A stretch of 64,000 bases of DNA. Source: Escherichia coli (GTDB taxonomy: Bacteria > Pseudomonadota > Gammaproteobacteria > Enterobacterales > Enterobacteriaceae). Made by a program: the position numbers and the translations under genes. Each line of letters starts with the position of its first letter. The first letter of the stretch is position 1. This document shows positions 1 through 64,000 of this stretch, in pieces. The stretch lies in the NCBI RefSeq assembly GCF_003019035.1, contig NZ_CP027447.1; one strand, given 5' to 3'. Under the pieces are notes generated by a model. It had not been told where the DNA came from, ran no database searches, and saw nothing but the letters and a program-made list of their open reading frames with translations.

Positions 1-313
1 CGCAACGACCAATCCGGGTTTGAATAAAAATTATCCGAAAGGCACTGGGTGTTGTAATGACGCAGAAATATTCGACAAAGCGGGCATTGCTGTACTTTCG
101 GTTGAAGCGACTAACTGGAATCTTGGGAATAAGGATGGTTATCAGCAACGCGCAAAAACAGCCGCATTCCCTGCAGGAAATAGCTGGCATGACGTAAGAC
201 TGGATAATCAACAACATATTGATAAGGCACTTCCTGGAAGAATAGAACGTCGCTGCCGTGACGTTATGCGGATAATGCTACCTCTGGTGAAGGAGCTGGC
301 GAAGGCGTCTTGA
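1..313 (+). CDS. iap: 3' end of aminopeptidase gene (Iap-like), partial, continues upstream of window
   Basis: Open frame from window edge to stop at 311-313; sits immediately beside a type I-E CRISPR array as iap does in E. coli. Identity is by context and memory, not alignment. Confidence 0.55.
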   Translation, partial: ATTNPGLNKNYPKGTGCCNDAEIFDKAGIAVLSVEATNWNLGNKDGYQQRAKTAAFPAGNSWHDVRLDNQQHIDKALPGRIERRCRDVMRIMLPLVKELAKAS

Positions 314-333
314 TGGGTTTGAAAATGGGAGCT

Positions 334-1094
334 GCGAGTTCTACCGCAGGGGCGGGGAATTCTAAGTGATATCCATCATCGCATCCAGTGCGCCCGGTTT
401 ATCCCCGCTGGCGCGGGGAACACTTGCAGTAGCACTTCAGTTCTGTTTTTGTCACCGGTTTATCCCCGCTGGCGCGGGGAACACGCCTGATAGCGCCTCC
501 AGCCTTCGCCCTGGTGCGGTTTATCCCCGCTGGCGCGGGGAACACTGCATAGCTTTGGCTTCTTCTTTAACGGACGCCGGTTTATCCCCGCTGGCGCGGG
601 GAACACAGTACCACTGTTTTTTCTTCGGTGCCCAGCCACGGTTTATCCCCGCTGGCGCGGGGAACACGTTTACATATTTATACCTACACGCTCAATCGAC
701 GGTTTATCCCCGCTGGCGCGGGGAACACCCGTTTTCGATTGAACAGAAAGATTTCAACACCGGTTTATCCCCGCTGGCGCGGGGAACACAATACAGACCC
801 GTTGTACGGTTTTTGCGAGCACGGTTTATCCCCGCTGGCGCGGGGAACACTTGGAAATCACCTCCCCGATCTCCGCGCTGTCCGGTTTATCCCCGCTGGC
901 GCGGGGAACACCCCTCGGCAAAAATGCCTTTTTCCTCGTCGGTCGGTTTATCCCCGCTGGCGCGGGGAACACCACGGGCCAGACGGTAGCAACAATTTTA
1001 CGGCCGGTTTATCCCCGCTGGCGCGGGGAACACCAAAACGGAAGTGCCAGTATTGCCAGAATCACCGGTTTATCCCCGCTGGCGCGGGGAACAC
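334..1094 (-). CRISPR. Type I-E CRISPR array: 13 repeats of 29 nt (terminal one degenerate), 12 spacers of 32 nt
   Basis: Exact repeat CGGTTTATCCCCGCTGGCGCGGGGAACAC starts at 395, 456, 517, 578, 639, 700, 761, 822, 883, 944, 1005 and 1066 (61-nt period). A degenerate copy at 334-362 keeps the CCGC..GGCGGGGAA core. Leader and cas2 lie on the high-coordinate side, so crRNA sense is the minus strand. Confidence 0.97.
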
Positions 1095-1190
1095 ACTAAG
1101 CATACGTATCTGTTTTTAAACAATTTTATTCCACATCAACAATCTACCAACTAAATTCAAACATTTCCTTATTTTTAAAGAACGGGTAAC
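1095..1190 (-). promoter_or_regulatory. CRISPR leader (AT-rich) between first repeat and cas2
   Basis: AT-rich 96 nt between the newest repeat and the cas2 stop; contains AACAATCTACCAAC at 1138-1151, also found in the second array's leader. Confidence 0.6.
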
Positions 1191-2400
<1,210 letters not shown>

Positions 2401-2404
<4 letters not shown>

Positions 2405-3051
2405 GCCTCTGCTCCAGGTTTGATCAGCATCAGACCACAACCGAACGCCCGGCTTTTGCCATACCCCTGACTGAGACGTTGCAGAAATAACCCAGGATCG
2501 GTGACCGTAAGCATCCCCGTATAATCCACGCTACTGAACTGGATCAGTTGCCGGGAGTTTTCCCGCCGCAGTTGCTGTTGTCGGTAGGCATCAACCGAAG
2601 TATCCAGCAGTGTAAAACCGCTTCTCTCCCCCTGCGCTGCCAGCCAGTCCAGCGCCGCCTGTTGTTGATGCAACCAGACATTTCTTCCTTCCGCCTGCCC
2701 CCTCACCTGCCGTTTCGCCTCCATCAGCAGATCGTGGCGCTTACCCGCTTTACAGACTGTTGGATTCGCCCGCAGGTTGAAACAAAGGGATTGTCCGGTA
2801 TGCAGTTCAGGCGCAAATGACCGGCATTCGATGGTGAACGTTTCACTTTCCGCCGGGCGTTCCTGCGACAGGACAAAAAAGCGAAACGCGCCCTGGAGTT
2901 CTTCCCGACGATAAAGAAATTGCCTTTCTTTGCCGCCAGGAAAAAGATCCCACAGCCACTGATGCATCACATATTCACCGCGATCCACCAAATGCAGCAA
3001 CTGCGCAGGCGAAAGCTGACCGGTATGTAAGGTTATTCTTGAGAGGTACAT
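2401..3051 (-). CDS. casE: CasE / Cas6e crRNA endoribonuclease
   Basis: Frame of ORF 2401-3189; conserved start MYLSRITLH at ATG 3051 preceded by GGAGG; the upstream extension in the track would overlap casD. Confidence 0.85.
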
Positions 3052-3779
3052 GGTTCCTCCTTGCTGAGCCACGGCCCCTGATTGACGGTGCGTTCCCCAA
3101 ACAGCCACTGCTGACGATTTAAAGGAACATCCCGGCGGCGTAATATTTTGCTCGAGACCAGGCCATCGTGCTCCCCTTCCCACCAGCATTCATCCTGAAG
3201 TTTCGGGAGTGAGACTTTCAGTTCGTGGAAACGATCCTGATACTGTTGGTATGCGTTACGTAAGGCATCAGACGCGTTACCTTCAAGCAGTAACGGCGCA
3301 AGGGGTAATGCCAGCGGATGGCTTTTTCGCCCCAGATAAAGCGGAAAAGCCGGATGGCGTAAACCTTCCTGCAACTGTTCGAGGCTGTAAGGCGCATCAG
3401 CTGTTGTTGCCACGGCCACCATCCACCAGGCATCGGTGTAGTAGTCGCGCCGGGAGATAATCGCGCTTAGAAGATCAGGGTCGCTCAACTCTTCGCGACG
3501 GCTGAAATAACGCGCTTTACGCACCTCTTTTGGCATCTGGACCGTGTGATAATCCCGTGCCCAGCGCGGGTTACGGCTGGCGCAAACCACCAGTGAATAG
3601 TGGCGATTAAACGCGTTTAAGCATTCGGTGTCATCACGCCGTATCCCTACCCCGGCAGCCAGCAGCCCCAGCAATGCTGAACGCGAAGGCAGTTCATGGG
3701 TATGACGCACCTCACCGGGTGCATCAACGCCCCAGGATGCCATTGGCCCATGAAGCTGAAAAATCAGATATTGGCTCAT
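3033..3779 (-). CDS. casD: CasD / Cas5e Cascade subunit
   Basis: 248-aa ORF between casC and casE, N-terminus MSQYLIFQLHGPMASWG resembles Cas5e (MRSYLILRLAGPMQAWG in K-12); operon position. Confidence 0.82.
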   Translation of the reverse strand: MSQYLIFQLHGPMASWGVDAPGEVRHTHELPSRSALLGLLAAGVGIRRDDTECLNAFNRHYSLVVCASRNPRWARDYHTVQMPKEVRKARYFSRREELSDPDLLSAIISRRDYYTDAWWMVAVATTADAPYSLEQLQEGLRHPAFPLYLGRKSHPLALPLAPLLLEGNASDALRNAYQQYQDRFHELKVSLPKLQDECWWEGEHDGLVSSKILRRRDVPLNRQQWLFGERTVNQGPWLSKEEPCTSQE

Positions 3780-3789
3780 AAGCCGCCCC

Positions 3790-4845
3790 TTACGCGCAGA
3801 TAAAGTCCAGCACGTCCTTCATGCTTCCCTGTTTGTTCATCACGTCAAAACTTGCGCATTCGGTCTTCTGTTCGTAAACCGTATTCATGTTTTCGCGAAG
3901 CGTTGTAATACGCTGCACCGCCACATCTAACTGACGTGTGCCATTAATGGGTTCATAGAAAGCCGCCGCCAGAGAACGCGGTTGTTCGGTGCCTTTTTCT
4001 GCCAGCGCCCAGGAGGCGTAGGCACGGCTGGCAAAGCTGTTTTGTTTACCGGTTGGGGAAACTTTAAACGCTGCTTCCGTAAAGGCGCGCAGGGTCTGAT
4101 TAGCTAATGCTTCGTCACCGCCGAGGTTTTCGACCAGCAGATCTTTATCAATGCAGATATAGGTGTAGAACAGCGCAGAACCAAATCCAGTTTCACCAAG
4201 ATGCCCTGCACCAGCATCTTCAGAGGCCTGGCGCAAATCATCAACGGCGGTGAAAAAATCATCTTCGACAATCGTTTCACTGACACCAAATGCATGCGCG
4301 ACCTGGCAGGCGGCTTCAACATTAAATTCGGGTTTATTCGCCAGCATACGACCAAACATAGCGATATCTACCGCCATGCGATCTTTACGTAACAAAGCGA
4401 GATCTTCCTCTTTTGGCGCGCGCTTTTCTTCGGCCAGTTGATGGGCCAGCGCTTTTACGGCGTCAAATTCTGCCGGGCTGATATGGACGAGCTGTTCAGT
4501 TTCGGCGTTAGTGAGCGGATCTTTTGGTTTTTTGTCGTTTTTAGCTTTCCCAAGATAATCCGCAATTTTTGCCGCCCATTCGATGGCTTTTTTCTCTTCG
4601 ATGCCTTTCTCAATCAGGATAGTTGCCGCCTCACGCGCAATACGCCCACTGCGAATACCAATATGGCCCGCCAGTGCCTGTTCAAAAAGTGCAGAAGTGC
4701 GCCACGCACGTTTCAGACTTTGCGAGGAAACGCGCAGACGCGTTGCTCCACCCAGCACCACGGTTTTCGGCGCACCGGTGTCATCACGGTTAAGGTTGGC
4801 TGCAGGGTAAGCGGTTAACAAATGAAGCTGAATAAATGTCGTCAT
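3790..4845 (-). CDS. casC: CasC / Cas7e Cascade backbone subunit
   Basis: 351-aa ORF, N-terminus HLLTAYPAANLNRDDTGAPKT...LRVSSQSLKRAWRTS matches Cas7e family. Confidence 0.88.
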   Translation of the reverse strand: MTTFIQLHLLTAYPAANLNRDDTGAPKTVVLGGATRLRVSSQSLKRAWRTSALFEQALAGHIGIRSGRIAREAATILIEKGIEEKKAIEWAAKIADYLGKAKNDKKPKDPLTNAETEQLVHISPAEFDAVKALAHQLAEEKRAPKEEDLALLRKDRMAVDIAMFGRMLANKPEFNVEAACQVAHAFGVSETIVEDDFFTAVDDLRQASEDAGAGHLGETGFGSALFYTYICIDKDLLVENLGGDEALANQTLRAFTEAAFKVSPTGKQNSFASRAYASWALAEKGTEQPRSLAAAFYEPINGTRQLDVAVQRITTLRENMNTVYEQKTECASFDVMNKQGSMKDVLDFICA

Positions 4846-4859
4846 GAGATAGTCCTTTA

Positions 4860-5396
4860 TTAATTTTGTTCGTTATCGGCGTCGCCAGCCTGGTAATATT
4901 CCAGCGCCCAGCGGATACGGATAAATTCTGTTGGCCGCTGCTGACGGCGGTGATGGTTGAGCAGGTCGTCACTCTCCTGGCACCAGCGGAAAATATCGTC
5001 TGCCAAAGAGATAAGATTGACGGAACCGTTTAATAATTTGACCGCGCGACGTAACTGGCGCAGTAAATCATCCGGCGTTTTGACTGCCGACAGGCGAGTA
5101 AAACGCCCCTCAGACATTACCGCCGCCAACTGCGCGGCAAAAGGCTGCCGTTCATCAATGGCTTTTACATTGGCGGCAACGGCGGCAACCAGCGCCAGTG
5201 CGGTAAAACGCCACTCCTGTGATTCAATTTTCCACAACGTGTGGGTCTGCATCAGCAGAGAACGAAAACCTTCTGACAGACAAACATCATTAACCGTTGT
5301 GCTACGCCGCAGACTGGCACGATTGCCGCGTTTTTCCTGCAACTCTTCGAGCCATTTACGCAGCGTGGCTTTGTGCTCCTCTTTTACAATACTCAT
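4860..5396 (-). CDS. casB: CasB / Cse2 Cascade small subunit
   Basis: 178-aa ORF in the Cse2 slot between casA and casC; sequence is divergent from the K-12 CasB I remember, so the call rests mainly on position and size. Confidence 0.72.
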   Translation of the reverse strand: MSIVKEEHKATLRKWLEELQEKRGNRASLRRSTTVNDVCLSEGFRSLLMQTHTLWKIESQEWRFTALALVAAVAANVKAIDERQPFAAQLAAVMSEGRFTRLSAVKTPDDLLRQLRRAVKLLNGSVNLISLADDIFRWCQESDDLLNHHRRQQRPTEFIRIRWALEYYQAGDADNEQN

Positions 5397-6961
5397 TCAG
5401 CAGCCTCCTGCTTTTTCTCCCTGGCGGCTTTAGCACTTTGCTTCTCCGCCGATGTTGTAAAATATTTCTTGCGCGCGGTCATGACGCGTTTCAAATCAAC
5501 GGGCTCATAAGGATTGGTGAATACCCGCTCGTCAAAATCCTGACGCGCGAATAACCACATTTCCTTTTGCCATTTGCTGAGTAATTCATCCGGCTCCTGA
5601 CCTTCTTCAATTTGACGCACTAACCTCAGGAAGCGATGCTGAGTTTTGTTCCAAAAGTCGATATCCACAAAACTGAAATCACCCCGTGCACCTTTTGGAT
5701 CGGAGAACCATGCTTCTTTCAATGCACTCCGTAACAGACTTAGAATCCGTGAAGCCGTTTGCGCAGCCAGCCGCAGCTTTGGTATCTGGCCTTCTTTTTT
5801 ATTGAGCAGCAGCGGGAAATGGTGTTCGTACCAACAGCGCGCTTTCATGTTGTCAAAATCATAACCAAATCCCCATAGGCCCACTTTTGCCTGTTTCAGA
5901 CTGCTGGCATTAAAGAGTTTCACCACCAGCGCGGGAAGTTCCGTATTGTTTTCTGATTTACCCGTTTCGATAAGGCCTAACCAGTCGCGCCAGATTAAAC
6001 CGCCCGGTTGTGGTTTAACGGAGTAAAACTCGCCACCCTCTTTAAGTGGTACACGGTAAGGCGTTAAGGGATGCTGCCACATGGCATAATTGGCACCATA
6101 ATTTTTGGTCGTCATCAGGCTCAGGAGCGCGTCGTTCTGCTCGTCGCAAATATCGCAGTTGCCGACTGTCGTGGTATTAAAATCAATACGTATACGCCGC
6201 GGCATTCCCCAGTACGCCTGGAGTTTATTGACCTGATCATGGGTTACCACCGCACCGGCCAGTTCGCTGGTACGCGTCGGGCCTAGCCAGGGGAAAATCA
6301 GATCGTCAAATTTTTTGGGTAGCGGTAAGTCGGCTTCATCCTGCGGCATCACGTTGAGCCACAGTTTGCGCCACAAGGGTGTTTGTTGATTGCCCTGATA
6401 TTCCTGTAATTCAATGAGAGTCGTCATCGGCCCACCGCCGCGTAAACCGGTGCGATAGCCTTTGCCGCCCGCGGGTGCATTCAACTGTAAAGAGAACAAG
6501 GCCAATGCTAAGCAATGGGGGCACAGATATTCCGTTACACCCCGCTTGATAAAATGGTCTTTATTAAACTTCGTCGTTTGAAAGCCGGGAATCTCAGGCA
6601 GTAGCGAAGCGACCGGAACTTTATCTCCCGTGAGCGCCTCAAAATCCTGCATAAATGAAGATGAATCAGGCCCAAACTGGAAAGCATGTTCTAAAGACAG
6701 CAATGCTTCTCGTAGCTTTTCAGCTTCCAGTCCGTCTTCCCAGATATCATCCCAACGACGATGATCTTTTGGCGCGAAGCTGGTTTGTAGTAGTCCCAGC
6801 AAAAACTGCCAGGCCGCACCTTGTAAATCTGCTCGCGGTGCGGCGATATCGACAACATTCTCATCAGCCAGATCGACTGATGCCAGCTTGCCTGTCGTTC
6901 CGTCTTTGAAACGAACAGGCAACCACGGGGTTGTCAGAAGTGAAAACGAGTTCATACGCAT
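5393..6961 (-). CDS. casA: CasA / Cse1 Cascade large subunit
   Basis: 522-aa ORF with a GLRGG motif (GKGYRTGLRGGGPMTT) as in Cse1; position between cas3 and casB. Confidence 0.82.
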   Translation of the reverse strand: MRMNSFSLLTTPWLPVRFKDGTTGKLASVDLADENVVDIAAPRADLQGAAWQFLLGLLQTSFAPKDHRRWDDIWEDGLEAEKLREALLSLEHAFQFGPDSSSFMQDFEALTGDKVPVASLLPEIPGFQTTKFNKDHFIKRGVTEYLCPHCLALALFSLQLNAPAGGKGYRTGLRGGGPMTTLIELQEYQGNQQTPLWRKLWLNVMPQDEADLPLPKKFDDLIFPWLGPTRTSELAGAVVTHDQVNKLQAYWGMPRRIRIDFNTTTVGNCDICDEQNDALLSLMTTKNYGANYAMWQHPLTPYRVPLKEGGEFYSVKPQPGGLIWRDWLGLIETGKSENNTELPALVVKLFNASSLKQAKVGLWGFGYDFDNMKARCWYEHHFPLLLNKKEGQIPKLRLAAQTASRILSLLRSALKEAWFSDPKGARGDFSFVDIDFWNKTQHRFLRLVRQIEEGQEPDELLSKWQKEMWLFARQDFDERVFTNPYEPVDLKRVMTARKKYFTTSAEKQSAKAAREKKQEAAE

Positions 6962-7044
6962 CCTCTCGTAAAAAAGACCATCCCTGGTCGGTTGTCCATC
7001 CTTTTTTGTGTATCAACTATTCAGAGAATCCTGTCGCAGACATC

Positions 7045-9744
7045 TCAACCAACCTTGCCAATCAATCCCTCCGTAGCCGAATACCCACAACTTTCGTCAT
7101 CGGTGACTAAAATCACGTTTGCCATCTCCGGATCATGCCGCTGTTCAACGCACCACTGCCTGAACGCATCCCCTTCCAGTAAAGAAAACTCATCCCGATG
7201 TTTTTTCCACCAGCTTCGGCGCACTCTGACAACGCTCATTTCCCATGCGTGTGCACCTGTGGCATAAGGCTTCACCACACCGTCAATACAGGTAGCCAGC
7301 CACAGGGAAACAGACTCTTCAGCCAGACGTGTCGACAGTTTTTCCGGGAGGTAATCGTTGATATTGGCGGCATAGCCGGGCCTGAAGTTCAGTACAAACT
7401 TTTTAGCCATTGCGCGATCGCAGTAATATTTGCCCACTTGCTCCTGCTCGCTGCGGGCAAACCCTTCCGGCATTACTACGTCCTCACCGTAGACTGATTC
7501 AATCAGAAGCCGGGCTGAGTGTGGCATCTGAATAGCACCTTGCTCACGCAGCACACGCTGCGTCAGCCAGATTCGCCCATGATCGGGATAGACAAATGCA
7601 CTGTTACGCATGGCACTGCCAAACCATTCGTCACCCGGAGAGTCGTCCCAGACGGGGGCCAGAATCAGCAATTCAGGAGGGTGACGCTCGTCTTTACCGT
7701 CACGCTTTAACTGGCCATTCATATCGCGGATATGTCGCTGTAATCGCCCTGCTCGCTGGATCAGTAAATCAACAGGGGCAAAGTCGGAAATCATTTCGTC
7801 CAGGTCGCAGTCAACGCTCTGCTCCAGGACTTGAGTACAAATGAGGACTTTTCCGGCACGCTGTGAACAGTCTTCTTTACCAAAGCGTGCCAGCGTCTCC
7901 GTTTCAATTCGCTGGCGATCGCTAAAAGCAAAGCGGCTATGAAAAAGTGAAAGGCTGGAAGCAGGAATGACGCCGCGGGCAAGTAACTGACGATGAACCT
8001 GGATGGCGTCATCGACAGAATTTCGGATCCAGGCGATACATTTCCCCTGACTTACCGCCGATTCGATACGCGCAATACACTCTTGTTCGCTATGAAGCCA
8101 ACCCACACTCACGCTGCGCTCAACGTCTTTGCGCGTCGCTACCCGGTGTGAATGCACATCGGATTTCGTAACGTGCGTCAGCCAGGGGTAATCATCCTTT
8201 TCCAGGAACGGAGCTTCTTGCTGGCCCTCTATACCACGCGCAAAGGCAGCAACGAGTTTGTCGCGCTGCTGTTGAGATAACGTGGCAGAAAGCAAAATGA
8301 CGCTGTTTCCGCCACGCGCCTGCCGCTCGATCAGCCCTTCAAGAATGCATGACATGTAAGCGTCACAGGCATGGATCTCATCAGCCAGCAGGATTTTGTT
8401 ACTCAGTCCCAGAAGCCGCAGATTATTATGTTTGAACGGCATCACAGCCATCATCGCCTGATCCAGCGTGCCGACGCCAATTTCAGCCAGTAGCGCCTTC
8501 TTGTTACTGTCGGCAAACCAGGCCGCACATCCCTGACTGCACGTTTGTTCATCCGGTTCTTCTGACCCGACTAAATCACCGGACCAGAGTGATTCATTAA
8601 AGCGGTCCATTAATGTTCGGGCACTGTGTGCCAGCACCAGGCTGGGGCGGGACTCTGGCGAATAGAAAGCAAGCCAGGTTTTGACCAGTCGATCGTACAT
8701 GGCATTGGCCGTTGCCATTGTTGGCAGGCCAAAAAACAAACCCTGCGCTTTCCCCGCAGCCATCAACCTGTGCGCCAGGATAAGCGCCGCTTCTGTTTTA
8801 CCTGCGCCGGTTACATCCTCCAGAATAAATAACTGTGGTCCCGGCTGGCTGATATCCAGATCCAGCACCTTTTGCTGTAGCGGTGTCGGATTCTCAATAA
8901 AAGGAAACAGCGTATTAATTCCGGTGAAAGGCGCGCTTTCTGCTTTTGGAGGAAAGACGGTTAAGGCGTTTTGAGCCTGAACTAAAGTTTTCTGCCAGTA
9001 ATCTTCAATATCCATTGTCTGTGCGACGCGTGGAAAATATCGCGTTGACGATCCCGTCCAGTCTGCAAGTACGACGGTTGCAGAGATATACCAGGAAAGT
9101 TGTTTTATAAGTTCAACGCCCTCGTCATCATCCCAGAATGTGGGGATCTCTATGAGCGGAAACAGTACCTTGATTGCAAGGAGAAAATCTCGTGCGGCAC
9201 CTTTGTCTTCAGGCAGAAAATTATCCAGTTCATCCATACGCTCAGGGGGTCGACCATGATGCCCGGTAGTCATGGGCATCCACATCTCCATCACCCGTTT
9301 AAGTTTGCGCGGAGAGAGTGAAGATGAAGGAAGCAACTCCTGACATTCACTTAAATAATGGTTCCACAACCAGTAGCCCAGCGTTGAATGAGAGATCTTT
9401 TCGTAATTCTTTCTTGCGCCTTCCGGAACCTTGAGTTGTGGGTGCAGGTAAAGTTGCTGAAAAGAGCGGGCAAATTTTCCAATATCGTGCCAGCACAGCA
9501 GCCAGGCGAAAAATTGTGCTGCCAGCTCCGTGTCAGCGAAACCTAATTGACGAAAATAGTCAGCCAGTCCGAAGCAATTGCTTTTAACCATTAAATAGCC
9601 CATCGCGGCTACATCCAGCGAATGCCAGCAAAGAAGGTGATAGTCGTCACCACCCTCTTTCTCGCCGCGTCGGGTTTTTCCCCAGAAATCAAAAAAAGTC
9701 ACAATATTTTTATCCTTCAGTAAACTTAAAGGATATTTACGCAT
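7045..9744 (-). CDS. cas3: Cas3 HD nuclease / DExH helicase
   Basis: 899-aa ORF with N-terminal HD region (HSLDVAAMGY...WHDIGK), Walker A DVTGAGKTEAAL and DEIHA box. Confidence 0.95.
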   Translation of the reverse strand: MRKYPLSLLKDKNIVTFFDFWGKTRRGEKEGGDDYHLLCWHSLDVAAMGYLMVKSNCFGLADYFRQLGFADTELAAQFFAWLLCWHDIGKFARSFQQLYLHPQLKVPEGARKNYEKISHSTLGYWLWNHYLSECQELLPSSSLSPRKLKRVMEMWMPMTTGHHGRPPERMDELDNFLPEDKGAARDFLLAIKVLFPLIEIPTFWDDDEGVELIKQLSWYISATVVLADWTGSSTRYFPRVAQTMDIEDYWQKTLVQAQNALTVFPPKAESAPFTGINTLFPFIENPTPLQQKVLDLDISQPGPQLFILEDVTGAGKTEAALILAHRLMAAGKAQGLFFGLPTMATANAMYDRLVKTWLAFYSPESRPSLVLAHSARTLMDRFNESLWSGDLVGSEEPDEQTCSQGCAAWFADSNKKALLAEIGVGTLDQAMMAVMPFKHNNLRLLGLSNKILLADEIHACDAYMSCILEGLIERQARGGNSVILLSATLSQQQRDKLVAAFARGIEGQQEAPFLEKDDYPWLTHVTKSDVHSHRVATRKDVERSVSVGWLHSEQECIARIESAVSQGKCIAWIRNSVDDAIQVHRQLLARGVIPASSLSLFHSRFAFSDRQRIETETLARFGKEDCSQRAGKVLICTQVLEQSVDCDLDEMISDFAPVDLLIQRAGRLQRHIRDMNGQLKRDGKDERHPPELLILAPVWDDSPGDEWFGSAMRNSAFVYPDHGRIWLTQRVLREQGAIQMPHSARLLIESVYGEDVVMPEGFARSEQEQVGKYYCDRAMAKKFVLNFRPGYAANINDYLPEKLSTRLAEESVSLWLATCIDGVVKPYATGAHAWEMSVVRVRRSWWKKHRDEFSLLEGDAFRQWCVEQRHDPEMANVILVTDDESCGYSATEGLIGKVG

Positions 9745-9938
9745 ATATTAAAAATTATCTGTGATATATATCGTTCAATAAAATATTTACATTATGAATA
9801 ATCAAATAATTTTCATCCGTAATATATATGAATAATAAACATAGGCATAATATTCACATAAACAATATAAATTAAAAAAGGGTGCAGGAGACCAAACCAT
9901 CACAATTCAGTACGCGGGGTTTTACCCCCGCGTGGTGG

Positions 9939-10091
9939 CTACTTCTTCGATTCGTAAGCGAGAACCGCCTTAAACTCCATACCACGTTCTCTGATACTCA
10001 ACTCACACAACGAGTCGCCTACCATCAGCGTGAATCCCAGTACTGTAAAACACAGCACTATGATTGCCACAAGGGCATATTTTGTCAGCAT
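9939..10091 (-). CDS. Hok/Gef-family type I toxin (50 aa), not in ORF track because under 60 aa
   Basis: Hand translation of minus strand from ATG (complement of 10089-10091) to TAG (complement of 9939-9941): [50 protein letters not shown]. Hydrophobic N-terminus plus SLCE...AYES tail is the Hok signature; GGAGG 7 nt upstream. Confidence 0.78.
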
Positions 10092-10295
10092 GTCTTGCCT
10101 CCCTGCAAAGAAGAGACTAACATTCGAATTGTTTGGGTTCGAACGCTGGCCTCAGGTTGATAGAAATATCGCCTGGGGCTTTTGTCCATCTGGAACCTCG
10201 CGAATGCTTAACGCCAGACAGCCTCAAGCACCCAACGCCATTCTATACCTGTTAATTCTTCCAACGACGTTCACGTTTAAAATCAGGAATGCTGC

Positions 10296-10340
10296 TCGCA
10301 AAATAAAAACGCCCCCATCATTTCTGACAGAGGCGTTTAA
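10296..10340 (-). terminator. Putative terminator downstream of cysH
   Basis: Minus strand reads AAACGCC...GGCGTTTTTATTTT just after the cysH stop; the stem is short with a large loop, so this is tentative. Confidence 0.4.
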
Positions 10341-10355
10341 TTTATCCGGCAATAT

Positions 10356-11090
10356 TTACCCTTCGTGTAATCCACATTCCCTTTTTAAGCCAAAGAAACG
10401 CGTTTCTTCTTCCGCCATGCCGGGTTCCCATTTACGGGTTGTATGGGTATCGCCCACCGATAAATATCCTTCATCCCATAATGGGTGATATTTCAGGCCA
10501 TGTTTTTGCAGGTACTGATAAATAGTTCGGTTATCCCAGTCGATAATCGGCAACACTTTAAATACACCACGCTGGATAGCCAGCACCGGTAAATTAGCAC
10601 GGCTGCCGGATTGTTCACGGCGCAGGCCAGCAAACCAGGTTTGCGCATTCAGTTCTTTCAGCGCCCGGTTCATCGGTTCGACTTTGTTGATGTCATTGTA
10701 CTTTTCAATGCCTTCAACGCCCTGCTCCCACAGTTTGCCGTAGCGTGCTTCCTGCCAGGCGGCGCTTTCAGTAGCACGGTACACTTTCAGGTTGAGCTTG
10801 AGTTTATCCGTTAACTCGTCAATAAAGCGGTAGGTTTCCGGGAACAGATAACCGGTATCGGTGAGGATCACCGGAATATCCGGGTGAATCTGATTCACCA
10901 GATGCAGGCTCACCGCCGCCTGAATGCCGAAGCTGGAAGAAAGCACATATTCACCGGGCAGATTATCCAGCGCCCAGGCAACGCGGCCTTCAGCGTCCAG
11001 TTTTTCCAGTTCGGCGTTAGTTTCCGCCAGCGCCAGAATGCGATCTACCTTCGGCAGTTCGTTCAGGGCGTTTAGATCGAGTTTGGACAT
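10356..11090 (-). CDS. cysH: Phosphoadenosine phosphosulfate (PAPS) reductase
   Basis: Frame of ORF 10356-11243; conserved start [15 protein letters not shown] at 11090 gives 244 aa, matching CysH. Confidence 0.95.
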
Positions 11091-11111
11091 AGATTCCTCA
11101 CTGTTTGCCTT

Positions 11112-11147
11112 GCCTGATGCGACGCTCACGCGTCTTATCAGGCCTAC
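11112..11147. repeat. REP element (repetitive extragenic palindrome)
   Basis: GCCTGATGCGACGCTCACGCGTCTTATCAGGCCTAC in the cysH-cysI intergenic region. Confidence 0.65.
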
Positions 11148-11163
11148 AAGACCGGGCTGATGG

Positions 11164-12876
11164 TTAATCCCACAAATCGCGCGCCGGATCGAGCACCGGG
11201 CGAATGATGCCCGCACGCACCGTAAAGTCGCCGAAGCCTTCACCCGCTTCGCGCTCTTTCGCCCAGCGCCCTATCAGTTCATCAAGCGACGCCAGGATTT
11301 CCGGTTCGGTGATGTTTTCTTTATACATCCGTGGGATACGTGTCCCAATGCGGTTGCCGCCAAGATGCAGGTTGTAGCGACCCGGCGCTTTACCCACCAG
11401 GCCCACTTCCGCCAGCATCGCGCGACCACAACCGTTCGGGCAGCCTGTTACACGCATCACGATATGCTCATCGCTGACACCATGTTTCGCCATTAAATTA
11501 TCGATGTTGTCGATAAAAGACGGCAGGAAACGCTCCGCTTCCGCCATCGCCAGCGGGCAAGTCGGGAATGACACGCAGGCCATTGAGTTTTCACGCTGCG
11601 GCGTGACGGCATTCATTAACCCGCTTTCTTTGGCGATCTTCTCGATCTTCGCTTTCTCGCTTTCCGGCACGCCGGCGATGATCAGATTCTGGTTCGCCGT
11701 AATGCGGAAATCACCTTTGTGGATCTTCGCGATCTCCAGCAAGCCGGTTTTCAGCGGACGCCCCGGATAATCAAGGATGCGACCATTTTCGATAAACAGC
11801 GTCAGGTGCCAGTTATCATCAATGCCCTTAACCCAGCCAATACGATCGCCGCGTCCGGTAAACTCATACGGGCGAATCGGCTCGAATTTGATCCCCGCGC
11901 GACGCTCAACTTCCGCTTTAAACGTCTCAACCCCTACGCGCTCCAGCGTGTATTTGGTTTTGGCATTTTTACGATCGGTTCGGTTACCCCAGTCACGCTG
12001 AGTTGTCACGACGGCTTCCGCCACCGCCAGCGTATGCTCCAGCGGCAGATAGCCAAACTCACTCGCCGTGCGGGCGTAGGTTTTCTTGTTGCCATGTTCG
12101 ATGGAAAGCCCACCGCCCACCAGCAGGTTAAAGCCCACCAGCTTGCCGTTTTCGGCGATCGCCACGAAGTTCATGTCGTTGGCGTGCAGATCGATATCGT
12201 TCTGCGGCGGGATCACTACCGTGGTTTTGAATTTACGCGGCAAATAAGTCTGACCGAGGATCGGTTCTTCATCGGTGGTGGCGACTTTTTCCTGATCGAG
12301 CCAGATCTCCGCATACGCGCGGGTACGCGGCAGCAGATGTTCAGATATTTTCTTAGCCCATTCATAGGCTTCCGCGTGCAGCTGCGACTCGTAAGGGTTC
12401 GAGGTGCAGAGTACGTTACGGTTCATGTCGTTAGCAGTCGCCAGCGCATCAAGACCGACCGAGTGCAGCATCTGGTGCACCGGTTTGACGTTCTTTTTCA
12501 GAATGCCGTGGAACTGAAACGTCTGGCGGTTGGTCAGGCGAATGCTGCCATAGATGGTGTTTTCACCGGCAAATTTGTCTATCGCCTGCCACTGTTTGGT
12601 GGTGATCACGCCACCCGGCAGACGGCAGCGCAACAGCATCGCGTGGCGCGGCTCCAGCTTCTGTTCAGCACGTTCGGCGCGGATGTCGCGGTCATCCTGC
12701 TGATACATGCCGTGGAAGCGGATCAGCAGGAAGTTGTCGCCCTTAAAGCCGCCGGTCAGACCGTCGTTTAAATCTTCCGCAATGGTGCCGCGCAGGTAGT
12801 TGCTTTCAAGCTTCATGCGCTCGGCGTCTGTCAGTTTTCCTTCGACCACTAAAGGCCCTGGATGCTTTTCGTTCAT
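11164..12876 (-). CDS. cysI: Sulfite reductase hemoprotein beta subunit
   Basis: 570-aa [25 protein letters not shown]... with siroheme/Fe-S cysteine cluster; cysJIH operon context. Confidence 0.97.
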
Positions 12877-14675
12877 TAGTAGACATCTCGCTGATAACGG
12901 CGCTCTACGCGCAGCTCACTTAAAAATTCATCCGCCGCTTCGGTGTCCATGCCACCAAATTCGGCAATCACTTCCAGAAGTGCCTGTTCAACGTCTTTCG
13001 CCATGCGATTAGCGTCGCCGCAGACATAAATGTGGGCACCGTCATTGATCCAGCGCCACAGCTCTGCGCCCTGTTCGCGCAGTTTGTCTTGTACGTAAAC
13101 TTTTTCTTTTTGATCGCGCGACCAGGCAAGATCGATGCGGCTCAATACGCCTTCTTTCACGTAGCGCTGCCACTCCACCTGGTAGAGGAAATCTTCCGTA
13201 AAGTGCGGGTTGCCAAAGAACAACCAGTTTTTACCCGGCGCTTCGTCAGCAGCACGTTGCTGCATAAAGGCGCGGAACGGCGCAATACCGGTGCCTGGGC
13301 CAATCATAATCACCGGGGTTTCCGGGTTGGCTGGCAGGCGGAAGTTGTCGTTATGTTCGATAAAGACGCGAACTTCGCCCTCTTCTTCCACACGATCCGC
13401 GAGGAAACTAGAGGCACCACCGGCACGGGCGCGGCCTTCCACGTCGTAACGCACCACACCAACGGTGACGTGTACTTCGTTCTCGACTTCCGCCTGCGAG
13501 GAGGCGATGGAATACAGGCGCGGCGTCAGCGGGCGCAGCAAGTTAATGAGGGCTTCAGCGTCAAGCTGTGCCGGAGAGAAACGCACCATGTCAACAATCG
13601 GCGTCGTCGCGGCGTAATGCTGCAACTTCGCTTTATCGCCCACCAGCGGCAGCAGCGTTTCGCTGCGGGTAAGCGTGGCATAGTTCTCAACAATGTTGGC
13701 GGTGTTGACGGTCAGTTCGAAGTGCCACTGTAGCGCTTCGTTCAGAGGCAACGTTTTGCCCTCAACGGTGACAGGTTCATCGCCTTTCAGCCACAGCAGT
13801 TCGACAAGTTCTTTCACCAGTGCCGGATCGTTCTGATACCAGACGCCCAGCGCGTCACCCGGCTGGTAACGCAGGCCCGAGTCACCTAAGTCAATTTCGA
13901 TATGGCGAACGTCTTTTTCAGAGTTACGCCCGGTAATTTTCTGGTTAACAGAGAGGCTCGCCACCAGCGGCGCGTCTTTGCTATACGGGCTGGTGTGGAT
14001 TTCATTTACCGTGCCAGTAGCGACGGATTGCGAAGGTGCCGCGACAGGCGCACGCGATTTAAGCGCATCAACCACGCGGGCGCGCCACTCGCTGGCAGCG
14101 GCCTGATATTCAACATCGGCATCGACACGGTCGAGCAGGCGTTCACCGCCCAGTTCCGCCAGCTTGCTGTCAAAATCTTTCCCGGACTGGCAGAAAAATT
14201 CATAAGAGCTATCGCCGAGGCTAAACACGGCAAATGCGGTGTTTTCCAGCTTCGGCGCTTTTTTGGAGAACAGGAACTTATGCAGCGCGACGGCTTCTTC
14301 CGGCGGTTCCCCTTCCCCTTGCGTTGACGTCACCACGATAAGCAGTTTTTCGCTGGCGATTTGTTTGAATTTATAGTCGCCCGCGTTCACCAGCTTAACG
14401 TTTAGTTTTGCCGCTAATAAGTCATCGCGTAACGCTTCAGCAACCCGGCGCGCATTGCCGGTTTGCGAGGCGGAGATAATAGTTATACCCGGCATTTCTG
14501 CGGCGGGCGCTGGCGTCGCTGCAAGCGCAGCAGGCTGCTGGTTGAGCACGCCCCAGAAATAGCCAGAAACCCAGGCAAGCTGGGTGGGAGTTAAATCGGT
14601 CGTGGCCGCCTGAAGGCGTGCCAGTTGCTCCGGGTTCAACGGAAGCAACGCGGAAGGTGAGACCTGTGTCGTCAT
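12876..14675 (-). CDS. cysJ: Sulfite reductase flavoprotein alpha subunit
   Basis: 599-aa ORF with flavodoxin-like and FAD/NADPH reductase regions; stop overlaps cysI start. Confidence 0.97.
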
Positions 14676-14990
14676 GCGTCGTTATGTTCCAGTAAGCAAA
14701 GCTGTTTCTGCGCCCTGTCAGCGCCCATAAAACAGAAGAGAAGGTAAGGTTAACGGGGTGAACGGTGTGGATTAAAGACGGGATAGCGATAACTAATAAC
14801 CAAATCGACTAACCTGTTTTAGCAATAGTCTTTAACAACAAAATAGATTACTCAACCCAATGAAAAACAAGTGAATTTAGCCAATCATTAAGATAAATCA
14901 GCGATTTTGCGCAACAAAGTCGTTTTAGATAATGCGAAAAAACAGCCTTTCCGGTACTCTACGGCGGTTTTATCGTCCTGTAGAGAAATT

Positions 14991-15356
14991 ATGATGTCCA
15001 CCACGTTATTTAAAGATTTCACCTTCGAAGCCGCTCACCGCTTACCACACGTCCCGGAAGGACATAAATGTGGTCGCCTGCACGGGCATTCCTTTATGGT
15101 GCGACTGGAAATTACCGGGGAAGTCGATCCGCATACGGGCTGGATTATCGATTTCGCTGAACTGAAAGCAGCGTTTAAACCAACCTATGATCGCCTCGAT
15201 CACTATTATCTCAATGATATTCCTGGCCTGGAAAACCCGACCAGCGAGGTTTTAGCAAAATGGATTTGGGATCAGGTTAAACCGGTTGTTCCGCTGTTAA
15301 GTGCGGTGATGGTGAAAGAAACCTGCACCGCAGGTTGCATCTATCGCGGCGAATGA
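14991..15356 (+). CDS. queD: 6-carboxy-5,6,7,8-tetrahydropterin synthase
   Basis: Frame of ORF 14907-15356; conserved 121-aa protein begins [33 protein letters not shown] at 14991. Confidence 0.93.
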
Positions 15357-15433
15357 TAAGAGTGTGTCGGCGGTCAATTTCCCTTAAGTAACGCTATGTT
15401 AGGGTGTTGCGCTCTGGATATCTGGGGCATGAC

Positions 15434-16705
15434 ATGGAAGACGACTGCGACATTATTATTATTGGTGCCGGTATAGCAGGCACCGCTTGTGCTTTACGCT
15501 GCGCGCGGGCAGGTTTATCCGTTCTGTTACTGGAACGCGCTGAAATTCCCGGCAGTAAAAACCTTTCCGGCGGGCGTTTATATACCCAGGCGCTCGCGGA
15601 ACTCCTCCCTCAGTTTCACCTGACCGCGCCTCTTGAACGACGCATCACTCACGAAAGTCTTTCTCTGCTAACGCCGGATGGCGCAACGACGTTTTCCAGC
15701 TTACAGCCCGGCGGTGAATCCTGGAGCGTATTACGTGCACGGTTCGATCCGTGGCTGGTTGCCGAAGCCGAAAAAGAAGGTGTCGAATGCATCCCTGGTG
15801 CGACGGTAGATGCGCTGTATGAAGAAAACGGCAGGGTGTGTGGTGTCATTTGTGGTGACGATATTCTCCGCGCCCGTTATGTGGTGCTGGCAGAAGGTGC
15901 CAACAGCGTCCTGGCTGAGCGTCACGGGTTAGTGACTCGTCCTGCTGGCGAAGCGATGGCGTTGGGGATCAAAGAAGTGCTGTCGCTGGAAACATCCGCT
16001 ATTGAAGAACGTTTTCATCTGGAGAATAACGAAGGCGCAGCGTTGCTGTTCAGCGGCGGGATCTGTGATGACTTACCCGGCGGCGCATTTCTTTATACTA
16101 ATCAACAAACGCTCTCGTTAGGGATTGTTTGCCCGCTCTCTTCCCTTACGCAAAGTCGTGTTCCGGCAAGCGAGCTGCTGGCTCGCTTTAAAACGCATCC
16201 GGCAGTGCGCCCGCTTATCAAAAACACGGAATCACTGGAGTATGGTGCGCATCTGGTGCCAGAAGGTGGCTTGCACAGTATGCCGGTGCAATACGCCGGT
16301 AACGGCTGGCTGCTGGTGGGCGATGCGTTGCGCAGTTGCGTCAATACCGGAATTTCCGTGCGCGGCATGGATATGGCGCTGACTGGCGCGCAGGCGGCGG
16401 CACAAACGCTGATAAGCGCCTGCCAGCACCGCGAGCCGCAAAATCTGTTTGCGCTTTATCATCACAACGTAGAGCGCAGCCTGCTATGGGATGTTCTACA
16501 ACGTTATCAGCATGTTCCGGCGCTTTTGCAACGCCCTGGATGGTACCGTGCGTGGCCTGCGTTAATGCAGGATATTTCCCGCGATTTATGGGATCAGGGT
16601 GATAAACCTGTTCCACCGCTGCGCCAGTTATTCTGGCGTCATTTACGTCGTCATGGCCTGTGGCATCTGGCGGGCGATGTTATCAGGAGTCTGCGATGTC
16701 TGTAG
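15434..16705 (+). CDS. ygcN: FAD-dependent oxidoreductase, FixC-like (ETF-quinone oxidoreductase family)
   Basis: Frame of ORF 15404-16705; start at MEDDCDIIIIGAGIAGTACAL (FAD GxGxxG) gives 423 aa. Confidence 0.88.
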   Translation: MEDDCDIIIIGAGIAGTACALRCARAGLSVLLLERAEIPGSKNLSGGRLYTQALAELLPQFHLTAPLERRITHESLSLLTPDGATTFSSLQPGGESWSVLRARFDPWLVAEAEKEGVECIPGATVDALYEENGRVCGVICGDDILRARYVVLAEGANSVLAERHGLVTRPAGEAMALGIKEVLSLETSAIEERFHLENNEGAALLFSGGICDDLPGGAFLYTNQQTLSLGIVCPLSSLTQSRVPASELLARFKTHPAVRPLIKNTESLEYGAHLVPEGGLHSMPVQYAGNGWLLVGDALRSCVNTGISVRGMDMALTGAQAAAQTLISACQHREPQNLFALYHHNVERSLLWDVLQRYQHVPALLQRPGWYRAWPALMQDISRDLWDQGDKPVPPLRQLFWRHLRRHGLWHLAGDVIRSLRCL

Positions 16706-16956
16706 CCCGTAATCTCTGGCGCGTTGCCGATGCGCCGCACATTGTTCCGGCTGACTCCGTTGAGCGTCAGACGGTACAACGGTTGATTAACGCCTGTCCG
16801 GCTGGTCTTTTTTCGCTCACACCAGAAGGTGACTTACGTATTGACTATCGCAGTTGCCTGGAGTGTGGCACCTGCCGTTTGCTGTGCGACGAAAAAACAC
16901 TACAACAGTGGCGCTATCCACCTTCCGGATTCGGCATCACCTACCGCTTTGGATAA
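16696..16956 (+). CDS. ygcO: Ferredoxin-like protein, FixX-like
   Basis: Frame of ORF 16660-16956; 86-aa product from MSVARNLW with CLECGTCRLLC cysteine cluster; overlaps ygcN end. Confidence 0.85.
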   Translation: MSVARNLWRVADAPHIVPADSVERQTVQRLINACPAGLFSLTPEGDLRIDYRSCLECGTCRLLCDEKTLQQWRYPPSGFGITYRFG

Positions 16957-16972
16957 ATAACAAGGATAATTT

Positions 16973-17548
16973 ATGTCCCTCTTACACCTGCTCCGCCAGA
17001 ATCCGGTGATTGCTGCCGTTAAAGATAATGCCAGCCTGCAACTGGCAATCGATTCTGAATGCCAGTTTATTTCCGTGCTATACGGCAATATCTGCACCAT
17101 CAGTCAAATCGTCAAAAAGATTAAAAACGCCGGGAAATATGCCTTTATTCATGTCGATTTGCTGGAAGGCGCGTCAAATAAAGAAGTGGTGATTCAGTTT
17201 TTGAAACTGGTGACTGAGGCGGACGGCATTATCAGTACCAAAGCCTCAATGTTGAAAGCGGCAAGAGCGGAAGGTTTTTTCTGTATTCATCGCCTGTTTA
17301 TTGTTGATTCAATTTCGTTTCACAACATTGATAAGCAAGTTGCGCAATCGAATCCGGATTGTATTGAGATCCTGCCAGGCTGTATGCCCAAAGTGCTGGG
17401 CTGGGTGACGGAGAAAATCCGCCAACCGCTGATTGCTGGCGGGCTGGTGTGCGATGAAGAAGATGCGCGTAATGCGATTAACGCGGGTGTTGTGGCGCTT
17501 TCCACCACGAATACTGGGGTCTGGACGTTAGCGAAAAAATTGCTTTGA
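16973..17548 (+). CDS. ygcP: GlpP-like glycerol-3-phosphate-responsive antiterminator family protein
   Basis: 191-aa ORF; family assignment from memory of the E. coli ygcP product. Confidence 0.8.
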   Translation: MSLLHLLRQNPVIAAVKDNASLQLAIDSECQFISVLYGNICTISQIVKKIKNAGKYAFIHVDLLEGASNKEVVIQFLKLVTEADGIISTKASMLKAARAEGFFCIHRLFIVDSISFHNIDKQVAQSNPDCIEILPGCMPKVLGWVTEKIRQPLIAGGLVCDEEDARNAINAGVVALSTTNTGVWTLAKKLL

Positions 17549-17582
17549 CGGGATAATCGTAACAAGTTGAATTTGGTGTGAT

Positions 17583-17692
17583 TTGTAGGCTGCACGCCAC
17601 ATCCGACATTCAGCGCCTGATGCGACGCTTGACGCGTCTTATCAGGCCTACAAGTCCCCAGGCCAGAACCGTAGGCAGGATCATCCGGCAAC
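17583..17692. repeat. REP/BIME cluster
   Basis: GCCTGATGCGACGCTTGACGCGTCTTATCAGGCCTAC flanked by further GTAGGC/GCCGGATG half-sites between ygcP and ygcQ. Confidence 0.6.
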
Positions 17693-17695
17693 ACG

Positions 17696-18556
17696 TTATT
17701 GGCAATCTGCGTGAATGTTTGTCACCAGTGCCTCCAGCACCACTTTCCAGTCATCAACCACGCCAACATCTGCCTGTGAAAATACCGCTGCGCTGGCGTC
17801 ATGATTAATCGCCACCACAAACTTGCTATTGCATACGCCCGCCATTAACGCTGCTGCGCCAGAAGCGCCAACAACAATACACACCTCAGGTGCCAGCAGA
17901 TGTCCGGAAATACCAATCACTTTTTCAGCATCAACGCCACCGTTCATCACTCGCGCCCGACTGTAGCCCACTTCGGCTCCCAGCTTTTCTGCCAGCATAG
18001 CGATTTCCTGGTTATCTGCCTCTCCGCCCTGCCCCACCACCAGCACCCGTCTGGCCTCAGCTAATGGGTCACGGGTAACATTTTTCAGATCCTCTGTGCT
18101 AACCAGCCAGTCGGGAAGCGCGCCGGGGACAATGTTCAGTTGCTGCATACCAGAGGGCAATGTGGCGTTTTTCACTGCTCCCGCCTGGCGGGCAAGGGAA
18201 AGGCATAGCGGGCGTTTTTCTGTTTGCAGCGTCGCCGTTAGCGCATTTCCCCAGTGGGATTTGCGCACGCTTACGGTTGAAATATCTAACGAAGTCACCT
18301 GGCAGATGCTTGCACCATGTAAACGCCAGGCCAGCCGTGTCGACAGTTCATCACCAAACGTTCCCGGCGGAAAGAGAACAACGTCCGCTGGCGTTCGCTG
18401 CCACTGTTCCACCAGCGCATCCAGCACCTGTTCCGCCACTACGGGCTGAGGTTCAATCTGCCAGTGTGCCAGGGTACAACCGCTGAAATCCTGTTCTGCC
18501 AGACAGCTCGCTATTGCGGCATTCTCCTGATTTATTGTCACAATTGCGATATTCAT
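17696..18556 (-). CDS. ygcQ: Electron transfer flavoprotein alpha-subunit-like protein
   Basis: Frame of ORF 17696-18589; start at MNIAIVTINQ gives 286 aa; ETF-alpha-like C-terminal FAD region. Confidence 0.85.
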   Translation of the reverse strand: MNIAIVTINQENAAIASCLAEQDFSGCTLAHWQIEPQPVVAEQVLDALVEQWQRTPADVVLFPPGTFGDELSTRLAWRLHGASICQVTSLDISTVSVRKSHWGNALTATLQTEKRPLCLSLARQAGAVKNATLPSGMQQLNIVPGALPDWLVSTEDLKNVTRDPLAEARRVLVVGQGGEADNQEIAMLAEKLGAEVGYSRARVMNGGVDAEKVIGISGHLLAPEVCIVVGASGAAALMAGVCNSKFVVAINHDASAAVFSQADVGVVDDWKVVLEALVTNIHADCQ

Positions 18557-19332
18557 GGCTGCATCCTTTGGCGTAAATAGTCCTGCCATAGCTTTTGCGC
18601 TTTTTCTGCTACCGTTTGCCCATCAATCAGCGTCGCTCCGCGTTGTTGCTCTGCTCTTGCCAGTTGCAGACACAGCATCGCTGGCGATTCGGCAGCAACA
18701 GTTTTACGGATAATTTCTGCTTTCCCCGCCGCCATTCGCTGACGCATTCCCGGTACTGGCAAGGCCACTTCACCACACTGACGCACGGCAATCACCGCAG
18801 GCAAGCGAACCCGGCAACAGCGCAGCCCGTTTTCAGTACGCTGTTCAAGGGTGATAAACGGCGCGTCGAGAGTAAAACGCTCCACCTGGGTGAAGCAGGG
18901 CCAGCCCAGCATTTCCGCCAGCAAAAATGGCGTTTGCCCATTCTGCCCTTCGCTGCTTTGGCAGCCGGTAATGATCAGATCCAGCGGATTCTGACGCTGC
19001 CATTCGGCAATATGGCGAGCGACAAATTCCGGCGCAAAGCGCAGATCTGCCACCGTCTCCAGCAATACAGCGTCCTCAAACCCAAGAGCCATGAGATAGC
19101 GCAGCCAGTGCAACGCCCGTTCATCCCCCATGCTCAACGCGGTTAAAGACATCGGCGTACCGTTTTTTCTCTGCGCTAACAGAAGCGCGGCAGCCGCCTG
19201 TTCATCAGCACCGAGTAAACTTCGCAGCAGCGAAACATCCGGTCCGCAATTACCCTGAGCCGCCACCTGCCACTCTTTTTCTGCCAGCATTCCGGCATCC
19301 GGTTCGGCTTTAAACGCTAACAGAATGTTCAT
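18553..19332 (-). CDS. ygcR: Electron transfer flavoprotein beta-subunit-like protein
   Basis: Frame of ORF 18553-19338; start at MNILLAFKAEPD gives 259 aa; overlaps ygcQ start. Confidence 0.85.
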   Translation of the reverse strand: MNILLAFKAEPDAGMLAEKEWQVAAQGNCGPDVSLLRSLLGADEQAAAALLLAQRKNGTPMSLTALSMGDERALHWLRYLMALGFEDAVLLETVADLRFAPEFVARHIAEWQRQNPLDLIITGCQSSEGQNGQTPFLLAEMLGWPCFTQVERFTLDAPFITLEQRTENGLRCCRVRLPAVIAVRQCGEVALPVPGMRQRMAAGKAEIIRKTVAAESPAMLCLQLARAEQQRGATLIDGQTVAEKAQKLWQDYLRQRMQP

Positions 19333-20647
19333 TCGCACCTCCTACATTTCCCGCCGCCACCAGCGGGAGTGCTTTGGTTTCTGGCGCCCATAACCAGGTA
19401 ACAACAAAACCAACCAACAACACTGCCGCCAGAAGCAATAAAGTGACCGGCATCCCCCACTGCGCCAGCACCCACGGCAGCAGGCCAGTACTTACCGCCG
19501 CCCCCAACCGACTCATGGCGGTGGCAAAACCGACGCCCAGCGAGCGAATGTCAGTAGGAAAACTTTCCGCAGGCAAAATGCCCACCAGATTACTGACTGC
19601 AGAAATGGTGGTGCTGAAGAGAACAAAAAGCAGCAGCGTTAATGAACTGCCGGAAGGCAAACAGGCCATCACTACCAGCGTTGCCGCCAGCAGCAAAAAA
19701 CTTCCCAGCAAAAACTTGCGATGTGCCAGCAGGTGCGTCAGAACTAATCCCAGCAGCGCGCCCACAATTAACAACGCATTAAGCATCAGGCTGGCGGTCA
19801 GCGCATCCTCCAGACCAATAGTCTGGGCGATGGTCGGCAGCCAGGTATAAATCACAAACCATGGGATTACGAGGCAGACAAAGAAGACGCTGTTAAACGC
19901 CGTGCGTCGCCAGTAGCGCGAAGAGAACAAGGTTTTGATGTGTTTATGGGTCGCCGCTGCCACTTCATCGCCCAGTAAAACATGTGGCCCCAAATAGCGA
20001 TGCACAATAGCGTGAGCTTCAGCAAAACGTCCCTGACGCATCAGCCAGCGTGGCGATTCTGGCGTTCCCCAGCGTAATAACGTAATCAACAATGCGGGCA
20101 GAGCTGCCGATGCCAACAGCCAGCGCCAGGCCTCCGGGTTTTCGGAAATAAAGTGATGTCCAGCAATACTTGCCAGCACATAGCCTACGGTCCACACCAC
20201 GCTGAATGCGCCCAGCAAAATACCGCGATGGCGGCGCGGGGAAAATTCAGCCAGCAAGGTGTGACCGACTGAGTAATCGCCTCCCAGACCAATGCCGATC
20301 AAAATGCGCAATCCAATAAGATGCTCTGGCGTGGTGGCAAAAAATTGCAAGAACGAAGCGAGCGTAATCAGCATAAAACTGAAGGTGAAAATTTTTTGCC
20401 GCCCGATATGGTCGGAGATCCACCCCAAAACCAGGCTGCCAAGAAACAAACCAAGTAACGCCGAGCCGCCGATCATTCCCGCCATAAACGGCGTCAGTTG
20501 CATGGCTGGAGTAAGCTGAATAATGGCGTAACCAATGACGCCGAGGACATAACCGTCGGTCAGGTGCGCACCGAAAGTGAGCGCAGCAATTCGACAGTGA
20601 AAACGGTTAAGCGGTAAATCATCCATTCGCACCGGTGAAGTGTTCAT
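19310..20647 (-). CDS. ygcS: MFS transporter (sugar-porter type)
   Basis: Frame of ORF 19310-20722; start at MNTSPVRMDD gives 445 aa; about 12 predicted TM helices and the GRQKIF / PESPRWL MFS motifs. Confidence 0.85.
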   Translation of the reverse strand: MNTSPVRMDDLPLNRFHCRIAALTFGAHLTDGYVLGVIGYAIIQLTPAMQLTPFMAGMIGGSALLGLFLGSLVLGWISDHIGRQKIFTFSFMLITLASFLQFFATTPEHLIGLRILIGIGLGGDYSVGHTLLAEFSPRRHRGILLGAFSVVWTVGYVLASIAGHHFISENPEAWRWLLASAALPALLITLLRWGTPESPRWLMRQGRFAEAHAIVHRYLGPHVLLGDEVAAATHKHIKTLFSSRYWRRTAFNSVFFVCLVIPWFVIYTWLPTIAQTIGLEDALTASLMLNALLIVGALLGLVLTHLLAHRKFLLGSFLLLAATLVVMACLPSGSSLTLLLFVLFSTTISAVSNLVGILPAESFPTDIRSLGVGFATAMSRLGAAVSTGLLPWVLAQWGMPVTLLLLAAVLLVGFVVTWLWAPETKALPLVAAGNVGGANEHSVSV

Positions 20648-20740
20648 CTTTACCCCTTCATTGTCCGGTAATAAGAACGGCTTCTCGCCTGAGAAGCCGA
20701 AAAGGCAACGCCCCGACATCACGGGACGCTGCCTGACACA

Positions 20741-22195
20741 TTATTTTTCAATCGGATAGATAGTACCCGTATTCATAATGCCGTTAGGATCGAACTGCTT
20801 TTTCAGCCCTTCCAGCAACGCCCACGCGCTGCCGTGTTCCAGTTTGCTCCAGTGAACGCGATGTTTACCGATACCGTGGTGGTGCACCATCGAACCGCCG
20901 AGGCGAATGGTTTCTTCGCAGATGATTTTGTTGAGCGGATTGTGGTACTTGTCGATTTCCTCTTCCGGCTTACAGTCAACGACGTTGTAGTCGTAGACGA
21001 AGTACATGTTGGTGCCGTTCTGATAGCTATGAGAGGAGTGACCGCCCAGCATGGTGATGTCGTCGGCGTGCGCGAACTCGGTACGAATACGGTTAATAAC
21101 GCTTTCGTAGATTTCGTGGATGCAGCTCCAGCAGCCGGACACTTCGGTGGTAAAGCCCATGTTGCCGGTTTTGAGGATCTGCACACGTTCAGCGGCCACT
21201 TTATCCGGCCCCCAGTTCAGGTGATTAAACCAGGTTTCGATCAGCTTGCTGTCCACGCGCTGGCATTGCGGGTAACGTGCCACGATTTCAGCAATCCCTT
21301 CGCCCGTCGCCTTCGCAATGCGAGGGTTACCTTCAGCCATAAAGATCAGCACACATTTACCATCGGCAAAATGGGTGAAGTGTTGGGTGCCATCTTCAGC
21401 GTCATACAAACGAGCGATCGACGGACGATACCCTTCCACCATGATTTCACGCAGGATGTTGAAGCCGGTTTTCATGTCTTCCAGGATATAGCCGTAGAAG
21501 AGGTTGTTTTCCGGGGTGAACTTAAAGATTTTCACTGTTACTTCAGTGATATAGCACAATGCACCTTCGTTGCCGATGATAATGTGACGAATGTCCGGGC
21601 CTGCCGCGCGGCGTGGTACGTTTTTAATACGTGTGACGGTGCCATCAGCCAATACTGCTTCCAGACCAACGACCATATCTTCGATTGCGCCGTAGAGTGT
21701 GGAGAACTGCCCGATACTGCGGGTTGCTACCAGGCCGCCCATCTGCGCCAGCGGTTTTGATTGCGGTGAATGCCCCGTGGTGTAACCTTTTTCACGCAAC
21801 GTGTTTTCCAGCACCTCCAGCGGAACACCACATTGCGCCGTGGCCTGCATATTCTCAATATCAATATTAATGATTTGATTCATGGCAGAGCCGTCGAGCA
21901 CCACCGAGTTTTCCACAACGGTTTCCAGCCCACCTTCGGTAGCGGAAGCACCGGTACGCGGCACACCGTTAATTTTGTGCGCATTCATAAAATTCAGCAC
22001 ACGGGATACTTGTTCTGTGGAACCGAGTTTTACGACCGATGCCGGAATCGGCAAAGTATAAATGCCATGAATATCCGGAAATTTGCGAAAACGGTCAATA
22101 CTGTTTTTCTTTAATACTGTTTCATCGGTAATTACGCGATCTGCACCAACAATTTCCTTTAGCTGGTCGACAATCGCTGCGCGGGATAAAGACAT
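20741..22195 (-). CDS. ygcU: FAD-linked oxidoreductase (alkyl-DHAP synthase / glycolate oxidase-like)
   Basis: 484-aa ORF with FAD-binding PCMH-type region. Confidence 0.88.
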   Translation of the reverse strand: MSLSRAAIVDQLKEIVGADRVITDETVLKKNSIDRFRKFPDIHGIYTLPIPASVVKLGSTEQVSRVLNFMNAHKINGVPRTGASATEGGLETVVENSVVLDGSAMNQIINIDIENMQATAQCGVPLEVLENTLREKGYTTGHSPQSKPLAQMGGLVATRSIGQFSTLYGAIEDMVVGLEAVLADGTVTRIKNVPRRAAGPDIRHIIIGNEGALCYITEVTVKIFKFTPENNLFYGYILEDMKTGFNILREIMVEGYRPSIARLYDAEDGTQHFTHFADGKCVLIFMAEGNPRIAKATGEGIAEIVARYPQCQRVDSKLIETWFNHLNWGPDKVAAERVQILKTGNMGFTTEVSGCWSCIHEIYESVINRIRTEFAHADDITMLGGHSSHSYQNGTNMYFVYDYNVVDCKPEEEIDKYHNPLNKIICEETIRLGGSMVHHHGIGKHRVHWSKLEHGSAWALLEGLKKQFDPNGIMNTGTIYPIEK

Positions 22196-22264
22196 AGTAA
22201 TTCCTTCCTGATAATAAAAATGGAATAGTCATTAATAAGAGAAAACAGAAACCACCGTTATGGA

Positions 22265-23050
22265 TTAGCGCACTAAATAACCGCCATCGACCACTAATAA
22301 ATGCCCGTTAACATAATTTGAAGCCGGACTTGCGAGGAATACGGCTGCGCCCATTAAATCCTGAGTATCACCCCAACGGTTTGCCGGTATATGATCAAGA
22401 ACGCGCTGATTGGTTTCTGGATTACTGCGTGTTGCCAGCGTAATATCGGTTGCATAATATCCCGGGGCAATACCATTCACCTGAATATTATATTGACCTA
22501 ATTCATCGCAATAGGCTTTGGTGAATCCAGCAAGAGCATGTTTAGTGGCAGAATAAGCAGGTGACCATTGTCCACCTAAGTAAGAGAACAATGAACAGAT
22601 ATTAATGATTTTACCGCTTTTCTGCGGGATCATAATTTTTGCTGCTTCGTAGCTTAACTCGAATGCGGCGGTCAGGTTCACATCAATCATCGGGTCCCAG
22701 TCGGCACGACCGAAGTCCAGCACCTTATTCAGCTTACAAATACCGGCATTGTTAACCAGAATATCTACGGTACCGAAGCGCTCACAGCAGGCAGCGATAA
22801 TCTTCTGCGGCGCGCCTTCTGCGGTGATATCCACCTGCATAAAATCAACTTCGACACCCTGTTTTTCAATCATTTCCTTTGTTTCGCCGTTATCTTTGAC
22901 GAAGCTAGGGATAAAGACATTTGCGCCAGCTTTGGCCAACGCCATGGCAAATGCCTGGCCTAAACCGCTATTCCCGCCGGTAACAATTGCTGTTTTACCT
23001 TTCAGGGAGAAAAAATCCATTGAGAACGCATTGAGAGATTCGATTGACAT
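22265..23050 (-). CDS. ygcW: Short-chain dehydrogenase/reductase
   Basis: Frame of ORF 22265-23062; TGGNSGLG Rossmann motif and YSATK catalytic motif. Confidence 0.9.
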   Translation of the reverse strand: MSIESLNAFSMDFFSLKGKTAIVTGGNSGLGQAFAMALAKAGANVFIPSFVKDNGETKEMIEKQGVEVDFMQVDITAEGAPQKIIAACCERFGTVDILVNNAGICKLNKVLDFGRADWDPMIDVNLTAAFELSYEAAKIMIPQKSGKIINICSLFSYLGGQWSPAYSATKHALAGFTKAYCDELGQYNIQVNGIAPGYYATDITLATRSNPETNQRVLDHIPANRWGDTQDLMGAAVFLASPASNYVNGHLLVVDGGYLVR

Positions 23051-23366
23051 AGTTAGCTCCAATTTCCGTAAGGCAAAAAAAAGAAAGGTAACTTCCCCCG
23101 CGAGAGGGAAGTTACCTTTCTCATTATCTCTGGTAACTGGATATAATTTTTAGCATAAGGGCATAAGCGCTAATGTGATCGTAATCACAGTGTGATATTC
23201 GTATTATCAAATAATTTTAAAAAGCAGAAGCGTGACTACTCTCACACAACACCACTGCTTTCCATGTTATTTCTTATTGCAATTACTAGAGACCTGAGAA
23301 AAGTAATCCACCTGAAAGGGCGGCTTACTTTTCTCTTTTTTTGTCTATTACAAATGGGAATACGAT

Positions 23367-24644
23367 ATGCAACACAACTCATATCGCCGTTGGATAACCC
23401 TCGCGATAATTAGTTTTAGCGGCGGCGTTAGTTTCGACCTGGCTTATTTACGTTATATTTATCAAATTCCCATGGCGAAATTTATGGGATTCAGCAATAC
23501 CGAGATAGGTTTAATAATGAGTACCTTTGGTATTGCAGCTATTATTCTTTATGCGCCCAGTGGCGTTATTGCCGATAAATTCTCACATCGCAAAATGATT
23601 ACTTCCGCGATGATCATTACCGGATTACTGGGTCTGTTAATGGCAACTTATCCACCGCTGTGGGTAATGCTCTGTATTCAGGTTGCCTTTGCGATAACGA
23701 CGATTTTAATGCTGTGGTCGGTGTCGATTAAAGCCGCATCGTTGCTGGGCGATCATAGCGAGCAAGGGAAAATTATGGGCTGGATGGAAGGGCTGCGCGG
23801 CGTCGGTGTAATGTCGCTGGCGGTGTTTACCATGTGGGTCTTTTCTCGCTTTGCACCGGATGACAGCGCCAGCCTGAAAACGGTCATTATCATCTACAGT
23901 GTGGTCTACATTTTATTGGGGATTCTGTGCTGGTTTTTTGTTAGCGATAACAACAACCTGCGCAATACCAATAACAAAGAAAAACAGTCATTCCAGCTTA
24001 GCGACATCCTGGCCGTTTTGCGCATCAGCACCACCTGGTATTGCAGCATGGTGATTTTTGGTGTCTTCACCATCTACGCCATTCTGAGTTACTCCACCAA
24101 CTATCTCACCGAAATGTACGGCATGTCGCTGGTGGCGGCGAGCTACATGGGGATTGTGATCAACAAAATATTCCGCGCGCTGTGTGGTCCACTTGGCGGC
24201 ATTATCACCACCTACAGTAAAGTGAAATCCCCTACCCGCGTGATCCAAATCCTTTCCGTACTCGGCTTGCTGGCGTTAACTGCCCTGCTCGTCACGAACT
24301 CTAACCCGCAATCGGTCGCGATGGGGATTGGCCTGATTTTACTGCTGGGATTCACCTGTTACGCCTCACGCGGGCTGTACTGGGCCTGCCCTGGCGAAGC
24401 GAGAACACCGTCTTACATTATGGGCACCACGGTAGGTATTTGTTCGGTGATTGGATTCCTGCCGGATGTCTTCGTTTACCCGATTATCGGCTACTGGCAA
24501 GACACCCTGCCCGCTGCAGAAGCCTACCGCAATATGTGGCTGATGGGCATGGCGGCGCTTGCCATGGTGATCGTCTTTACCTTTTTGCTGTTCCAAAAAA
24601 TTCGTACTGCTGATAGCGCCCCTGCTATGGCTAGCAGCAAGTAA
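23367..24644 (+). CDS. yqcE: MFS transporter
   Basis: 425-aa multi-TM ORF divergent from ygcW. Confidence 0.85.
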   Translation: MQHNSYRRWITLAIISFSGGVSFDLAYLRYIYQIPMAKFMGFSNTEIGLIMSTFGIAAIILYAPSGVIADKFSHRKMITSAMIITGLLGLLMATYPPLWVMLCIQVAFAITTILMLWSVSIKAASLLGDHSEQGKIMGWMEGLRGVGVMSLAVFTMWVFSRFAPDDSASLKTVIIIYSVVYILLGILCWFFVSDNNNLRNTNNKEKQSFQLSDILAVLRISTTWYCSMVIFGVFTIYAILSYSTNYLTEMYGMSLVAASYMGIVINKIFRALCGPLGGIITTYSKVKSPTRVIQILSVLGLLALTALLVTNSNPQSVAMGIGLILLLGFTCYASRGLYWACPGEARTPSYIMGTTVGICSVIGFLPDVFVYPIIGYWQDTLPAAEAYRNMWLMGMAALAMVIVFTFLLFQKIRTADSAPAMASSK

Positions 24645-24670
24645 GTCCAGAAAATTACAGGAGAAAAATC

Positions 24671-26149
24671 ATGTCGAAAAAATACATCATAGGGATTGAT
24701 GGCGGAAGTCAGAGCACAAAAGTGGTGATGTATGATCTGGAAGGTAATGTGGTTTGCGAAGGCAAAGGCTTATTGCAGCCGATGCACACGCCAGATGCCG
24801 ATACCGCAGAACATCCTGACGACGATTTATGGGCATCATTATGTTTTGCCGGTCACGATTTGATGAGTCAGTTTGCCGGAAATAAAGAAGATATTGTCGG
24901 CATTGGTCTGGGATCCATCCGTTGCTGCCGTGCGTTATTGAAAGCCGATGGCACACCAGCTGCGCCGTTGATTAGCTGGCAGGATGCACGCGTTACACGC
25001 CCTTACGAACATACGAATCCTGACGTGGCATATGTCACCTCTTTTTCGGGTTATCTGACGCATCGCTTAACCGGCGAGTTTAAAGACAATATCGCCAACT
25101 ATTTTGGTCAGTGGCCGGTGGATTATAAGACCTGGGCATGGAGCGAAGATACCGCGGTAATGGAGAAGTTTAATATTCCCCGACAGATGCTTTTTGATGT
25201 GCAAATGCCGGGCACTGTTCTTGGGCATATCACTCGTCAAGCCGCGCTGGCGACACATTTCCCGGCTGGGCTGCCGGTTGTTTGTACCACCAGTGATAAA
25301 CCGGTAGAAGCTCTGGGAGCCGGATTACTGGATGATGAAACGGCGGTGATTTCTCTTGGCACCTACATCGCGCTGATGATGAACGGTAAAGCACTGCCGA
25401 AAGATCCGGTAGCGTACTGGCCGATTATGTCTTCTATTCCGCAAACCTTGCTGTATGAAGGTTACGGTATCCGCAAAGGCATGTGGACGGTGAGCTGGCT
25501 ACGCGACATGCTAGGCGAGTCGTTAATTCAGGATGCCAAAGCACAGGATCTTTCACCGGAAGATTTGCTCAACAAAAAAGCGTCTTGTGTGCCGCCTGGC
25601 TGTAATGGTCTGATGACGGTGCTGGACTGGCTGACCAATCCGTGGGAACCATACAAACGCGGGATTATGATCGGCTTTGATTCCAGCATGGATTACGCAT
25701 GGATATATCGTTCGATACTGGAAAGCGTGGCGCTGACGCTGAAGAACAATTACGACAATATGTGTAATGAAATGAATCACTTTGCAAAGCATGTGATCAT
25801 TACTGGCGGCGGTTCGAACAGCGATCTGTTTATGCAGATTTTTGCCGACGTGTTCAACCTTCCGGCACGCCGTAACGCCATTAATGGTTGTGCAAGTCTG
25901 GGGGCAGCGATCAATACGGCGGTAGGTCTGGGGCTATACCCGGATTACGCAACGGCTGTCGACAAAATGGTTCGCGTGAAAGATATCTTTATGCCTGTTG
26001 AGAGCAACGCCAAACGCTACGACGCGATGAATAAAGGCATTTTCAAAGACCTAACCAAACACACTGATGTGATCCTGAAAAAATCGTATGAAGTGATGCA
26101 TGGTGAGCTGGGGAATGAAGATTCGATCCAGAGCTGGTCGAATGCGTAA
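24671..26149 (+). CDS. ygcE: FGGY-family carbohydrate kinase
   Basis: 492-aa ORF MSKKYIIGIDGGSQSTKVVMYD... with FGGY N- and C-terminal ATPase signatures. Confidence 0.9.
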   Translation: MSKKYIIGIDGGSQSTKVVMYDLEGNVVCEGKGLLQPMHTPDADTAEHPDDDLWASLCFAGHDLMSQFAGNKEDIVGIGLGSIRCCRALLKADGTPAAPLISWQDARVTRPYEHTNPDVAYVTSFSGYLTHRLTGEFKDNIANYFGQWPVDYKTWAWSEDTAVMEKFNIPRQMLFDVQMPGTVLGHITRQAALATHFPAGLPVVCTTSDKPVEALGAGLLDDETAVISLGTYIALMMNGKALPKDPVAYWPIMSSIPQTLLYEGYGIRKGMWTVSWLRDMLGESLIQDAKAQDLSPEDLLNKKASCVPPGCNGLMTVLDWLTNPWEPYKRGIMIGFDSSMDYAWIYRSILESVALTLKNNYDNMCNEMNHFAKHVIITGGGSNSDLFMQIFADVFNLPARRNAINGCASLGAAINTAVGLGLYPDYATAVDKMVRVKDIFMPVESNAKRYDAMNKGIFKDLTKHTDVILKKSYEVMHGELGNEDSIQSWSNA

Positions 26150-26194
26150 GTGAGGAAGACCGGGCGGGAAACTGCCCGGCCTGAACATACCTGA

Positions 26195-26343
26195 ATGGTT
26201 ATCCCCGCTGACGCGGGGAACATAAGTTCGACAACTTAAAAAATGATAACAAGTCCGGTTTATCCCCGCTGATGCAGGGAACATAATAAAAACTTTAACT
26301 AGTTCGGTTTATCCCTGTTTTTACAAGGAATATTAACTACACT
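26195..26343 (-). CRISPR. Decayed orphan CRISPR remnant: 3 degenerate I-E repeats, 2 spacers
   Basis: Repeat-like units at 26195-26223, 26256-26284 (CGGTTTATCCCCGCTGATGCAGGGAACAT) and 26315-26343 (CGGTTTATCCCTGTTTTTACAAGGAATAT); spacers 32 and 30 nt. Confidence 0.7.
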
Positions 26344-26786
26344 CGATGTCTTTAGAATAAAAGACAATACGAATCGCACTTTATCAATTTTCACTTAAAG
26401 TATGAACTGGATATCTTTATTCATAAGAACTATTCATCAACAGCCTATAGAGGCGGTTATGTAAAACCACTCATTAGCCTCAAAACAAAGACAAATTTCC
26501 AGATTTATTACTTAATCAATGAATAACAAGCTTAAAAAATACACTGTTATTCTAAAGAAAAAATTAACAGGCATTAATTAATATTAAAAAAATAATAGAT
26601 TAAAATTTCTTAACGGTTTAAGGATTATACAAATAACACTTTGATTAAATTTGATTTTTTGTATCGATAATTGTGAACTTATCTGGCATGGAGAACTATT
26701 TTGAACATGAGGTGTTATGTGGATATGTTGCTTATTACAAGTACAGCTAATATAAAAACTTGAGAAAGAGATAACGGGTTATATGG

Positions 26787-27059
26787 TGGTTTATCCCCGC
26801 TGGTGCGGGGAACTCTTGGCATAGGCGCTATAGCGGCGCTCTGTGTCCGGTTTATCCCCGCTGGCACGGGGAACTCGTTGGTGCCGTTGTTGTAACCGTA
26901 GAAACCGACGGTTTATCCCCGCTGACGTGGGGAACTCGCAGGTCAACACGGGCGATAAACCCGGCTGACCGGTTTATCCCCGCTGACGTGGGGAACTCGA
27001 TAAGCAGATTGCAGAACTACAGGCGAAGGACGGTTTATCCCCGCTGACGTGGGGAACTC
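26787..27059 (-). CRISPR. Orphan type I-E CRISPR array: 5 repeats, 4 spacers
   Basis: 29-nt repeats at 26787, 26848, 26909, 26970 and 27031 (61-nt period), consensus CGGTTTATCCCCGCTGRCRYGGGGAACTC; ends in ...AACTC rather than the ...AACAC of the cas-proximal array. Confidence 0.95.
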
Positions 27060-27200
27060 TCTAAACATAACCTATTATTAATTAATGATTTTTTAAGCCA
27101 GTCACAATCTACCAACTTTACAGGATCACACAAACAACACATCCATTATGTTAAAGAACACTTAATCCATTGATTAAAAAAGTAAATATTTAAAATAACT
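27060..27200 (-). promoter_or_regulatory. Leader of the second CRISPR array
   Basis: AT-rich; CTAAACATA... start and CACAATCTACCAAC at 27104-27117 parallel the first leader at the same distance from repeat 1. Confidence 0.55.
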
Positions 27201-27397
27201 CTATACCCACTAAAATCTACCAAACTTTACCGCAATAATTTTCACTCCAACGAAAAATTAACGCCACAGAATTTGTAGAGAATGATAATGATTAGCCCAG
27301 AATGGGCAAAATGGAGTTTTTTCAGAGGCGACAAAGAATATAAATAAGTGGAAGTCTTTACAGGTTCCACCCATTTATAACGCTTATAAATGTTTAA

Positions 27398-28069
27398 TCA
27401 GGCAATATTCAAATATTTATGTGTCTGCATCGACAAACGCCAGTTGCGCGCTATGCAGGTATCGATACATAAACGCGTAGCATCTTCCTTCTGGCTAATT
27501 GGCTGAAGTGCAATGACTCGCGGTTTATCATCGGTCAGCGTCGCAAGCAATTCATCCAGTGCTTCGATATCACGTACGCGTCCCACTGGATGCTTGATTT
27601 CGTTGGCTCGCTCCAGTGCCTGTGACAACACTTCATAGCCGCCGCGCATATTCAGCTTTGGCGATACGGTAACCCAGGTATTCGGTGTGCAGCGTACTTC
27701 ATGAGTACCACTGGTTTCGATCTGGCAGCTAAAACCGTTCTTTTCGAGCTGGTCAGTCAGTGGCAGCAAATCATGAATGCAAGGCTCACCACCCGTAATC
27801 ACCACATGCCGTGCGGTGTATCCCTGGCGACCAATGACAGCCAGCAAATCTTCACTGCTCGCAGCCCCCCACTTATCACTCTCTTTGGTCTTCGCCAGAA
27901 TGCTGAAAAGGGAAACTTCCCGATCCTCAAGCTTTTCCCAGGTGTGTTTGGTGTCGCACCAGGCACAGCCAACCGGGCATCCCTGTAAACGAATAAAAAT
28001 GGCGGGGACGCCGGTAAAGTAACCCTCACCTTGCAGGGTCTGGAACATCTCGTTAATCGGGTACTGCAT
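27398..28069 (-). CDS. queE: 7-carboxy-7-deazaguanine synthase (radical SAM)
   Basis: 223-aa ORF MQYPINEMFQTLQGEGYFTGVPAIFIRLQGCPVGCAWCDTKHTW (CxxxCxxC radical-SAM motif variant typical of QueE). Confidence 0.95.
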   Translation of the reverse strand: MQYPINEMFQTLQGEGYFTGVPAIFIRLQGCPVGCAWCDTKHTWEKLEDREVSLFSILAKTKESDKWGAASSEDLLAVIGRQGYTARHVVITGGEPCIHDLLPLTDQLEKNGFSCQIETSGTHEVRCTPNTWVTVSPKLNMRGGYEVLSQALERANEIKHPVGRVRDIEALDELLATLTDDKPRVIALQPISQKEDATRLCIDTCIARNWRLSMQTHKYLNIA

Positions 28070-28241
28070 AGCATTCTCTGTGAAGTGGATAATTGTTAAT
28101 TATTGCAGATCCTGCCACAACAATCATGTCTTATTAACATTCTGTTACAGGCAGGTTTAAGGCAAAAAGTGGATGAGATCATAAAGAATAAAATGAAGCG
28201 GCGTATTATGTTTTAAGGAATTAATTAAAAGGGACATAGAC

Positions 28242-28844
28242 ATGCTCAGGATATTCATCGTAATTATATTTATTGTCAATTTATCAGGCTGTGGATATAA
28301 CGATATTCAAACCTATGATGAGCAGGTTAACGCCTCCTGGTCTGAGGTATTGAATCAATATCAACGTCGCGCCGATCTTATTCCTAATCTTGTCGCCAGT
28401 ATTAAAGGTTATTCCAGCCATGAACAAGAGGTACTGGAAGCCGTAACATTGGCACGTAGCCAGGCTAATCGCGCCAGTAGCGATCTTCAGCAAGCTCCGG
28501 GAGATGCGCAAAAATTACAAGCCTGGCAACAAGCCCAGGCGCAGGTGTCTCGCACTCTCGGTCAGTTAACGATAATTAGTGAACGTTACCCTGAGTTAAA
28601 AGCTCAGGAACTCTATCAAAACTTAATGGTACAGCTCGAAGGAAGTGAAAATAGAATTGCCGTTGCGCGAGGAAGATATATTAAAGCCATTGAACAATAT
28701 AATGTCACTATCCGCAAATTCCCCGCTGTATTAACCGCAAAGGTCATGGATTACACACCAAAGAAAAATTATTTGCCGGATGATGTCACCGCAGTAAGTA
28801 AAGCCCCAACAATAGATTTTAGCCAGAATGCTAATGCGCATTAA
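28242..28844 (+). CDS. LemA-family lipoprotein
   Basis: 200-aa ORF with signal peptide and lipobox (LSGC), then a LemA-like helical region (NASWSEVLNQYQRRADLIPNLV). Confidence 0.85.
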   Translation: MLRIFIVIIFIVNLSGCGYNDIQTYDEQVNASWSEVLNQYQRRADLIPNLVASIKGYSSHEQEVLEAVTLARSQANRASSDLQQAPGDAQKLQAWQQAQAQVSRTLGQLTIISERYPELKAQELYQNLMVQLEGSENRIAVARGRYIKAIEQYNVTIRKFPAVLTAKVMDYTPKKNYLPDDVTAVSKAPTIDFSQNANAH

Positions 28845-28857
28845 GCGGGGAAGTTCT

Positions 28858-29751
28858 ATGCGAAATTTTATCTTCCTTATGGCTTTCTTCTGTTCATCTG
28901 TGTTTGCCACACAAATTCCAGTACCTGAATCCCCCAAGTATGTGAATGACTTAACCGGCACATTAACAAACAGCGAAGTAAACACCCTGACCAACCAGAT
29001 TAAAGCCCTGACGCAAAAAAACCACGCACAGTTGGTCGTGTTAGTGGTTGATACAACAGGCGATGAAACCATCGAGCAGTACGCAACGCGGGTATTCGAT
29101 AGCTGGAAACCGGGTGATAAAGACCGCGATGATGGCGTTCTACTGTTAGTCGCCTGGCAGGATCATACCGTGCGTATTGAAATCGGTTACGGACTGGAAG
29201 GTATTATTACGGATGCACAGTCCGGGAAAATTATTCGCAACAGTATTATTCCGGCATTTAAAAAAGGCGACCTGGCTGGTGGTTTACAAAAGGGGATCAA
29301 CGATATTGAAAGTCGCCTGACGGGGAATAATTCAGCAACGATAACACCGACCGATCACCCTTTGCCCTTTAGCGGTTGGTGGGCTTTGTTAGTCTGGGCG
29401 ATAATACTGACGTTTATTTCTGCCAGAGGATATATCAAAACGCTGGGACTGATTTGCTTCGCAGCTATTGTACTGGCCTTTGTTTTACCTATAGCAGGTT
29501 TCAGCGGAAGCTGGGGAGTGCTCGCAACATTACTCTGCTTCGCCACACCGTTCCTGGCTGTCGCCATCGCTTTTACTCCCTTCGGCAAAAAGGTTCGGGA
29601 TTCGATGCGTAATACCAACCAGCCATCACGCCATACAAGAAGTAATTCTTCCTCCCACTATTCGTCATCGTCATCCTCTTCATTCGACAATGACAATTTC
29701 CGCGGTGGTGGCGGTTCATCTGGTGGCGGTGGCGCTTCCGGACGCTGGTAA
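28858..29751 (+). CDS. TPM-domain membrane protein (YgcG-like), paralog 1
   Basis: Frame of ORF 28828-29751; start at MRNFIFLMAFF (signal peptide) after GGGGAAG; TPM core ([24 protein letters not shown]), 2-3 TM helices, Ser-rich linker and tail [15 protein letters not shown]. Confidence 0.85.
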   Translation: MRNFIFLMAFFCSSVFATQIPVPESPKYVNDLTGTLTNSEVNTLTNQIKALTQKNHAQLVVLVVDTTGDETIEQYATRVFDSWKPGDKDRDDGVLLLVAWQDHTVRIEIGYGLEGIITDAQSGKIIRNSIIPAFKKGDLAGGLQKGINDIESRLTGNNSATITPTDHPLPFSGWWALLVWAIILTFISARGYIKTLGLICFAAIVLAFVLPIAGFSGSWGVLATLLCFATPFLAVAIAFTPFGKKVRDSMRNTNQPSRHTRSNSSSHYSSSSSSSFDNDNFRGGGGSSGGGGASGRW

Positions 29752-29765
29752 CAAAAGGAATTGAT

Positions 29766-30914
29766 ATGCGTATTTTTCTCTTACTTCTGATGCTATGCGG
29801 TTTTCAGGTATTCGCTGAACAATTGCCTTCAGTAACTGACTTAACCGGGACATTAACGACAGAAGAACAAACTGCTTTAAATCAACAATTACAGACTCTC
29901 GAGCAGCAAAACCACTTCCAGGTGGCCGTGTTGGTTACGCCGACTACAGGGGGCAAAAACATTAAACTTGCAGCCTCGCAGAGATACGGGTTATATCACT
30001 GGAAACCCGTTGGAGAGAAGCGATATGGCGAAGGTATCTTAATTCTCGTCGTATGGCCGGAAGGGCTGGCGTCAATGAAGATTGGACATGGACTGGAACA
30101 GATGTTGCCGCCAGAACAAGCTGCGCAAATTGTTCGTTACCATATGCAGCCAGAATTCGAAAAAAGCAATCTCTTTGCTGGATTAACGGGCGGAATTGAA
30201 AGCATCGCACAGTTTACCCATATCAAAGCGAACCTTAGCCCTTTGGATGCTTTAGCCAATCATCTGTTTGCTAATCCACAACGTTCGCTGCCATGTCTTG
30301 CCTGGACACTGCTGATGATCGTTGCCATCGTTGTCCTCTGGCGATTTACCAGCCGTCCTGGGCCTGGCATATGGATGATATCGATGATTACCCCTATGGT
30401 CTGGTTTTTCTTCTTTCAGGATGATGTCATCATTCGGCGGGTGTCGATCGTTTGTTTTAGTTTATTGTTAGCAACAACCTGCTGGCAGCGTCTCGCGGTA
30501 GTTTTTAATATGTGCCGCGCATTTCCTATGATGCTGGCCCCCAAAAATAAAAACACTAAAGTGAAAAAACAAAAGAAGACCCAGCAATTTCCTGAATCAG
30601 GACGAAATTCATTGTTTGTCGTGATGCTGATAATTGTTGTGGGATGGTGCCTGGTGTTCGCCAGTAATAAAGATATTGCATTCATCTCAACAATTATTGG
30701 GTTAATTGATCATTTTATCGGCCCAATAACCATTGCTGGCATCGTTCTGCTGATCATTGTGGCCAAATTTACTGGCAATCTTAAACTGGGGTCAGGAGAA
30801 AAAAGCAACAGGAAAACGGGGAATCGTAATGCTCATTCTCGCTCTTCGTCGAAAAATTCTTTCCGCGGTGGCGGCGGTTCTTCAGGAGGCGGCGGTTCAT
30901 CCGACCGTTGGTGA
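29766..30914 (+). CDS. TPM-domain membrane protein, paralog 2 (extended multi-TM insert)
   Basis: 382-aa ORF: signal peptide, TPM core, about 5 hydrophobic segments, lysine-rich linker, tail [17 protein letters not shown]. Confidence 0.85.
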
Positions 30915-30919
30915 TCGTT

Positions 30920-31792
30920 ATGCGTATAATCCTTTTTCTACTCACTTTATGGTGCCTTCCTGTGCTTGCCCAGCAAATTGCTGTGCCGGAGCTGCGCCAA
31001 CAGGTGACCGATATTACTGGTACCTTAAGCACGTCTGAACAACAATCACTAACACAACAGCTGCAGGATATTACACAAAAAACACGGGCACAGGTCGCTG
31101 TATTAATAGTGCCATCCACCGGAGACGATTCTATTGAACAATATGCTACAAGAGTTTTTGACAATTGGCGTTTAGGAGATGCCAAACGTAATGATGGGAT
31201 ACTGATCATTGTTGCCTGGTCGGATCGTACTGTCCGCATCCAGGTAGGTTATGGGCTGGAAGAAAAGGTAACCGATGCTCTGGCTGGCAATATCATCCGT
31301 AGCATCATGATACCCGCCTTTAAAAAACAAAAATTAGCTAAGGGATTAGAATTAGCTATAATCGCTTTGAATAACCAACTCACTTCACAACACCAATATT
31401 CGTCTAATCCTTCAGAAAGTGAATCAGCGTCTTCCAGTGATCATTACTACTTTGCTATTTTTTGGGTATTTGCAGTGATGTTCTTCCCTTTCTGGTTTTT
31501 TCATCAAGGCAATAATTTTTGTCGGGCATTTAAAAGCAGTGTTTGTATTTCAACAGTCTATCTTATAGATTTATTCCTGTTCTCCGATCAAACTTTTTCC
31601 ATTGCTGTATTTTCCTTCTTTTTTACTTTCACCACCATTATGGTCTTTACCTGTTTATGTGTACTTCAGAAAAAAGCATCTGGTAGAAGTTATCATTCAG
31701 ACAACAGCGGTTCCGGTGGCGGCTCAAGTGGCGGCGGATTTAGCGGCGGGGGCGGTTCTTCTGGCGGTGGCGGCGCGTCCGGTCGCTGGTAA
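30920..31792 (+). CDS. TPM-domain membrane protein (YgcG-like), paralog 3
   Basis: Frame of ORF 30908-31792 (track start is a TTG at 30908; first ATG at 30920); TPM core close to paralog 1, tail ...[15 protein letters not shown]. Confidence 0.85.
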
Positions 31793-31801
31793 CTCAACCA
31801 T

Positions 31802-31832
31802 AAAAAATGCCAGCCCGAAGGCTGGCATTTTT
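31802..31832. terminator. Bidirectional rho-independent terminator between TPM paralog 3 and eno
   Basis: AAAAAATGCCAGCC-CGAA-GGCTGGCATTTTT: perfect 8-bp stem flanked by A-run and T-run, between two convergent genes. Confidence 0.75.
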
Positions 31833-31851
31833 AAATCAGATAAAGTCAGAC

Positions 31852-33165
<1,314 letters not shown>

Positions 33166-33236
33166 TCACTAGTTAAACTGAAACTCCAGACAAACAACGC
33201 GTACCCAGGGTACGCGTTGCCGTTCTAACTTTTTTC

Positions 33237-34889
<1,653 letters not shown>

Positions 34890-35101
34890 TTAGGTTGAAA
34901 AGACGATGGAATAACCAGGACGGGAAAGCAGTATACCCGAACATGACCTGTGCCACAAACTTTCATTATCCCTCCTCTTCGCCAGCGCACTATTGAAATC
35001 AGGAGTGAGAAAATAGCCCCTTTGGGGTAAATGTTTTTGACGCAAATCAAGCGCTTGTCATTTAAAAAATGACACAAATCGCGCTTGACCGCGTAATTCC
35101 C

Positions 35102-35893
35102 TTAGAGATCAATTTCCTGCCGTTTTACCTGTTGCCAGACTTCTTCCATTGTTTCGAGGTCAACACCTGTCATTTCCAGTCCACGCGCGGCAACAATACG
35201 CTCCACTTCGCGAAAACGACGCTCGAATTTTTCGTTCGCTTTTTGCAATGCAATTTCCGCTTTTGTCCCTAAATGACGAGCCAGATTGACCGTGGCAAAC
35301 AGCAGGTCGCCCATTTCCTCCTCCAGTTTAGCCTGGTCGATAACAGCCTGCCGTGCCTCGTACATCACCTCGTCGATCTCTTCGTAGACTTTATCGACTA
35401 CCGGACCAAGCGTCGTCCAGTCGAAACCAACGTTGGCGCAACGTTTCTGGATTTTTTGCGCACGCATTAAAGCCGGTAAACTACGAGGAATATCGTCCAG
35501 CGCCGAATGCTGCGCTTTCTGCGCGCGCTCTTCGGTTTTGATTTGCTCCCAACGGGCAAGCACTTCACTACTATTTTCGGCAGAACTGTCAGCAAAAACA
35601 TGCGGATGGCGACGCTCTAATTTATCGCTGATCGCGGCGCAAATATCATTAAAGTCAAAGCGCCCTTCTTCCTGGGCCATTTGTGCGTAAAACACCACCT
35701 GGAACAGCAGATCGCCCAGTTCACCGCGCAGATCGTCAAAATCTTCACGGGCGATGGCGTCCAGCACCTCGTAGGTTTCTTCAAGGGTGTAAGGCGCAAT
35801 GGTGGCAAATGTCTGCTCTTTATCCCACGGGCAGCCGTTTTCCGGATCGCGCAGGCGCTGCATAATAGTGAGCAAACGGTCGATTTGATTCAT
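35102..35893 (-). CDS. mazG: Nucleoside triphosphate pyrophosphohydrolase MazG
   Basis: 263-aa ORF with tandem MazG domains (EETYEVLDAI..., EEMGDLLF). Confidence 0.95.
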   Translation of the reverse strand: MNQIDRLLTIMQRLRDPENGCPWDKEQTFATIAPYTLEETYEVLDAIAREDFDDLRGELGDLLFQVVFYAQMAQEEGRFDFNDICAAISDKLERRHPHVFADSSAENSSEVLARWEQIKTEERAQKAQHSALDDIPRSLPALMRAQKIQKRCANVGFDWTTLGPVVDKVYEEIDEVMYEARQAVIDQAKLEEEMGDLLFATVNLARHLGTKAEIALQKANEKFERRFREVERIVAARGLEMTGVDLETMEEVWQQVKRQEIDL

Positions 35894-35964
35894 TAGAATG
35901 TCCTGAAAATTGCGGGTCTGTCAGGTGGAAACCTGTGACCAGAATAGAAGTGAGTTAGTAACAC

Positions 35965-36300
35965 CTACCCAATCAGCACGTTAATTTTGGCTTTAATGAG
36001 TTGTAATTCCTCTGGGGCAACTGTTCCTTTCTTCGTTGCTCCTCTTGCCCGCCAGGCGATACTTTTTACCTGATCAGCTAACGCTACGCCATCACGTTCC
36101 TGACCGGATAGAACAACTTCGAACGGATATCCTTTTGATTGCGTTGTACAAGGAACACACAGACACATACCTGTTTTGTTGTTGTACATGAACGGACTCA
36201 GGACAACAGCCGGACGATGTCCGGCTTGCTCGCTACCTTTTGTCGGGTCAAAATCAACCCAAATCAGATCGCCCGTATCGGGTACGTATCGGCTTACCAT
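35965..36300 (-). CDS. mazF: MazF mRNA interferase toxin
   Basis: 111-aa [39 protein letters not shown]... matches MazF. Confidence 0.96.
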   Translation of the reverse strand: MVSRYVPDTGDLIWVDFDPTKGSEQAGHRPAVVLSPFMYNNKTGMCLCVPCTTQSKGYPFEVVLSGQERDGVALADQVKSIAWRARGATKKGTVAPEELQLIKAKINVLIG

Positions 36301-36548
36301 TACCAGACTTCCTTATCTTTCGGCTCCCCCCAGTCGATATTCTCGTGGAGGTTTTCCGGCGTGATGTCGTTGACCAGTTCAGCAAGCGTAAATACGGGCT
36401 CTTTACGCACTGGCTCAATAATTAATTTTCCATCCACCAGGTCAATCTTCACTTCATCATCAATATTCAGATTGAGCGCCTGCATTAACGTAGCCGGGAT
36501 CCGCACTGCAGGAGAATTTCCCCAACGCTTTACGCTACTGTGGATCAT
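36300..36548 (-). CDS. mazE: MazE antitoxin
   Basis: 82-aa [30 protein letters not shown]... (AbrB-fold antitoxin); stop overlaps mazF start. Confidence 0.96.
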
Positions 36549-36625
36549 AACCCTTTCCTCAAACCGCTATCATATGTAGATACAGTATATATCAATCTAC
36601 ATTGTAGATACGAACAAGTTTCGGC

Positions 36626-38860
36626 CTAACTCCCGTGCAACCGACGCGCGTCGATAACATCCGGCACCTGGTTGAGTTTACCCAGCACGCGCCCCAGCAC
36701 TTGCAGGTTGTAAATCTCAATGGTCATGTCGATGGTCGCCAGTTGCTGTTTGGTGTCGCTACGGCTGGCAACGCCAAGTACGTTCACCTTCTCGTTGGCG
36801 AGAATGGTCGTGATATCACGTAACAACCCACTACGATCATTAGCCACCACGCGGACCACCAGCGAATATCCGGCGGAGTAGCTCTCGCCCCATACCGCGT
36901 CAACAATGCGTTCTGGCGCATGGGAGCGCAGTTCCGCCAGTTGTTCGCAATCGGCGCGGTGTACTGAAATACCGCGCCCCTGGGTAATGAAGCCGACAAT
37001 CTCATCTCCAGGAATCGGCTGGCAGCAGCGCGCGATGTGGTGCATCAGGTTACCGACACCTTCTACCACCACACGACCGTTATCTTTACTGCGGTTTTGC
37101 GGCGTGTAGCTTTTTTGCTGAAGCTGTTTCAGCGCGGCGGCATCCTGCTCTTCGGCACTCGGCTTATTAAATTGCGATTGCAGGAAGTTCACCATCTGAT
37201 TGAGACGGATATCCCCGCCACCAATCGCCGCCAGCAACTCGTCGACATCATTGAAGTTGTAACGCGGCAGCAGGTGTTTTTCTGCTTCTTTCAGGCTGAT
37301 CCCCAGATGTTCCAGCTCGTCGTCAAGGATTTGCCGCCCAGCCAGAATGTTTTTGTCACGATCCTGTTTACGGAACCAGGCGTGAATTTTCGAGCGCCCA
37401 CGACTGGTTGTGACGTAACCGAGATTTGGGTTTAACCAGTCACGGCTGGGGTTCGGCTGTTTCTGGGTGATAATTTCAATCTGGTCGCCCATCTGCAGCT
37501 GGTAGGTGAACGGCACAATGCGCCCGCCAATTTTTGCCCCGATGCAGCGGTGTCCGACATCACTGTGGATGTGGTAAGCGAAGTCCAGCGGTGTTGATCC
37601 CGCAGGCAAATCAACGACATCACCTTTCGGCGTAAAGACGTACACCCGGTCGTCAAAGACCTGGCTACGTACTTCGTCGAGCATTTCGCCGGAATCAGCC
37701 ATCTCTTCCTGCCACGCAATCAGTTTACGCAGCCAGGCAATCCGGTCTTCATGTCCCGAACGTGCGCCGCCAGCTGCCGCGCCCTCTTTATATTTCCAGT
37801 GCGCAGCAACACCCAACTCTGCATCTTCATGCATCTGTTTAGTGCGGATTTGGATCTCAACGGTTTTGCCACCTGGTCCCAGAACCACGGTATGAATAGA
37901 CTGATAACCGTTTGGTTTCGGGTTAGCGACGTAATCGTCAAACTCATCCGGCAGGTGGCGATAGTGAGTGTGCACTATCCCCAGTGCGGCATAACAATCC
38001 TGTAAACGCTCGGCGACAATACGTACCGCACGCACATCAAACAGCTCATCGAAGGCGAGGTTCTTTTTCTGCATTTTGCGCCAGATGCTGTAGATGTGTT
38101 TCGGACGACCATACACTTCAGCTTTAACGCCTTCAGCTTTCATCTCAGCGCGCAGATGGCCGACAAACTCTTCGATATAGTGTTCGCGGTCGAGACGGCG
38201 TTCATGCAGCAGTTTTGCGATGCGTTTGTATTCGGTCGGGTGGAGATAACGGAAGCAGTAATCTTCCAGCTCCCATTTCAGTTGTCCAATCCCAAGACGG
38301 TTCGCCAACGGCGCGTAGATATTGGTGCACTCTTTTGCCGCCAGTACGCGTTCATCTTCCGGCGCGTCTTTTACTTCGCGCAGATGAGCAATACGCTCTG
38401 CCAGTTTGATGACCACGCAGCGAAAATCATCGACCATCGCCAATAACATCCGGCGAACGTTATCGACCTGTTCGGAGGAAACAGAATCGGTATGCGTCGC
38501 TTTCAGCTGGCGGATCGCCGCCATATCACGCACGCCGTGAATAAGGTTAACGACCGACTTACCGACGCTCTCACGCAGCACATCTTCGCTGACTACGTTG
38601 GCATCGGCCAGAGGGAACAGCAGCGCCGCCCGCAGCGTGTCAATGTCCATACTTAATGTCGAGAGGATCTCCACCATCTCAACACCACGCCACAATAACA
38701 GACTGGCATCCGGATGCCCCTGCGTCTGTTGCAGACAATACGCCCAGGTTTCGGCTAAGCACTCACACGACTTCTGGCTGGTAATACCCAGACTTGCGAT
38801 CCATTTTTCCGGATCAAATTCACCAGCCTTATTGATATGTGCACTTCTTACCGCAACCAT
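36626..38860 (-). CDS. relA: GTP pyrophosphokinase, (p)ppGpp synthetase I
   Basis: 744-aa ORF with the RelA N-terminus MVAVRSAHINKAGEFDPEKW..., synthetase, TGS and ACT regions. Confidence 0.98.
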   Translation of the reverse strand: MVAVRSAHINKAGEFDPEKWIASLGITSQKSCECLAETWAYCLQQTQGHPDASLLLWRGVEMVEILSTLSMDIDTLRAALLFPLADANVVSEDVLRESVGKSVVNLIHGVRDMAAIRQLKATHTDSVSSEQVDNVRRMLLAMVDDFRCVVIKLAERIAHLREVKDAPEDERVLAAKECTNIYAPLANRLGIGQLKWELEDYCFRYLHPTEYKRIAKLLHERRLDREHYIEEFVGHLRAEMKAEGVKAEVYGRPKHIYSIWRKMQKKNLAFDELFDVRAVRIVAERLQDCYAALGIVHTHYRHLPDEFDDYVANPKPNGYQSIHTVVLGPGGKTVEIQIRTKQMHEDAELGVAAHWKYKEGAAAGGARSGHEDRIAWLRKLIAWQEEMADSGEMLDEVRSQVFDDRVYVFTPKGDVVDLPAGSTPLDFAYHIHSDVGHRCIGAKIGGRIVPFTYQLQMGDQIEIITQKQPNPSRDWLNPNLGYVTTSRGRSKIHAWFRKQDRDKNILAGRQILDDELEHLGISLKEAEKHLLPRYNFNDVDELLAAIGGGDIRLNQMVNFLQSQFNKPSAEEQDAAALKQLQQKSYTPQNRSKDNGRVVVEGVGNLMHHIARCCQPIPGDEIVGFITQGRGISVHRADCEQLAELRSHAPERIVDAVWGESYSAGYSLVVRVVANDRSGLLRDITTILANEKVNVLGVASRSDTKQQLATIDMTIEIYNLQVLGRVLGKLNQVPDVIDARRLHGS

Positions 38861-38907
38861 CGTCCTCTCCTTTAGGGACCAGACCTGCCGAAATCGGCAA
38901 ATCGTAA

Positions 38908-40209
38908 CTATTTAACGCGCGAGAAAAGTACCATCGATTCCAGATGTCCCGTGTGTGGGAACATATCCAGCATCGCCAGTCGCGCAATGGTATATCCTGC
39001 TTTTAATAACGCTTCGCTATCCCGAGCCAGCGTTGCAGGGTTACAGGATACATAAACTATACGAATAGGTTCCAGTTTTATAATTTGCTGCATAACACCT
39101 GCGGCACCTGCTCGCGCCGGGTCCAGCAACACTTTATCGAAGCCGTTTTTCGCCCACGGCTGCTTTGTGACATCTTCTTCAAGATTTTCGTGATAAAACG
39201 TCACATTGTGTAAGCCATTAAGACGCGCATTCTGCTGGCCTTTTTCCACCAGCGCCGGAACACCTTCTACACCCACCACACTGGCAGCTTGTGTCGCCAA
39301 TGGCAGTGTAAAGTTGCCCATACCGCAGAACAGATCCAGTACGCGATCTTCAGGTTGTACATCCAGCCATTCCAACGCACGCGCTACCATTTTTTGGTTC
39401 ACACCCGCATTGACCTGAATAAAATCGCGCGGGCTAAAAGTTAAGCGCAACCCGTTTGAGTCATACCAGGGCATCTCACCAGAGACGGTTTCGAGTATCT
39501 CACTATCGGGGGCGAGATACAGATCCAGTCCTTCAGAATGCGAAAAGCGTTCCAGTTTTTCGCGATCTGCCGAACTTAGCGGTGCGGTATGGCGCAAAAT
39601 CATCAGCGTGCCGCTGGTTGCCTGTACCAGTTCAACATGACCAAGATGGCGCATAGCTTGTAAGCTGCCCAGGCATGCCCTGACTTTGGGCAGCAATGCT
39701 TCAAGTTGGGGCACTAAAATGGGGCATTGTTTAACGTCGACAATGTCACTGGAGCCCGCTTTGCGAAACCCCATCTGAAGTTGCTGTGTTTTCGGTAAGT
39801 AGTTCAGACTTAAACGCGCGCGACGGCGATAGCCCCAGGGAACATCGGCGATCACTTCAGAGACCTCGTGTTTCATTAATCGGGCGAGTGCCGCACTTTT
39901 GCTTCGCTGCTGTAAATCCTCGCTGGCGTGTTGTTGCTGACAGCCACCGCATACGCCAAAATGAGGGCAGCGTGGCGTTTCGCGTTCCGGGCTATCGCTT
40001 AACCGGCGTACGACTTTAGCGCGGGCATACTGTTTTTTATCTTCAGTAACAGTAACTTCCGCGTTTTCCTGCGGCAATAATCCGGGGATAAACAACGTTT
40101 TGCCGTTATGTCGCGCCACGCCCTGACCAAAAGAGTCGAGGTCGTTGACTGAAACGGTTATGATCTGACGCGTCGTCGTGCGTCGTTTTGCAGAGTAGAA
40201 TTGCGCCAT
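38908..40209 (-). CDS. rlmD: 23S rRNA (uracil1939-C5)-methyltransferase
   Basis: 433-aa ORF with TRAM N-terminus, [10 protein letters not shown] Fe-S cysteines and SAM-MTase motif ([14 protein letters not shown]). Confidence 0.95.
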
Positions 40210-40265
40210 TGGCGAGACTTTCTCAATTTAACAGTGTGACCTTAATTGTCCCATAACGGAACTCC

Positions 40266-43022
40266 ATGACCAACTACAGCCTGCGCGCACGCATGATGAT
40301 TCTGATCCTGGCACCGACCGTCCTTATTGGTTTATTGCTGAGTATCTTTTTCGTCGTGCATCGCTATAACGACTTGCAGCGTCAACTGGAAGATGCCGGT
40401 GCCAGCATTATTGAGCCGCTTGCAGTTTCTACTGAATATGGCATGAGTCTGCAAAATCGCGAATCTATCGGTCAGTTAATAAGCGTACTGCATCGTCGCC
40501 ATTCCGATATTGTTCGCGCGATTTCGGTTTATGATGAAAATAACCGACTCTTTGTCACCTCCAATTTTCATCTTGATCCCTCATCAATGCAGCTCGGCAG
40601 CAACGTGCCGTTTCCTCGCCAGCTCACTGTCACTCGTGACGGCGATATAATGATCCTCCGCACGCCGATTATTTCTGAAAGTTACTCCCCCGACGAATCG
40701 CCCAGTAGCGATGCCAAAAATAGTCAAAATATGCTGGGATATATTGCGCTGGAGCTGGATCTTAAATCGGTTCGCTTGCAGCAATATAAAGAGATCTTTA
40801 TTTCCAGCGTGATGATGCTGTTTTGTATCGGTATTGCGCTTATTTTTGGCTGGCGCTTAATGCGCGATGTTACCGGCCCGATTCGCAACATGGTGAATAC
40901 CGTCGACCGCATCCGTCGTGGGCAACTCGATAGCCGGGTGGAAGGATTTATGCTTGGTGAGCTGGATATGCTGAAAAACGGTATCAACTCGATGGCAATG
41001 TCGCTGGCGGCTTATCACGAAGAGATGCAACACAATATCGACCAGGCGACGTCCGATCTGCGTGAAACGCTGGAGCAGATGGAGATTCAGAACGTTGAGT
41101 TGGATCTGGCGAAAAAGCGCGCCCAGGAAGCGGCGCGTATTAAATCCGAGTTTCTGGCAAATATGTCACACGAGCTGCGTACACCACTGAATGGTGTTAT
41201 TGGCTTTACCCGCCTGACGCTGAAAACAGAATTAACACCAACGCAGCGCGATCACCTGAATACGATTGAACGTTCGGCAAATAATTTGCTGGCAATTATT
41301 AATGATGTTCTCGACTTCTCGAAACTGGAAGCCGGTAAGCTGATTCTGGAAAGTATTCCATTCCCACTACGCAGCACGCTGGATGAAGTCGTTACCCTGC
41401 TGGCACATTCTTCTCACGATAAAGGGCTGGAACTGACGCTCAATATTAAAAGCGACGTGCCTGATAACGTGATCGGCGACCCACTACGATTACAGCAAAT
41501 CATCACTAACCTGGTGGGGAATGCAATTAAATTCACCGAGAATGGCAACATTGATATTCTGGTAGAAAAACGTGCGCTGAGTAATACCAAAGTGCAAATT
41601 GAAGTGCAGATTCGGGATACCGGCATTGGTATTCCTGAACGCGATCAATCGCGCTTATTCCAGGCCTTCAGACAGGCTGATGCCAGTATTTCCCGCCGTC
41701 ATGGTGGCACCGGGCTGGGGCTGGTGATTACACAAAAACTGGTTAATGAAATGGGCGGTGATATTTCGTTCCATAGCCAGCCGAATCGTGGTTCAACTTT
41801 CTGGTTCCACATTAATCTCGATCTGAACCCGAACATTATTATCGAAGGGCCATCCACCCAGTGCCTCGCCGGTAAGCGCCTGGCCTATGTCGAACCAAAC
41901 TCCGCAGCAGCGCAATGCACGCTGGATATTTTAAGTGAAACGCCGCTGGAAGTGGTTTATAGCCCAACGTTCTCCGCGCTGCCTCCCGCGCATTACGACA
42001 TGATGTTATTAGGCATAGCGGTGACCTTCCGCGAGCCGCTAACAATGCAACATGAGCGATTAGCGAAAGCAGTATCGATGACCGATTTCCTGATGCTGGT
42101 ACTTCCTTGCCATGCACAAGTCAATGCTGAAAAACTTAAGCAAGATGGTATCGGCGCGTGTCTGCTGAAACCATTAACACCTACGCGCCTGTTGCCTGCC
42201 CTGACGGAATTTTGTCATCACAAACAAAACACGCTTTTGCCTGTAACCGATGAAAGTAAGCTGGCAATGACAGTCATGGCGGTTGATGACAACCCCGCTA
42301 ACCTGAAACTTATCGGCGCATTGCTGGAAGATATGGTGCAACATGTGGAACTTTGCGATAGCGGGCATCAGGCAGTTGAACGGGCGAAACAGATGCCGTT
42401 CGATTTAATCTTAATGGATATTCAAATGCCGGACATGGACGGCATTCGGGCATGTGAGCTCATCCACCAGCTCCCGCATCAGCAGCAAACGCCGGTTATC
42501 GCGGTAACGGCGCATGCGATGGCCGGGCAAAAAGAGAAACTGCTTGGCGCGGGGATGAGTGATTATCTGGCCAAACCGATCGAAGAAGAGCGATTGCATA
42601 ATTTGTTGTTGCGCTATAAGCCTGGCAGCGGTATTTCCTCTCGCGTCGTGACGCCCGAAGTCAACGAAATTGTGGTGAACCCGAATGCGACCCTCGACTG
42701 GCAACTGGCACTACGCCAGGCAGCAGGAAAAACCGATTTAGCGCGCGATATGCTGCAAATGTTACTCGATTTCCTGCCTGAAGTTCGCAACAAAGTTGAG
42801 GAACAGCTGGTTGGAGAAAACCCGGAAGGCCTGGTTGATTTGATTCATAAACTGCATGGCAGTTGCGGCTATAGCGGTGTGCCGCGTATGAAGAATCTCT
42901 GCCAACTGATCGAACAACAGCTACGTAGCGGTACTAAAGAAGAAGATTTGGAGCCGGAGCTGCTGGAACTGTTAGACGAGATGGATAATGTAGCGCGCGA
43001 AGCCAGCAAAATTCTCGGGTAA
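40266..43022 (+). CDS. barA: Hybrid sensor histidine kinase BarA
   Basis: 918-aa ORF: two TM segments, HAMP, HisKA (SHELRTPLN), HATPase, receiver ([10 protein letters not shown]) and C-terminal Hpt. Confidence 0.97.
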
Positions 43023-43096
43023 CGGACGTCTTGTCGAGTAGCAATCGGCTTTTTATGAAGCTGGTTTCAGACTGGTGACAAAGTGCCTGTGTTTAT

Positions 43097-43130
43097 GCCG
43101 GATGCGGCGTTAACGCCTTATCCTGCCTAC
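43097..43130. repeat. REP element
   Basis: GCCGGATGCGGCGTTAACGCCTTATCCTGCCTAC downstream of barA. Confidence 0.6.
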
Positions 43131-43215
43131 AAAACCAATTAAATTCAATGAATTAAAAAGTATGTTGGCCTGATACGTAGCGCAACAGGCAATTTTGCGT
43201 TTGGCATCAGTCTCA

Positions 43216-43247
43216 AACCGGCTCCTGACAGAGCCGGTTTTTGTTTT
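43216..43247 (+). terminator. Rho-independent terminator (likely barA)
   Basis: AACCGGCTC-CTGACA-GAGCCGGTT followed by TTTGTTTT. Confidence 0.6.
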
Positions 43248-43252
43248 CAGTC

Positions 43253-44593
43253 TTAACGCACCATGCACGGGCGCTTGTTATCAAACGTCCAGCCAGGAAT
43301 CAGGTACTGCATTCCCATCGCATCGTCACGCGCGCCAAGCCCGTGTTTCTGATACAGCTCGTGGGCTTTCATCACCTGATCCATATCGATTTCTACGCCC
43401 AATCCTGGTTTTTGCGGCACCTGTACCAGCCCGCCTTTGATCTCAAACGGTTCTTTGGTCAGACGCTGATTGCCTTCCTGCCAGATCCAGTGCGTATCAA
43501 TAGCAGTAATTTTACCCGGTGCAGCAGCGGCTACATGGGTAAACATCGCCAGGGAAATATCGAAGTGGTTGTTAGAGTGTGAACCCCAGGTCAGGCCAAA
43601 TTCATGGCACATTTGCGCCACACGTACCGAACCTTGCATCGTCCAGAAATGCGGATCCGCCAGCGGGATATCAACGGATTGCAGGGAGAGCGTATGGCCC
43701 ATCTGCCGCCAGTCGGTGGCGATCATATTGGTTGCGGTCGGCAGGCCAGTCGCGCGACGGAACTCTGCCATCACTTCACGCCCGGAGAAACCTTGCTCCG
43801 CACCACACGGATCTTCTGCATAAGCCAGCGAACCTTTCAGGTATGTACCAATTTTAATCGCTTCGTTCAGCGACCAGGCACCGTTAGGATCGAGGGTAAT
43901 ACGCGCCTGTGGGAAGCGTTGCGCCAGTGCCACAATAGATTCTGCTTCTTCTTCCCCGGCCAGTACACCGCCCTTCAGTTTGAAATCGTTGAAGCCATAT
44001 TTTTCATATGCCGCTTCCGCCAGGCGCACCACCGCATCCGGCGTCATCGCTTCTTCGTGACGCAGGCGATACCAGTCACATTGATCATCCGGCTGGCTTT
44101 GATACGGCAGCGGTGTGGCTTTGCGATTACCGACGAAGAACAGATAACCGAGCATTTCGACTTCGCTACGCTGTTGACCATCGCCCAGCAGCGATGCCAC
44201 GTTAACCCCCAGATGCTGCCCCAGCAGATCCAGCATTGCCGCTTCTATCCCGGTAACCACATGAATAGTGGTCCGCAGGTCAAATGTCTGCAAACCGCGC
44301 CCGCCGGCATCACGATCGGCAAATGTATTACGCACCAGCGTCAGAACGTTTTTGTATTCACCCAGCGTTTTACCCACCACCAGCGGAATCGCATCTTCCA
44401 GCGTTTTACGGATTTTCTCGCCGCCGGGAATTTCCCCTACCCCAGTGTGACCAGAATTATCTTTGATAATCACAATATTACGCGTGAAGAACGGTGCGTG
44501 TGCACCACTCAGATTCATCAGCATACTGTCATGGCCCGCCACCGGGATGACCTGCATTTCAGTAACAACAGGCGTCGAAAATTGAGAACTCAT
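43253..44593 (-). CDS. gudD: Glucarate dehydratase
   Basis: Frame of ORF 43253-44617; conserved start [24 protein letters not shown] at 44593; enolase-superfamily barrel. Confidence 0.95.
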
Positions 44594-44613
44594 CTTTATG
44601 TCCTTTTTCAAAA

Positions 44614-45954
44614 TCAATGACGGCCGAAAACGGGACGTTTACGGTCAAAGGTCCAGCCGGGGATCAGGTACTGCATCGGGCCCGCGTCGTTACGCGCACC
44701 GCCAGGCAGACGTTTATAGGCCTCATGCGCCTTTTGTACCTGCTCCCAGTCCAGTTCCACGCCCAGACCGGGCGCATCAGGAACGGCAATTTTTCCGTTT
44801 TTAATCTCCAGCGGATTTTGGGTCAGGCGACAATCGCCCTCCTGCCAAATCCAGTGGGTATCGATAGCGGTAGGATTACCCGGTGCCGCCGCACCCACAT
44901 GGGTAAACATCGCCAGAGAGATATCAAAGTGGTTATTGGAATGGCAGCCCCAGGTCAGCCCCCAGTCGTCGCAAAGCTGCGCTACGCGGACTGCACCGGA
45001 AAGCGTCCAGAAGTGCGGGTCGGCAAGTGGAATATCTACCGCATTGATCATCACCGCATGGCCCATTTCGCGCCAGTTGGTGGCGATCATATTAGTCGCG
45101 ACGGGCAAGCCGGTCGCCCGTCGAAATTCCGCCATCACTTCACGTCCGGAGAAACCCTGTTCTGCGCCACATGGATCTTCGGCATAGGTGAGAACATCAT
45201 TCAGCCCTTTGCACAGAGAAATAGCTTCATCAAGCAGCCATGCTCCGTTGGGATCAACGGTAATCCGCGCATCCGGGAAGCGTTTCTTCAATGCACGAAC
45301 AGTGTCGATTTCTTGCTCGCCAGGTAACACTCCGCCCTTAAGTTTGAAATCTTTAAAGCCATAGCGATCCTGTGAAGCTTCCGCCAGACGCACAACGGCT
45401 TCGCTGTTCATCGCTTTCTGATGCCGCAATTGATACCACTCATGGTTGCCCGGCGTATTTTCCAGATAAGGAAGATCGGTTTTGGTCCGATCACCGATAT
45501 AAAACAGATAACCGAGGACGGTAATAGCATCGCGTTGCTTGCCTGGCCCTAACAGTTCGCAGACCGGAACATTCAGCGCCTTACCTAGCAGGTCAAGCAA
45601 GGCGGCTTCCAGCGCCGCCACGGCATTAACGCGCAATTCAAAAGTCCAGGCACCTTTGCCGAAGGTATCAAAATCGGCTGCCTGATTACCTTTATGCACC
45701 TGCTGAACCACTTTATTCAGTCGTGCGATCTCCTGGCCCAACACCATCGGAATAGCATCGACCAGTGTTTGATAAATCACCTCTCCGCCCGGCGCTTCAC
45801 CAATACCGGTATGCCCGGCGTTATCGGTGAGTACCACAATATTGCGGGTGAAATATGCGTTATGTGCACCACCAATATTAAGCAACATGCTGTCATGCCC
45901 GGCCACCGGAATGACTTTCATATCAGTAATAACAGGACTGGATTGTGTCGCCAT
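44614..45954 (-). CDS. gudX: Glucarate dehydratase-related protein
   Basis: Frame of ORF 44614-45969; start [23 protein letters not shown]; paralog of gudD. Confidence 0.9.
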
Positions 45955-45955
45955 C

Positions 45956-47308
45956 TTATTGCCCCGCAACAGGTTTCAACTCGATACGCTTGATATCGCC
46001 CACCAGCACCAGGTAGCTCAGTACCGCGATTAAGGCATGAACACCAACATAAATCAGCGCCCCATTAAAGGAGCCAGTCGTGCCAACGATATAACCAATT
46101 GCGATTGGCGTGACGATGCCAGAAATGTTACCGAACATGTTGAACAGGCCACCGGAAAGACCGCTGATCTCTTTTGGCGCAGTATCAGCCATTACAGCCC
46201 AACCCAGCGCCCCGATCCCCTTACCGAAGAAGGCCAGCGCCATAAAGCCGATGATCATCCACTCAACGTTGACGTAGTTGCAGAACACCATCACCATCGA
46301 CAGCAACATGCCCATTACGATCGGTGTTTTACGCGCAATGTTCAGCGATCCCGTGCGGCGCATCAGCCAGTCGGAAATAATCCCACCCAGCACACCGCCG
46401 ATAAAACCGCAAACCGCCGGAACGGAAGCCACAAAGCCCGCTTTCAGAATCGACATCCCACGCGCCTGCACCAGATAAACCGGAAACCAGGTAATGAAAA
46501 AGTAAGTCAGGGCGTTGATACAGTACTGACCGATATAAACGCCGATCATCATCCGTGACCCGAGCAGCTGTTTGATCTGCCCCCACTTCACGCTGAACGG
46601 CACTTTAACTTTGGTGTTTTGCTGATCCATATTGATCAGCGCGCCACCCGCGGCGATGTACTCCAGCTCTTTCTGATTTACACCCGGATGTTGATTTGGC
46701 TCGTGGATGACTTTCAACCAGATAAAGCTGATGACAATGCCCAGACCGCCCATAAAGAAAAAGACGTGTGACCAGCCCACTTCATGCGTCAGCCAGCCCA
46801 TAATCGGCGCGAAGATCACCGTTGCGAAGTATTGAGCTGAGTTAAAAATCGACACCGCCGTTCCCCTTTCCTGCGCCGGAAACCAGGCCGCAACAATGCG
46901 GCTGTTGCCAGGGAAAGATGGCGCTTCAGCAAGCCCGACCAGGAAGCGCAGCGTAAACAGGGCAACGATAATGCCGAATCCACTAAAGATATCGACGAAG
47001 CCTTGCAGCAAGGTAAACATCGACCAGATAAAGATCGACCAGAAGTAGACGCGTTTTGAACCAAAACGATCCAGCAACCAACCACCAGGGATCTGCCCGA
47101 TAACATAAGCCCATGAGAAAGCAGAGAACACATAGCCCATTCCCACAGGATCAAGGCCGATATCTTTGGCCATTTCCGAACCGGCGATAGAGAGCGTAGC
47201 GCGGTCGCCGTAGTTGAAGGATGTGACGATAAACAACATCACCACTATCCAGTAACGAGCATTCGTGCGTTTTTCCACACTGCTCGCAGCCTGACTTAAA
47301 GAACTCAT
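45956..47308 (-). CDS. gudP: Glucarate/galactarate MFS transporter
   Basis: 450-aa multi-TM ORF at the head of the gudPXD operon. Confidence 0.93.
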
Positions 47309-47742
47309 TGTTGCACTCCTGAAAATTCGCGTTAGCCACGCTCACTCTGGACTGCGACATCGCCAGGAAATCAGAGGTGACGTAGGGTGTTTTTTGCCGT
47401 TTTTATAGGTCGTTCGCCGAATGCGGCGCGTGTTTATATCTGGCAATAGCAGTATAAAAAGCGCGCCATAGCGGCTCACCGTGCAACAACACAACATTAA
47501 TGCGTTCAATGAGGCCCGATTTTGGCATTAGCCCTGGACGGTGGAATCCACTTCACGGAAATGAAAACAAAAACAAGAAAGGAAGGGTTAAATCGAAGAA
47601 ATAAAGAAGAGTATGAAATGGATCGCTTGACTCCAGGCAAACGCCAGTAAAAATCCGCGCTATGAAGCAGTTTTTACTGGCATTTGCCTGAAAAGATTCG
47701 ATTCAGCACCGCTAAAACGGCATTTACCGCTCGCTGAACGTA

Positions 47743-48192
47743 TCAGGACAACAGCGTGCCCCAATGTTCGACCCACGGATTTGATTCCGTTTCCGGTTCC
47801 GGGTTCTCACTGGCGTCAATCAACAGCATTTCTCCCACCCGCTGAGCGCTCTGTTCCTGCAACAAGGCATCGAACTGTTTGCCGCCATTGCAGAAATTCA
47901 CATAACTACTGTCGCCGAGCGCAATCACGCCATAACGCAGATTCGGCTGGAAGCCCAGGGTATCTTTAATTCCCTGAAAGAGCGGCACAATGCAATCAGG
48001 AAGGTCGCCCTGCCCGGTCGTGGACGTAACTACCAGAACATACTTATCCTGATAGGGCAGCCAGTCGCTTAATTCAGGATCTTCAAATACCGTTGCTTTG
48101 TGGCCCTGCGCGGTCAGAATTGCTTCCGCTTCTTCCGCCACTAACAGCGAATTTCCGTACATAGTGCCCACAAAAATACCAATTTCCGCCAT
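47743..48192 (-). CDS. yqcA: Flavodoxin-like protein
   Basis: 149-aa [25 protein letters not shown]... with FMN-binding flavodoxin signature. Confidence 0.9.
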
Positions 48193-48209
48193 ACCGTTTT
48201 CTCCCTGGA

Positions 48210-48992
48210 TTAGGAACTTATCTCTCCATCCTGACCCGATGGCGCACTGAACTCAACCCTTTCATTTTCAGGAAGCAGACCCCGCCAGCCAAATTGTGAT
48301 AACGCCTGCATCCAGGTGTCGTCCAGGCCCGCGTGAATAGTCAGCGGCTCGCCAGTAAAAGGATGCGTCAATGACAACTGACTGGCATGCAGCATTAACC
48401 GCTGAAGGCCAAAATGTTCAGCACCGCTGCGATTCTGGCGTAAATCACCATGTTTGCTGTCGCCAATAATCGGGTGGCGCAAATGGGCAAGATGGCGACG
48501 GAGCTGGTGCTTACGTCCGGTTTTCGGCTCCAGTTCCACCAGGCCGTAGCGCGTGGTCGGGTAACGTCCGGTCGCTACCGGCATTTCTACGGTCGCCAGA
48601 CCGCGATAATGCGTCACTGCTGGCTGCGGGCCTTTATCTTCGCGGGCAAATTTATCAGCGATTTTGTCCAGTTCTTCCACCAGTGGATAATCCAGCACCG
48701 CTTCTTCCATCAACCAGCCGCGCACAATCGCATGATAACGTTTCTGGATTTGGTGCTGTTCAAACTGTTGTGCCAGCAGCCGTCCGGCCTCGCTGGATAA
48801 TCCCATCAACAACACACCAGAAGTGGGTCGGTCCAGACGATGAGCAGTAAACACATGCTGGCCTATCAGGTCACGCACGGTTTGCATGACCACTACTTTC
48901 TCGTCGCGATCCAGCCAGCTGCGGTGAACCAGCCAGCCGGAGGGTTTATTTACCGCAACCAGCCATTCATCCTGATAGAGTATTTCCAGCAT
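48210..48992 (-). CDS. truC: tRNA pseudouridine65 synthase
   Basis: 260-aa ORF with RluA-family catalytic motif ([12 protein letters not shown]). Confidence 0.95.
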
Positions 48993-49321
48993 TAGCTCGC
49001 ATCATCCGCAAAAAGAGCATCCAGTTTTTCCAGCTCAGCCAGAATAAGCGCGCGTTGCGGGTGGTCCGTCGCCAGCGCCATTTCATAATAGGGAGCAACG
49101 GCAAAAGCGCCCGGTAACGGCTGGTTGTTTTCTAACAAATCGTGCATTCGCGGGATCAGCACCCACTGCAACCACTCCAGTGGTTCCATGGTGTCCATAA
49201 AGAACGGTTGGGTACTATTAAATTGATGCGGCTGGGGTTCATCGTTTCGCCAGTGCTGATGTTCACGCAGTAACGCTTCAAGCGCCTGCAACTGGAAACG
49301 AACGCGGTCATGAGTGGTCAT
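48992..49321 (-). CDS. yqcC: DUF446-family protein
   Basis: 109-aa ORF directly downstream of truC with overlapping stop/start. Confidence 0.85.
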   Translation of the reverse strand: MTTHDRVRFQLQALEALLREHQHWRNDEPQPHQFNSTQPFFMDTMEPLEWLQWVLIPRMHDLLENNQPLPGAFAVAPYYEMALATDHPQRALILAELEKLDALFADDAS

Positions 49322-49363
49322 AAAGCAACCTCAATAAGAAAAACTGCCGCGAAGGATAGCAGG

Positions 49364-49723
49364 AATAAAAAAAGGGAGCACTGTATTCACAGTGCTCCCG
49401 GTTCGTTTCGCAGCATTCCAGCTACTTTTGTTGCTCCCTGCTCATCCTTGACAACTTTTCCTCTGGCCTTGCGGCCAATCGTTCATCCTGAACTATTGCT
49501 TCCTGCTCACACCACCCCGATGTGATACTTCATCCTGAAGTGTCCCTGGCCTTCCTGACCCACCGAATCATCCTGACCGGTTCTCATTCTCCATCCTGGA
49601 GGTGTCCTTTAACGCGTCCTGCGTCATCCTCTTCGCTTCATCCAGAAGCCTTTCCCTGAAACACCATCCTGGTGTGTCCTTCAGAAGTGTCATCATCCTG
49701 ATGTTCACTTCGTTGTCTGACTC
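49364..49723 (-). ncRNA. csrB: CsrB, CsrA-sequestering small RNA
   Basis: Minus strand begins GAGTCAGACAACGAAGTGAACATCAGGATGATGACAC... and carries many CAGGATG/AGGA loop motifs (seen as CATCCTG on the plus strand); ends in hairpin GGGAGCACTGTGAATACAGTGCTCCC plus T-run at 49364-49410. Confidence 0.92.
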
Positions 49724-49942
49724 CCTGTCGACGAAGATAGAATCGTCTTTTTCGCGAAGTCTTACAAGGCGCTTACAGACAATGCCTTAAGGAAAATTTC
49801 ATATGAAAGTTAAGAATTGACAAGCAATATATTGATTTTAAATGAAAATAACGATTCTTATCTTTTTAAGTATTCGCTTATTTCCTGGCGATCTCCTACA
49901 GAGTCTGTAAGAGATCTCTCACAACAAGATGGGGTATTTGGA

Positions 49943-50488
49943 TTACAGAAGAGGCTTAAGTTGATTAAGGAATTCCGCAAGATTTGAGGCTAAATGCGTC
50001 CGTTTGCGTGTTCCCAGCGTCTCTTTGCACACTTCACCGGAGAGATTACACACCGAGATCACCTCTAACTCTTCTTCCAGCGTCGCGATAAATAGCGTGG
50101 GCGGCAGTTTTAGCCTTTTCTGAGTCACCAGATGACCAATCAGATTTTCCTGCACCCGACGGAAGTCGTCTTCACTCCAGGTTTGCAGCAATGTCAGTGT
50201 AATATCGCCAAACTGCGCGTGCATATCCCCGGCAAACTGAGTCGTATAAAAGGTATGAATTGTGGGTTGTATCACAATATCAAAAGCGTGTTCAACCGCG
50301 TTTACATTTTGTTCCCCGGTAAACGGCTGGGGTTGCCAGTATACGGCGTCTTCGGTGGTTGAAATAATGCACGGTGAAGGAACGCCGTACAGTTCCTCAC
50401 TCAACGGCCAGCTTTTATGCTCTTCATGCCACGCATCGCAGTAGCGTGCAGTAAAATCTTTCAGGGCTTGTGCGGTCAAATCGTCCAC
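49943..50488 (-). CDS. syd: SecY-interacting protein Syd
   Basis: 181-aa [32 protein letters not shown]... Confidence 0.93.
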
Positions 50489-50555
50489 TAATTTCTCTCT
50501 TCACTTAAACCAGATACACTTGTCGTTTAGTTTATCTGGTTTATGACGGTGAAAC

Positions 50556-51404
50556 ATGTCTTCTTATGCAAACCATCAGGCACTTGCGGGCCTGACTCTT
50601 GGAAAATCAACCGATTACCGGGATACCTATGACGCCAGCCTACTGCAAGGCGTTCCGCGTAGTCTGAATCGCGATCCGCTGGGTCTGAAAGCGGATAACC
50701 TGCCTTTTCACGGTACGGATATCTGGACGCTATATGAACTTTCCTGGCTGAATGCGAAAGGTTTGCCGCAGGTCGCCGTCGGTCACGTTGAACTTGATTA
50801 CACCAGCGTAAATCTGATTGAGTCGAAGAGTTTTAAGCTCTATCTCAACAGTTTTAACCAGACGCGTTTTAATAACTGGGATGAGGTGCGCCAGACGCTG
50901 GAGCGCGACTTAAGCACTTGCGCTCAGGGTAAGGTTAGCGTGGCGTTATATCGTCTTGATGAACTGGAAGGCCAACCGATAGGTCATTTCAATGGCACTT
51001 GCATTGATGACCAGGATATCACTATCGATAACTATGAATTCACTACTGACTATCTGGAGAATGCCACCAGTGGTGAAAAAGTGGTGGAAGAGACGCTTGT
51101 CAGCCACCTGCTGAAATCAAACTGCCTGATCACCCATCAACCAGATTGGGGTTCGATCCAAATTCAGTATCGTGGACGCCAAATTGACAGAGAAAAACTG
51201 CTGCGTTACCTGGTCTCTTTCCGTCATCACAACGAGTTCCACGAACAGTGCGTGGAACGCATCTTTAATGACCTGTTACGCTTCTGCCAGCCAGAGAAAT
51301 TGAGCGTTTACGCACGTTATACCCGTCGTGGCGGTCTGGACATTAACCCGTGGCGCAGTAATAGCGATTTTGTCCCATCGACCACAAGACTGGTTCGGCA
51401 ATAA
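50556..51404 (+). CDS. queF: NADPH-dependent 7-cyano-7-deazaguanine reductase
   Basis: 282-aa two-domain QueF-type ORF; cysteine in ...[12 protein letters not shown] region. Confidence 0.95.
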
Positions 51405-51515
51405 ATTTTTTCTCAATTTTGCGTGCTGGATTCACGCAGAAGGTTGTGAAAGGTCATCAGGCAGGGCTATTGTAATCAAAGGGAATGACGATATTCGTCC
51501 CATAAGGAGTTTTTC

Positions 51516-52880
51516 TTGATTACACATATTAGCCCGCTTGGCTCCATGGATATGTTGTCGCAGCTGGAAGTGGATATGCTTAAACGCACCGCCAGCAGCG
51601 ACCTCTATCAACTGTTTCGCAACTGTTCACTTGCCGTACTGAACTCCGGTAGTTTGACCGATAACAGCAAAGAATTGCTGTCTCGTTTTGAAAATTTCGA
51701 TATTAACGTCCTGCGCCGTGAACGCGGCGTAAAGCTGGAACTGATTAATCCCCCGGAAGAGGCTTTTGTCGATGGGCGAATTATTCGCGCTTTGCAGGCC
51801 AACTTGTTCGCGGTTCTGCGTGACATTCTCTTCGTTTACGGGCAAATCCATAACACCGTTCGTTTTCCCAACCTGAATCTCGACAACTCCGTCCACATCA
51901 CTAACCTGGTCTTTTCCATCTTGCGTAACGCTCGCGCGCTGCATGTTGGTGAAGCGCCAAATATGGTGGTCTGCTGGGGCGGGCACTCAATTAACGAAAA
52001 CGAGTATTTGTATGCCCGTCGCGTCGGGAATCAGCTGGGCCTGCGTGAGCTGAATATCTGCACCGGCTGTGGTCCGGGAGCGATGGAAGCGCCAATGAAA
52101 GGTGCTGCGGTCGGACACGCACAGCAGCGTTACAAAGACAGTCGTTTTATTGGTATGACAGAGCCATCGATTATCGCCGCTGAACCGCCTAACCCGCTGG
52201 TCAACGAATTGATCATCATGCCGGATATCGAAAAACGTCTGGAAGCGTTTGTCCGTATCGCTCACGGTATCATTATCTTCCCTGGCGGTGTGGGTACGGC
52301 AGAAGAGTTGCTGTATTTGCTGGGAATTTTAATGAACCCGGCCAACAAAGATCAGGTTTTACCATTGATCCTCACCGGCCCGAAAGAGAGCGCCGACTAC
52401 TTCCGCGTACTGGACGAGTTTGTCGTGCATACGTTGGGTGAAAACGCGCGCCGCCATTACCGCATCATCATTGATGACGCCGCTGAAGTCGCTCGTCAGA
52501 TGAAAAAATCGATGCCGCTGGTGAAAGAAAATCGCCGCGACACAGGCGATGCCTACAGCTTTAACTGGTCAATGCGCATTGCGCCAGATTTGCAAATGCC
52601 GTTTGAGCCGTCTCACGAGAATATGGCTAATCTGAAGCTTTACCCGGATCAACCCGTTGAAGTGCTGGCTGCCGACCTGCGCCGTGCGTTCTCCGGTATT
52701 GTGGCGGGTAACGTAAAAGAAGTCGGTATTCGCGCCATTGAAGAGTTTGGTCCTTATAAAATCAACGGCGATAAAGAGATTATGCGTCGTATGGATGACC
52801 TGCTACAGGGTTTTGTTGCCCAGCATCGTATGAAGTTGCCAGGCTCAGCCTACATCCCTTGCTACGAAATCTGCACGTAA
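51516..52880 (+). CDS. ppnN: Pyrimidine/purine nucleotide 5'-monophosphate nucleosidase
   Basis: 454-aa ORF starting at a TTG ([12 protein letters not shown]) after AAGGAG; LOG-family motif PGGVGTAEE. Confidence 0.93.
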
Positions 52881-53435
52881 TCTCCCTCCCCCGGTGACGT
52901 TTGTTGCCGGGTTTTCTCGTTTTTGGTCACATACCCATCAATTTATTTCATTTGTTATATGAATGTTTCTTACCACCCTCACGCGATAAATATCATTACA
53001 GTTAATATGTCATACAATTTATGTTGTAACGCAAACGTTTCCCTATTTTCATAAACCACATTTTATCGCTATGAAAAAGAAATTATCGCCATGATTAACT
53101 AAAAGTATTGATTTTTTCAGTTCAACCTACATATATTGCGCGCCCCGGAAGAAGTCAGATGTCGTTTAATGGGCAAATATTGCCCTTAAATTCTCTTTTA
53201 CTTTTGATTTACAGAGTAAAGCGTTGGGATAATCTATCTTCCAAGTAGATTATTGTATTTGGGATCAAGATCACTGATAGATACATAACTTGTGTGTATC
53301 TTTCCGCCCTCAAATTATTACGGCGGTAAATGATTAAGCCATCGCCGATAGACAGATTTCATTTTTACGGTCAGGCACCTTCCCGGGCTGAACTGGCTAA
53401 AAGCTGAATTATTTGCATTCCTCCAGGAGAAATAG

Positions 53436-54725
53436 ATGGAAACGACTCAAACCAGCACGATTGCGTCGAAAGACTCTCGTAGTGCCTGGCGCAAGACAGA
53501 CACCATGTGGATGCTGGGCCTTTACGGCACGGCAATCGGCGCGGGCGTGCTGTTCCTGCCAATCAACGCCGGTGTTGGCGGTATGATCCCGCTGATCATC
53601 ATGGCTATCCTTGCGTTCCCGATGACATTTTTTGCTCACCGCGGCCTGACTCGCTTCGTACTGTCTGGTAAAAACCCAGGCGAAGACATCACCGAGGTTG
53701 TAGAAGAACACTTTGGTATTGGCGCAGGTAAACTGATTACCCTGCTCTACTTCTTCGCTATCTACCCGATCCTGCTGGTTTATAGCGTGGCAATCACCAA
53801 TACAGTTGAAAGCTTCATGTCTCACCAGCTGGGTATGACACCACCGCCGCGTGCGATTCTGTCGCTGATCCTGATCGTGGGTATGATGACCATCGTTCGC
53901 TTCGGTGAGCAGATGATCGTTAAAGCGATGAGTATTCTGGTATTCCCGTTTGTTGGCGTACTGATGCTGCTGGCTCTGTACCTGATCCCGCAGTGGAACG
54001 GCGCAGCACTGGAAACGCTGTCTCTGGACACTGCATCGGCAACCGGAAACGGTCTGTGGATGACCCTGTGGCTGGCAATTCCGGTAATGGTGTTCTCGTT
54101 CAACCACTCCCCGATCATCTCTTCTTTCGCTGTTGCGAAGCGTGAAGAGTACGGCGATATGGCAGAACAGAAATGCTCTAAGATCCTGGCATTCGCACAC
54201 ATCATGATGGTGCTGACCGTAATGTTCTTCGTATTCAGCTGCGTACTGAGCCTGACTCCGGCAGACCTGGCTGCGGCTAAAGAGCAGAACATCTCGATTC
54301 TGTCTTACCTGGCTAACCACTTTAACGCACCGGTTATCGCGTGGATGGCTCCGATTATCGCGATTATCGCTATCACCAAATCCTTCCTCGGCCACTACCT
54401 GGGCGCACGTGAAGGCTTCAACGGTATGGTGATTAAATCTCTGCGTGGTAAAGGTAAGTCTATCGAAATCAACAAGCTGAACCGTATCACTGCGCTGTTC
54501 ATGCTGGTAACGACCTGGATTGTTGCCACCCTGAACCCGAGCATCCTGGGTATGATTGAAACCCTGGGCGGCCCAATCATCGCGATGATCCTGTTCCTGA
54601 TGCCGATGTACGCAATTCAGAAAGTACCGGCAATGCGTAAGTACAGCGGTCACATCAGCAACGTATTCGTTGTCGTGATGGGTCTGATTGCAATCTCCGC
54701 AATCTTCTACTCTCTGTTCAGCTAA
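53436..54725 (+). CDS. sdaC: Serine:H+ symporter
   Basis: 429-aa multi-[47 protein letters not shown]... Confidence 0.97.
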
Positions 54726-54782
54726 GTCCTTTCGCGCCGCTTTCGGGCGGCGCTTCCTCCGTTTTAACGCGATGTATTTCCT

Positions 54783-56150
54783 ATGATTAGCGTATTCGAT
54801 ATTTTCAAAATCGGCATTGGCCCTTCCAGTTCTCATACCGTTGGACCAATGAAAGCGGGTAAACAATTTACCGACGATCTGATTGCCCGTAACCTGCTTA
54901 AAGACGTGACCCGCGTGGTGGTTGACGTGTACGGCTCGCTCTCTCTGACTGGTAAAGGCCACCACACTGATATCGCCATTATTATGGGCCTGGCGGGTAA
55001 CCTGCCGGATACCGTGGATATCGATTCCATCCCTGGTTTTATTCAGGATGTGAATACTCATGGTCGCCTGATGCTGGCAAATGGTCAGCATGAAGTGGAG
55101 TTCCCGGTTGATCAGTGCATGAACTTCCATGCCGACAACCTTTCTCTGCATGAAAACGGTATGCGCATTACCGCACTGGCGGGCGATAAAGTCGTTTACA
55201 GCCAGACTTACTACTCTATTGGCGGTGGCTTTATCGTTGATGAAGAGCATTTTGGTCAGCAGGATAGCGCACCGGTTGAAGTTCCTTATCCGTACAGTTC
55301 AGCAGCCGATCTGCAAAAACATTGTCAGGAAACCGGGCTGTCACTCTCTGGCCTGATGATGAAAAACGAGCTGGCGCTGCACAGCAAAGAAGAGCTGGAA
55401 CAGCACCTGGCGAACGTCTGGGAAGTCATGCGTGGCGGTATTGAGCGCGGTATTTCTACCGAAGGCGTGTTACCTGGCAAACTGCGCGTTCCACGCCGTG
55501 CTGCGGCACTACGCCGGATGCTGGTCAGCCAGGATAAAACCACCACTGACCCGATGGCGGTTGTTGACTGGATCAACATGTTTGCACTGGCAGTGAACGA
55601 AGAGAACGCTGCTGGCGGTCGCGTGGTGACTGCGCCGACTAACGGTGCGTGCGGGATTATCCCGGCTGTGCTGGCGTACTACGATAAGTTTATCCGCGAA
55701 GTGAACGCTAACTCACTGGCTCGTTACCTGCTGGTAGCCAGCGCCATTGGTTCTCTTTATAAGATGAACGCGTCGATTTCTGGTGCCGAAGTGGGTTGCC
55801 AGGGTGAAGTCGGCGTGGCGTGCTCAATGGCGGCGGCTGGTCTGGCAGAACTGCTAGGCGCAAGCCCGGCGCAGGTATGCATCGCGGCGGAAATCGCCAT
55901 GGAACACAACCTCGGTCTGACGTGTGACCCGGTTGCCGGACAGGTCCAGGTACCGTGCATCGAGCGTAACGCCATTGCGGCAGTAAAAGCGGTGAATGCT
56001 GCACGTATGGCGCTGCGCCGTACCAGCGAGCCGCGCGTCTGCCTCGATAAAGTTATCGAAACTATGTACGAAACAGGTAAAGATATGAACGCCAAGTACC
56101 GCGAAACCTCTCGCGGCGGCCTGGCAATGAAGATCGTTGCCTGCAATTAA
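54783..56150 (+). CDS. sdaB: L-serine dehydratase 2
   Basis: 455-aa ORF MISVFDIFKIGIGPSSSHTVGPMKAG... (Fe-S L-serine dehydratase). Confidence 0.97.
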   Translation: MISVFDIFKIGIGPSSSHTVGPMKAGKQFTDDLIARNLLKDVTRVVVDVYGSLSLTGKGHHTDIAIIMGLAGNLPDTVDIDSIPGFIQDVNTHGRLMLANGQHEVEFPVDQCMNFHADNLSLHENGMRITALAGDKVVYSQTYYSIGGGFIVDEEHFGQQDSAPVEVPYPYSSAADLQKHCQETGLSLSGLMMKNELALHSKEELEQHLANVWEVMRGGIERGISTEGVLPGKLRVPRRAAALRRMLVSQDKTTTDPMAVVDWINMFALAVNEENAAGGRVVTAPTNGACGIIPAVLAYYDKFIREVNANSLARYLLVASAIGSLYKMNASISGAEVGCQGEVGVACSMAAAGLAELLGASPAQVCIAAEIAMEHNLGLTCDPVAGQVQVPCIERNAIAAVKAVNAARMALRRTSEPRVCLDKVIETMYETGKDMNAKYRETSRGGLAMKIVACN

Positions 56151-57017
<867 letters not shown>

Positions 57018-57021
57018 CGAC

Positions 57022-57102
57022 GTGCCGGATGCAAACGATTATCAGCACATTGAATTTAATGCACTTATATGCCGGATAAGACGCGGCTAGCGTCGCATCC
57101 GG
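57022..57102. repeat. REP/BIME pair
   Basis: Inverted GCCGGATG...CATCCGGCA units between xni and fucO. Confidence 0.5.
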
Positions 57103-57121
57103 CATTATCACATCAGCGCAT

Positions 57122-58273
57122 TTACCAGGCGGTATGGTAAAGCTCTACAATATCCTCAAGCGTTGCTTCACGCGGGTTGCCACCGGTACAAACATCATCC
57201 AGTGCCGCCTGCGCCAGTGCCGGAATGTCTTCCTTGCGTACACCAACATCACGCAAATGTGGCGGAATACCGACATCACGGTTGAGAGCAAACACCGCTT
57301 CAACAGCGGCATTACGCGCCTCTTCCAGGCTCATACCTTCCACTTTCACGCCCATAACGCGCGCGATATCGCGGTACTTCTCACCGGTAAAGTCAGCGTT
57401 ATAGCGCATGACATGCGGTAACAGGATGGCATTCGCAACACCGTGTGGCGTGTTGTAAAACGCGCCCAGTGGATGCGCCATACCATGCACCAACCCTAAC
57501 CCAACATTCGAGAAGCCCATACCCGCAACATACTGCCCGAGCGCCATTTCTTCTCCGGCATCCTTATCACCAGCAACCGATCCTCGCAGCGCCCCAGCAA
57601 TGATTTCAATCGCTTTAATGTGCAGTGCATCGGTTAGCGCCCACGCGCCACGGGTAATATACCCCTCAATAGCATGAGTGAGCGCATCGACACCCGTCGC
57701 GGCTTTCAGCGCTGGAGGCATACCATCCATCATGTCAGCGTCAATAAACGCCACCTGCGGGATATCATGCGGATCAACGCAAACAAACTTGCGCCGTTTT
57801 TCTTCGTCAGTGATCACGTAGTTAATGGTCACTTCTGCCGCAGTGCCTGCTGTGGTGGGGATTGCCAGAATCGGTACACTGGGTTTATTGGTCGGGGAAA
57901 GCCCTTCCAGGCTACGCACATCGGCAAACTCCGGATTGTTGCTGATAATGCCAATCGCTTTACAAGTATCCTGTGGAGAACCGCCACCAATAGCGATCAG
58001 GTAATCCGCGCCGCTATTCTGGAATACATCGAGCCCTTCTTTAACGACAGTAATTGTTGGGTTAGGTACTACGCCGTCGTAAATCTCCCATGCCAGTCCT
58101 GCCGCATCCATCTTATCGGTCACTTTCGCCACCACGCCGCATTGCACCAGCGTTTTATCGGTGACGATCAGCGCCTTCTGATAACCACGGCGTTTCACTT
58201 CATCGGTTAAAGCCCCAACAGCCCCCCGACCAAACCATGCCGTTTCGTTCAGAATCATTCTGTTAGCCATCAT
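57122..58273 (-). CDS. fucO: L-1,2-propanediol oxidoreductase (lactaldehyde reductase)
   Basis: 383-aa iron-containing alcohol dehydrogenase ORF MMANRMILNETAWFGRGAVGAL... Confidence 0.96.
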   Translation of the reverse strand: MMANRMILNETAWFGRGAVGALTDEVKRRGYQKALIVTDKTLVQCGVVAKVTDKMDAAGLAWEIYDGVVPNPTITVVKEGLDVFQNSGADYLIAIGGGSPQDTCKAIGIISNNPEFADVRSLEGLSPTNKPSVPILAIPTTAGTAAEVTINYVITDEEKRRKFVCVDPHDIPQVAFIDADMMDGMPPALKAATGVDALTHAIEGYITRGAWALTDALHIKAIEIIAGALRGSVAGDKDAGEEMALGQYVAGMGFSNVGLGLVHGMAHPLGAFYNTPHGVANAILLPHVMRYNADFTGEKYRDIARVMGVKVEGMSLEEARNAAVEAVFALNRDVGIPPHLRDVGVRKEDIPALAQAALDDVCTGGNPREATLEDIVELYHTAW

Positions 58274-58297
58274 CCTTCTCCTTGTTGCTTTACGAAA

Positions 58298-58945
58298 TTA
58301 CTCTTCAATCCGTAACCCGTAGGTTTTGAATTTCTCCAGCACTACGGCAATCTCTTCATCGCTCAGCACTGGCACCGGGTCCGTAATCGCCAGGGTCGTC
58401 AGGTAAAGTTGTGCCAGCACTTCAACTTCATGCGCCAGCCATAACGCTTTCTCCAGATTCGCCTCACAAGCGATAAGCCCATGATGTTGTAACAAAGTTG
58501 CCTTACGATTTTTGAGAGCCAGCGCAACATGTTCAGAAAGTTCGCGTGTTCCAAAGGTCGCATAAGGCGCGCAAGGAATAGAATTACCGCCAGCCGCCGC
58601 AATCATGTAGTGAATAGCGGGGATCGGTCGGTTAAGAATGGAAACTGCCGTACAATGAACGGCATGATTGTGAACAACCGCGTTGGCATCCGGTCTGCTT
58701 TGATAGGCCGCCATATGGAAACGCCACTCGCTTGAGGGGAGTTTTCCTTCCTCATGTTTGCCGTTGCCATCAACATAGACAATCATATTCTCCGTCATTC
58801 TTTCATAAGGAATACCGCTGGGAGTAATCAACATGCCGTTTTCAAAACGTGTGCTGACATTCCCCGCTGTCCCCTGATTTAACCCAAGGCGCGTCATTTC
58901 CAGACAGGTTTCAATTATTTCACGGGATAAACGTGTTCTTTCCAT
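58298..58945 (-). CDS. fucA: L-fuculose-phosphate aldolase
   Basis: 215-aa class II aldolase ORF MERTRLSREIIETCLEMTRLGLNQGTAGNVS... Confidence 0.96.
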   Translation of the reverse strand: MERTRLSREIIETCLEMTRLGLNQGTAGNVSTRFENGMLITPSGIPYERMTENMIVYVDGNGKHEEGKLPSSEWRFHMAAYQSRPDANAVVHNHAVHCTAVSILNRPIPAIHYMIAAAGGNSIPCAPYATFGTRELSEHVALALKNRKATLLQHHGLIACEANLEKALWLAHEVEVLAQLYLTTLAITDPVPVLSDEEIAVVLEKFKTYGLRIEE

Positions 58946-59077
58946 TTCTATTCTCCAGATACAGTTTCAGCTCGCCTTGTTGCGTAAAACAGCACCGCAA
59001 ATGAAGACGGGGTTATTTTTAGTAAGGGGAGGCCACTGAATATCAGTGTTCAGTAGCCTGATATCTTTTGCCGATTA

Positions 59078-60076
59078 TTATTTTTTTCTTATGCGCTTAA
59101 TTAATTTCATTTCTACTTTGACTGTTTTTTTGACTGGTCTTTCTTCGATCGCGCTTAACATCATTTCGAACGCTTTTTCTGCCCAGGCATTTTCATCCTG
59201 CTGCATTGACCAGACATTGTTGGCGAGAAATCCCAGCATAGGATGTTCATCGAAAGTGCCAATATTGATTTCTGGCGGTACAGCGCCAAGACGGTCGCGA
59301 ATCGCGCGGACAGCGCCTTCAAGCACAGGTAAAGACGAGGCGATAAATGCCTGCGGACATCCCTGCTCTTCAATGAGTTTTTCCATAATGACATAGCCGC
59401 CTTCCGGAGTATTTACCGGACCTTCCCGCACCCAATCGCGATGGGTAATCCCTTTTTTTGCCAACGCATTCAAATAACCTGTCAGACGATCGCTGATACT
59501 CGGCAAACCGGCATCTCCCAGCAAAAACCATACTGGAGCCTGCCCGGCCTCAAGAATATTTTGCGTCAGCTTTTCTCCGCCAGAAATATTATTACTCTCT
59601 ACCAATGCGTTATCGGTATATTTAAAATCACGATCGAGTAAAACCATTGGCTTACGAATTTTGCGTAAATGATGCTGCTGATTTTCCAGCGTCGAAGGAA
59701 CAATAAAAAGACCATCAACATTTCGTGCGATAAATGCTTTCGTCAATTTATTTTCATAGTCAACATCATCATAAGTACAACTGATCGTAAGTTGATATCC
59801 GGAACGTCGACAGCGTTGTTCGAGTTTTTCTGCCAGCGTAGCAAAAAAGACGTTGGATATGTTGGGAACAATCAACCCTAATGTATCAGTTTTGTTAAGC
59901 TTAAGGCTGCGAGCGGAATGATTAATGATATAACCATAGCGTTCAACATATTCATTGATACGCGTTTGGGTTTTGACGCTGATTCGATATTGTTCCGCTT
60001 TTCCATTTAGCACCAGTCGCACGGTCGTAACCGATAAATTCAGGTCGCTGGCTATCTGCTCTACTGTTTTAGCCAT
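59078..60076 (-). CDS. LacI-family transcriptional regulator
   Basis: 332-aa ORF with N-terminal HTH (MAKTVEQIASDLNLSVTTVRLVLNG) and periplasmic-binding-fold effector domain. Confidence 0.85.
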   Translation of the reverse strand: MAKTVEQIASDLNLSVTTVRLVLNGKAEQYRISVKTQTRINEYVERYGYIINHSARSLKLNKTDTLGLIVPNISNVFFATLAEKLEQRCRRSGYQLTISCTYDDVDYENKLTKAFIARNVDGLFIVPSTLENQQHHLRKIRKPMVLLDRDFKYTDNALVESNNISGGEKLTQNILEAGQAPVWFLLGDAGLPSISDRLTGYLNALAKKGITHRDWVREGPVNTPEGGYVIMEKLIEEQGCPQAFIASSLPVLEGAVRAIRDRLGAVPPEINIGTFDEHPMLGFLANNVWSMQQDENAWAEKAFEMMLSAIEERPVKKTVKVEMKLIKRIRKK

Positions 60077-60140
60077 AGGTATTTCCCAGTTAACATCCAG
60101 ACGTCAAATCACAATCATAAAAGTATTTTCAACTTTTGTC

Positions 60141-61721
60141 TTATTGCATCAGTTGGTTAACCGCCTGTTGTTGCTCCCAAAGCGTCAGGTAAACCCGGTA
60201 TTTACGCTCTAAAAATTCACGGCGTTGTGGATTTACCTGAATAACCTCTCCGGCCTCAACCATTGCTTTACACGCAGATGTAAAATCCCCCCATGCTCCG
60301 CTGGCAACAGCGCCGCTAATTGCTGCGCCCAACGTAACGGCATCTTCTTCTTGCATCAGGTGGATATCGCAACCTGTCACGTCTGCATATTCGCGTAGCC
60401 ATAAAGGGTTGTGCGTTGCACCACCACATAATGTTAATCGGGTAATGGTATGCCCATTTTCCCGCAGAGTTTCAATAATATGTCTGGTGCCAAAGGCTAT
60501 TGCCTGTAAAGTCGCAAGATAAAGCCGCGCGAGCTGATTTTCACCACGCTCCAGTGTTAAGCCATAAACACTGCCTCTGGCATCGGGCCGCGCTCGTGGC
60601 GAACGGTTGCCGTGATGATCGGCAAGCACATGTAAATTTCGTGTGGGTTCTGACTCGTTAGCTTCCAGGGCGGCTACCCATTCATTAATCAGTTGAATCG
60701 GATGACACCCGCGTTGCTGCGCCTTGTTAAAAAGATTTGCGCTTGCCCCGGACTCCTGAAGCGTCCACTCCACCAGCGCCCCTGCGGCGCTTTGCCCGCC
60801 TTCAGTTAGCCAGTAATTTGGCAACATGGCCGACCAGTATGGCCCCCAGACGCCAGGGGTGAATATTTCTTTTTCACTGCACAACATATGGCAATTCGAC
60901 GTTCCGCTTATCAATGCCAGCGTTCCTGATGGCTGCGCGCCAGCCAGCGCCATGCCACCGGCATGGGCATCAATCAAACCACTGGCCACGATAACATTGG
61001 TCGTTAATCCTAATTCTTCAGCAGCTGTGGCAGTTAAAGTTCCCACGGCAGCACCAGGCGGAAGAATTTCGGCGGGAATTCTTTCGAGCATGTCGGTCAG
61101 GTCTACCGATTCCAGTAAGCTATGGCTAAAGCGTTGTTCATGAGCCAGATAATTCCATTTACACGTTAGCGTGCACAATCCCGCGACGTCTCGCCCTGTT
61201 GCTTTCCAGACCAGAAAATCCGCCAGATCGAAAAAGCGATGAGCGGCCTGCCAGGTTTGCGGTAGATGCGTCTTCAACCAACGTAACTTTGGTAACTCCA
61301 TCTCGACGCTCACTTCGCCGCCAACGTAGCGCAATGCGGGATCCTTCGTTGCGTTAATCTGCGCCGTCTCGACAGTTGCACGATGATCCATCCACATAAT
61401 AATGTCGTGATTCGCAGATCCACCGGACGAAACCGCTAAACCCTGGCCTTGTTCATCAAGAACAACCAGCGAGCAGGTAGCGTCAAAACCCAGTGAGCGA
61501 ATTGCGGAAATGGGGATGCCTGCCAAAGCTGTCGCCTCTTTCACCGTTTTACAAACTTGTTGCCAGATCTCTGCCGAAGACTGTTCGACACGCTCGCCGC
61601 CAGGGCGAAACTGGGAGACGGGCGCAGTAGCGAATGCCAGCCTGTGGCCACTGGCACTGTAAACGCCTGCCCTGACACTGGCCGATCCGACATCGACACC
61701 GAGAAAATAACCGTTGTGCAT
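60141..61721 (-). CDS. FGGY-family sugar (pentulose-type) kinase
   Basis: Frame of ORF 60141-61769; likely start MHNGYFLGVDVGSASVRAGVY (FGGY N-terminal motif); C-terminal GGATHNPLW region. Confidence 0.82.
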   Translation of the reverse strand: MHNGYFLGVDVGSASVRAGVYSASGHRLAFATAPVSQFRPGGERVEQSSAEIWQQVCKTVKEATALAGIPISAIRSLGFDATCSLVVLDEQGQGLAVSSGGSANHDIIMWMDHRATVETAQINATKDPALRYVGGEVSVEMELPKLRWLKTHLPQTWQAAHRFFDLADFLVWKATGRDVAGLCTLTCKWNYLAHEQRFSHSLLESVDLTDMLERIPAEILPPGAAVGTLTATAAEELGLTTNVIVASGLIDAHAGGMALAGAQPSGTLALISGTSNCHMLCSEKEIFTPGVWGPYWSAMLPNYWLTEGGQSAAGALVEWTLQESGASANLFNKAQQRGCHPIQLINEWVAALEANESEPTRNLHVLADHHGNRSPRARPDARGSVYGLTLERGENQLARLYLATLQAIAFGTRHIIETLRENGHTITRLTLCGGATHNPLWLREYADVTGCDIHLMQEEDAVTLGAAISGAVASGAWGDFTSACKAMVEAGEVIQVNPQRREFLERKYRVYLTLWEQQQAVNQLMQ

Positions 61722-61774
61722 AAAGCCTCCCTGACGCTGGAGATAACGGGGATGAGAATTCATCCCCAATTTTT

Positions 61775-62725
61775 TTATTTCTTACCGAATGGGTGCAGGA
61801 GTTTGTCGATTTCTGGCGTGTTAATATTCTCGGCATTAACAAATTTCACGGGAATATCGATCTCTTTTTCAACGGCTTGCCCCGAAAGGGCCGCGTTCAA
61901 CGTTTTGATCCCTTGATAGCCAATCTGGTATGCATCCTGAACAACAAAGCCCTGAATGACCCCGTTCTTCAGGAAGTTAATAATCGCTTCCGTACTATCA
62001 AAACCAATGACCTTCACCTTACCTTTCAGATTCTGGCTATCAATGGCATTCGCCACCCCGAGCGTTGAACCTTCATTGGTGCCATAGATCCCAGCAAGAT
62101 CGGGATTGGCCTGAATCATATCGATAGTTTTATCCATCGCTTTTTGCGGGTCACCATCGCTGTACTGAACGGGTAAGACTTTAATGTCAGGATATTTTTC
62201 TTTCATACGCTCCATGAAGCCTTCCGAGCGTTCAATAGCGGAAGATGTTCCTGCAACGTGCGCGATAATCCCAACTTTCCCTTTATTATTTACCTGCGCA
62301 GCTAAGGCATCAGCTGCCTGAGCACCTGCTTTACGGTTATTGGTGGCGACAAAACTCACCGGAATGTCTGAATTGATGCCTGAATCAAAGGTCACCACTT
62401 TGATACCGCGTGAATTTGCCGTTTCTACCAGTGGGGCGAGCGCATTCGCGTCGAGGGCTGCCAGAAGCAAGCCATTCGGTTTCTGCGCCATCGCATTTTC
62501 GACTAACTGAATTTGCTCGGCTATTTGCGTTTCATCAGCCGGGCCAACATAGCTGGTTTTATCCCCCAACTCTTTAGCCGCAGCTTCAGTCCCCATTTTT
62601 ACGGTTTGCCAGAATTCATGTTGGAAACCTTTACTAACAACCGGAAGATTTAAATCCTTCGCCAGTGCGCTGGAAGTTACGCAGGCCAGCAGAGATAACG
62701 CATAGATAAAATGCCTGGTTTTCAT
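61775..62725 (-). CDS. Periplasmic sugar-binding protein of ABC transporter (RbsB-like)
   Basis: Frame of ORF 61775-62848; start at MKTRHFIYALSLLACVTSSALA (signal peptide); type I periplasmic binding fold. Confidence 0.82.
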   Translation of the reverse strand: MKTRHFIYALSLLACVTSSALAKDLNLPVVSKGFQHEFWQTVKMGTEAAAKELGDKTSYVGPADETQIAEQIQLVENAMAQKPNGLLLAALDANALAPLVETANSRGIKVVTFDSGINSDIPVSFVATNNRKAGAQAADALAAQVNNKGKVGIIAHVAGTSSAIERSEGFMERMKEKYPDIKVLPVQYSDGDPQKAMDKTIDMIQANPDLAGIYGTNEGSTLGVANAIDSQNLKGKVKVIGFDSTEAIINFLKNGVIQGFVVQDAYQIGYQGIKTLNAALSGQAVEKEIDIPVKFVNAENINTPEIDKLLHPFGKK

Positions 62726-62798
62726 TGTTGTACTCCGTTCTGAGTGAATCACCCTTAACGTCAGGGCAGTTGTTTCCCGATAAAACAGGGAGCCTAAG

Positions 62799-63782
62799 TC
62801 AACGAATCTTTTTGCGTAATGTATCGAGGTAAACGGCAGCGACCACAACGACGCCCATCGCGACCATTTGCCAGAACTGGGAGACGCCCATTAAATTGAG
62901 GCCATTTTTCAGTACACTCATAATGAAAGCGCCAATGATTGTGCCGCCAATAGTGCCAATACCGCCCATTAAGCTGGTTCCGCCAATCACTACCGCGGCA
63001 ATAGCTTCCAGTTCATAACCCACACCTACCGTCGGTTGTCCGGAGTTGAGACGAGATGCCAGAATGACACCTGCAATCCCCGTTAATAATCCACAGAAGG
63101 CATAGACGAAAATTTTCACGCGCTGAACTTTAATACCAGAAAGATGAGCAGCAACTTCATTACTGCCTACGGCATAGACATAGCGACCAATGACGGTTTT
63201 CTTCAGGATGTAAGCGCCGACAAGCGCTACAATGACAAGGTAGAAAACAGGATAAGGCAGCACATCAAATAAGCGTCCCTGAGCGAGCGTTTTGAACATC
63301 GGGTAATCGGCAAAATAGATGGCGCGCCCGTCAGTCATCACCATATTGATACCTCTGACGGACATCATCAGGCCCAACGTAGCGATAAACGGTGGAATGG
63401 TCATTTTAGTGACCAACAAACCATTCACATAGCCGCACAATCCACCGGCCAAAACACCAGCAATAATACACACAGGCAGCGGCAGGCCCAGCGTGGCGCA
63501 AATACCTACGGCGACACCAGAAAAAGCCACCACGGAGCCCAATGAAAGATCGATGCCAGCGGTAATAATGACGAAAGTTACCCCAATGGCCATAATGCCG
63601 ATTACCGACGTTTGTAGAGCAATCGTCATGATATTTTCGGTATTAAAGAAAAAGGGAGAGCTGAAACTAAAAAATAGCACCAATATAATTAAGCTAAAAA
63701 GAGGTGCAAGGCGCATCAAAAGTTCTTTATTTATCTTTATTTTCTTATTATTACTGTCTGGAGAGGTTACAGAGATAGTCAT
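62799..63782 (-). CDS. ABC sugar transporter permease (RbsC-like)
   Basis: 327-aa multi-TM ORF with branched-chain/sugar permease signature (GGIDLSLGSV). Confidence 0.85.
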   Translation of the reverse strand: MTISVTSPDSNNKKIKINKELLMRLAPLFSLIILVLFFSFSSPFFFNTENIMTIALQTSVIGIMAIGVTFVIITAGIDLSLGSVVAFSGVAVGICATLGLPLPVCIIAGVLAGGLCGYVNGLLVTKMTIPPFIATLGLMMSVRGINMVMTDGRAIYFADYPMFKTLAQGRLFDVLPYPVFYLVIVALVGAYILKKTVIGRYVYAVGSNEVAAHLSGIKVQRVKIFVYAFCGLLTGIAGVILASRLNSGQPTVGVGYELEAIAAVVIGGTSLMGGIGTIGGTIIGAFIMSVLKNGLNLMGVSQFWQMVAMGVVVVAAVYLDTLRKKIR

Positions 63783-63785
63783 AAT

Positions 63786-64000
63786 TTAATCCTCTAACGT
63801 CGCGTATTGCATGATTTTTTCTTGTGTCGCTTCATTTGCGCTAAGTTCGCCAGTAATTCGACCACTGCGCATCACTAAAATACGGTCGCACATTCCTAAC
63901 ACCTCTGGCAATTCAGAGGAGATCATGATGATTGATTTCCCTTTTGCCACCAGGCGATTCATTAACTCATAGATTTCCAGTTTGGCGCCAACATCAATGC
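63786..64000 (-). CDS. ABC transporter ATP-binding protein, C-terminal fragment (runs off window)
   Basis: Hand translation of minus strand: ...[64 protein letters not shown]-stop (stop is complement of 63786-63788); typical end of the second nucleotide-binding domain of RbsA-like ATPases. Not in ORF track (no start in window). Confidence 0.75.

Follow-up and report, generated by a model that had tools for sequence, protein, structure and literature searches.

An operon-like cluster of lemA and three divergent TPM-domain paralogs between queE and eno of Escherichia coli

We analysed a stretch of 64,000 nt from Escherichia coli (GCF_003019035.1 NZ_CP027447.1), referred to here as the window, and in particular the region from 28,242 to 31,792. 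As a first-pass annotation of the sequence had described, this region holds four open reading frames on the plus strand between queE and eno. They encode a LemA-family protein and three TPM-domain proteins that we call TPM1, TPM2 and TPM3. The features of the locus are as follows.

27398-28069, minus strand: queE, the flanking gene on the lemA side
28070-28241: queE-lemA divergent intergenic region, the presumed promoter/regulatory region
28242-28844, plus strand: lemA, encoding a 200-aa LemA-family predicted lipoprotein; lipobox LSG/C at codons 14-17 (nt 28281-28292), then a predicted periplasmic helical bundle
28858-29751, plus strand: TPM1, 297 aa; predicted signal peptide, then a TPM domain on the periplasmic side (residues 29-151), ~3 TM helices, a segment that is basic and rich in Ser, and a Gly-rich 17-residue end
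29766-30914, plus strand: TPM2, 382 aa; predicted signal peptide, degenerate TPM domain (residues 23-149, nt 29832-30212), tail ending in SSDRW
30276-30770, plus strand: predicted 5-helix membrane module of TPM2 (residues 171-335)
30534-30593, plus strand: Lys-rich loop of TPM2 (residues 257-276), inside the membrane module
30920-31792, plus strand: TPM3 (type 'a'), 290 aa, orthologous to K-12 YgcG; predicted signal peptide, TPM domain, about 3 TM helices, Gly-rich tail ending in ASGRW
29698-29748, 30861-30911 and 31739-31789, plus strand: C-terminal tail motifs (last 17 codons) of TPM1, TPM2 and TPM3, respectively
31802-31832: bidirectional intrinsic-terminator-like hairpin common to TPM3 and the convergent eno, found by sequence inspection; an A-run, the stem-loop TGCCAGCC-cgaa-GGCTGGCA and a T-run
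31852-33150, minus strand: eno, flanking gene, convergent with TPM3

The gaps between the genes are 13, 14 and 5 nt (lemA/TPM1, TPM1/TPM2 and TPM2/TPM3), a Shine-Dalgarno-like motif precedes each of the four starts, and all four starts are placed identically in the RefSeq annotation of SCU-301, a strain with 100% identity here. Inside the genes, a consensus terminator scan of the plus strand finds one weak, 5-bp site (30434-30447); its remaining two plus-strand sites lie downstream of TPM3, and the hairpin at 31802-31832 is not among the sites it lists. Judged by this layout, the chromosomal cluster is operon-like, as had been proposed. Its GC3 is atypically low (0.38-0.48, versus 0.52-0.57 in the flanks), and there are CRISPR arrays and mazEF no more than a few kb away.

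The product of lemA matches the Pfam LemA model PF04011 over its full length (1.2e-48, model positions 1-149 of 149) and the PDB entry 2ETD, 'lemA protein' (1.1e-32). Its N-terminus reads as a signal peptide with the lipobox L-S-G-C17, which agrees with the initial lipoprotein call, and the Cys-Gly-Tyr-Asn of this lipobox is kept in homologs from Klebsiella, Leptospira, Methylocaldum and Bordetella. An AlphaFold2 model of the mature protein is made of long helices (pLDDT 75-89). The residue at +2 after the lipid-modified Cys is Gly, which under the +2 rule predicts that a lipoprotein is sorted to the outer membrane; such sorting of LemA would change the inner-membrane-face picture developed below. 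LemA also matches the NCBIfam equivalog model for MamQ, NF040966 (5e-26), but at 91.4 bits against a curated cutoff of 250; we therefore reject an identity with MamQ and regard the two proteins as family relatives only.

Profile searches also place the other three proteins where the first-pass annotation had put them. TPM1, TPM2 and TPM3 match the Pfam TPM model PF04536 at 2.4e-41, 3.1e-21 and 1.1e-37, with nearly the whole model covered each time, and all three fit the YgcG-type layout of signal peptide, TPM domain, membrane anchor and Gly-rich end in Trp. Signal peptides read from the sequence have AXA-like cleavage sites (VFA/T in TPM1, VFA/E in TPM2 and VLA/Q in TPM3). Hydrophobic segments, counted by a Kyte-Doolittle scan and, for TPM2, from AlphaFold2 helices, number about three in TPM1 and TPM3 and five in TPM2; a crude helix count across the TPM family gives four helices in 26 proteins, three in 22 and five in 13. 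TPM1 and TPM3 are assigned from sequence alone, with TPM1 matching the solved structures 7TBR, 5ANP (BA41) and 2KW7. Between any two of the paralogs, protein identity is 35-40%, and the queE-eno locus is likewise occupied in Klebsiella spallanzanii; on both grounds the paralogs appear to be old. The description of the locus as triplicated thus holds insofar as there are three paralogs, but not in the sense of a recent tandem duplication.

TPM2 is the most divergent copy. It keeps 26 of 50 family-conserved TPM positions, compared with 40 of 50 in TPM1 and 37 of 50 in TPM3. D92, D102, R106 and D119 (TPM1 numbering) are replaced in TPM2; TPM1 and TPM3 retain the family-invariant acidic residues D31, D92, D102, E114 and D119. 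AlphaFold2 nevertheless models the TPM domain of TPM2 with a pLDDT of 82-92, followed by five TM helices, and Foldseek matches this model to BA41, PG_0361, Psb32 and TLP18.3 (5ANP, 2KW7, 7TBR, 8C7I and 3PTJ at probability 1.00). TPM2 is thus predicted to have the TPM alpha/beta fold. The extra helices and Lys-rich linker that had been noticed in this protein correspond to the five-helix module and to the loop at residues 257-276. Searched against 1.84 billion representative proteins, the membrane module returns 12 matches, 11 of them Escherichia- or Klebsiella-like; the twelfth, P0129, is a spurious tandem-repeat protein, which we discarded. The TPM2 ortholog of K. spallanzanii lacks the TPM domain altogether, with the membrane module and tail kept. 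TPM2 therefore combines a decaying TPM domain with a lineage-specific five-helix membrane module. From the residue losses in TPM2 and the domain deletion in its Klebsiella ortholog, the TPM domain reads as catalytically dispensable in at least one copy.

The tails of the three proteins had been described as similar even at the nucleotide level. This similarity stands, at 38-41 of 51 nt between paralogs (75-84%, a direct-repeat family), but the tail itself is not peculiar to them, as a Gly-rich ...GGGGxSGRW end is present in 96 of 120 TPM homologs. Where tail codons specify the same residue, third positions agree in just 5/13 to 7/14, so we see no sign of gene conversion; the nucleotide similarity is, on this evidence, explained by amino-acid constraint. 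The Gly-rich, Trp-ending tail appears to be a C-terminal hallmark of YgcG-type TPM proteins generally.

A survey across species, with 66 LemA loci, puts the cluster in a wider context. A TPM gene with a Gly...Trp tail adjoins lemA in 62 of the 66, which argues for a functional coupling of LemA and long-type TPM proteins, and lemA is followed directly on the same strand by a long-type TPM gene in at least 58, as in the window, where the gap is 13 nt. At 54 loci LemA is accompanied by a long TPM protein and a short cytoplasmic one; individual LemA-TPM examples come from Leptospira, Methylocaldum and Bordetella. No short (~165-aa) cytoplasmic TPM gene lies at the window locus or at that of E. albertii, and three long TPM genes without a short one occur only at the two Escherichia loci. 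In Proteobacteria and Leptospira the module normally has several TPM genes behind lemA. The expectation that the two families recur together is thus confirmed, but the multiplicity of TPM genes is not itself unusual; what sets the locus apart is three long copies and no short one. By gene content, the cluster is best described as the Escherichia version of a widespread LemA/long-TPM/short-TPM module from which the short TPM is missing and in which the long type has expanded. The canonical operon, for example in Methylocaldum (L012), shares with it a CGYN-lipobox LemA, a signal-peptide-bearing anchored TPM protein with a ...GGGGASGxW end and tight same-strand spacing; unlike it, the window cluster has three long-type genes, lacks the short TPM, and carries one long copy that is degenerate and fitted with a five-helix module.

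Within E. coli the locus is far from uniform. Among 5,426 complete genomes, lemA is present in 27% and TPM2 in 20%, and the TPM2-containing four-gene arrangement (window and O157 types pooled) accounts for about 20%. The K-12 state, yqcG plus ygcG with lemA, TPM1 and TPM2 absent, is found in about 73%. At least five haplotypes occupy the interval, with a cassette-like exchange of membrane halves among them (TPM3a versus TPM3b, TPM2 or an unrelated 120-aa gene). The arrangement is accordingly not the invariant, already-characterised state of the species, and our literature search found no functional study of this cluster or of any LemA-TPM module.

In K-12 the queE-eno interval holds only yqcG and ygcG (b2778 region), with ygcG the single TPM gene, as the first-pass annotation had stated. 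The yqcG ORF of K-12, 46 codons long, begins 33 nt ahead of the lemA start position and runs on through a diverged 5' end of lemA; it is a 5' remnant of lemA. TPM3 is 79% identical to K-12 YgcG in protein, and from window position 31097 onward the DNA is 96.7% identical, whereas the first ~60 codons of ygcG are just ~40% identical to any paralog of the cluster, which marks ygcG as a mosaic. Sequence comparison thus presents the K-12 pair as a reduced, mosaic derivative.

Selection on the cluster is weaker than on its neighbours. Across the four genes dN/dS is 0.05-0.51 (lemA against other alleles 0.05-0.18, TPM1 0.13-0.20, TPM2 0.22-0.51), compared with 0.00-0.06 for queE and eno; for lemA, TPM1 and TPM3 it is 0.05-0.34 with the divergence between E. 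coli and E. albertii included. In the same E. coli allele comparisons, allelic dS reaches 0.9-1.0 within the cluster versus 0.04-0.22 in flanking genes. In every carrier of a TPM2-containing form that was sampled, the genes have uninterrupted frames, with one exception: TPM1 of O157:H7, which in strain F6294 is cut off by TTA to TGA at codon 225. Among K-12-type genes, DH10B has a nonsense mutation in ygcG and MS1657 a frameshift in yqcG. We infer that the cluster is dispensable and that purifying selection on it is relaxed but real. Any role would be conditional, because 73% of genomes lack lemA, TPM1 and TPM2 and nonsense codons interrupt O157:H7 TPM1 and DH10B ygcG.

Expression would probably start from the promoter region divergent from queE, whose K-12 counterpart drives yqcG and binds PhoP and sigma-S RNA polymerase. 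The K-12 queE-yqcG region is ~92% identical to the queE-lemA region of the window; it is bound by phosphorylated PhoP in gel-shift assays (PMC4974570) and shows a sigma-S ChIP-seq peak (PMC4447067). In the window, a PhoP-box-like direct repeat, TGTTACaggcaGGTTTA, lies at 28143-28159 with 2 mismatches, but such matches are at chance level (20 across the window versus 15.6 expected), and a consensus scan finds no strong sigma-70 consensus upstream of lemA. RefSeq names YqcG a 'cell envelope stress response protein', and membrane stress in a Flavobacterium sppA mutant is accompanied by induction of lemA and a TPM gene (PMC13236525). The cluster is possibly induced by envelope stress, and 'envelope system', the label first attached to it, seems a reasonable one.

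How might such a cluster work? We propose that LemA and TPM domains would act jointly on the periplasmic side of the inner membrane, where they would serve membrane-embedded protein complexes as a non-enzymatic accessory, scaffold or chaperone. A shared compartment is suggested by the conserved lipobox of LemA, by the Sec signal peptides of the TPM proteins and by MamQ, whose LemA domain is described as facing the lumen, the equivalent of the periplasm (PMC3905215). By the positive-inside rule and the helix counts, the TPM tails would project into the cytoplasm. The accessory role draws on structural matches and on a chaperone-like assembly role for TPM proposed by comparative genomics (PMC11237479). 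Psb32 (8C7I) and TLP18.3 (3PTJ), repair and assembly factors of photosystem II, have the TPM fold on the extracytoplasmic side, TM-anchored and attached to a large complex, and Foldseek with the TPM2 model also retrieves TPM-fold subunits of the mycobacterial CIII2CIV2 supercomplex (8OVC_V, 8HCR_J, 6HWH_O and 6ADQ_J). The mycobacterial subunit likewise sits on this side with a TM anchor, and in both cases the membrane is an energy-transducing one. E. coli, unlike the hosts of Psb32 and TLP18.3, has no photosystem, and an identity with Psb32 is rejected: NCBIfam NF047379 scores 34.5 bits for TPM1 and 36.9 for TPM3 against an equivalog cutoff of 160, with no TPM2 match. In Bacillus subtilis, YdjH belongs to the pspA-ydjGHI operon, which is built around PspA; the passage of PMC11237479 that describes it names no LemA-family member, whereas the window locus has LemA and no PspA-family gene. 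A fused AlphaFold2 model of LemA and the TPM1 domain gave no computational support for direct LemA-TPM-domain contact: its pTM of 0.53 is the level expected of two well-folded domains without a confident mutual orientation. Taken as a whole, we give this accessory or scaffold account about an even chance of being correct.

The name of the Pfam family, TPM_phosphatase, points in another direction, namely that TPM domains are periplasmic enzymes (an acid phosphatase or a nucleotidase/ATPase) that process a phosphorylated substrate of the envelope or periplasm, LemA being their cofactor. The closest structures include TLP18.3 and BA41, an ATPase/ADPase according to a title cited in PMC11237479, and the invariant acidic residues are kept in TPM1 and TPM3. 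BA41 and BA42 (Bizionia argentinensis), PG_0361 (Porphyromonas gingivalis) and Rhom172_1776 share the TPM fold with the cluster (solved bacterial TPM domains match TPM1 at 2e-22 to 2e-19 and the TPM2 model at target-normalised Foldseek TM-scores of 0.69-0.83), but they are single domains studied in isolation, for which ATPase/ADPase or phosphatase activities are reported. We consider an enzymatic role unlikely: comparative genomics judges the phosphatase assignment of TPM unlikely (bioRxiv 10.1101/2025.01.14.632903), TPM2 has lost D92, D102, R106 and D119 yet remains under purifying selection, its Klebsiella ortholog does without any TPM domain, and those relatives whose structures are characterised belong to photosystem II and a respiratory supercomplex as non-catalytic subunits or assembly factors. 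A MamQ-like LemA that shapes or invaginates the membrane or promotes vesicles, assisted by the polytopic TPM proteins, strikes us as similarly improbable. MamQ does share with LemA the LemA domain, an N-terminal membrane anchor and a domain on the non-cytoplasmic side, and the profile match noted above fits this; that match, however, falls far below the MamQ cutoff, and MamQ is anchored by a transmembrane helix, has a magnetotactic-specific stretch and acts beside magnetosome-specific partners rather than TPM proteins; each of mamB, mamM, mamE, mamO and mamL is essential as well (PMC4902198). The queE-eno locus holds no dynamin-, PspA- or ESCRT-like gene.

Two further readings start from the variability of the locus. 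The cluster could be a decaying relic without current function, kept in some lineages by drift and linkage to queE and eno. Its loss from ~73% of genomes, the disrupted TPM1, ygcG and yqcG alleles, selection relaxed relative to flanking genes and the degenerate TPM domain of TPM2 all fit such decay, but dN/dS in lemA, TPM1 and TPM3 is well under neutrality even across the E. coli-E. albertii divergence, frames are intact in sampled TPM2-form carriers (O157:H7 TPM1 excepted), and neither the ribosome-binding sites nor the tail motif is damaged; we regard decay as unlikely. Alternatively, it could be a conflict or immunity cassette in which phages, colicins or contact-dependent toxins select variable membrane modules, hence the many old haplotypes. 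Presence/absence variation and membrane-half exchange among these haplotypes, the high allelic dS, the low GC3 and the nearby CRISPR arrays and mazEF would suit this reading, as would the occurrence of LemA homologs in a few phage records, yet these are only 40 of 50,697. In addition, dN/dS is below 1 throughout, the cluster contains no toxin, nuclease or ATPase gene, its core-gene neighbours are in conserved synteny as far as Klebsiella, and in hundreds of species the LemA-TPM module has the look of a housekeeping operon. Searched against PADLOC-DB v2, the four proteins give no match at E <= 0.01; the sole match is of 75 LemA residues to the CARF_TM model at 0.032. A role in conflict thus seems very unlikely to us.

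Apart from the accessory or scaffold account that we favour, the diversity of the locus allows a more speculative thought, to which we give little credence: that the LemA-TPM locus between queE and eno is a cassette-like hotspot at which balancing or diversifying selection holds membrane modules diverse. If so, the TPM membrane halves, and perhaps the invariant F-x-GGGG-xx-GGGG-A-S-G-x-W end, would be recognition surfaces, read by an invader (phage DNA entry, colicin or CDI toxin import) or by a cytoplasmic reader of Gly-Trp tails. In that case LemA-TPM would be a device for sensing or gatekeeping across the membrane instead of a passive assembly factor.

Rather than a novel type of system, the queE-eno interval carries an Escherichia-specific variant of a LemA-TPM module that is known, widespread and annotated. 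A first-pass annotation had placed four open reading frames (ORFs) here, a LemA-family gene followed by three TPM-domain genes, and all four were found exactly where it put them. Its family assignments were confirmed by a Pfam profile search, which places the four proteins unambiguously.

Features of the queE-eno interval (window coordinates)
27398-28069, minus strand, queE, flanking gene on the lemA side
28242-28844, plus strand, lemA, ORF (Pfam LemA, 1.2e-48)
28858-29751, plus strand, TPM1, ORF (Pfam TPM, 2.4e-41)
29766-30914, plus strand, TPM2, ORF (Pfam TPM, 3.1e-21)
30920-31792, plus strand, TPM3, ORF (Pfam TPM, 1.1e-37)
31802-31832, clean hairpin and T-run, 3' of TPM3
31852-33150, minus strand, eno, flanking gene on the TPM3 side

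The 5.75 kb queE-eno stretch is 100% identical to that of E. coli SCU-301, for which RefSeq annotates the same four genes with identical starts. The genes are separated by 13, 14 and 5 nt, a Shine-Dalgarno-like motif lies 5' of every start codon, and a terminator scan detects a single, weak plus-strand site inside them. The cluster would be transcribed from the queE-divergent region. GC3 of the cluster genes is 0.38-0.48, versus 0.52-0.57 in the flanking core genes. No Rfam family matches 24000-36000, and Tandem Repeats Finder reports no tandem repeats in 26000-32000. Two small CRISPR arrays lie between ygcE and queE, one at 26195-26330 with 2-3 degenerate repeats and one at 26787-27067 with 5; the repeats are type I-E-like (CGGTTTATCCCCGCTG.CG.GGGGAAC, period 61 nt). 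RefSeq marks one of the two in SCU-301 and has arrays at this position in K-12 and PSJ-22 as well.

LemA starts with a lipoprotein signal peptide, MLRIFIVIIFIVNLSG followed by Cys, and shares the Cys-Gly-Tyr-Asn junction with its homologs in Klebsiella, Leptospira, Methylocaldum and Bordetella; downstream of this, the protein aligns with 2ETD, a helical LemA structure, at 1e-32. By the +2 rule, the Gly at position +2 of the mature protein would direct LemA to the outer membrane, and such a location could make this a system that spans the periplasm. The Sec-type signal peptides of TPM1, TPM2 and TPM3 end in VFA, VFA and VLA, followed by T, E and Q, respectively. All three proteins share a common layout of signal peptide, TPM domain, hydrophobic helices, basic juxtamembrane stretch, Ser-rich spacer and tail, the final 17 residues being F(R/S)-[10 residues]-(A/S)S(G/D)RW. 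TPM1 and TPM3 have ~3 helices each; an AlphaFold2 model of TPM2 has five (171-194, 200-216, 221-256, 277-299 and 304-335), with a disordered Lys-rich loop (257-276) and a disordered tail. An odd number of helices and the positive-inside rule lead us to infer cytoplasmic tails. A crude hydrophobicity-based helix count over the whole family was too noisy to confirm this placement.

The three TPM genes had been read as a triplication whose tails are conserved even at the nucleotide level. A recent event is not what we find: the paralogs share 35-40% protein identity pairwise and are old. The 51-nt tails are indeed 75-80% identical (38-41/51 nt), but codons for the same residue agree at third positions in only 5/13 to 7/14 cases, and a recent-duplication origin for the similarity falls away. 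Because third-position agreement is so low, the nucleotide similarity is a by-product of the protein motif; the same figures rule out gene conversion between the tails. Nor is the Gly/Ser-rich tail special to these paralogs. A Gly-Trp tail is present in 96/120 homologs, and a lemA-linked long TPM with a Gly...Trp end occurs at 62/66 loci among the matches listed; the tail is therefore a family hallmark.

TPM2 stands apart from its neighbors. At 50 TPM positions conserved in at least 80% of 66 LemA-linked long TPMs, it keeps the family residue in 26, versus 40 in TPM1 and 37 in TPM3, and the near-invariant D92, D102, R106 and D119 are replaced. The domain is thus degenerate, yet the AlphaFold2 model still gives it a TPM fold, as judged by structural matches. 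At the same locus, Klebsiella spallanzanii has lemA, TPM1 and an ortholog of TPM2, without TPM3. In this species, as in a related assembly, that ortholog (L005 6001-6858 and L006 5379-6191) sits in the same queE-lemA-TPM1 context as in E. coli and has cleanly lost the entire TPM domain by internal deletion, while retaining the signal peptide, five-helix module, Lys-rich loop and ...GGGGASGRW end. Full-length homologs of TPM2 are found only in Escherichia. Of the 12 sequences that its membrane module matched in 1.84 billion representative proteins, 11 are whole or fragmentary proteins of Escherichia- or Klebsiella-like type; the twelfth, a tandem-repeat protein, is spurious.

With a LemA alignment as query, species-representative genomes yielded at least 594 confirmed LemA-encoding stretches. 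Among the matches listed, 66 loci had enough flanking sequence for a survey of lemA neighbors: one long (YgcG-type) TPM gene together with a single short cytoplasmic one at 54, one long TPM gene alone at 7, no TPM gene at 3, and three long genes with no short one at 2, both Escherichia. Leptospira wolffii has the order LemA-long-short-long, and one Bordetella has LemA-long-long. The association of LemA with several TPM genes, singled out by the first-pass annotation, is thus real but normal elsewhere. What is peculiar to Escherichia, from these comparisons, appears to be that the short member was lost while the long one multiplied and diverged. The short TPM (L011 4443-4961, L012 5840-6349 and most of the loci L024-L093) lacks a signal peptide; its own conserved C-terminus is an acidic-Pro motif, ...(N/D)ELPD(R/E)P..., a possible partner for the Gly-Trp tail that the long TPM would present to the cytoplasm.

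Within E. coli, queE-eno is a strikingly polymorphic locus. Copy-number variation, for which the first-pass annotation proposed to check, is present, with five haplotypes recognized from inspected E. coli and E. albertii examples.

Haplotypes at queE-eno, recognized from inspected examples
lemA-TPM1-TPM2-TPM3a: the window, MS10860, DS566
lemA-TPM1-TPM2-TPM3b: O157:H7 and E. albertii
lemA-TPM1-TPM3b-TPM3a, without TPM2: SCPM-O-B-8794 (L014 6587-9287)
lemA-TPM1-120-aa ORF: PSJ-22
yqcG-ygcG: K-12 and ~73% of genomes

Megablast against 5,426 complete E. coli genomes, in which all matches were chromosomal, places lemA in 1,454 genomes (27%) and TPM2 in 1,104 (20%). The TPM3 membrane half of the window type (3a) occurs in 4,288 genomes, the alternative half found in O157:H7 and E. 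albertii (3b) in 783, and an unrelated 120-aa membrane ORF replaces TPM2 and TPM3 in 340. By subtraction rather than enumeration, the window haplotype would be present in ~320 genomes (6%). The 120-aa ORF of the PSJ-22 type (L003 3402-3764) is hydrophobic and at least 99% identical in 339 of its 340 carriers. In SCPM-O-B-8794, TPM3b and TPM3a have nearly identical signal peptides and TPM-domain starts and unrelated membrane halves, a pattern that suggests cassette exchange via recombination in conserved 5' parts and tails. TPM1 of O157:H7 F6294 (L007 1961-2868) is truncated by a TTA-to-TGA nonsense change at codon 225. RefSeq/PGAP also flags TPM1 as 'partial, missing C-terminus' in MS10860, DS566 and PSJ-22 (L008, L009 and L003). 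However, these frames are intact through ...GGGGASGRW, and we reject a pseudogene there; the flag most likely arose during annotation.

In pairwise comparison with other alleles, dN/dS is 0.05-0.18 for lemA, 0.13-0.20 for TPM1, 0.22-0.51 for TPM2 and 0.25-0.34 for TPM3, compared with 0.01-0.06 for queE and ~0 for eno. Selection on the cluster genes is purifying yet relaxed, and the cluster is dispensable in most strains. For some allele pairs, dS within the cluster reaches ~0.9-1.0; the corresponding E. coli comparisons give 0.04-0.22 in the flanks, which marks the haplotypes as old.

As the first-pass annotation anticipated, the single TPM gene of K-12 between queE and eno is ygcG; K-12 holds yqcG-ygcG there and not the four-gene cluster. 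Homology between K-12 and the window stops 11 codons into lemA and restarts within TPM3, the ortholog of YgcG. yqcG (K-12 locus L002 1811-1951; window 28209-28330) is an ORF of 46 codons whose ATG lies 33 nt 5' of the start codon of lemA; in the alignment, it runs through a diverged lemA 5' end. YqcG is therefore a remnant product of the first gene of a lost operon. The window counterpart of its ATG meets an immediate stop (atg ttt taa). The segment covering the yqcG 3' end and the first ~60 ygcG codons (L002 1877-2141) has no nucleotide match among the alleles fetched, and the YgcG N-terminus is ~40% identical to each window paralog. We thus discard a simple deletion between paralogs; given the unmatched ygcG 5' part and the homology breaks, the K-12 locus is a reduced mosaic rather than the ancestral state, with a donor outside the alleles sampled.

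RefSeq names YqcG a cell envelope stress response protein, and Hemm et al., in 2010, reportedly described yqcG as a cell-envelope-stress response gene, in agreement with that name. In K-12, both PhoP-P (PMC4974570) and sigma-S RNA polymerase (PMC4447067) bind the queE-divergent upstream region, which drives yqcG there; the window counterpart is ~92% identical. A candidate PhoP-box match upstream of lemA is at chance level. As yqcG is a leftover lemA 5' end, its regulation by PhoP, sigma-S and envelope stress probably reports on the promoter of the ancestral operon.

A full-text literature search found no functional study of the LemA-TPM module. We infer that LemA and the TPM proteins may form a membrane-anchored assembly facing the periplasm, which would serve as an accessory or scaffold for a membrane complex and reach into the cytoplasm through its Gly-Trp tails. 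Among the matches listed, lemA and long-type TPM genes are near-obligate neighbors, and LemA and the TPM domains alike bear export signals. TPM-fold relatives identified by structural matching lie on the extracytoplasmic face of large membrane complexes; among them are the photosystem II proteins Psb32 and TLP18.3 and one subunit of the mycobacterial CIII2CIV2 supercomplex. A chaperone-like assembly role for TPM has been proposed from comparative genomics (PMC11237479). Direct LemA-TPM contact was probed with an AlphaFold2 model of mature LemA fused to the TPM1 periplasmic domain, built from a 35-row paired alignment of adjacent gene pairs; both halves are well folded, and pTM, the measure used, is 0.53.

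Other functions merit consideration. TPM1 and TPM3 keep their acidic residues and could possibly act as periplasmic phosphatases or nucleotidases, but TPM2 lacks four near-invariant TPM residues, its Klebsiella ortholog lacks the whole domain, and the phosphatase label itself has been questioned (bioRxiv 10.1101/2025.01.14.632903). Membrane shaping has support at the family level from MamQ, which acts in magnetosome membrane formation and is the sole LemA-family member with a known process (PMC4902198); however, the LemA described here scores 91 bits against the MamQ cutoff of 250.

The old, cassette-like haplotypes, low GC3 and proximity of CRISPR arrays and mazEF are suggestive of a conflict or immunity locus. 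Against this, no PADLOC defence-system model matches the cluster, dN/dS is below 1 and synteny is that of the core genome. Pure decay is contradicted by purifying selection over the E. coli-E. albertii divergence. A periplasm-facing accessory or scaffold would remain our preferred reading.

The first-pass annotation proposed an uncharacterised LemA/TPM envelope system; the observation stands, and the interpretation does in part. No result from the cluster overturns current views. Of the bacterial envelope proteins without an assigned role, LemA (COG1704) and YgcG-type TPM (COG1512) count among the more widespread, and E. coli offers a natural experiment, with full cluster, two-gene form, cassette-swapped form and K-12 remnant in close relatives; isogenic swaps of these haplotypes could therefore reveal the role of the module. 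The membrane module and Gly-Trp tail are retained without a working TPM domain in TPM2 and its Klebsiella ortholog, which marks them as experimental targets. The main value of this locus is that the long-standing LemA/TPM question becomes approachable experimentally through its natural E. coli haplotypes, the descent of yqcG from a lemA remnant and the Klebsiella ortholog that lacks a TPM domain.

Related genes occur in other settings. In Pseudomonas nitritireducens (L010 3666-6974), a flagellar export operon holds, between its flhB and flhA genes, a small lipoprotein gene and two TPM genes for multi-helix, YgcG-type proteins that end in Gly-Trp tails; no LemA is present. On a Methylocaldum-like contig (L012 1-8000), genes for LemA, long TPM and short TPM are followed by a HerA_C-domain gene and directly adjoin TniQ, TniB, transposase and resolvase genes; this module may be transposon cargo. 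LemA (window 28242-28841) also matches phrog_1383, which bears the label 'virion structural protein', at 3.5e-22; a tblastn search of 50,697 phage records gives LemA homologs in 40, most of them phages of Enterococcus, Listeria and Acinetobacter.

Follow-up and report, generated by a model that had tools for sequence, protein, structure and literature searches.

In Escherichia coli K-12 the mechanism of the mazEF toxin-antitoxin module is established in its principal steps, i.e. cleavage of RNA at ACA by the toxin MazF, assembly of a MazF2-MazE2-MazF2 complex with the antitoxin MazE, degradation of MazE by ClpAP and Lon, and autorepression. The roles proposed for the module comprise a stress response or programmed death, phage exclusion, and that of a selfish inserted cassette. 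A relA-mazEFG operon has been described and the role of the chromosomal mazEF is disputed (PMC7167474). The same PemK/MazF toxin fold and AbrB-type antitoxin families recur in chpBIK (ChpS/ChpB), R100 pemIK and R1 parD (Kis/Kid). Each E. coli chromosome holds about 33 toxin-antitoxin loci (PMC7232551), and hokX has been described at a position adjacent to cysH (PMC7232551, PMC12736100).

A stretch of 64,000 nucleotides from the E. coli contig NZ_CP027447.1, hereafter the window, was analysed in relation to these systems. Positions 35965-36548, bounded in the ORF list by the minus-strand mazE start codon and mazF stop codon, almost certainly carry the canonical chromosomal mazEF (chpA) type II toxin-antitoxin module of E. 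coli, intact and in its standard position. Within the relA-mazE-mazF-mazG transcription unit mazE comes second and mazF third, and in the six-frame ORF list relA, mazE, mazF and mazG appear as four successive minus-strand genes with the following layout:

36626-38860, minus strand: relA, (p)ppGpp synthetase of 744 aa, first gene of the operon (ORF; Pfam HD_4, RelA_SpoT, TGS and ACT; annotated relA)

36549-36625, minus strand: relA-mazE intergenic region of 77 nt, predicted mazEF promoter/operator (inverted repeat; near-identity to K-12, from which knowledge of the role derives)

36300-36548, minus strand: mazE, antitoxin of 82 aa, intact (ORF, Pfam PF04014, NCBIfam NF007312, PDB, annotated genomes)

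35965-36300, minus strand: mazF, endoribonuclease toxin of 111 aa, intact (ORF, Pfam PF02452, NCBIfam NF007386, PDB)

35894-35964, minus strand: mazF-mazG spacer of 71 nt, with no minus-strand terminator-like site (alignment of the window, K-12 and a mazEF-less O25:H4 genome)

35102-35893, minus strand: mazG, nucleoside triphosphate pyrophosphohydrolase of 263 aa, last gene of the operon (ORF, Pfam, NCBIfam, annotated mazG)

The assignment of the two proteins is supported by family models as well as by structurally characterised references. MazE reaches both the Pfam family MazE_antitoxin (PF04014; 52.9 bits, cut-off 24.7) and the MazE equivalog of NCBIfam (NF007312; 196.2 bits, cut-off 113), and MazF likewise reaches PemK_toxin (PF02452; 85 bits, cut-off 23.1) and the MazF equivalog (NF007386; 226.4 bits, cut-off 120), while MazG scores 133.9 bits against Pfam MazG and 419 bits against NCBIfam TIGR00444. 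The crystallised E. coli MazE (PDB 1MVF_D) is identical to the window protein at 82/82 residues (E=4.8e-52) and E. coli MazF (PDB 3NFC_A) at 110/111 residues (E=1.5e-72), the sole difference being M9T. At the nucleotide level, the 751 nt from 35900 to 36650 show 100% identity to DNA annotated as mazF/mazE/relA in many RefSeq E. coli genomes. Reading of the ORFs gave zero frameshifts and zero internal stops in mazE and mazF, and the antitoxin gene is located directly upstream of the toxin gene, overlapping it on the same strand, with the pair situated between relA and mazG. An earlier note on this DNA had placed a mazEF pair here, inside a relA-mazEFG operon. Its coordinates are exact and Pfam, NCBIfam and PDB all agree with it; on their common strand relA precedes the pair and mazG follows it, across gaps of 77 and 71 nt, and the comparison with reference MazE and MazF which it proposed yields the identities given above. 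Its judgement that novelty is low, mazEF next to relA being the known arrangement, was also correct. Similarity of this extent to mazEF is far beyond chance, and no result of the analysis contradicted the identification.

The window pair also gives weak secondary matches to ChpB (55 bits), ChpS (35 bits) and Kid (E=7.8e-9). The paralogue ChpS/ChpB was nevertheless rejected, since its models score below their own cut-offs and far below the scores of the MazE and MazF equivalogs, and its genomic location differs; the locus is mazEF proper. A 146-aa plus-strand ORF at 36139-36579, together with other plus-strand ORFs, was discarded as a shadow of mazEF, such ORFs being unannotated in the related genomes inspected.

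The stop codon of mazE and the start codon of mazF share one base in the sequence TAATG (junction CTGGTAATGGTA), and this one-base overlap fits a putative translational coupling of the two genes. The intergenic region upstream of mazE contains a perfect inverted repeat, ATGTAGAT/ATCTACAT, at 36574-36581 and 36595-36602, by which a palindromic operator is predicted at 36574-36602, and a ribosome-binding stretch, GAGGAAAGGG, is located ahead of the mazE ATG. Compared to K-12, two bases differ in the 77-nt region, both relA-proximal and outside the palindrome. Its promoter/operator role is established for K-12 and is presumably carried over by this sequence identity. The promoter and an "alternating palindrome" operator were reportedly mapped experimentally in K-12 by Marianovsky et al. 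in 2001, and by sequence identity both may be expected to apply here. A sigma-70 consensus scan of the region upstream of mazE returned a single minus-strand match. Its -10 hexamer overlaps the mazE ATG, and it was taken as spurious. Overall the scan gave 2 matches, which does not exceed the 4.0 expected from shuffled sequence. The predicted promoter function rests on identity to K-12. No terminator-like sites were found on the minus strand between relA, mazE, mazF and mazG, and their absence, combined with the short spacers, fits the published relA-mazEFG transcription unit as the probable arrangement. With regard to hidden RNA elements, an Rfam scan of the whole window at gathering thresholds identified CsrB and sok alone, and both strands between 34800 and 39000 gave no match even at a permissive threshold (E up to 1). 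The CsrB small RNA is full length (49364-49723, minus strand; Rfam RF00018, 382.9 bits) and is located between syd and yqcC, downstream of barA, which encodes the sensor kinase controlling csrB expression.

The 99-100% identity to the characterised K-12 proteins suggests that MazF activity, its neutralisation by MazE and autoregulation also apply to this locus. MazF would then function as a ribosome-independent endoribonuclease, the ACA cuts of which in single-stranded RNA would arrest translation and growth. MazE would form a labile dimer of the AbrB fold whose acidic C-terminal tail threads over the MazF dimer, and MazF held in the MazF2-MazE2-MazF2 complex (1UB4) would be inactive. Degradation of MazE by ClpAP and Lon would make a steady synthesis of MazE a requirement for keeping MazF silent. 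Binding to the palindrome in the mazEF promoter, by MazE and with greater strength by the MazE-MazF complex, is predicted to repress transcription.

In order to describe the distribution of the module, a query of 1901 nt spanning mazG to relA was compared to 5426 complete E. coli genomes. All except one (5425) match the query and 4415 cover at least 80% of it, i.e. about 81% of complete E. coli genomes carry the mazEF cassette, while some 1010 genomes (19%; O25:H4 strains, for example) align in two pieces, with relA directly adjoining mazG. The three-way alignment of K-12, the window and O25:H4 shows that the missing segment begins immediately past the relA stop codon and ends about 35 nt short of the mazG start. 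The mazG-proximal 35 nt or so of the mazF-mazG spacer are common to the genomes without mazEF and mark the downstream edge of the cassette, which in these genomes is replaced by about 60 nt of unrelated sequence. Such a replacement is found in the relA-mazG spacer of the O25:H4 strain 18044 (positions 595-689 of its locus, L002), where about 60 nt unrelated to the mazEF cassette (..TTAATCTTACATAGCTGGATATGGCGTCAGCCGTATCCAGCGATATC..) include an imperfect inverted repeat, GCTGGATA.../...TATCCAGC, which could be a REP-like element or a terminator. The missing segment takes with it the mazEF promoter, and mazEF therefore behaves as a self-contained cassette. This presence/absence pattern agrees best with an inserted element that need not be linked in function to relA or mazG. 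The empty-site polymorphism between relA and mazG is already published; in UTI89 and like strains relA and mazG form an undisturbed bicistronic operon, and mazEF is considered to be without functional link to the flanking cistrons (PMC7167474).

An alternative is that mazEF is an integral and co-evolved part of a stringent-response operon, in which ppGpp produced by RelA shuts off transcription of mazEF and thereby triggers MazF, with MazG limiting the response. This model was proposed in older literature, as summarised in PMC7167474, and would accord with four genes on the same strand, separated by short spacers devoid of terminator-like sites. However, relA is followed directly by mazG in about 1010 of the 5425 genomes, the absent segment removes mazEF together with a promoter of its own, and the review itself denies a functional link to the other cistrons (PMC7167474). 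A co-evolved role in the stringent response is therefore unlikely, although it has more in its favour than the other alternatives considered below, and the reading as an inserted, self-contained cassette is preferred.

The single amino acid difference from the reference MazF was evaluated against the codon differences of both genes. Relative to a K-12-lineage genome, mazE shows 5 codon differences, all 5 of them synonymous, and mazF 6, of which 5 are synonymous while one, ATG to ACG, gives M9T. Ten synonymous differences thus stand against one non-synonymous in the pair, a pattern (10/11) which indicates purifying selection as the probable regime for both genes. The two alleles were counted in complete E. 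coli genomes with 33-nt queries centred on the SNP, for which every 28-nt megablast seed contains the SNP. T9 was found in 490 genomes and M9 in 3919. The carriers of T9, about 11% of the mazF-bearing complete genomes, include the type strain DSM 30083, and T9 is a common natural allele. The residues E24, R29 and T52, read from the translation, are all present in the window MazF; in K-12, R29 and T52, and also E24, are reported to be needed for RNA cleavage. In NRG857c a 'classic MazEF close to relA' has been reported, with a MazF 99.1% identical to that of K-12 (PMC7232551), and its allele is probably the same as the T9 found here.

It might be argued that M9T lowers the toxicity of MazF or alters its binding to MazE, and that mazEF is present in the window as a functionally weakened, decaying or domesticated module. 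M9T is the sole protein difference from the reference, T9 is the minority allele (490 genomes vs 3919), and loss of chromosomal toxin-antitoxin modules is frequent, mazEF itself being absent from about 19% of E. coli genomes. This reading is still very improbable, as E24, R29 and T52 are intact, T9 occurs in hundreds of genomes in which both frames are intact, and the 10/11 synonymous codon differences are those expected under continued purifying selection. MazE is moreover unchanged, and a toxin which still needs its antitoxin is the simpler explanation. Residue 9, which precedes the first beta strand, is presumably variable within the family (R in Kid and EndoA), and this too counts against weakening. 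It is even less probable that T9 differs functionally from M9, for instance in its toxicity, its affinity for MazE or its response to proposed modulators, or that the toxin-antitoxin loci flanking the cas/CRISPR region help to retain or back up CRISPR immunity; no result supports either reading. An intact, canonical mazEF carrying a common natural allele is the preferred interpretation.

The window contains, at a distance from mazEF, a CRISPR-Cas system and a type I toxin-antitoxin locus, the earlier note having pointed out that mazEF and hok both lie within 30 kb of CRISPR-Cas:

395-1095, minus strand: CRISPR array 1, 12 repeats of CGGTTTATCCCCGCTGGCGCGGGGAACAC with a 61-nt period (repeat search)

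1191-9744, minus strand: type I-E cas2-cas1-cas6e-cas5e-cas7e-casB-casA-cas3 operon (ORFs collinear with the SCU-301 annotation, 99.1% DNA identity)

9939-10233, minus strand: hok/sok type I locus at the hokX/sokX position, between cas3 and cysH (Pfam, Rfam, annotation beside cysH)

26184-27060, plus strand: CRISPR array 2, between ygcE and queE (repeat search; CRISPR annotated at the corresponding place in SCU-301)

The proximity is real, 26.2 kb lying between mazF and cas3 and 8.9 kb between mazF and the second array. The 61-nt period of array 1, located beside cas genes, fits the 29-nt repeats and spacers of about 32 nt of a type I-E system, the Cas assignments following from collinearity with SCU-301. 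Array 2, the more degenerate of the two, comprises five repeats at 26776-27060 and a further two, standing apart, at 26184-26285; the variants CTGACGTGGGG and CTGGCACGGGG occur among its degenerate repeats. The isolated repeats lie 531 nt from the main block, a distance that does not correspond to a whole number of 61-nt periods, and in SCU-301 the counterpart of 26787-27059 alone is annotated as CRISPR. The cas operon is a non-K-12 type I-E variant, with a cas2 of 97 aa and an annotated cas1 of 924 nt vs 94 aa and 918 nt in ST648; two type I-E variants have been described (PMC12736100).

The presence of a second toxin-antitoxin system in the window is likewise verified, mazEF and hok/sok both being intact. 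The hok gene is an intact ORF of 50 aa (9939-10091, minus strand; Pfam HOK_GEF 43.1 bits, cut-off 22), the start of which is overlapped by a mok-like ORF of 34 aa (10085-10189). An Rfam sok match (RF01794) of 111.1 bits, against a gathering score of 59, covers 10076-10233, and the locus thereby combines a Hok/Gef peptide gene, a mok-like frame and a 5' sok element, as in hok/sok type I systems. The sok match is reported on the same strand as hok. About 195 bp separate hok from the start codon of cas3, i.e. from its 5' end. Most of the matching genomes that were sampled have a 'Hok/Gef family protein' annotated beside cysH, and 3369 genomes cover at least 80% of the query for the hok locus beside cysH. 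Genomes of the K-12 lineage match the cysH-proximal 45% of the hok stretch alone, in which the sokX remnant is kept.

In SCU-301 and ST648 the annotated gene order is iap-CRISPR-cas-hok-cysHIJ-queD-ygc genes-CRISPR2-queE-ygcG-eno-pyrG-mazG-mazFE-relA. SCU-301 and the window are collinear; their identity is 99.1% in the left 25 kb and reaches 100% both across mazG-relA and in the right 24 kb. The lower identity on the left side suggests recombination or a faster divergence in the cas/CRISPR segment. ST648 was rejected as a whole-window template; it agrees with the window from eno to the right, while the left part differs in cas variant, array lengths and a lemA/TPM insertion. This insertion comprises lemA (28242-28844, plus strand; Pfam LemA 165 bits) followed on the same strand by three tandem genes for TPM-domain proteins (28828-29751, 29766-30914 and 30908-31792), each protein having a Gly/Ser-rich tail that ends in (A/S)S(G/D)RW. 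The same four lemA/TPM genes are carried by SCU-301, while ST648 has the last TPM gene (ygcG) alone, the window holding about 2.5 kb extra between queE and ygcG. A further difference concerns gudX, annotated as frameshifted in ST648 (L001 44614-45955) and intact in the window-collinear SCU-301.

The earlier note saw the interest of the locus in the co-occurrence of the two toxin-antitoxin systems with CRISPR-Cas. The proximity stands, as shown above, but it reflects the standard E. coli map, as annotated in SCU-301 and ST648, and is not special to the window. With 33 loci per genome, two toxin-antitoxin loci in one 64-kb window have a rough Poisson probability of about 0.07, which is unremarkable. 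The proximity of toxin-antitoxin loci and CRISPR-Cas is ordinary E. coli synteny, and the loci are independent residents of a conserved chromosome segment; each has a fixed place on the chromosome that had been described before, and no sign of a functional link between them was seen. The PADLOC scan of MazE, MazF and MazG matched no family, and a classification of mazEF as an anti-phage defence system was rejected for lack of support from this library. Coupling of the CreTA kind was not found either, mazEF being 26 kb from cas3 and a separate indel, and the frequencies of hok/sokX and cas being different.

One might still read mazEF and hok/sok near CRISPR-Cas as a functional defence island, in which the toxins support CRISPR immunity through abortive infection or render the cell dependent on retaining the cas genes, given that hok lies some 195 bp from the 5' end of cas3, that mazF is 9-26 kb from CRISPR components, that CreTA modules safeguard cas genes in other organisms, and that a role of mazEF in phage exclusion has been reported. 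This is the least credible of the alternatives, as the elements vary independently (hok with sokX in about 90% of a urological E. coli collection, type I-E cas genes in 46%; PMC12736100), mazEF forms its own indel between relA and mazG (the alignment above; PMC7167474), mazEF and cas3 stand about 25 kb apart with housekeeping genes in between (cysHIJ, queD, ygc genes, queE, eno, pyrG), PADLOC is without a defence-system model for MazE, MazF and MazG, and two toxin-antitoxin loci per 64 kb are about the chance level (P about 0.07).

The mazEF locus and its layout are hence already known, and the only protein change relative to the reference belongs to a common natural allele. As mazEF is among the most studied toxin-antitoxin modules and the window holds a near-exact copy of the reference, the value of the result is little beyond a correct annotation. 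The coordinates hold no unusual toxin-antitoxin system, and the window may be used as a positive control for scans that recognise known modules of this type.

Compared to known systems, both toxin-antitoxin loci of the window thus have close counterparts. The second locus occupies the exact hokX/sokX position beside cysH, with an intact Hok of 50 aa and an Rfam sok element, whereas K-12 keeps sokX alone. Its mechanism is unrelated to that of mazEF, a membrane peptide toxin being under the control of an antisense RNA. The spacing between hok and mazF is the same as that between hok-5 and mazF-2 in NRG857c, about 25 kb (PMC7232551). The closest counterpart of the locus under study is mazEF of K-12 (chpAI/chpAK; 1UB4, 1MVF, 3NFC, 5CR2), with which it shares gene order, position, the one-base overlap and the promoter palindrome, MazE being 100% and MazF 99.1% identical, and from which it differs in one MazF change (M9T), ten synonymous changes and two relA-proximal intergenic bases.

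Follow-up and report, generated by a model that had tools for sequence, protein, structure and literature searches.

The csrB locus of an Escherichia coli genome: a non-coding CsrB RNA beneath four short open reading frames

CsrB and related CsrA-binding RNAs

The small RNA CsrB of Escherichia coli has a counterpart, CsrC, which is shorter and is encoded at a different locus. In E. coli K-12, the GGA sites of CsrB take up multiple CsrA dimers and so keep them from mRNAs of lower affinity (PMC4682653, PMC5027483). Twenty-two GGA sites have been published for this RNA, seven of them in a +226 fragment and five in a +263 fragment, with site 22 located inside the terminator stem, and the 'necessary cleavage site' of RNase E was described as a stretch of 9 nt directly before the terminator, with two adenines at its end (PMC5027483). 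The UvrY-P site of E. coli csrB was reported as a palindrome of defined sequence, centred at -183/-182 and accompanied by an extra half-site, and a putative IHF site was placed between two UvrY crosslinking regions (PMC4682653). CsrA titration by multiple GGA sites and BarA-UvrY control are common to CsrB and CsrC, but the UvrY site of CsrC is less symmetric and IHF is not needed for it (PMC4682653). The RNAs RsmY and RsmZ of Pseudomonas and RsmB of Erwinia/Pectobacterium are likewise GGA-hairpin sponges for CsrA/RsmA proteins under the orthologous two-component system of GacS/GacA type (PMC4682653), although they are separate RNAs of other taxa; in pseudomonads CsrD is missing, and the sRNAs are protected from decay by proteins of the CsrA family (PMC5027483).

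We analysed a stretch of 64,000 nucleotides of E. coli (contig NZ_CP027447.1 of assembly GCF_003019035.1), hereafter the window, in which a csrB locus lies on the minus strand beneath several short open reading frames (ORFs). When compared to K-12 CsrB, the RNA encoded here has the same length of 369 nt, the same neighbours yqcC and syd, the same number of 22 GGA motifs, a terminator, a palindrome at -183/-182 and the additional half-site, and 367 of its 369 bases are identical (99.5%). The first of the two differences, an A at RNA position 52 where K-12 has a C, changes CAGGA to AAGGA at GGA site 3. The second, an A instead of a G at RNA position 340, replaces a G-U pair of the K-12 terminator stem by an A-U pair, A being the base found at this position in almost all other species. 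Neither difference removes a GGA motif or a base pair, and both are harmless.

Identity and architecture of the csrB gene

Both strands of the whole window were scanned with the Rfam 15 covariance models at their gathering thresholds, and two matches were obtained, CsrB and the sok antitoxin RNA. The CsrB match (RF00018) covers minus-strand positions 49723..49364 and the full length of the model (1-356 of 356) with 382.9 bits (E = 2.2e-111), far above the gathering score of 71, and was found on the minus strand only. A preliminary description of the window had placed CsrB on the minus strand at 49364-49723, coordinates with which those of the Rfam match agree exactly, and would have withdrawn the assignment had no Rfam CsrB match been found there; the search returned an overwhelming one. 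The interval is nevertheless slightly shorter than the gene. In the annotation of K-12 MG1655, the ncRNA gene csrB (b4408) spans 2924156..2924524, i.e. 369 nt, between yqcC and syd, and it maps gap-free and collinearly to window positions 49364..49732 on the minus strand. According to this annotation the transcription start is at 49732, not at 49723, and the 3' end is at 49364. The K-12-based 5' end is located 9 nt upstream of the Rfam boundary, and these 9 nt bring in the 22nd GGA. The gene is flanked downstream by yqcC (48992..49321, minus strand; ORF list and K-12 annotation) and upstream by syd (49943..50488, minus strand; ORF list, K-12 annotation and homologues in other species). We conclude that positions 49732..49364 of the minus strand almost certainly constitute csrB, encoding the non-coding 369-nt RNA CsrB, and that the four short ORFs overlying it are chance frames. 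No feature of the sequence speaks against this assignment.

CsrB and CsrC belong to the same Rfam clan (CL00106) and are both built of GGA hairpins, so that one might ask whether the locus encodes CsrC or some other RNA of the Csr/Rsm clan, or is a copy that has decayed and lost its function. The best-scoring clan model over the region in the cmscan search was CsrB, matched over all 356 positions, and K-12 csrB has the same location between yqcC and syd. Decay is contradicted by the intact set of 22 GGA sites, terminator and UvrY site, and by the 367 of 369 bases shared with K-12 csrB. Both possibilities can safely be neglected.

A search of 5426 complete E. coli genomes found the 360-nt interval in 5425, in each case with at least 95% identity and in 5180 of them with at least 99%. 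The exceptions in this search were one genome without a match and one carrying a 77% partial match together with a second match place; one match place sits on a plasmid. In strain SK1144, which served for comparison along the window, csrB is 100% identical to the window copy and its flanks are 96-98% identical.

GGA motifs are strongly concentrated on the RNA strand, which has 22 of them over the 369 nt as opposed to two on the other strand; within the 360-nt interval the counts are 21 and two. These candidate CsrA-binding sites extend over 49398..49724 (minus strand), the first G of sites 1 to 8 being located at 49724, 49698, 49679, 49669, 49655, 49643, 49629 and 49619, that of sites 9 to 15 at 49607, 49596, 49592, 49573, 49555, 49545 and 49535, and that of sites 16 to 22 at 49503, 49488, 49461, 49447, 49437, 49419 and 49398. 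Numbered in this way, they reproduce the published site bookkeeping (PMC5027483). Compared to 2000 dinucleotide-preserving shuffles of the 360-nt interval, longer forms of the motif were strongly enriched: AGGA occurs 14 times (4.8 ± 2.0 in the shuffles, a single one of which reached 14), CAGGA nine times (shuffle mean 1.3) and AGGATG eight times (shuffle mean 0.35), the last two counts being reached in none of the 2000 shuffles. No other 360-nt stretch of the 64 kb is as rich in AGGA as csrB, which has 14 copies; the median is 1 copy, and the plus strand never exceeds 4. In the minimum free energy (MFE) fold, 17 of the 22 GGA motifs are fully unpaired and nine lie in hairpin loops; the unpaired share of all nucleotides is 45%. 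The repeated GGA motifs on which the preliminary description had relied, and whose count in predicted loops it had proposed as a check, are thus mostly single-stranded or in hairpin loops, as is typical of the RF00018 family.

Folding energy gave no discrimination between the two strands of csrB: both fold far better than shuffled sequences, with z-scores of -4.45 for the sense and -5.82 for the antisense strand, as a sequence rich in hairpins should. The assignment to the minus strand is therefore based on the covariance model, on the GGA count of 22 against two, on the U-tract following the terminator stem and on the side on which the UvrY site and the promoter lie. The intrinsic terminator announced by the preliminary description is present at 49374..49399 (minus strand) as a hairpin of the form GGGAGCACUGU-GAAU-ACAGUGCUCCC, with a stem of 11 pairs, seven of them G-C, and a 4-nt loop. 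Read from 49399 to 49374, the stem is followed by a run of seven T on the minus strand only, which in the RNA gives the U-tract U7 (49373..49367) and the 3' end AUU (together 49364..49373), so that CsrB terminates in the Rho-independent manner characteristic of its family. On the plus strand the tail beyond the stem reads GGTTCGTTTC and is not T-rich, which argues that termination occurs on the minus strand. The RNAalifold consensus retains the outer part of the terminator stem, where eight species show a compensatory replacement of A-U by G-C. Between the hairpin of GGA site 21 and the terminator lies the single-stranded linker GCGAAACGAACC (49402..49413, minus strand), a candidate RNase E site that is almost invariant across 71 aligned sequences. 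We infer that the cleavage site falls within this linker (49413..49402) from its position relative to the terminator, the published bases being shown only as a figure.

Upstream of the gene, the 18-nt palindrome TGTGAGAGATCTCTTACA (49906..49923, minus strand) is an exact match to the published UvrY-P binding sequence, and its centre at -183/-182 is at the published distance, which is separate evidence for a transcription start at 49732. It was also recovered as an inverted repeat in a repeat search. An extra half-site, TGTAGGAGA, was found by pattern match 5 bp downstream of the palindrome (49892..49900, minus strand). The complete arrangement of TGTGAGAGATCTCTTACA, 5 bp and TGTAGGAGA occurs once in the window (49923..49892, minus strand) and never in shuffled sequences. 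Among the matches listed, the palindrome was found with at most three mismatches in all 65 species with enough upstream sequence, in 64 of them at -181 to -185, against at least five mismatches for the best match in random 260-mers; the UvrY/SirA (GacA-type) palindrome expected upstream of a CsrB gene is thereby present. A candidate IHF site, AATCAATATATTG (49825..49837, minus strand, -105 to -93), matches the consensus WATCAANNNNTTR and falls between the two published UvrY crosslinking regions. Since this consensus is weakly specific, with nine matches in the window against 2.9 expected, it was kept as a candidate only. A sigma-70 scan of both strands of 49200-50000 returned no promoter at a threshold of 9/12. 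By eye, a candidate weak sigma-70 promoter can be proposed at 49739..49767 (minus strand), consisting of TTGTAA (49767..49762), a 17-nt spacer and GATTCT (49744..49739). It fits 7 of 12 consensus positions and was positioned with the help of the K-12 5' end and of the published distance to the UvrY site; such a weak core promoter would be consistent with a dependence on activators.

By analogy with the near-identical K-12 RNA, the window allele would be expected to sequester CsrA (PMC5027483, PMC4682653). Induction would begin with carboxylates sensed by BarA, leading to phosphorylation of UvrY and to occupation of the palindrome by UvrY-P (PMC4682653). UvrY-P together with IHF, helped by ppGpp/DksA, would then activate csrB transcription from the weak promoter (PMC4682653), and the GGA sites of the resulting CsrB would bind multiple CsrA dimers and keep CsrA off lower-affinity mRNAs (PMC4682653, PMC5027483). 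Turnover would begin with a cut by RNase E immediately upstream of the terminator, a cleavage that CsrA bound at GGA sites 20 and 21, starting in the window at 49437 and 49419 respectively, is predicted to block and CsrD to release from this block (PMC5027483).

Conservation of the RNA and of the overlapping reading frames

A collection comprising one genome per species was scanned with a conserved pattern of about 19-20 bases from the 3' part of csrB, which yielded at least 120 stretches. Of the 120 listed, 111 contain a CsrB homologue according to nhmmer. The other nine, for instance from Algoriphagus and Anaerolineae, showed no nhmmer similarity to CsrB, were considered chance matches and were dropped. 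Among the matches listed, homologues of Syd and YqcC flank csrB in all 72 informative loci of other species, i.e. those with enough sequence on both sides of the gene; together with the K-12 annotation, this places the window copy at the orthologous position of Enterobacterales. An alignment including the flanks was built from 68 full-length orthologues of other Enterobacterales species, 63-99% identical to the window and likewise drawn from the matches listed. Each of these orthologues carries 20-28 GGA on the RNA strand against 1-4 on the other. Mean conservation over the 68 species was 0.90 for GGA triplets against 0.56 for other triplets, the conservation of GGA sites 19 and 20 being by construction, as the search pattern covers them. 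RNAalifold on 71 sequences predicted a consensus of 53 pairs, mostly short hairpins with GGA loops plus the terminator, and 24 of the 53 pairs show compensatory double changes: the loops are conserved while the stems covary.

One locus stands apart in copy number. Enterobacillus tribolii DSM 103736 (NZ_QRAP01000005.1) carries three full-length csrB genes in tandem on the minus strand, about 610 bp apart, at 7700-8078, 8311-8690 and 8922-9299 (L076:7700-9299), each scoring 232-239 bits against RF00018. It is the sole exception among the matches listed, all other loci having one search-pattern match each.

Four ORFs of at least 45 codons overlie csrB. The preliminary description had named two, of 71 and 62 aa on the plus strand, and had called them spurious; both exist, but both exceed the 49364-49723 interval, and their number is four rather than two. 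The 71-aa ORF (ORF71, 49310..49525, plus strand) is antisense to the 3' half of csrB, begins 54 nt past the 3' end of the gene and overlaps the start of yqcC by 12 nt. The 62-aa ORF (ORF62, 49602..49790, plus strand) is antisense to the 5' part and the promoter and continues past the csrB transcription start, to end 58 nt upstream of it. A further antisense ORF of 45 aa (ORF45, 49522..49659, plus strand) and a 46-aa ORF in the sense of CsrB, with a GTG codon at RNA position 25 (ORF46, 49568..49708, minus strand), complete the set. All four are regarded as non-genes.

That one or more of the three plus-strand ORFs are real small-protein genes antisense to csrB is a reading prompted by their mere existence, by their being intact in K-12 too and by the deposition of the 71-aa and 45-aa sequences as hypothetical proteins. 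An exact-sequence lookup retrieved the former as "hypothetical protein, partial", within a cluster of 636 members made up mostly of automatic metagenome gene calls and including a RefSeq WP_ record, and the latter as EFJ78586.1, whereas the exact 62-aa sequence is absent from a collection of 15 billion proteins. These entries are unreviewed gene-caller output without functional evidence, and for ORF71 and ORF62 the databases offer no relatives other than unnamed gene calls from this same locus. A Pfam search with all four ORFs gave no match, even at E ≤ 1, and the scan of 49200-50000 described above gave no promoter-like site on either strand.

The fate of the frames in other species is more telling. 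Each ORF was followed from its aligned start codon through the 68 orthologues and was counted as open when at least 80% of its length could be read. The start was kept and the frame open in 7 of 68 for ORF71, in 6 of 68 for ORF62 (four of them Escherichia) and in 4 of 68 for ORF45. Length differences fall into all three phases: modulo 3 (0/1/2), they are distributed 26/19/23 for ORF71, 35/17/16 for ORF62 and 21/22/25 for ORF45. The reading frames of ORF71 and ORF62 are therefore not preserved in the way expected of protein-coding genes, while the RNA on the opposite strand remains 63-99% identical with covarying stems. Frameshifting indels that are tolerated while RNA, GGA motifs and stems are conserved are the signature of a non-coding gene. 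In addition, the 12 PGAP-annotated complete E. coli RefSeq records listed have no feature whatever over csrB, and two of these, checked in full, carry no CDS there. We consider antisense protein genes at this position highly improbable.

The sense ORF raises a different question, namely whether CsrB could be a dual-function RNA from which the 46-aa frame (49708..49568) is translated with the help of AGGA motifs, which resemble Shine-Dalgarno sequences. This frame is contained in an abundant transcript, the GGA and AGGA motifs do look like ribosome-binding sequences, and databases list the exact 46-aa sequence, on 62 contigs, as a hypothetical protein, among others as ECP_2774 in E. coli 536 and in UniRef. 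No AGGA, however, is found at Shine-Dalgarno distance from the GTG, the nearest upstream GGA being 16 nt away, within GGGAGUC. The ORF has no Pfam match, its start codon is kept in 22 of the 68 orthologues and its frame is open in 14, and in 44 of 68 the length difference is no multiple of three (24/12/32 modulo 3). Furthermore, a study that combined RNA-seq with Ribo-seq in E. coli O157:H7 (EHEC) gave a ribosome coverage value of 0.04 for CsrB, which was presented as an example of an untranslated RNA (PMC5331693). Such a dual function is accordingly very hard to reconcile with the data and very unlikely. Young small proteins need not be conserved and Ribo-seq covered few conditions, so that translation in some condition of an Escherichia-restricted ORF, most plausibly the 46-aa sense frame (GTG at 49708), is conceivable; the lineage-specific dual-function CsrB that would result is one to which we give scarcely any credence.

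Lacking any conserved ORF and any Pfam match, and showing no translation in published Ribo-seq, the gene has the non-coding character of the RF00018 family, and we retain csrB, with overlying chance frames, as the reading of the locus. The dismissal of the 71-aa and 62-aa ORFs in the preliminary description is likewise borne out by the absence of Pfam matches, by their lack of conservation across the 68 species and by the untranslated state of CsrB (PMC5331693).

Genomic surroundings and annotation of the locus

Two genes connected with csrB regulation lie within 13 kb of it, according to coordinates mapped from the SK1144 annotation: barA (about 40266-43022, plus strand), encoding the sensor kinase responsible, via UvrY, for the activation of csrB, and relA (36626-38860, minus strand), encoding the ppGpp synthase, a positive input to csrB transcription. 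This closeness is the normal arrangement in E. coli.

Other features of the window were noted, several of them in segments where it differs from SK1144. At 517-667 there is a CRISPR array with type I-E-like repeats CGGTTTATCCCCGCTGGCGCGGGGAACAC (period 61, 2.5 copies), followed by a complete-looking type I-E cas3-casABCDE-cas1-cas2 set (about 700-9870, from the annotation of matching genomes), which is absent from SK1144. The sok antitoxin RNA (RF01794; 10076-10233, minus strand) scored 111 bits, the gathering score being 59. From the annotation of the syntenic SK1144 region, it adjoins a gene for a Hok/Gef-family toxin, between cysH and the cas genes; sok and this toxin gene are a chromosomal hok/sok locus. 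The segments 26155-27395 and 28274-31361 have no SK1144 counterpart, and SK1144 has a sucrose (PTS/porin/hydrolase) cluster in the neighbourhood; they appear to form a variable region around queE and ygcE. Two neighbouring ORFs of 111 and 82 aa, which we take to be MazF and MazE, are located at 35965-36548 (minus strand) between relA and mazG, in a segment missing from SK1144, where mazG is annotated as frameshifted. Finally, at 58925-64000, just past fucA, the sequence departs from that of SK1144, which has fucP there. This accessory island carries a sugar ABC transporter, an FGGY-family kinase and a LacI-type regulator, and its sequence is 100% identical to that of strain SCU-301; of the 5426 complete E. 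coli genomes, only 385 have it.

As for csrB itself, no CDS and no ncRNA is annotated at the gene in the SK1144 record, and among the records examined the csrB ncRNA is named only in the curated K-12 record. The warning in the preliminary description that the interval should not be annotated as coding was justified, three of the ORFs being already present in public databases as "hypothetical proteins". The csrB gene reported here is an ordinary copy of a gene that has been known and characterised for decades, and carries no biological news. The practical value of the analysis is one of annotation hygiene: an ORF-based track misleads at csrB, and a covariance-model pass is needed for the locus to receive its correct label.

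Follow-up and report, generated by a model that had tools for sequence, protein, structure and literature searches.

Locus and question

The K-12 fuc regulon comprises fucPIKUR and fucAO, activated by the DeoR-type regulator FucR and CRP. The window analyzed here, a stretch of 64,000 nucleotides of Escherichia coli DNA, carries fucO and fucA followed by genes for a sugar transporter, a kinase and a LacI-family regulator. The question is whether these genes are foreign DNA that has broken the fucose regulon or belong to another form of the same locus. The locus is an alternative, cassette-type fucose allele, the L-fucose/D-arabinose (darK) cluster of E. coli B. It is ordinary and has been published before, both as the darK cluster of E. 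coli B (Elsinghorst & Mortlock 1994) and as the "Variant 2" fucose operon (Saif 2023) (PMC12307932, PMC10221146, PMC6150544). We have good confidence in the explanation as a whole, in which a darK-type allele, ABC import, LacI-family control, fucAO on the cassette transcript and an old recombining allele are taken jointly.

Gene content and order

The window was 100% identical to sequence of E. coli SCU-301, whose annotated record supplied the gene order. All genes in this part of the window lie on the minus strand. In agreement with the first-pass annotation, fucO (lactaldehyde reductase; 57122..58270; E. coli-type allele, 98.3% nucleotide identity to K-12) and fucA (L-fuculose-phosphate aldolase; 58298..58945; mosaic) were present and intact. 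The gap between the fucA start and the regulator stop is exactly the 132 nt given there (58946..59077). It is followed by the gene of the LacI-family regulator (332 aa; 59078..60076), darK, encoding an FGGY-family pentulose kinase (D-ribulokinase, TIGR01315; 526 aa; 60141..61721; 98.0% nucleotide identity to the BL21(DE3) gene), and the genes of a CUT2-type ABC transporter. These encode the periplasmic sugar-binding protein (316 aa; 61775..62725), the permease (327 aa; 62799..63782; RbsC/AraH-like, below equivalog cutoffs), and the fused two-domain sugar ABC ATPase, of which the 3' end (last 71 codons) is in the window (63786..64000) and the full 499-aa gene reaches window-equivalent position 65285. 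All five genes had been listed before, as an operon convergent on fucA; they are on the same strand and run head-to-tail into it.

The K-12 gene order expected in the annotation (fucO-fucA, then divergent fucPIKUR) was correct. Of the fucP-fucI-fucK side, reported as absent, only fucP is missing: it was not found in the window, in 20 kb beyond it, or anywhere in 48 kb of context. The ATPase gene is followed by 469 bp of intergenic DNA and then by intact fucI (start at window-equivalent 65755, 1.75 kb beyond the window end), fucK, fucU and fucR. BL21(DE3) has the same cassette (98.9% nucleotide identity over 6,677 bp) and likewise no fucP. The five-gene cassette, its place and the absence of fucP are thus shared with the E. 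coli B darK cluster; the difference is in fucA, which is intact in the window strain and interrupted (fucA::IS1) in the laboratory B lineage.

Extent of the replacement and its borders

Compared to K-12, the five-gene cassette takes the place of fucP and the 546-bp K-12 control region alone, and outside the replaced segment fucI, fucK, fucU, fucA and fucO are 98–99% identical to K-12 at the nucleotide level. The suggestion of a replacement or insertion event therefore holds for the swap of fucP and the fucA-fucP control region, but the incoming DNA is not evidently foreign. Elsinghorst and Mortlock reportedly deduced from a restriction map in 1994 that there was a 5.2-kb insertion between fucA and fucP; in the sequence analyzed here, by contrast, fucP is replaced and the net gain relative to K-12 is 4,914 bp.

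The left breakpoint had been sought in the 58946-59077 spacer by alignment to K-12. This position was rejected, since homology is already lost within fucA, where divergence starts ~170 nt inside the gene. The 3' part of fucA (58298 to ~58745) is 97.8% identical to K-12, and the 5' part (~58775–58945, codons 1 to ~57) is 77% identical to K-12, 100% to BL21 and 90.6% to E. whittamii. This change from K-12-like to diverged sequence places the left recombination breakpoint inside fucA, at ~58745–58775, about codon 57. The right breakpoint is inside fucI, at about codon 5. Within E. coli, the allele would have spread by homologous recombination through fucA and fucI. The replacement must alter fuc regulation.

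Transcription of fucAO

In K-12, fucAO has its own divergent promoter, whereas here it lies downstream of five extra genes. The 132-nt spacer contains the fucA ribosome-binding site (GGAGAA) and is not homologous to the sequence upstream of fucA in K-12. No sigma-70-like promoter match was found on its minus strand by a simple consensus scan, in which hits overall did not exceed those in shuffled controls. Only 24–25 nt separate the regulator gene from fucA in Lelliottia, Huaxiibacter and E. hormaechei. Judged from these features, fucAO is probably co-transcribed with the cassette: fucA and fucO, having lost their own FucR-dependent promoter, would be read as the tail of a transporter-darK-regulator transcript.

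The longer E. coli spacer, with its two hairpins, may nevertheless hold an internal promoter or a partial terminator before fucA. Hairpin 1 (59030..59059, minus strand) has an 11-bp stem (AGGCUACUGAA/UUCAGUGGCCU), an 8-nt loop and no U-tract, with a few compensatory changes across Escherichia and Citrobacter. Hairpin 2 (58973..59009, minus strand; CGUCUU...UUGCG / CGCAA...AAGGCG) lies just upstream of the fucA ribosome-binding site and is conserved in both genera. A functional RNA element in the spacer was considered and rejected as a claim, as the fold (z = −2.2) and the covariation (compensatory changes in 3/31 pairs, 5 sequences) were too weak. An Rfam scan (E ≤ 1) of the cassette and both non-coding regions gave no matches.

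Control region upstream of fucI

The new locus resembles the K-12 regulon in having the same FucI, FucK, FucU, FucA and FucO, a divergent operon layout and, in both, likely CRP dependence. It differs in the lack of fucP and of ATGACCG boxes and in its 469-bp control region with LacI-type palindromes, for which no alignable homology to the K-12 control region was found. Of the ATGACCG boxes, candidate FucR sites, the K-12 control region has 4–5, and neither of the new non-coding regions (469 bp and 132 nt) has any.

Two perfect 16-bp palindromes with a central CG (GCTAACTCGAGTTAGC) are located between the ATPase gene and fucI, beyond the window, as candidate operators O1 (65418–65433) and O2 (65657–65672). 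No further copies were found in 48 kb. Between them are a CRP-like half-site (65492–65507) and a CRP site, cGTGA-N6-TCACA (65597–65612), which is conserved and centered 61.5 bp upstream of the inferred fucI start. The BL21 control region is also 469 bp long, is 99.1% identical and has both operators. Across genera, almost every locus keeps the palindromes with 0–2 mismatches; in C. freundii M-21 and Atlantibacter, one of the two is degenerate or escaped detection, and Affinibrenneria has one clear and one degenerate copy. Their spacing is 239 bp in all loci but Atlantibacter (240 bp), with intergenic lengths of 410–623 bp.

The palindromes and the CRP site appear to mark a repressor-controlled divergent promoter region. 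The regulator aligned full-length to the FruR/ScrR, Cra, RbsR and PurR profiles, closest to the FruR/ScrR type and below the curated cutoff for each. This LacI-family protein would repress through both palindromes: O2 would overlap −10/+1 of the fucI promoter, with the CRP site at about −61.5, and O1 would lie downstream of the divergent transporter promoter. In a consensus scan for promoters and terminators, hits were no more numerous than in shuffled controls, and the promoter on the transporter side could not be located with confidence.

We see an even chance that the fuller account is right. In it, a FruR-like LacI-family repressor with two operators at an invariant 239-bp spacing (possibly forming a DNA loop) and CRP replaced FucR, which became redundant and was lost in several genera; fucAO was fused to the transporter-darK-regulator transcript; and the two locus forms are an ancient cross-species polymorphism exchanged through intragenic fucA/fucI recombination. 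No description of such a regulatory architecture was found in the searchable literature.

Alternatively, FucR could still activate the fuc genes, with the LacI-family protein limited to the transporter and darK genes. This would suit the fucR gene, which is intact in SCU-301, annotated as intact in BL21 and present in Citrobacter loci, and the fucose induction that fucI retains in BL21 (PMC10221146). We nevertheless consider it unlikely, as the ATGACCG box is missing from both new non-coding regions and O2 lies on the inferred fucI promoter, not on the transporter promoter. Moreover, E. whittamii has lost fucR, with rlmM and fucU too close together to leave space for it, and no fucR was seen in the loci examined from Huaxiibacter, C. 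freundii M-21, Atlantibacter and Affinibrenneria, but the operators are kept (one of them degenerate in the last three). Also counted against it are observations that Elsinghorst and Mortlock are said to have made in 1988, namely that in E. coli B the free sugars induce, not fuculose-1-phosphate, and that constitutive mutants are also constitutive for D-ribulokinase.

Transporter, kinase and substrates

DarK scored 532.5 bits against TIGR01315 (curated cutoff 408.7; profile positions 2–539 of 541) and fell below the cutoffs for L-ribulokinase AraB, xylulokinase, glycerol kinase and fuculokinase. The transporter has the CUT2 layout of a fused two-domain ATPase, a single permease and a type I periplasmic binding protein. 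Its 499-aa ATPase aligned end-to-end with RbsA, XylG and AraG, the permease resembles RbsC and AraH, and the binding protein resembles AlsB and RbsB. All transporter scores were below equivalog cutoffs, so it is none of the named Rbs/Ara/Als-type transporters. The best solved relatives of the binding protein are 4RXT, with a ligand that we take to be D-arabinose, and 4WUT, with D-fucose, of the enantiomer series opposite to L-fucose, which speaks against the substrates proposed here.

Judged from its genomic context, the ABC transporter would take the role of FucP in importing L-fucose and its structural analogue D-arabinose. FucI would isomerize D-arabinose to D-ribulose, from which DarK would make D-ribulose-5-phosphate for the pentose phosphate pathway, and L-fucose would still pass through FucI, FucK, FucA and FucO. 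The function of DarK and the growth and induction phenotypes are taken from the literature. One paper treats DarK as inserted into the fucose locus (PMC12307932). Another places ECD_02649 between fucA and fucI and has BL21(DE3) growing on D-arabinose (PMC6150544), as REL606 does (PMC3446290), in both strains without mutation. Growth of BL21 and REL606 on L-fucose is poor or absent (PMC10221146, PMC3446290). This could mean that the ABC system imports fucose poorly, but the comparison is confounded by IS1, which splits fucA in the laboratory B lineage (BL21, REL606).

A different reading is that the transporter and kinase are dedicated to D-ribulose uptake, like Rbl of Citrobacter rodentium, with no transport of L-fucose or D-arabinose. 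Rbl likewise combines a CUT2-type ABC transporter with an FGGY D-ribulokinase feeding the pentose phosphate pathway (PMC12307932), the kinase here is also of the D-ribulokinase type, and the poor use of L-fucose by laboratory B strains points the same way. However, fucA::IS1 accounts for that phenotype; D-arabinose, on which B strains grow, has to be taken up before FucI can act on it (PMC6150544, PMC3446290); and fucP-negative, ABC-positive clinical isolates ferment fucose (PMC10221146). Rbl lies outside the fuc locus and includes a KpsF-like isomerase, DarK and RblK fall in separate clades, and rbl is absent from E. coli (Cottam et al. 2025, PMC12307932). In addition, the cassette sits exactly at the fucP position in every genus examined, where the fuc genes have no other locus-encoded importer, and fucP and the cassette are complementary in 5,422/5,426 genomes. 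We therefore regard dedicated D-ribulose uptake as quite unlikely and retain import of L-fucose and D-arabinose as the probable role.

Distribution and age of the allele

The cassette was found in 383 of the 5,426 complete E. coli genomes (7.1%), always chromosomal and single-copy, and fucP in 5,039; these are the counts that sum to 5,422. It is thus not a feature of all E. coli, and it occurs without fucP. In Saif 2023 (PMC10221146), "Variant 2" likewise has an ABC transporter for fucP, in 50/1,058 genomes (4.7%) and in 7.5% of isolates. The passages of that paper covered here are silent on the kinase, the LacI-family regulator and its operators, and equally on the missing FucR control region, the breakpoints inside genes and fucA::IS1 in its model strain BL21. 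The paper describes Citrobacter as mostly without a defined ABC transporter, whereas the complete cassette was found here in several Citrobacter species.

The identical locus form was found between xni and rlmM in E. whittamii, Citrobacter, Lelliottia, Huaxiibacter, Enterobacter, Atlantibacter and Affinibrenneria (at least seven genera). Cassette identity is 88–91% to E. whittamii and 72–83% to Citrobacter, and the flanking core genes match these values. By sequence comparison, the cassette-type locus is an old allele and no recent acquisition of foreign DNA.

The first-pass view of a recent foreign island inserted at the fucA promoter, with the fucose regulon disrupted, is very unlikely. In its favor, K-12 and 93% of E. 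coli genomes lack the cassette, the cassette has 47.0% GC against 50.3% for the window (regulator 43%, ATPase 44%), and D-arabinose utilization genes are among the B-specific regions in Yoon 2012, but K-12 fucP itself has 47.7% GC, the borders carry no mobility genes, repeats or tRNA and fall in homologous fucA and fucI sequence, the xni-rlmM position is common to seven other taxa with the same arrangement, divergence from E. whittamii and Citrobacter equals that of flanking core genes, E. coli cassette alleles (98.8–100% identical) are about as diverse as core genes, and fucIKUR and fucAO are intact, so that the regulon is rewired, not broken. None of the genomic-island hallmarks (mobility genes, flanking repeats or tRNA, atypical composition, discordant phylogeny) was seen at the cassette.

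Meaning for E. coli

To the published arrangement, this analysis adds the fucA and fucI breakpoints, the conservation of the locus across genera, the loss of candidate FucR boxes, the palindromes with the CRP site and the probable co-transcription of fucAO. In the gut, fucose freed from mucin serves E. coli as a major nutrient and as a signal, and ~7% of strains, including BL21, REL606 and many clinical isolates, have a different fucose importer and very likely a different regulator. Strains with the cassette gain efficient use of D-arabinose. Laboratory B strains represent the phenotype of the variant poorly because IS1 inactivates their fucA. The practical consequences are modest: in annotation and metabolic models of strains with the cassette, the ABC system, not FucP, should count as the locus-encoded importer, and regulatory knowledge based on FucR in K-12 should not be carried over to them.

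Gene order at the fuc locus

The window sequence is identical to the chromosome of Escherichia coli SCU-301, a human commensal isolate, and the ORF listing and the RefSeq annotation agreed on the gene coordinates. The minus strand carries fucO (57122–58270), fucA (58298–58945) and, past a 132-nt spacer (58946–59077), genes for a LacI-family regulator (59078–60076), an FGGY kinase (60141–61721), an ABC substrate-binding protein (61775–62725), a permease (62799–63782), and a two-domain ABC ATPase, of which the last 71 codons lie in the window (63786–64000). In the 48-kb context, the 5' end of the ATPase gene is at window-equivalent 65285 (the same numbering extended past 64000), followed by a 469-bp intergenic region, fucI, fucK, fucU, and fucR in their usual order and orientation, and rlmM. 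The K-12 order is xni, fucO-fucA, a 546-bp control region, fucP-fucI-fucK-fucU-fucR, and rlmM. Since fucIKUR is intact beyond the window, SCU-301 lacks only fucP and the control region of K-12; the fucA-fucI distance is 6,809 bp in SCU-301 versus 1,895 bp in K-12 (net gain 4,914 bp).

The first-pass annotation had listed the genes correctly, had measured 132 nt between the regulator stop and the fucA start, and had proposed a replacement or insertion relative to K-12, of which the replacement is real. It was mistaken in placing the five-gene cassette convergent on fucA, as the genes share the fucA strand and run head-to-tail into it, and in regarding fucPIKUR as missing.

Beyond the window (41772–47000 of L001, the fetched SCU-301 context), a five-gene accessory sugar cluster was found between three tRNA-Met genes and amiC, encoding a PRD-domain regulator, a PTS EIIC, and MalY/PatB-like, KpsF/GutQ-like isomerase, and phosphoglycerate dehydrogenase-like proteins; K-12 presumably has no such cluster at that position.

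Breakpoints

Junctions were mapped by pairwise alignment with K-12 and 100-nt sliding identity. Identity to K-12 was 97–100% across fucO and the 3' two-thirds of fucA, and dropped to 82%, 76%, and 58% in sliding windows over the last 220 nt of fucA along the window. The left junction thus lies inside fucA, near codon 57 (approximately 58745–58775). Identity of the gene's 5' part is 77% with K-12, 100% with BL21, and 90.6% with Escherichia whittamii. The right junction is at approximately codon 5 of fucI. Neither the 132-nt spacer nor the 469-bp region aligned to K-12 at any point; the breakpoint suggested at 58946–59077 falls instead within fucA. Both borders thus lie in homologous coding sequence of fucA and fucI, which fits an allele swap by homologous recombination rather than site-specific insertion.

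Distribution and origin

The cassette was present in 383 of 5,426 complete E. coli genomes, chromosomal and single-copy without exception, with 98.8–100% identity among nearly all carriers; one further record had a 6% partial match at 82% identity. K-12 fucP was found in 5,039 genomes of the same set. Together the two counts give 5,422, which fits a single locus with two alleles that exclude each other. In the pig isolate HNSQ2209 (NZ_CP137737.1, 1016054–1023929), the IS5-like element ISKpn26 is inserted in the cassette, meaning that the variant locus is occasionally inactivated.

For the cross-genus survey, one genome per species was scanned and all fuc and cassette proteins were then mapped. 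The shared order, in the same position across genera, was rlmM-(fucR)-fucU-fucK-fucI, ATPase-permease-binding protein-DarK (the kinase)-regulator-fucA-fucO, and xni. It was found in E. whittamii, at least eight Citrobacter genomes (C. youngae included), Lelliottia, Huaxiibacter, Enterobacter hormaechei subsp. hoffmannii, one C. freundii isolate, and Atlantibacter, and without the adjacent regulator in Affinibrenneria. Affinibrenneria salicis carries the whole locus twice on one scaffold (L019, L020), the copies lying approximately 150 kb from each other in opposite orientations; an adjacent LacI-family gene is missing from each, yet both putative operators described below are present.

A foreign origin of the cassette, as first proposed, had no evident support. 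Nucleotide identity of its genes (88–91% to E. whittamii, 72–83% to Citrobacter) equals that of the flanking xni, fucO, fucI, and rlmM, its GC content (47.0%) is near that of K-12 fucP (47.7%; window 50.3%), and neither mobility genes nor border repeats were detected at its borders in the 48-kb context annotation and repeat check. Together with the cross-genus position, these observations argue strongly against recent import; judged by its divergence, the cassette-type locus is an old form that diverged at the rate of the flanking core genes.

Control region and operators

The K-12 control region contains four exact copies of the 7-mer ATGACCG or its complement at approximately 30-bp intervals and, further downstream, a fifth copy of the 6-mer core only. 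ATGACCG is the most over-represented word in the region and was taken to be the putative FucR box; it is absent from both the 469-bp region and the 132-nt spacer. In the 469-bp region, the 16-bp palindrome GCTAACTCGAGTTAGC, with the central CG of LacI-family operators, instead occurs twice in perfect form, at window-equivalent 65418–65433 (putative operator O1) and 65657–65672 (O2). No further copy was found within 48 kb with up to three mismatches allowed. Both palindromes are kept with 0–2 mismatches in most related loci, the exceptions being C. freundii M-21 (one site detected) and Atlantibacter (four mismatches in the second site). Measured start to start, they lie 239 bp apart throughout, with Atlantibacter (240 bp) the only exception, despite intergenic lengths of 410 to 623 bp.

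A predicted CRP site (cGTGA-N6-TCACA) is invariant in the multi-genus alignment. The candidate fucI promoter has a conserved TTGTGC-18 nt-TAAGCT as -35/-10; relative to the inferred fucI start, the predicted CRP site is centred 61.5 bp upstream, and O2 overlies the -10/+1 of this promoter. On the transporter side are O1 and a second conserved TGTGA half-site, the promoter there having no confident placement. Between O2 and fucI, a small UUCG-loop hairpin followed by a U/C-rich run resembles a terminator (L001 29688–29704; window-equivalent 65687–65703). It is seemingly partly conserved in Citrobacter, and could be a leader attenuator or stabiliser.

In E. whittamii (L004 1153–2299) fucR is deleted, leaving rlmM next to fucU, and no fucR was detected in the fetched loci of Huaxiibacter, C. 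freundii M-21, Atlantibacter, and Affinibrenneria (L014, L016, L017, L019); each of these five fucR-less loci has at least one clear LacI-type operator copy. Loss of the candidate FucR boxes, the conserved putative operators and CRP site, and the absence of fucR point to control of both divergent transcription units by the LacI-family repressor and CRP, with FucR redundant. Elsinghorst and Mortlock reportedly found in 1988 that the inducers in E. coli B are free sugars, not fuculose-1-phosphate, and that mutants were coordinately constitutive for the fucose enzymes and D-ribulokinase, which fits the repressor model. Citrobacter FucR is 77–83% identical to that of E. coli at the amino acid level, and the neighbouring proteins 90–93%.

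Expression of fucAO

In Lelliottia, Huaxiibacter, and E. hormaechei, only 24–25 nt separate the regulator gene from fucA, and at this distance fucA must be co-transcribed with the cassette. The spacer measures 123–232 nt in E. coli and Citrobacter, where it has no U-tract terminator; a consensus scan of its coding strand gave no promoter-like match. The most economical reading is a probable seven-gene transcript, predicted as ATPase-permease-binding protein-darK-regulator-fucA-fucO. Two hairpins with limited covariation occur in the spacer and had no match in an Rfam search; speculatively, they may modulate processing or stability.

Kinase and transporter

DarK scored 532.5 bits against TIGR01315 (FGGY pentulose kinase; cutoff 408.7) and was under the cutoff for the L-ribulokinase, xylulokinase, glycerol kinase, and fuculokinase profiles. 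Homologues with 58–63% identity occur away from any fuc locus in Brenneria, Proteus, Photorhabdus, Xenorhabdus, Buttiauxella, and others (L021–L044), often with a related LacI-family gene (50–59% identity) approximately 8 kb downstream; these probably represent other pentulose or polyol utilisation contexts. The regulator is nearest to the FruR/ScrR subfamily of the LacI family, scoring below its cutoff.

The transporter is a CUT2-type monosaccharide ABC system resembling the ribose, arabinose, xylose, and allose systems, all below equivalog cutoffs. The solved proteins closest to its binding protein are 4RXT (E = 6e-55), reportedly a D-arabinose complex, and 4WUT (E = 2e-51), with D-fucose as ligand. 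Context argues for L-fucose and D-arabinose as substrates, because the transporter occupies the fucP position of the other allele in every genus examined, because all isolates, fucP-negative ones included, fermented fucose according to Saif et al. (PMC10221146), and because B strains can use D-arabinose for growth, a sugar that FucI can act on only after import.

Published descriptions and the laboratory B strains

BL21(DE3), like other E. coli B derivatives, has the same cassette (98.9% identity over all 6,677 bp), with fucI directly past it and without fucP. The locus form is already known from published descriptions. D-arabinose utilisation genes were listed as B-specific by Yoon et al. 2012 (PMC3446290), with REL606 growing on D-arabinose and not on L-fucose. 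Kim et al. (PMC6150544) place ECD_02649 between fucA and fucI and report that BL21 grows on D-arabinose, and Cottam et al. describe DarK as inserted into the fucose locus. Among the Escherichia strains with such kinases studied by Cottam et al. (PMC12307932), who cite Elsinghorst & Mortlock 1994, DarK was the largest clade (50 of 96). Saif et al. (PMC10221146), whose type strain for the variant with an ABC transporter in place of fucP was BL21, found it in 50 of 1,058 genomes and, among clinical isolates, in 7.5%; they also saw fucI induced by fucose in BL21. The additions made here are incremental: the intragenic breakpoints, cross-genus conservation, loss of the putative FucR boxes, a conserved arrangement of two putative operators with a CRP site, and the probable co-transcription of fucAO with the cassette.

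In the laboratory B lineage, fucA is split by IS1A (BL21(DE3), L003 2444–3868; B-RalR, L084 944–2368). The gene is intact in SCU-301 (58298–58945) and in FDAARGOS_1250, a human isolate whose cassette proteins are identical. Poor or absent growth of REL606 and BL21 on L-fucose has been ascribed to the lack of FucP (PMC3446290, PMC10221146). The disrupted fucA may be an equally good explanation, and fucA::IS1 thus confounds the published attribution of poor L-fucose growth of B strains to missing fucP.
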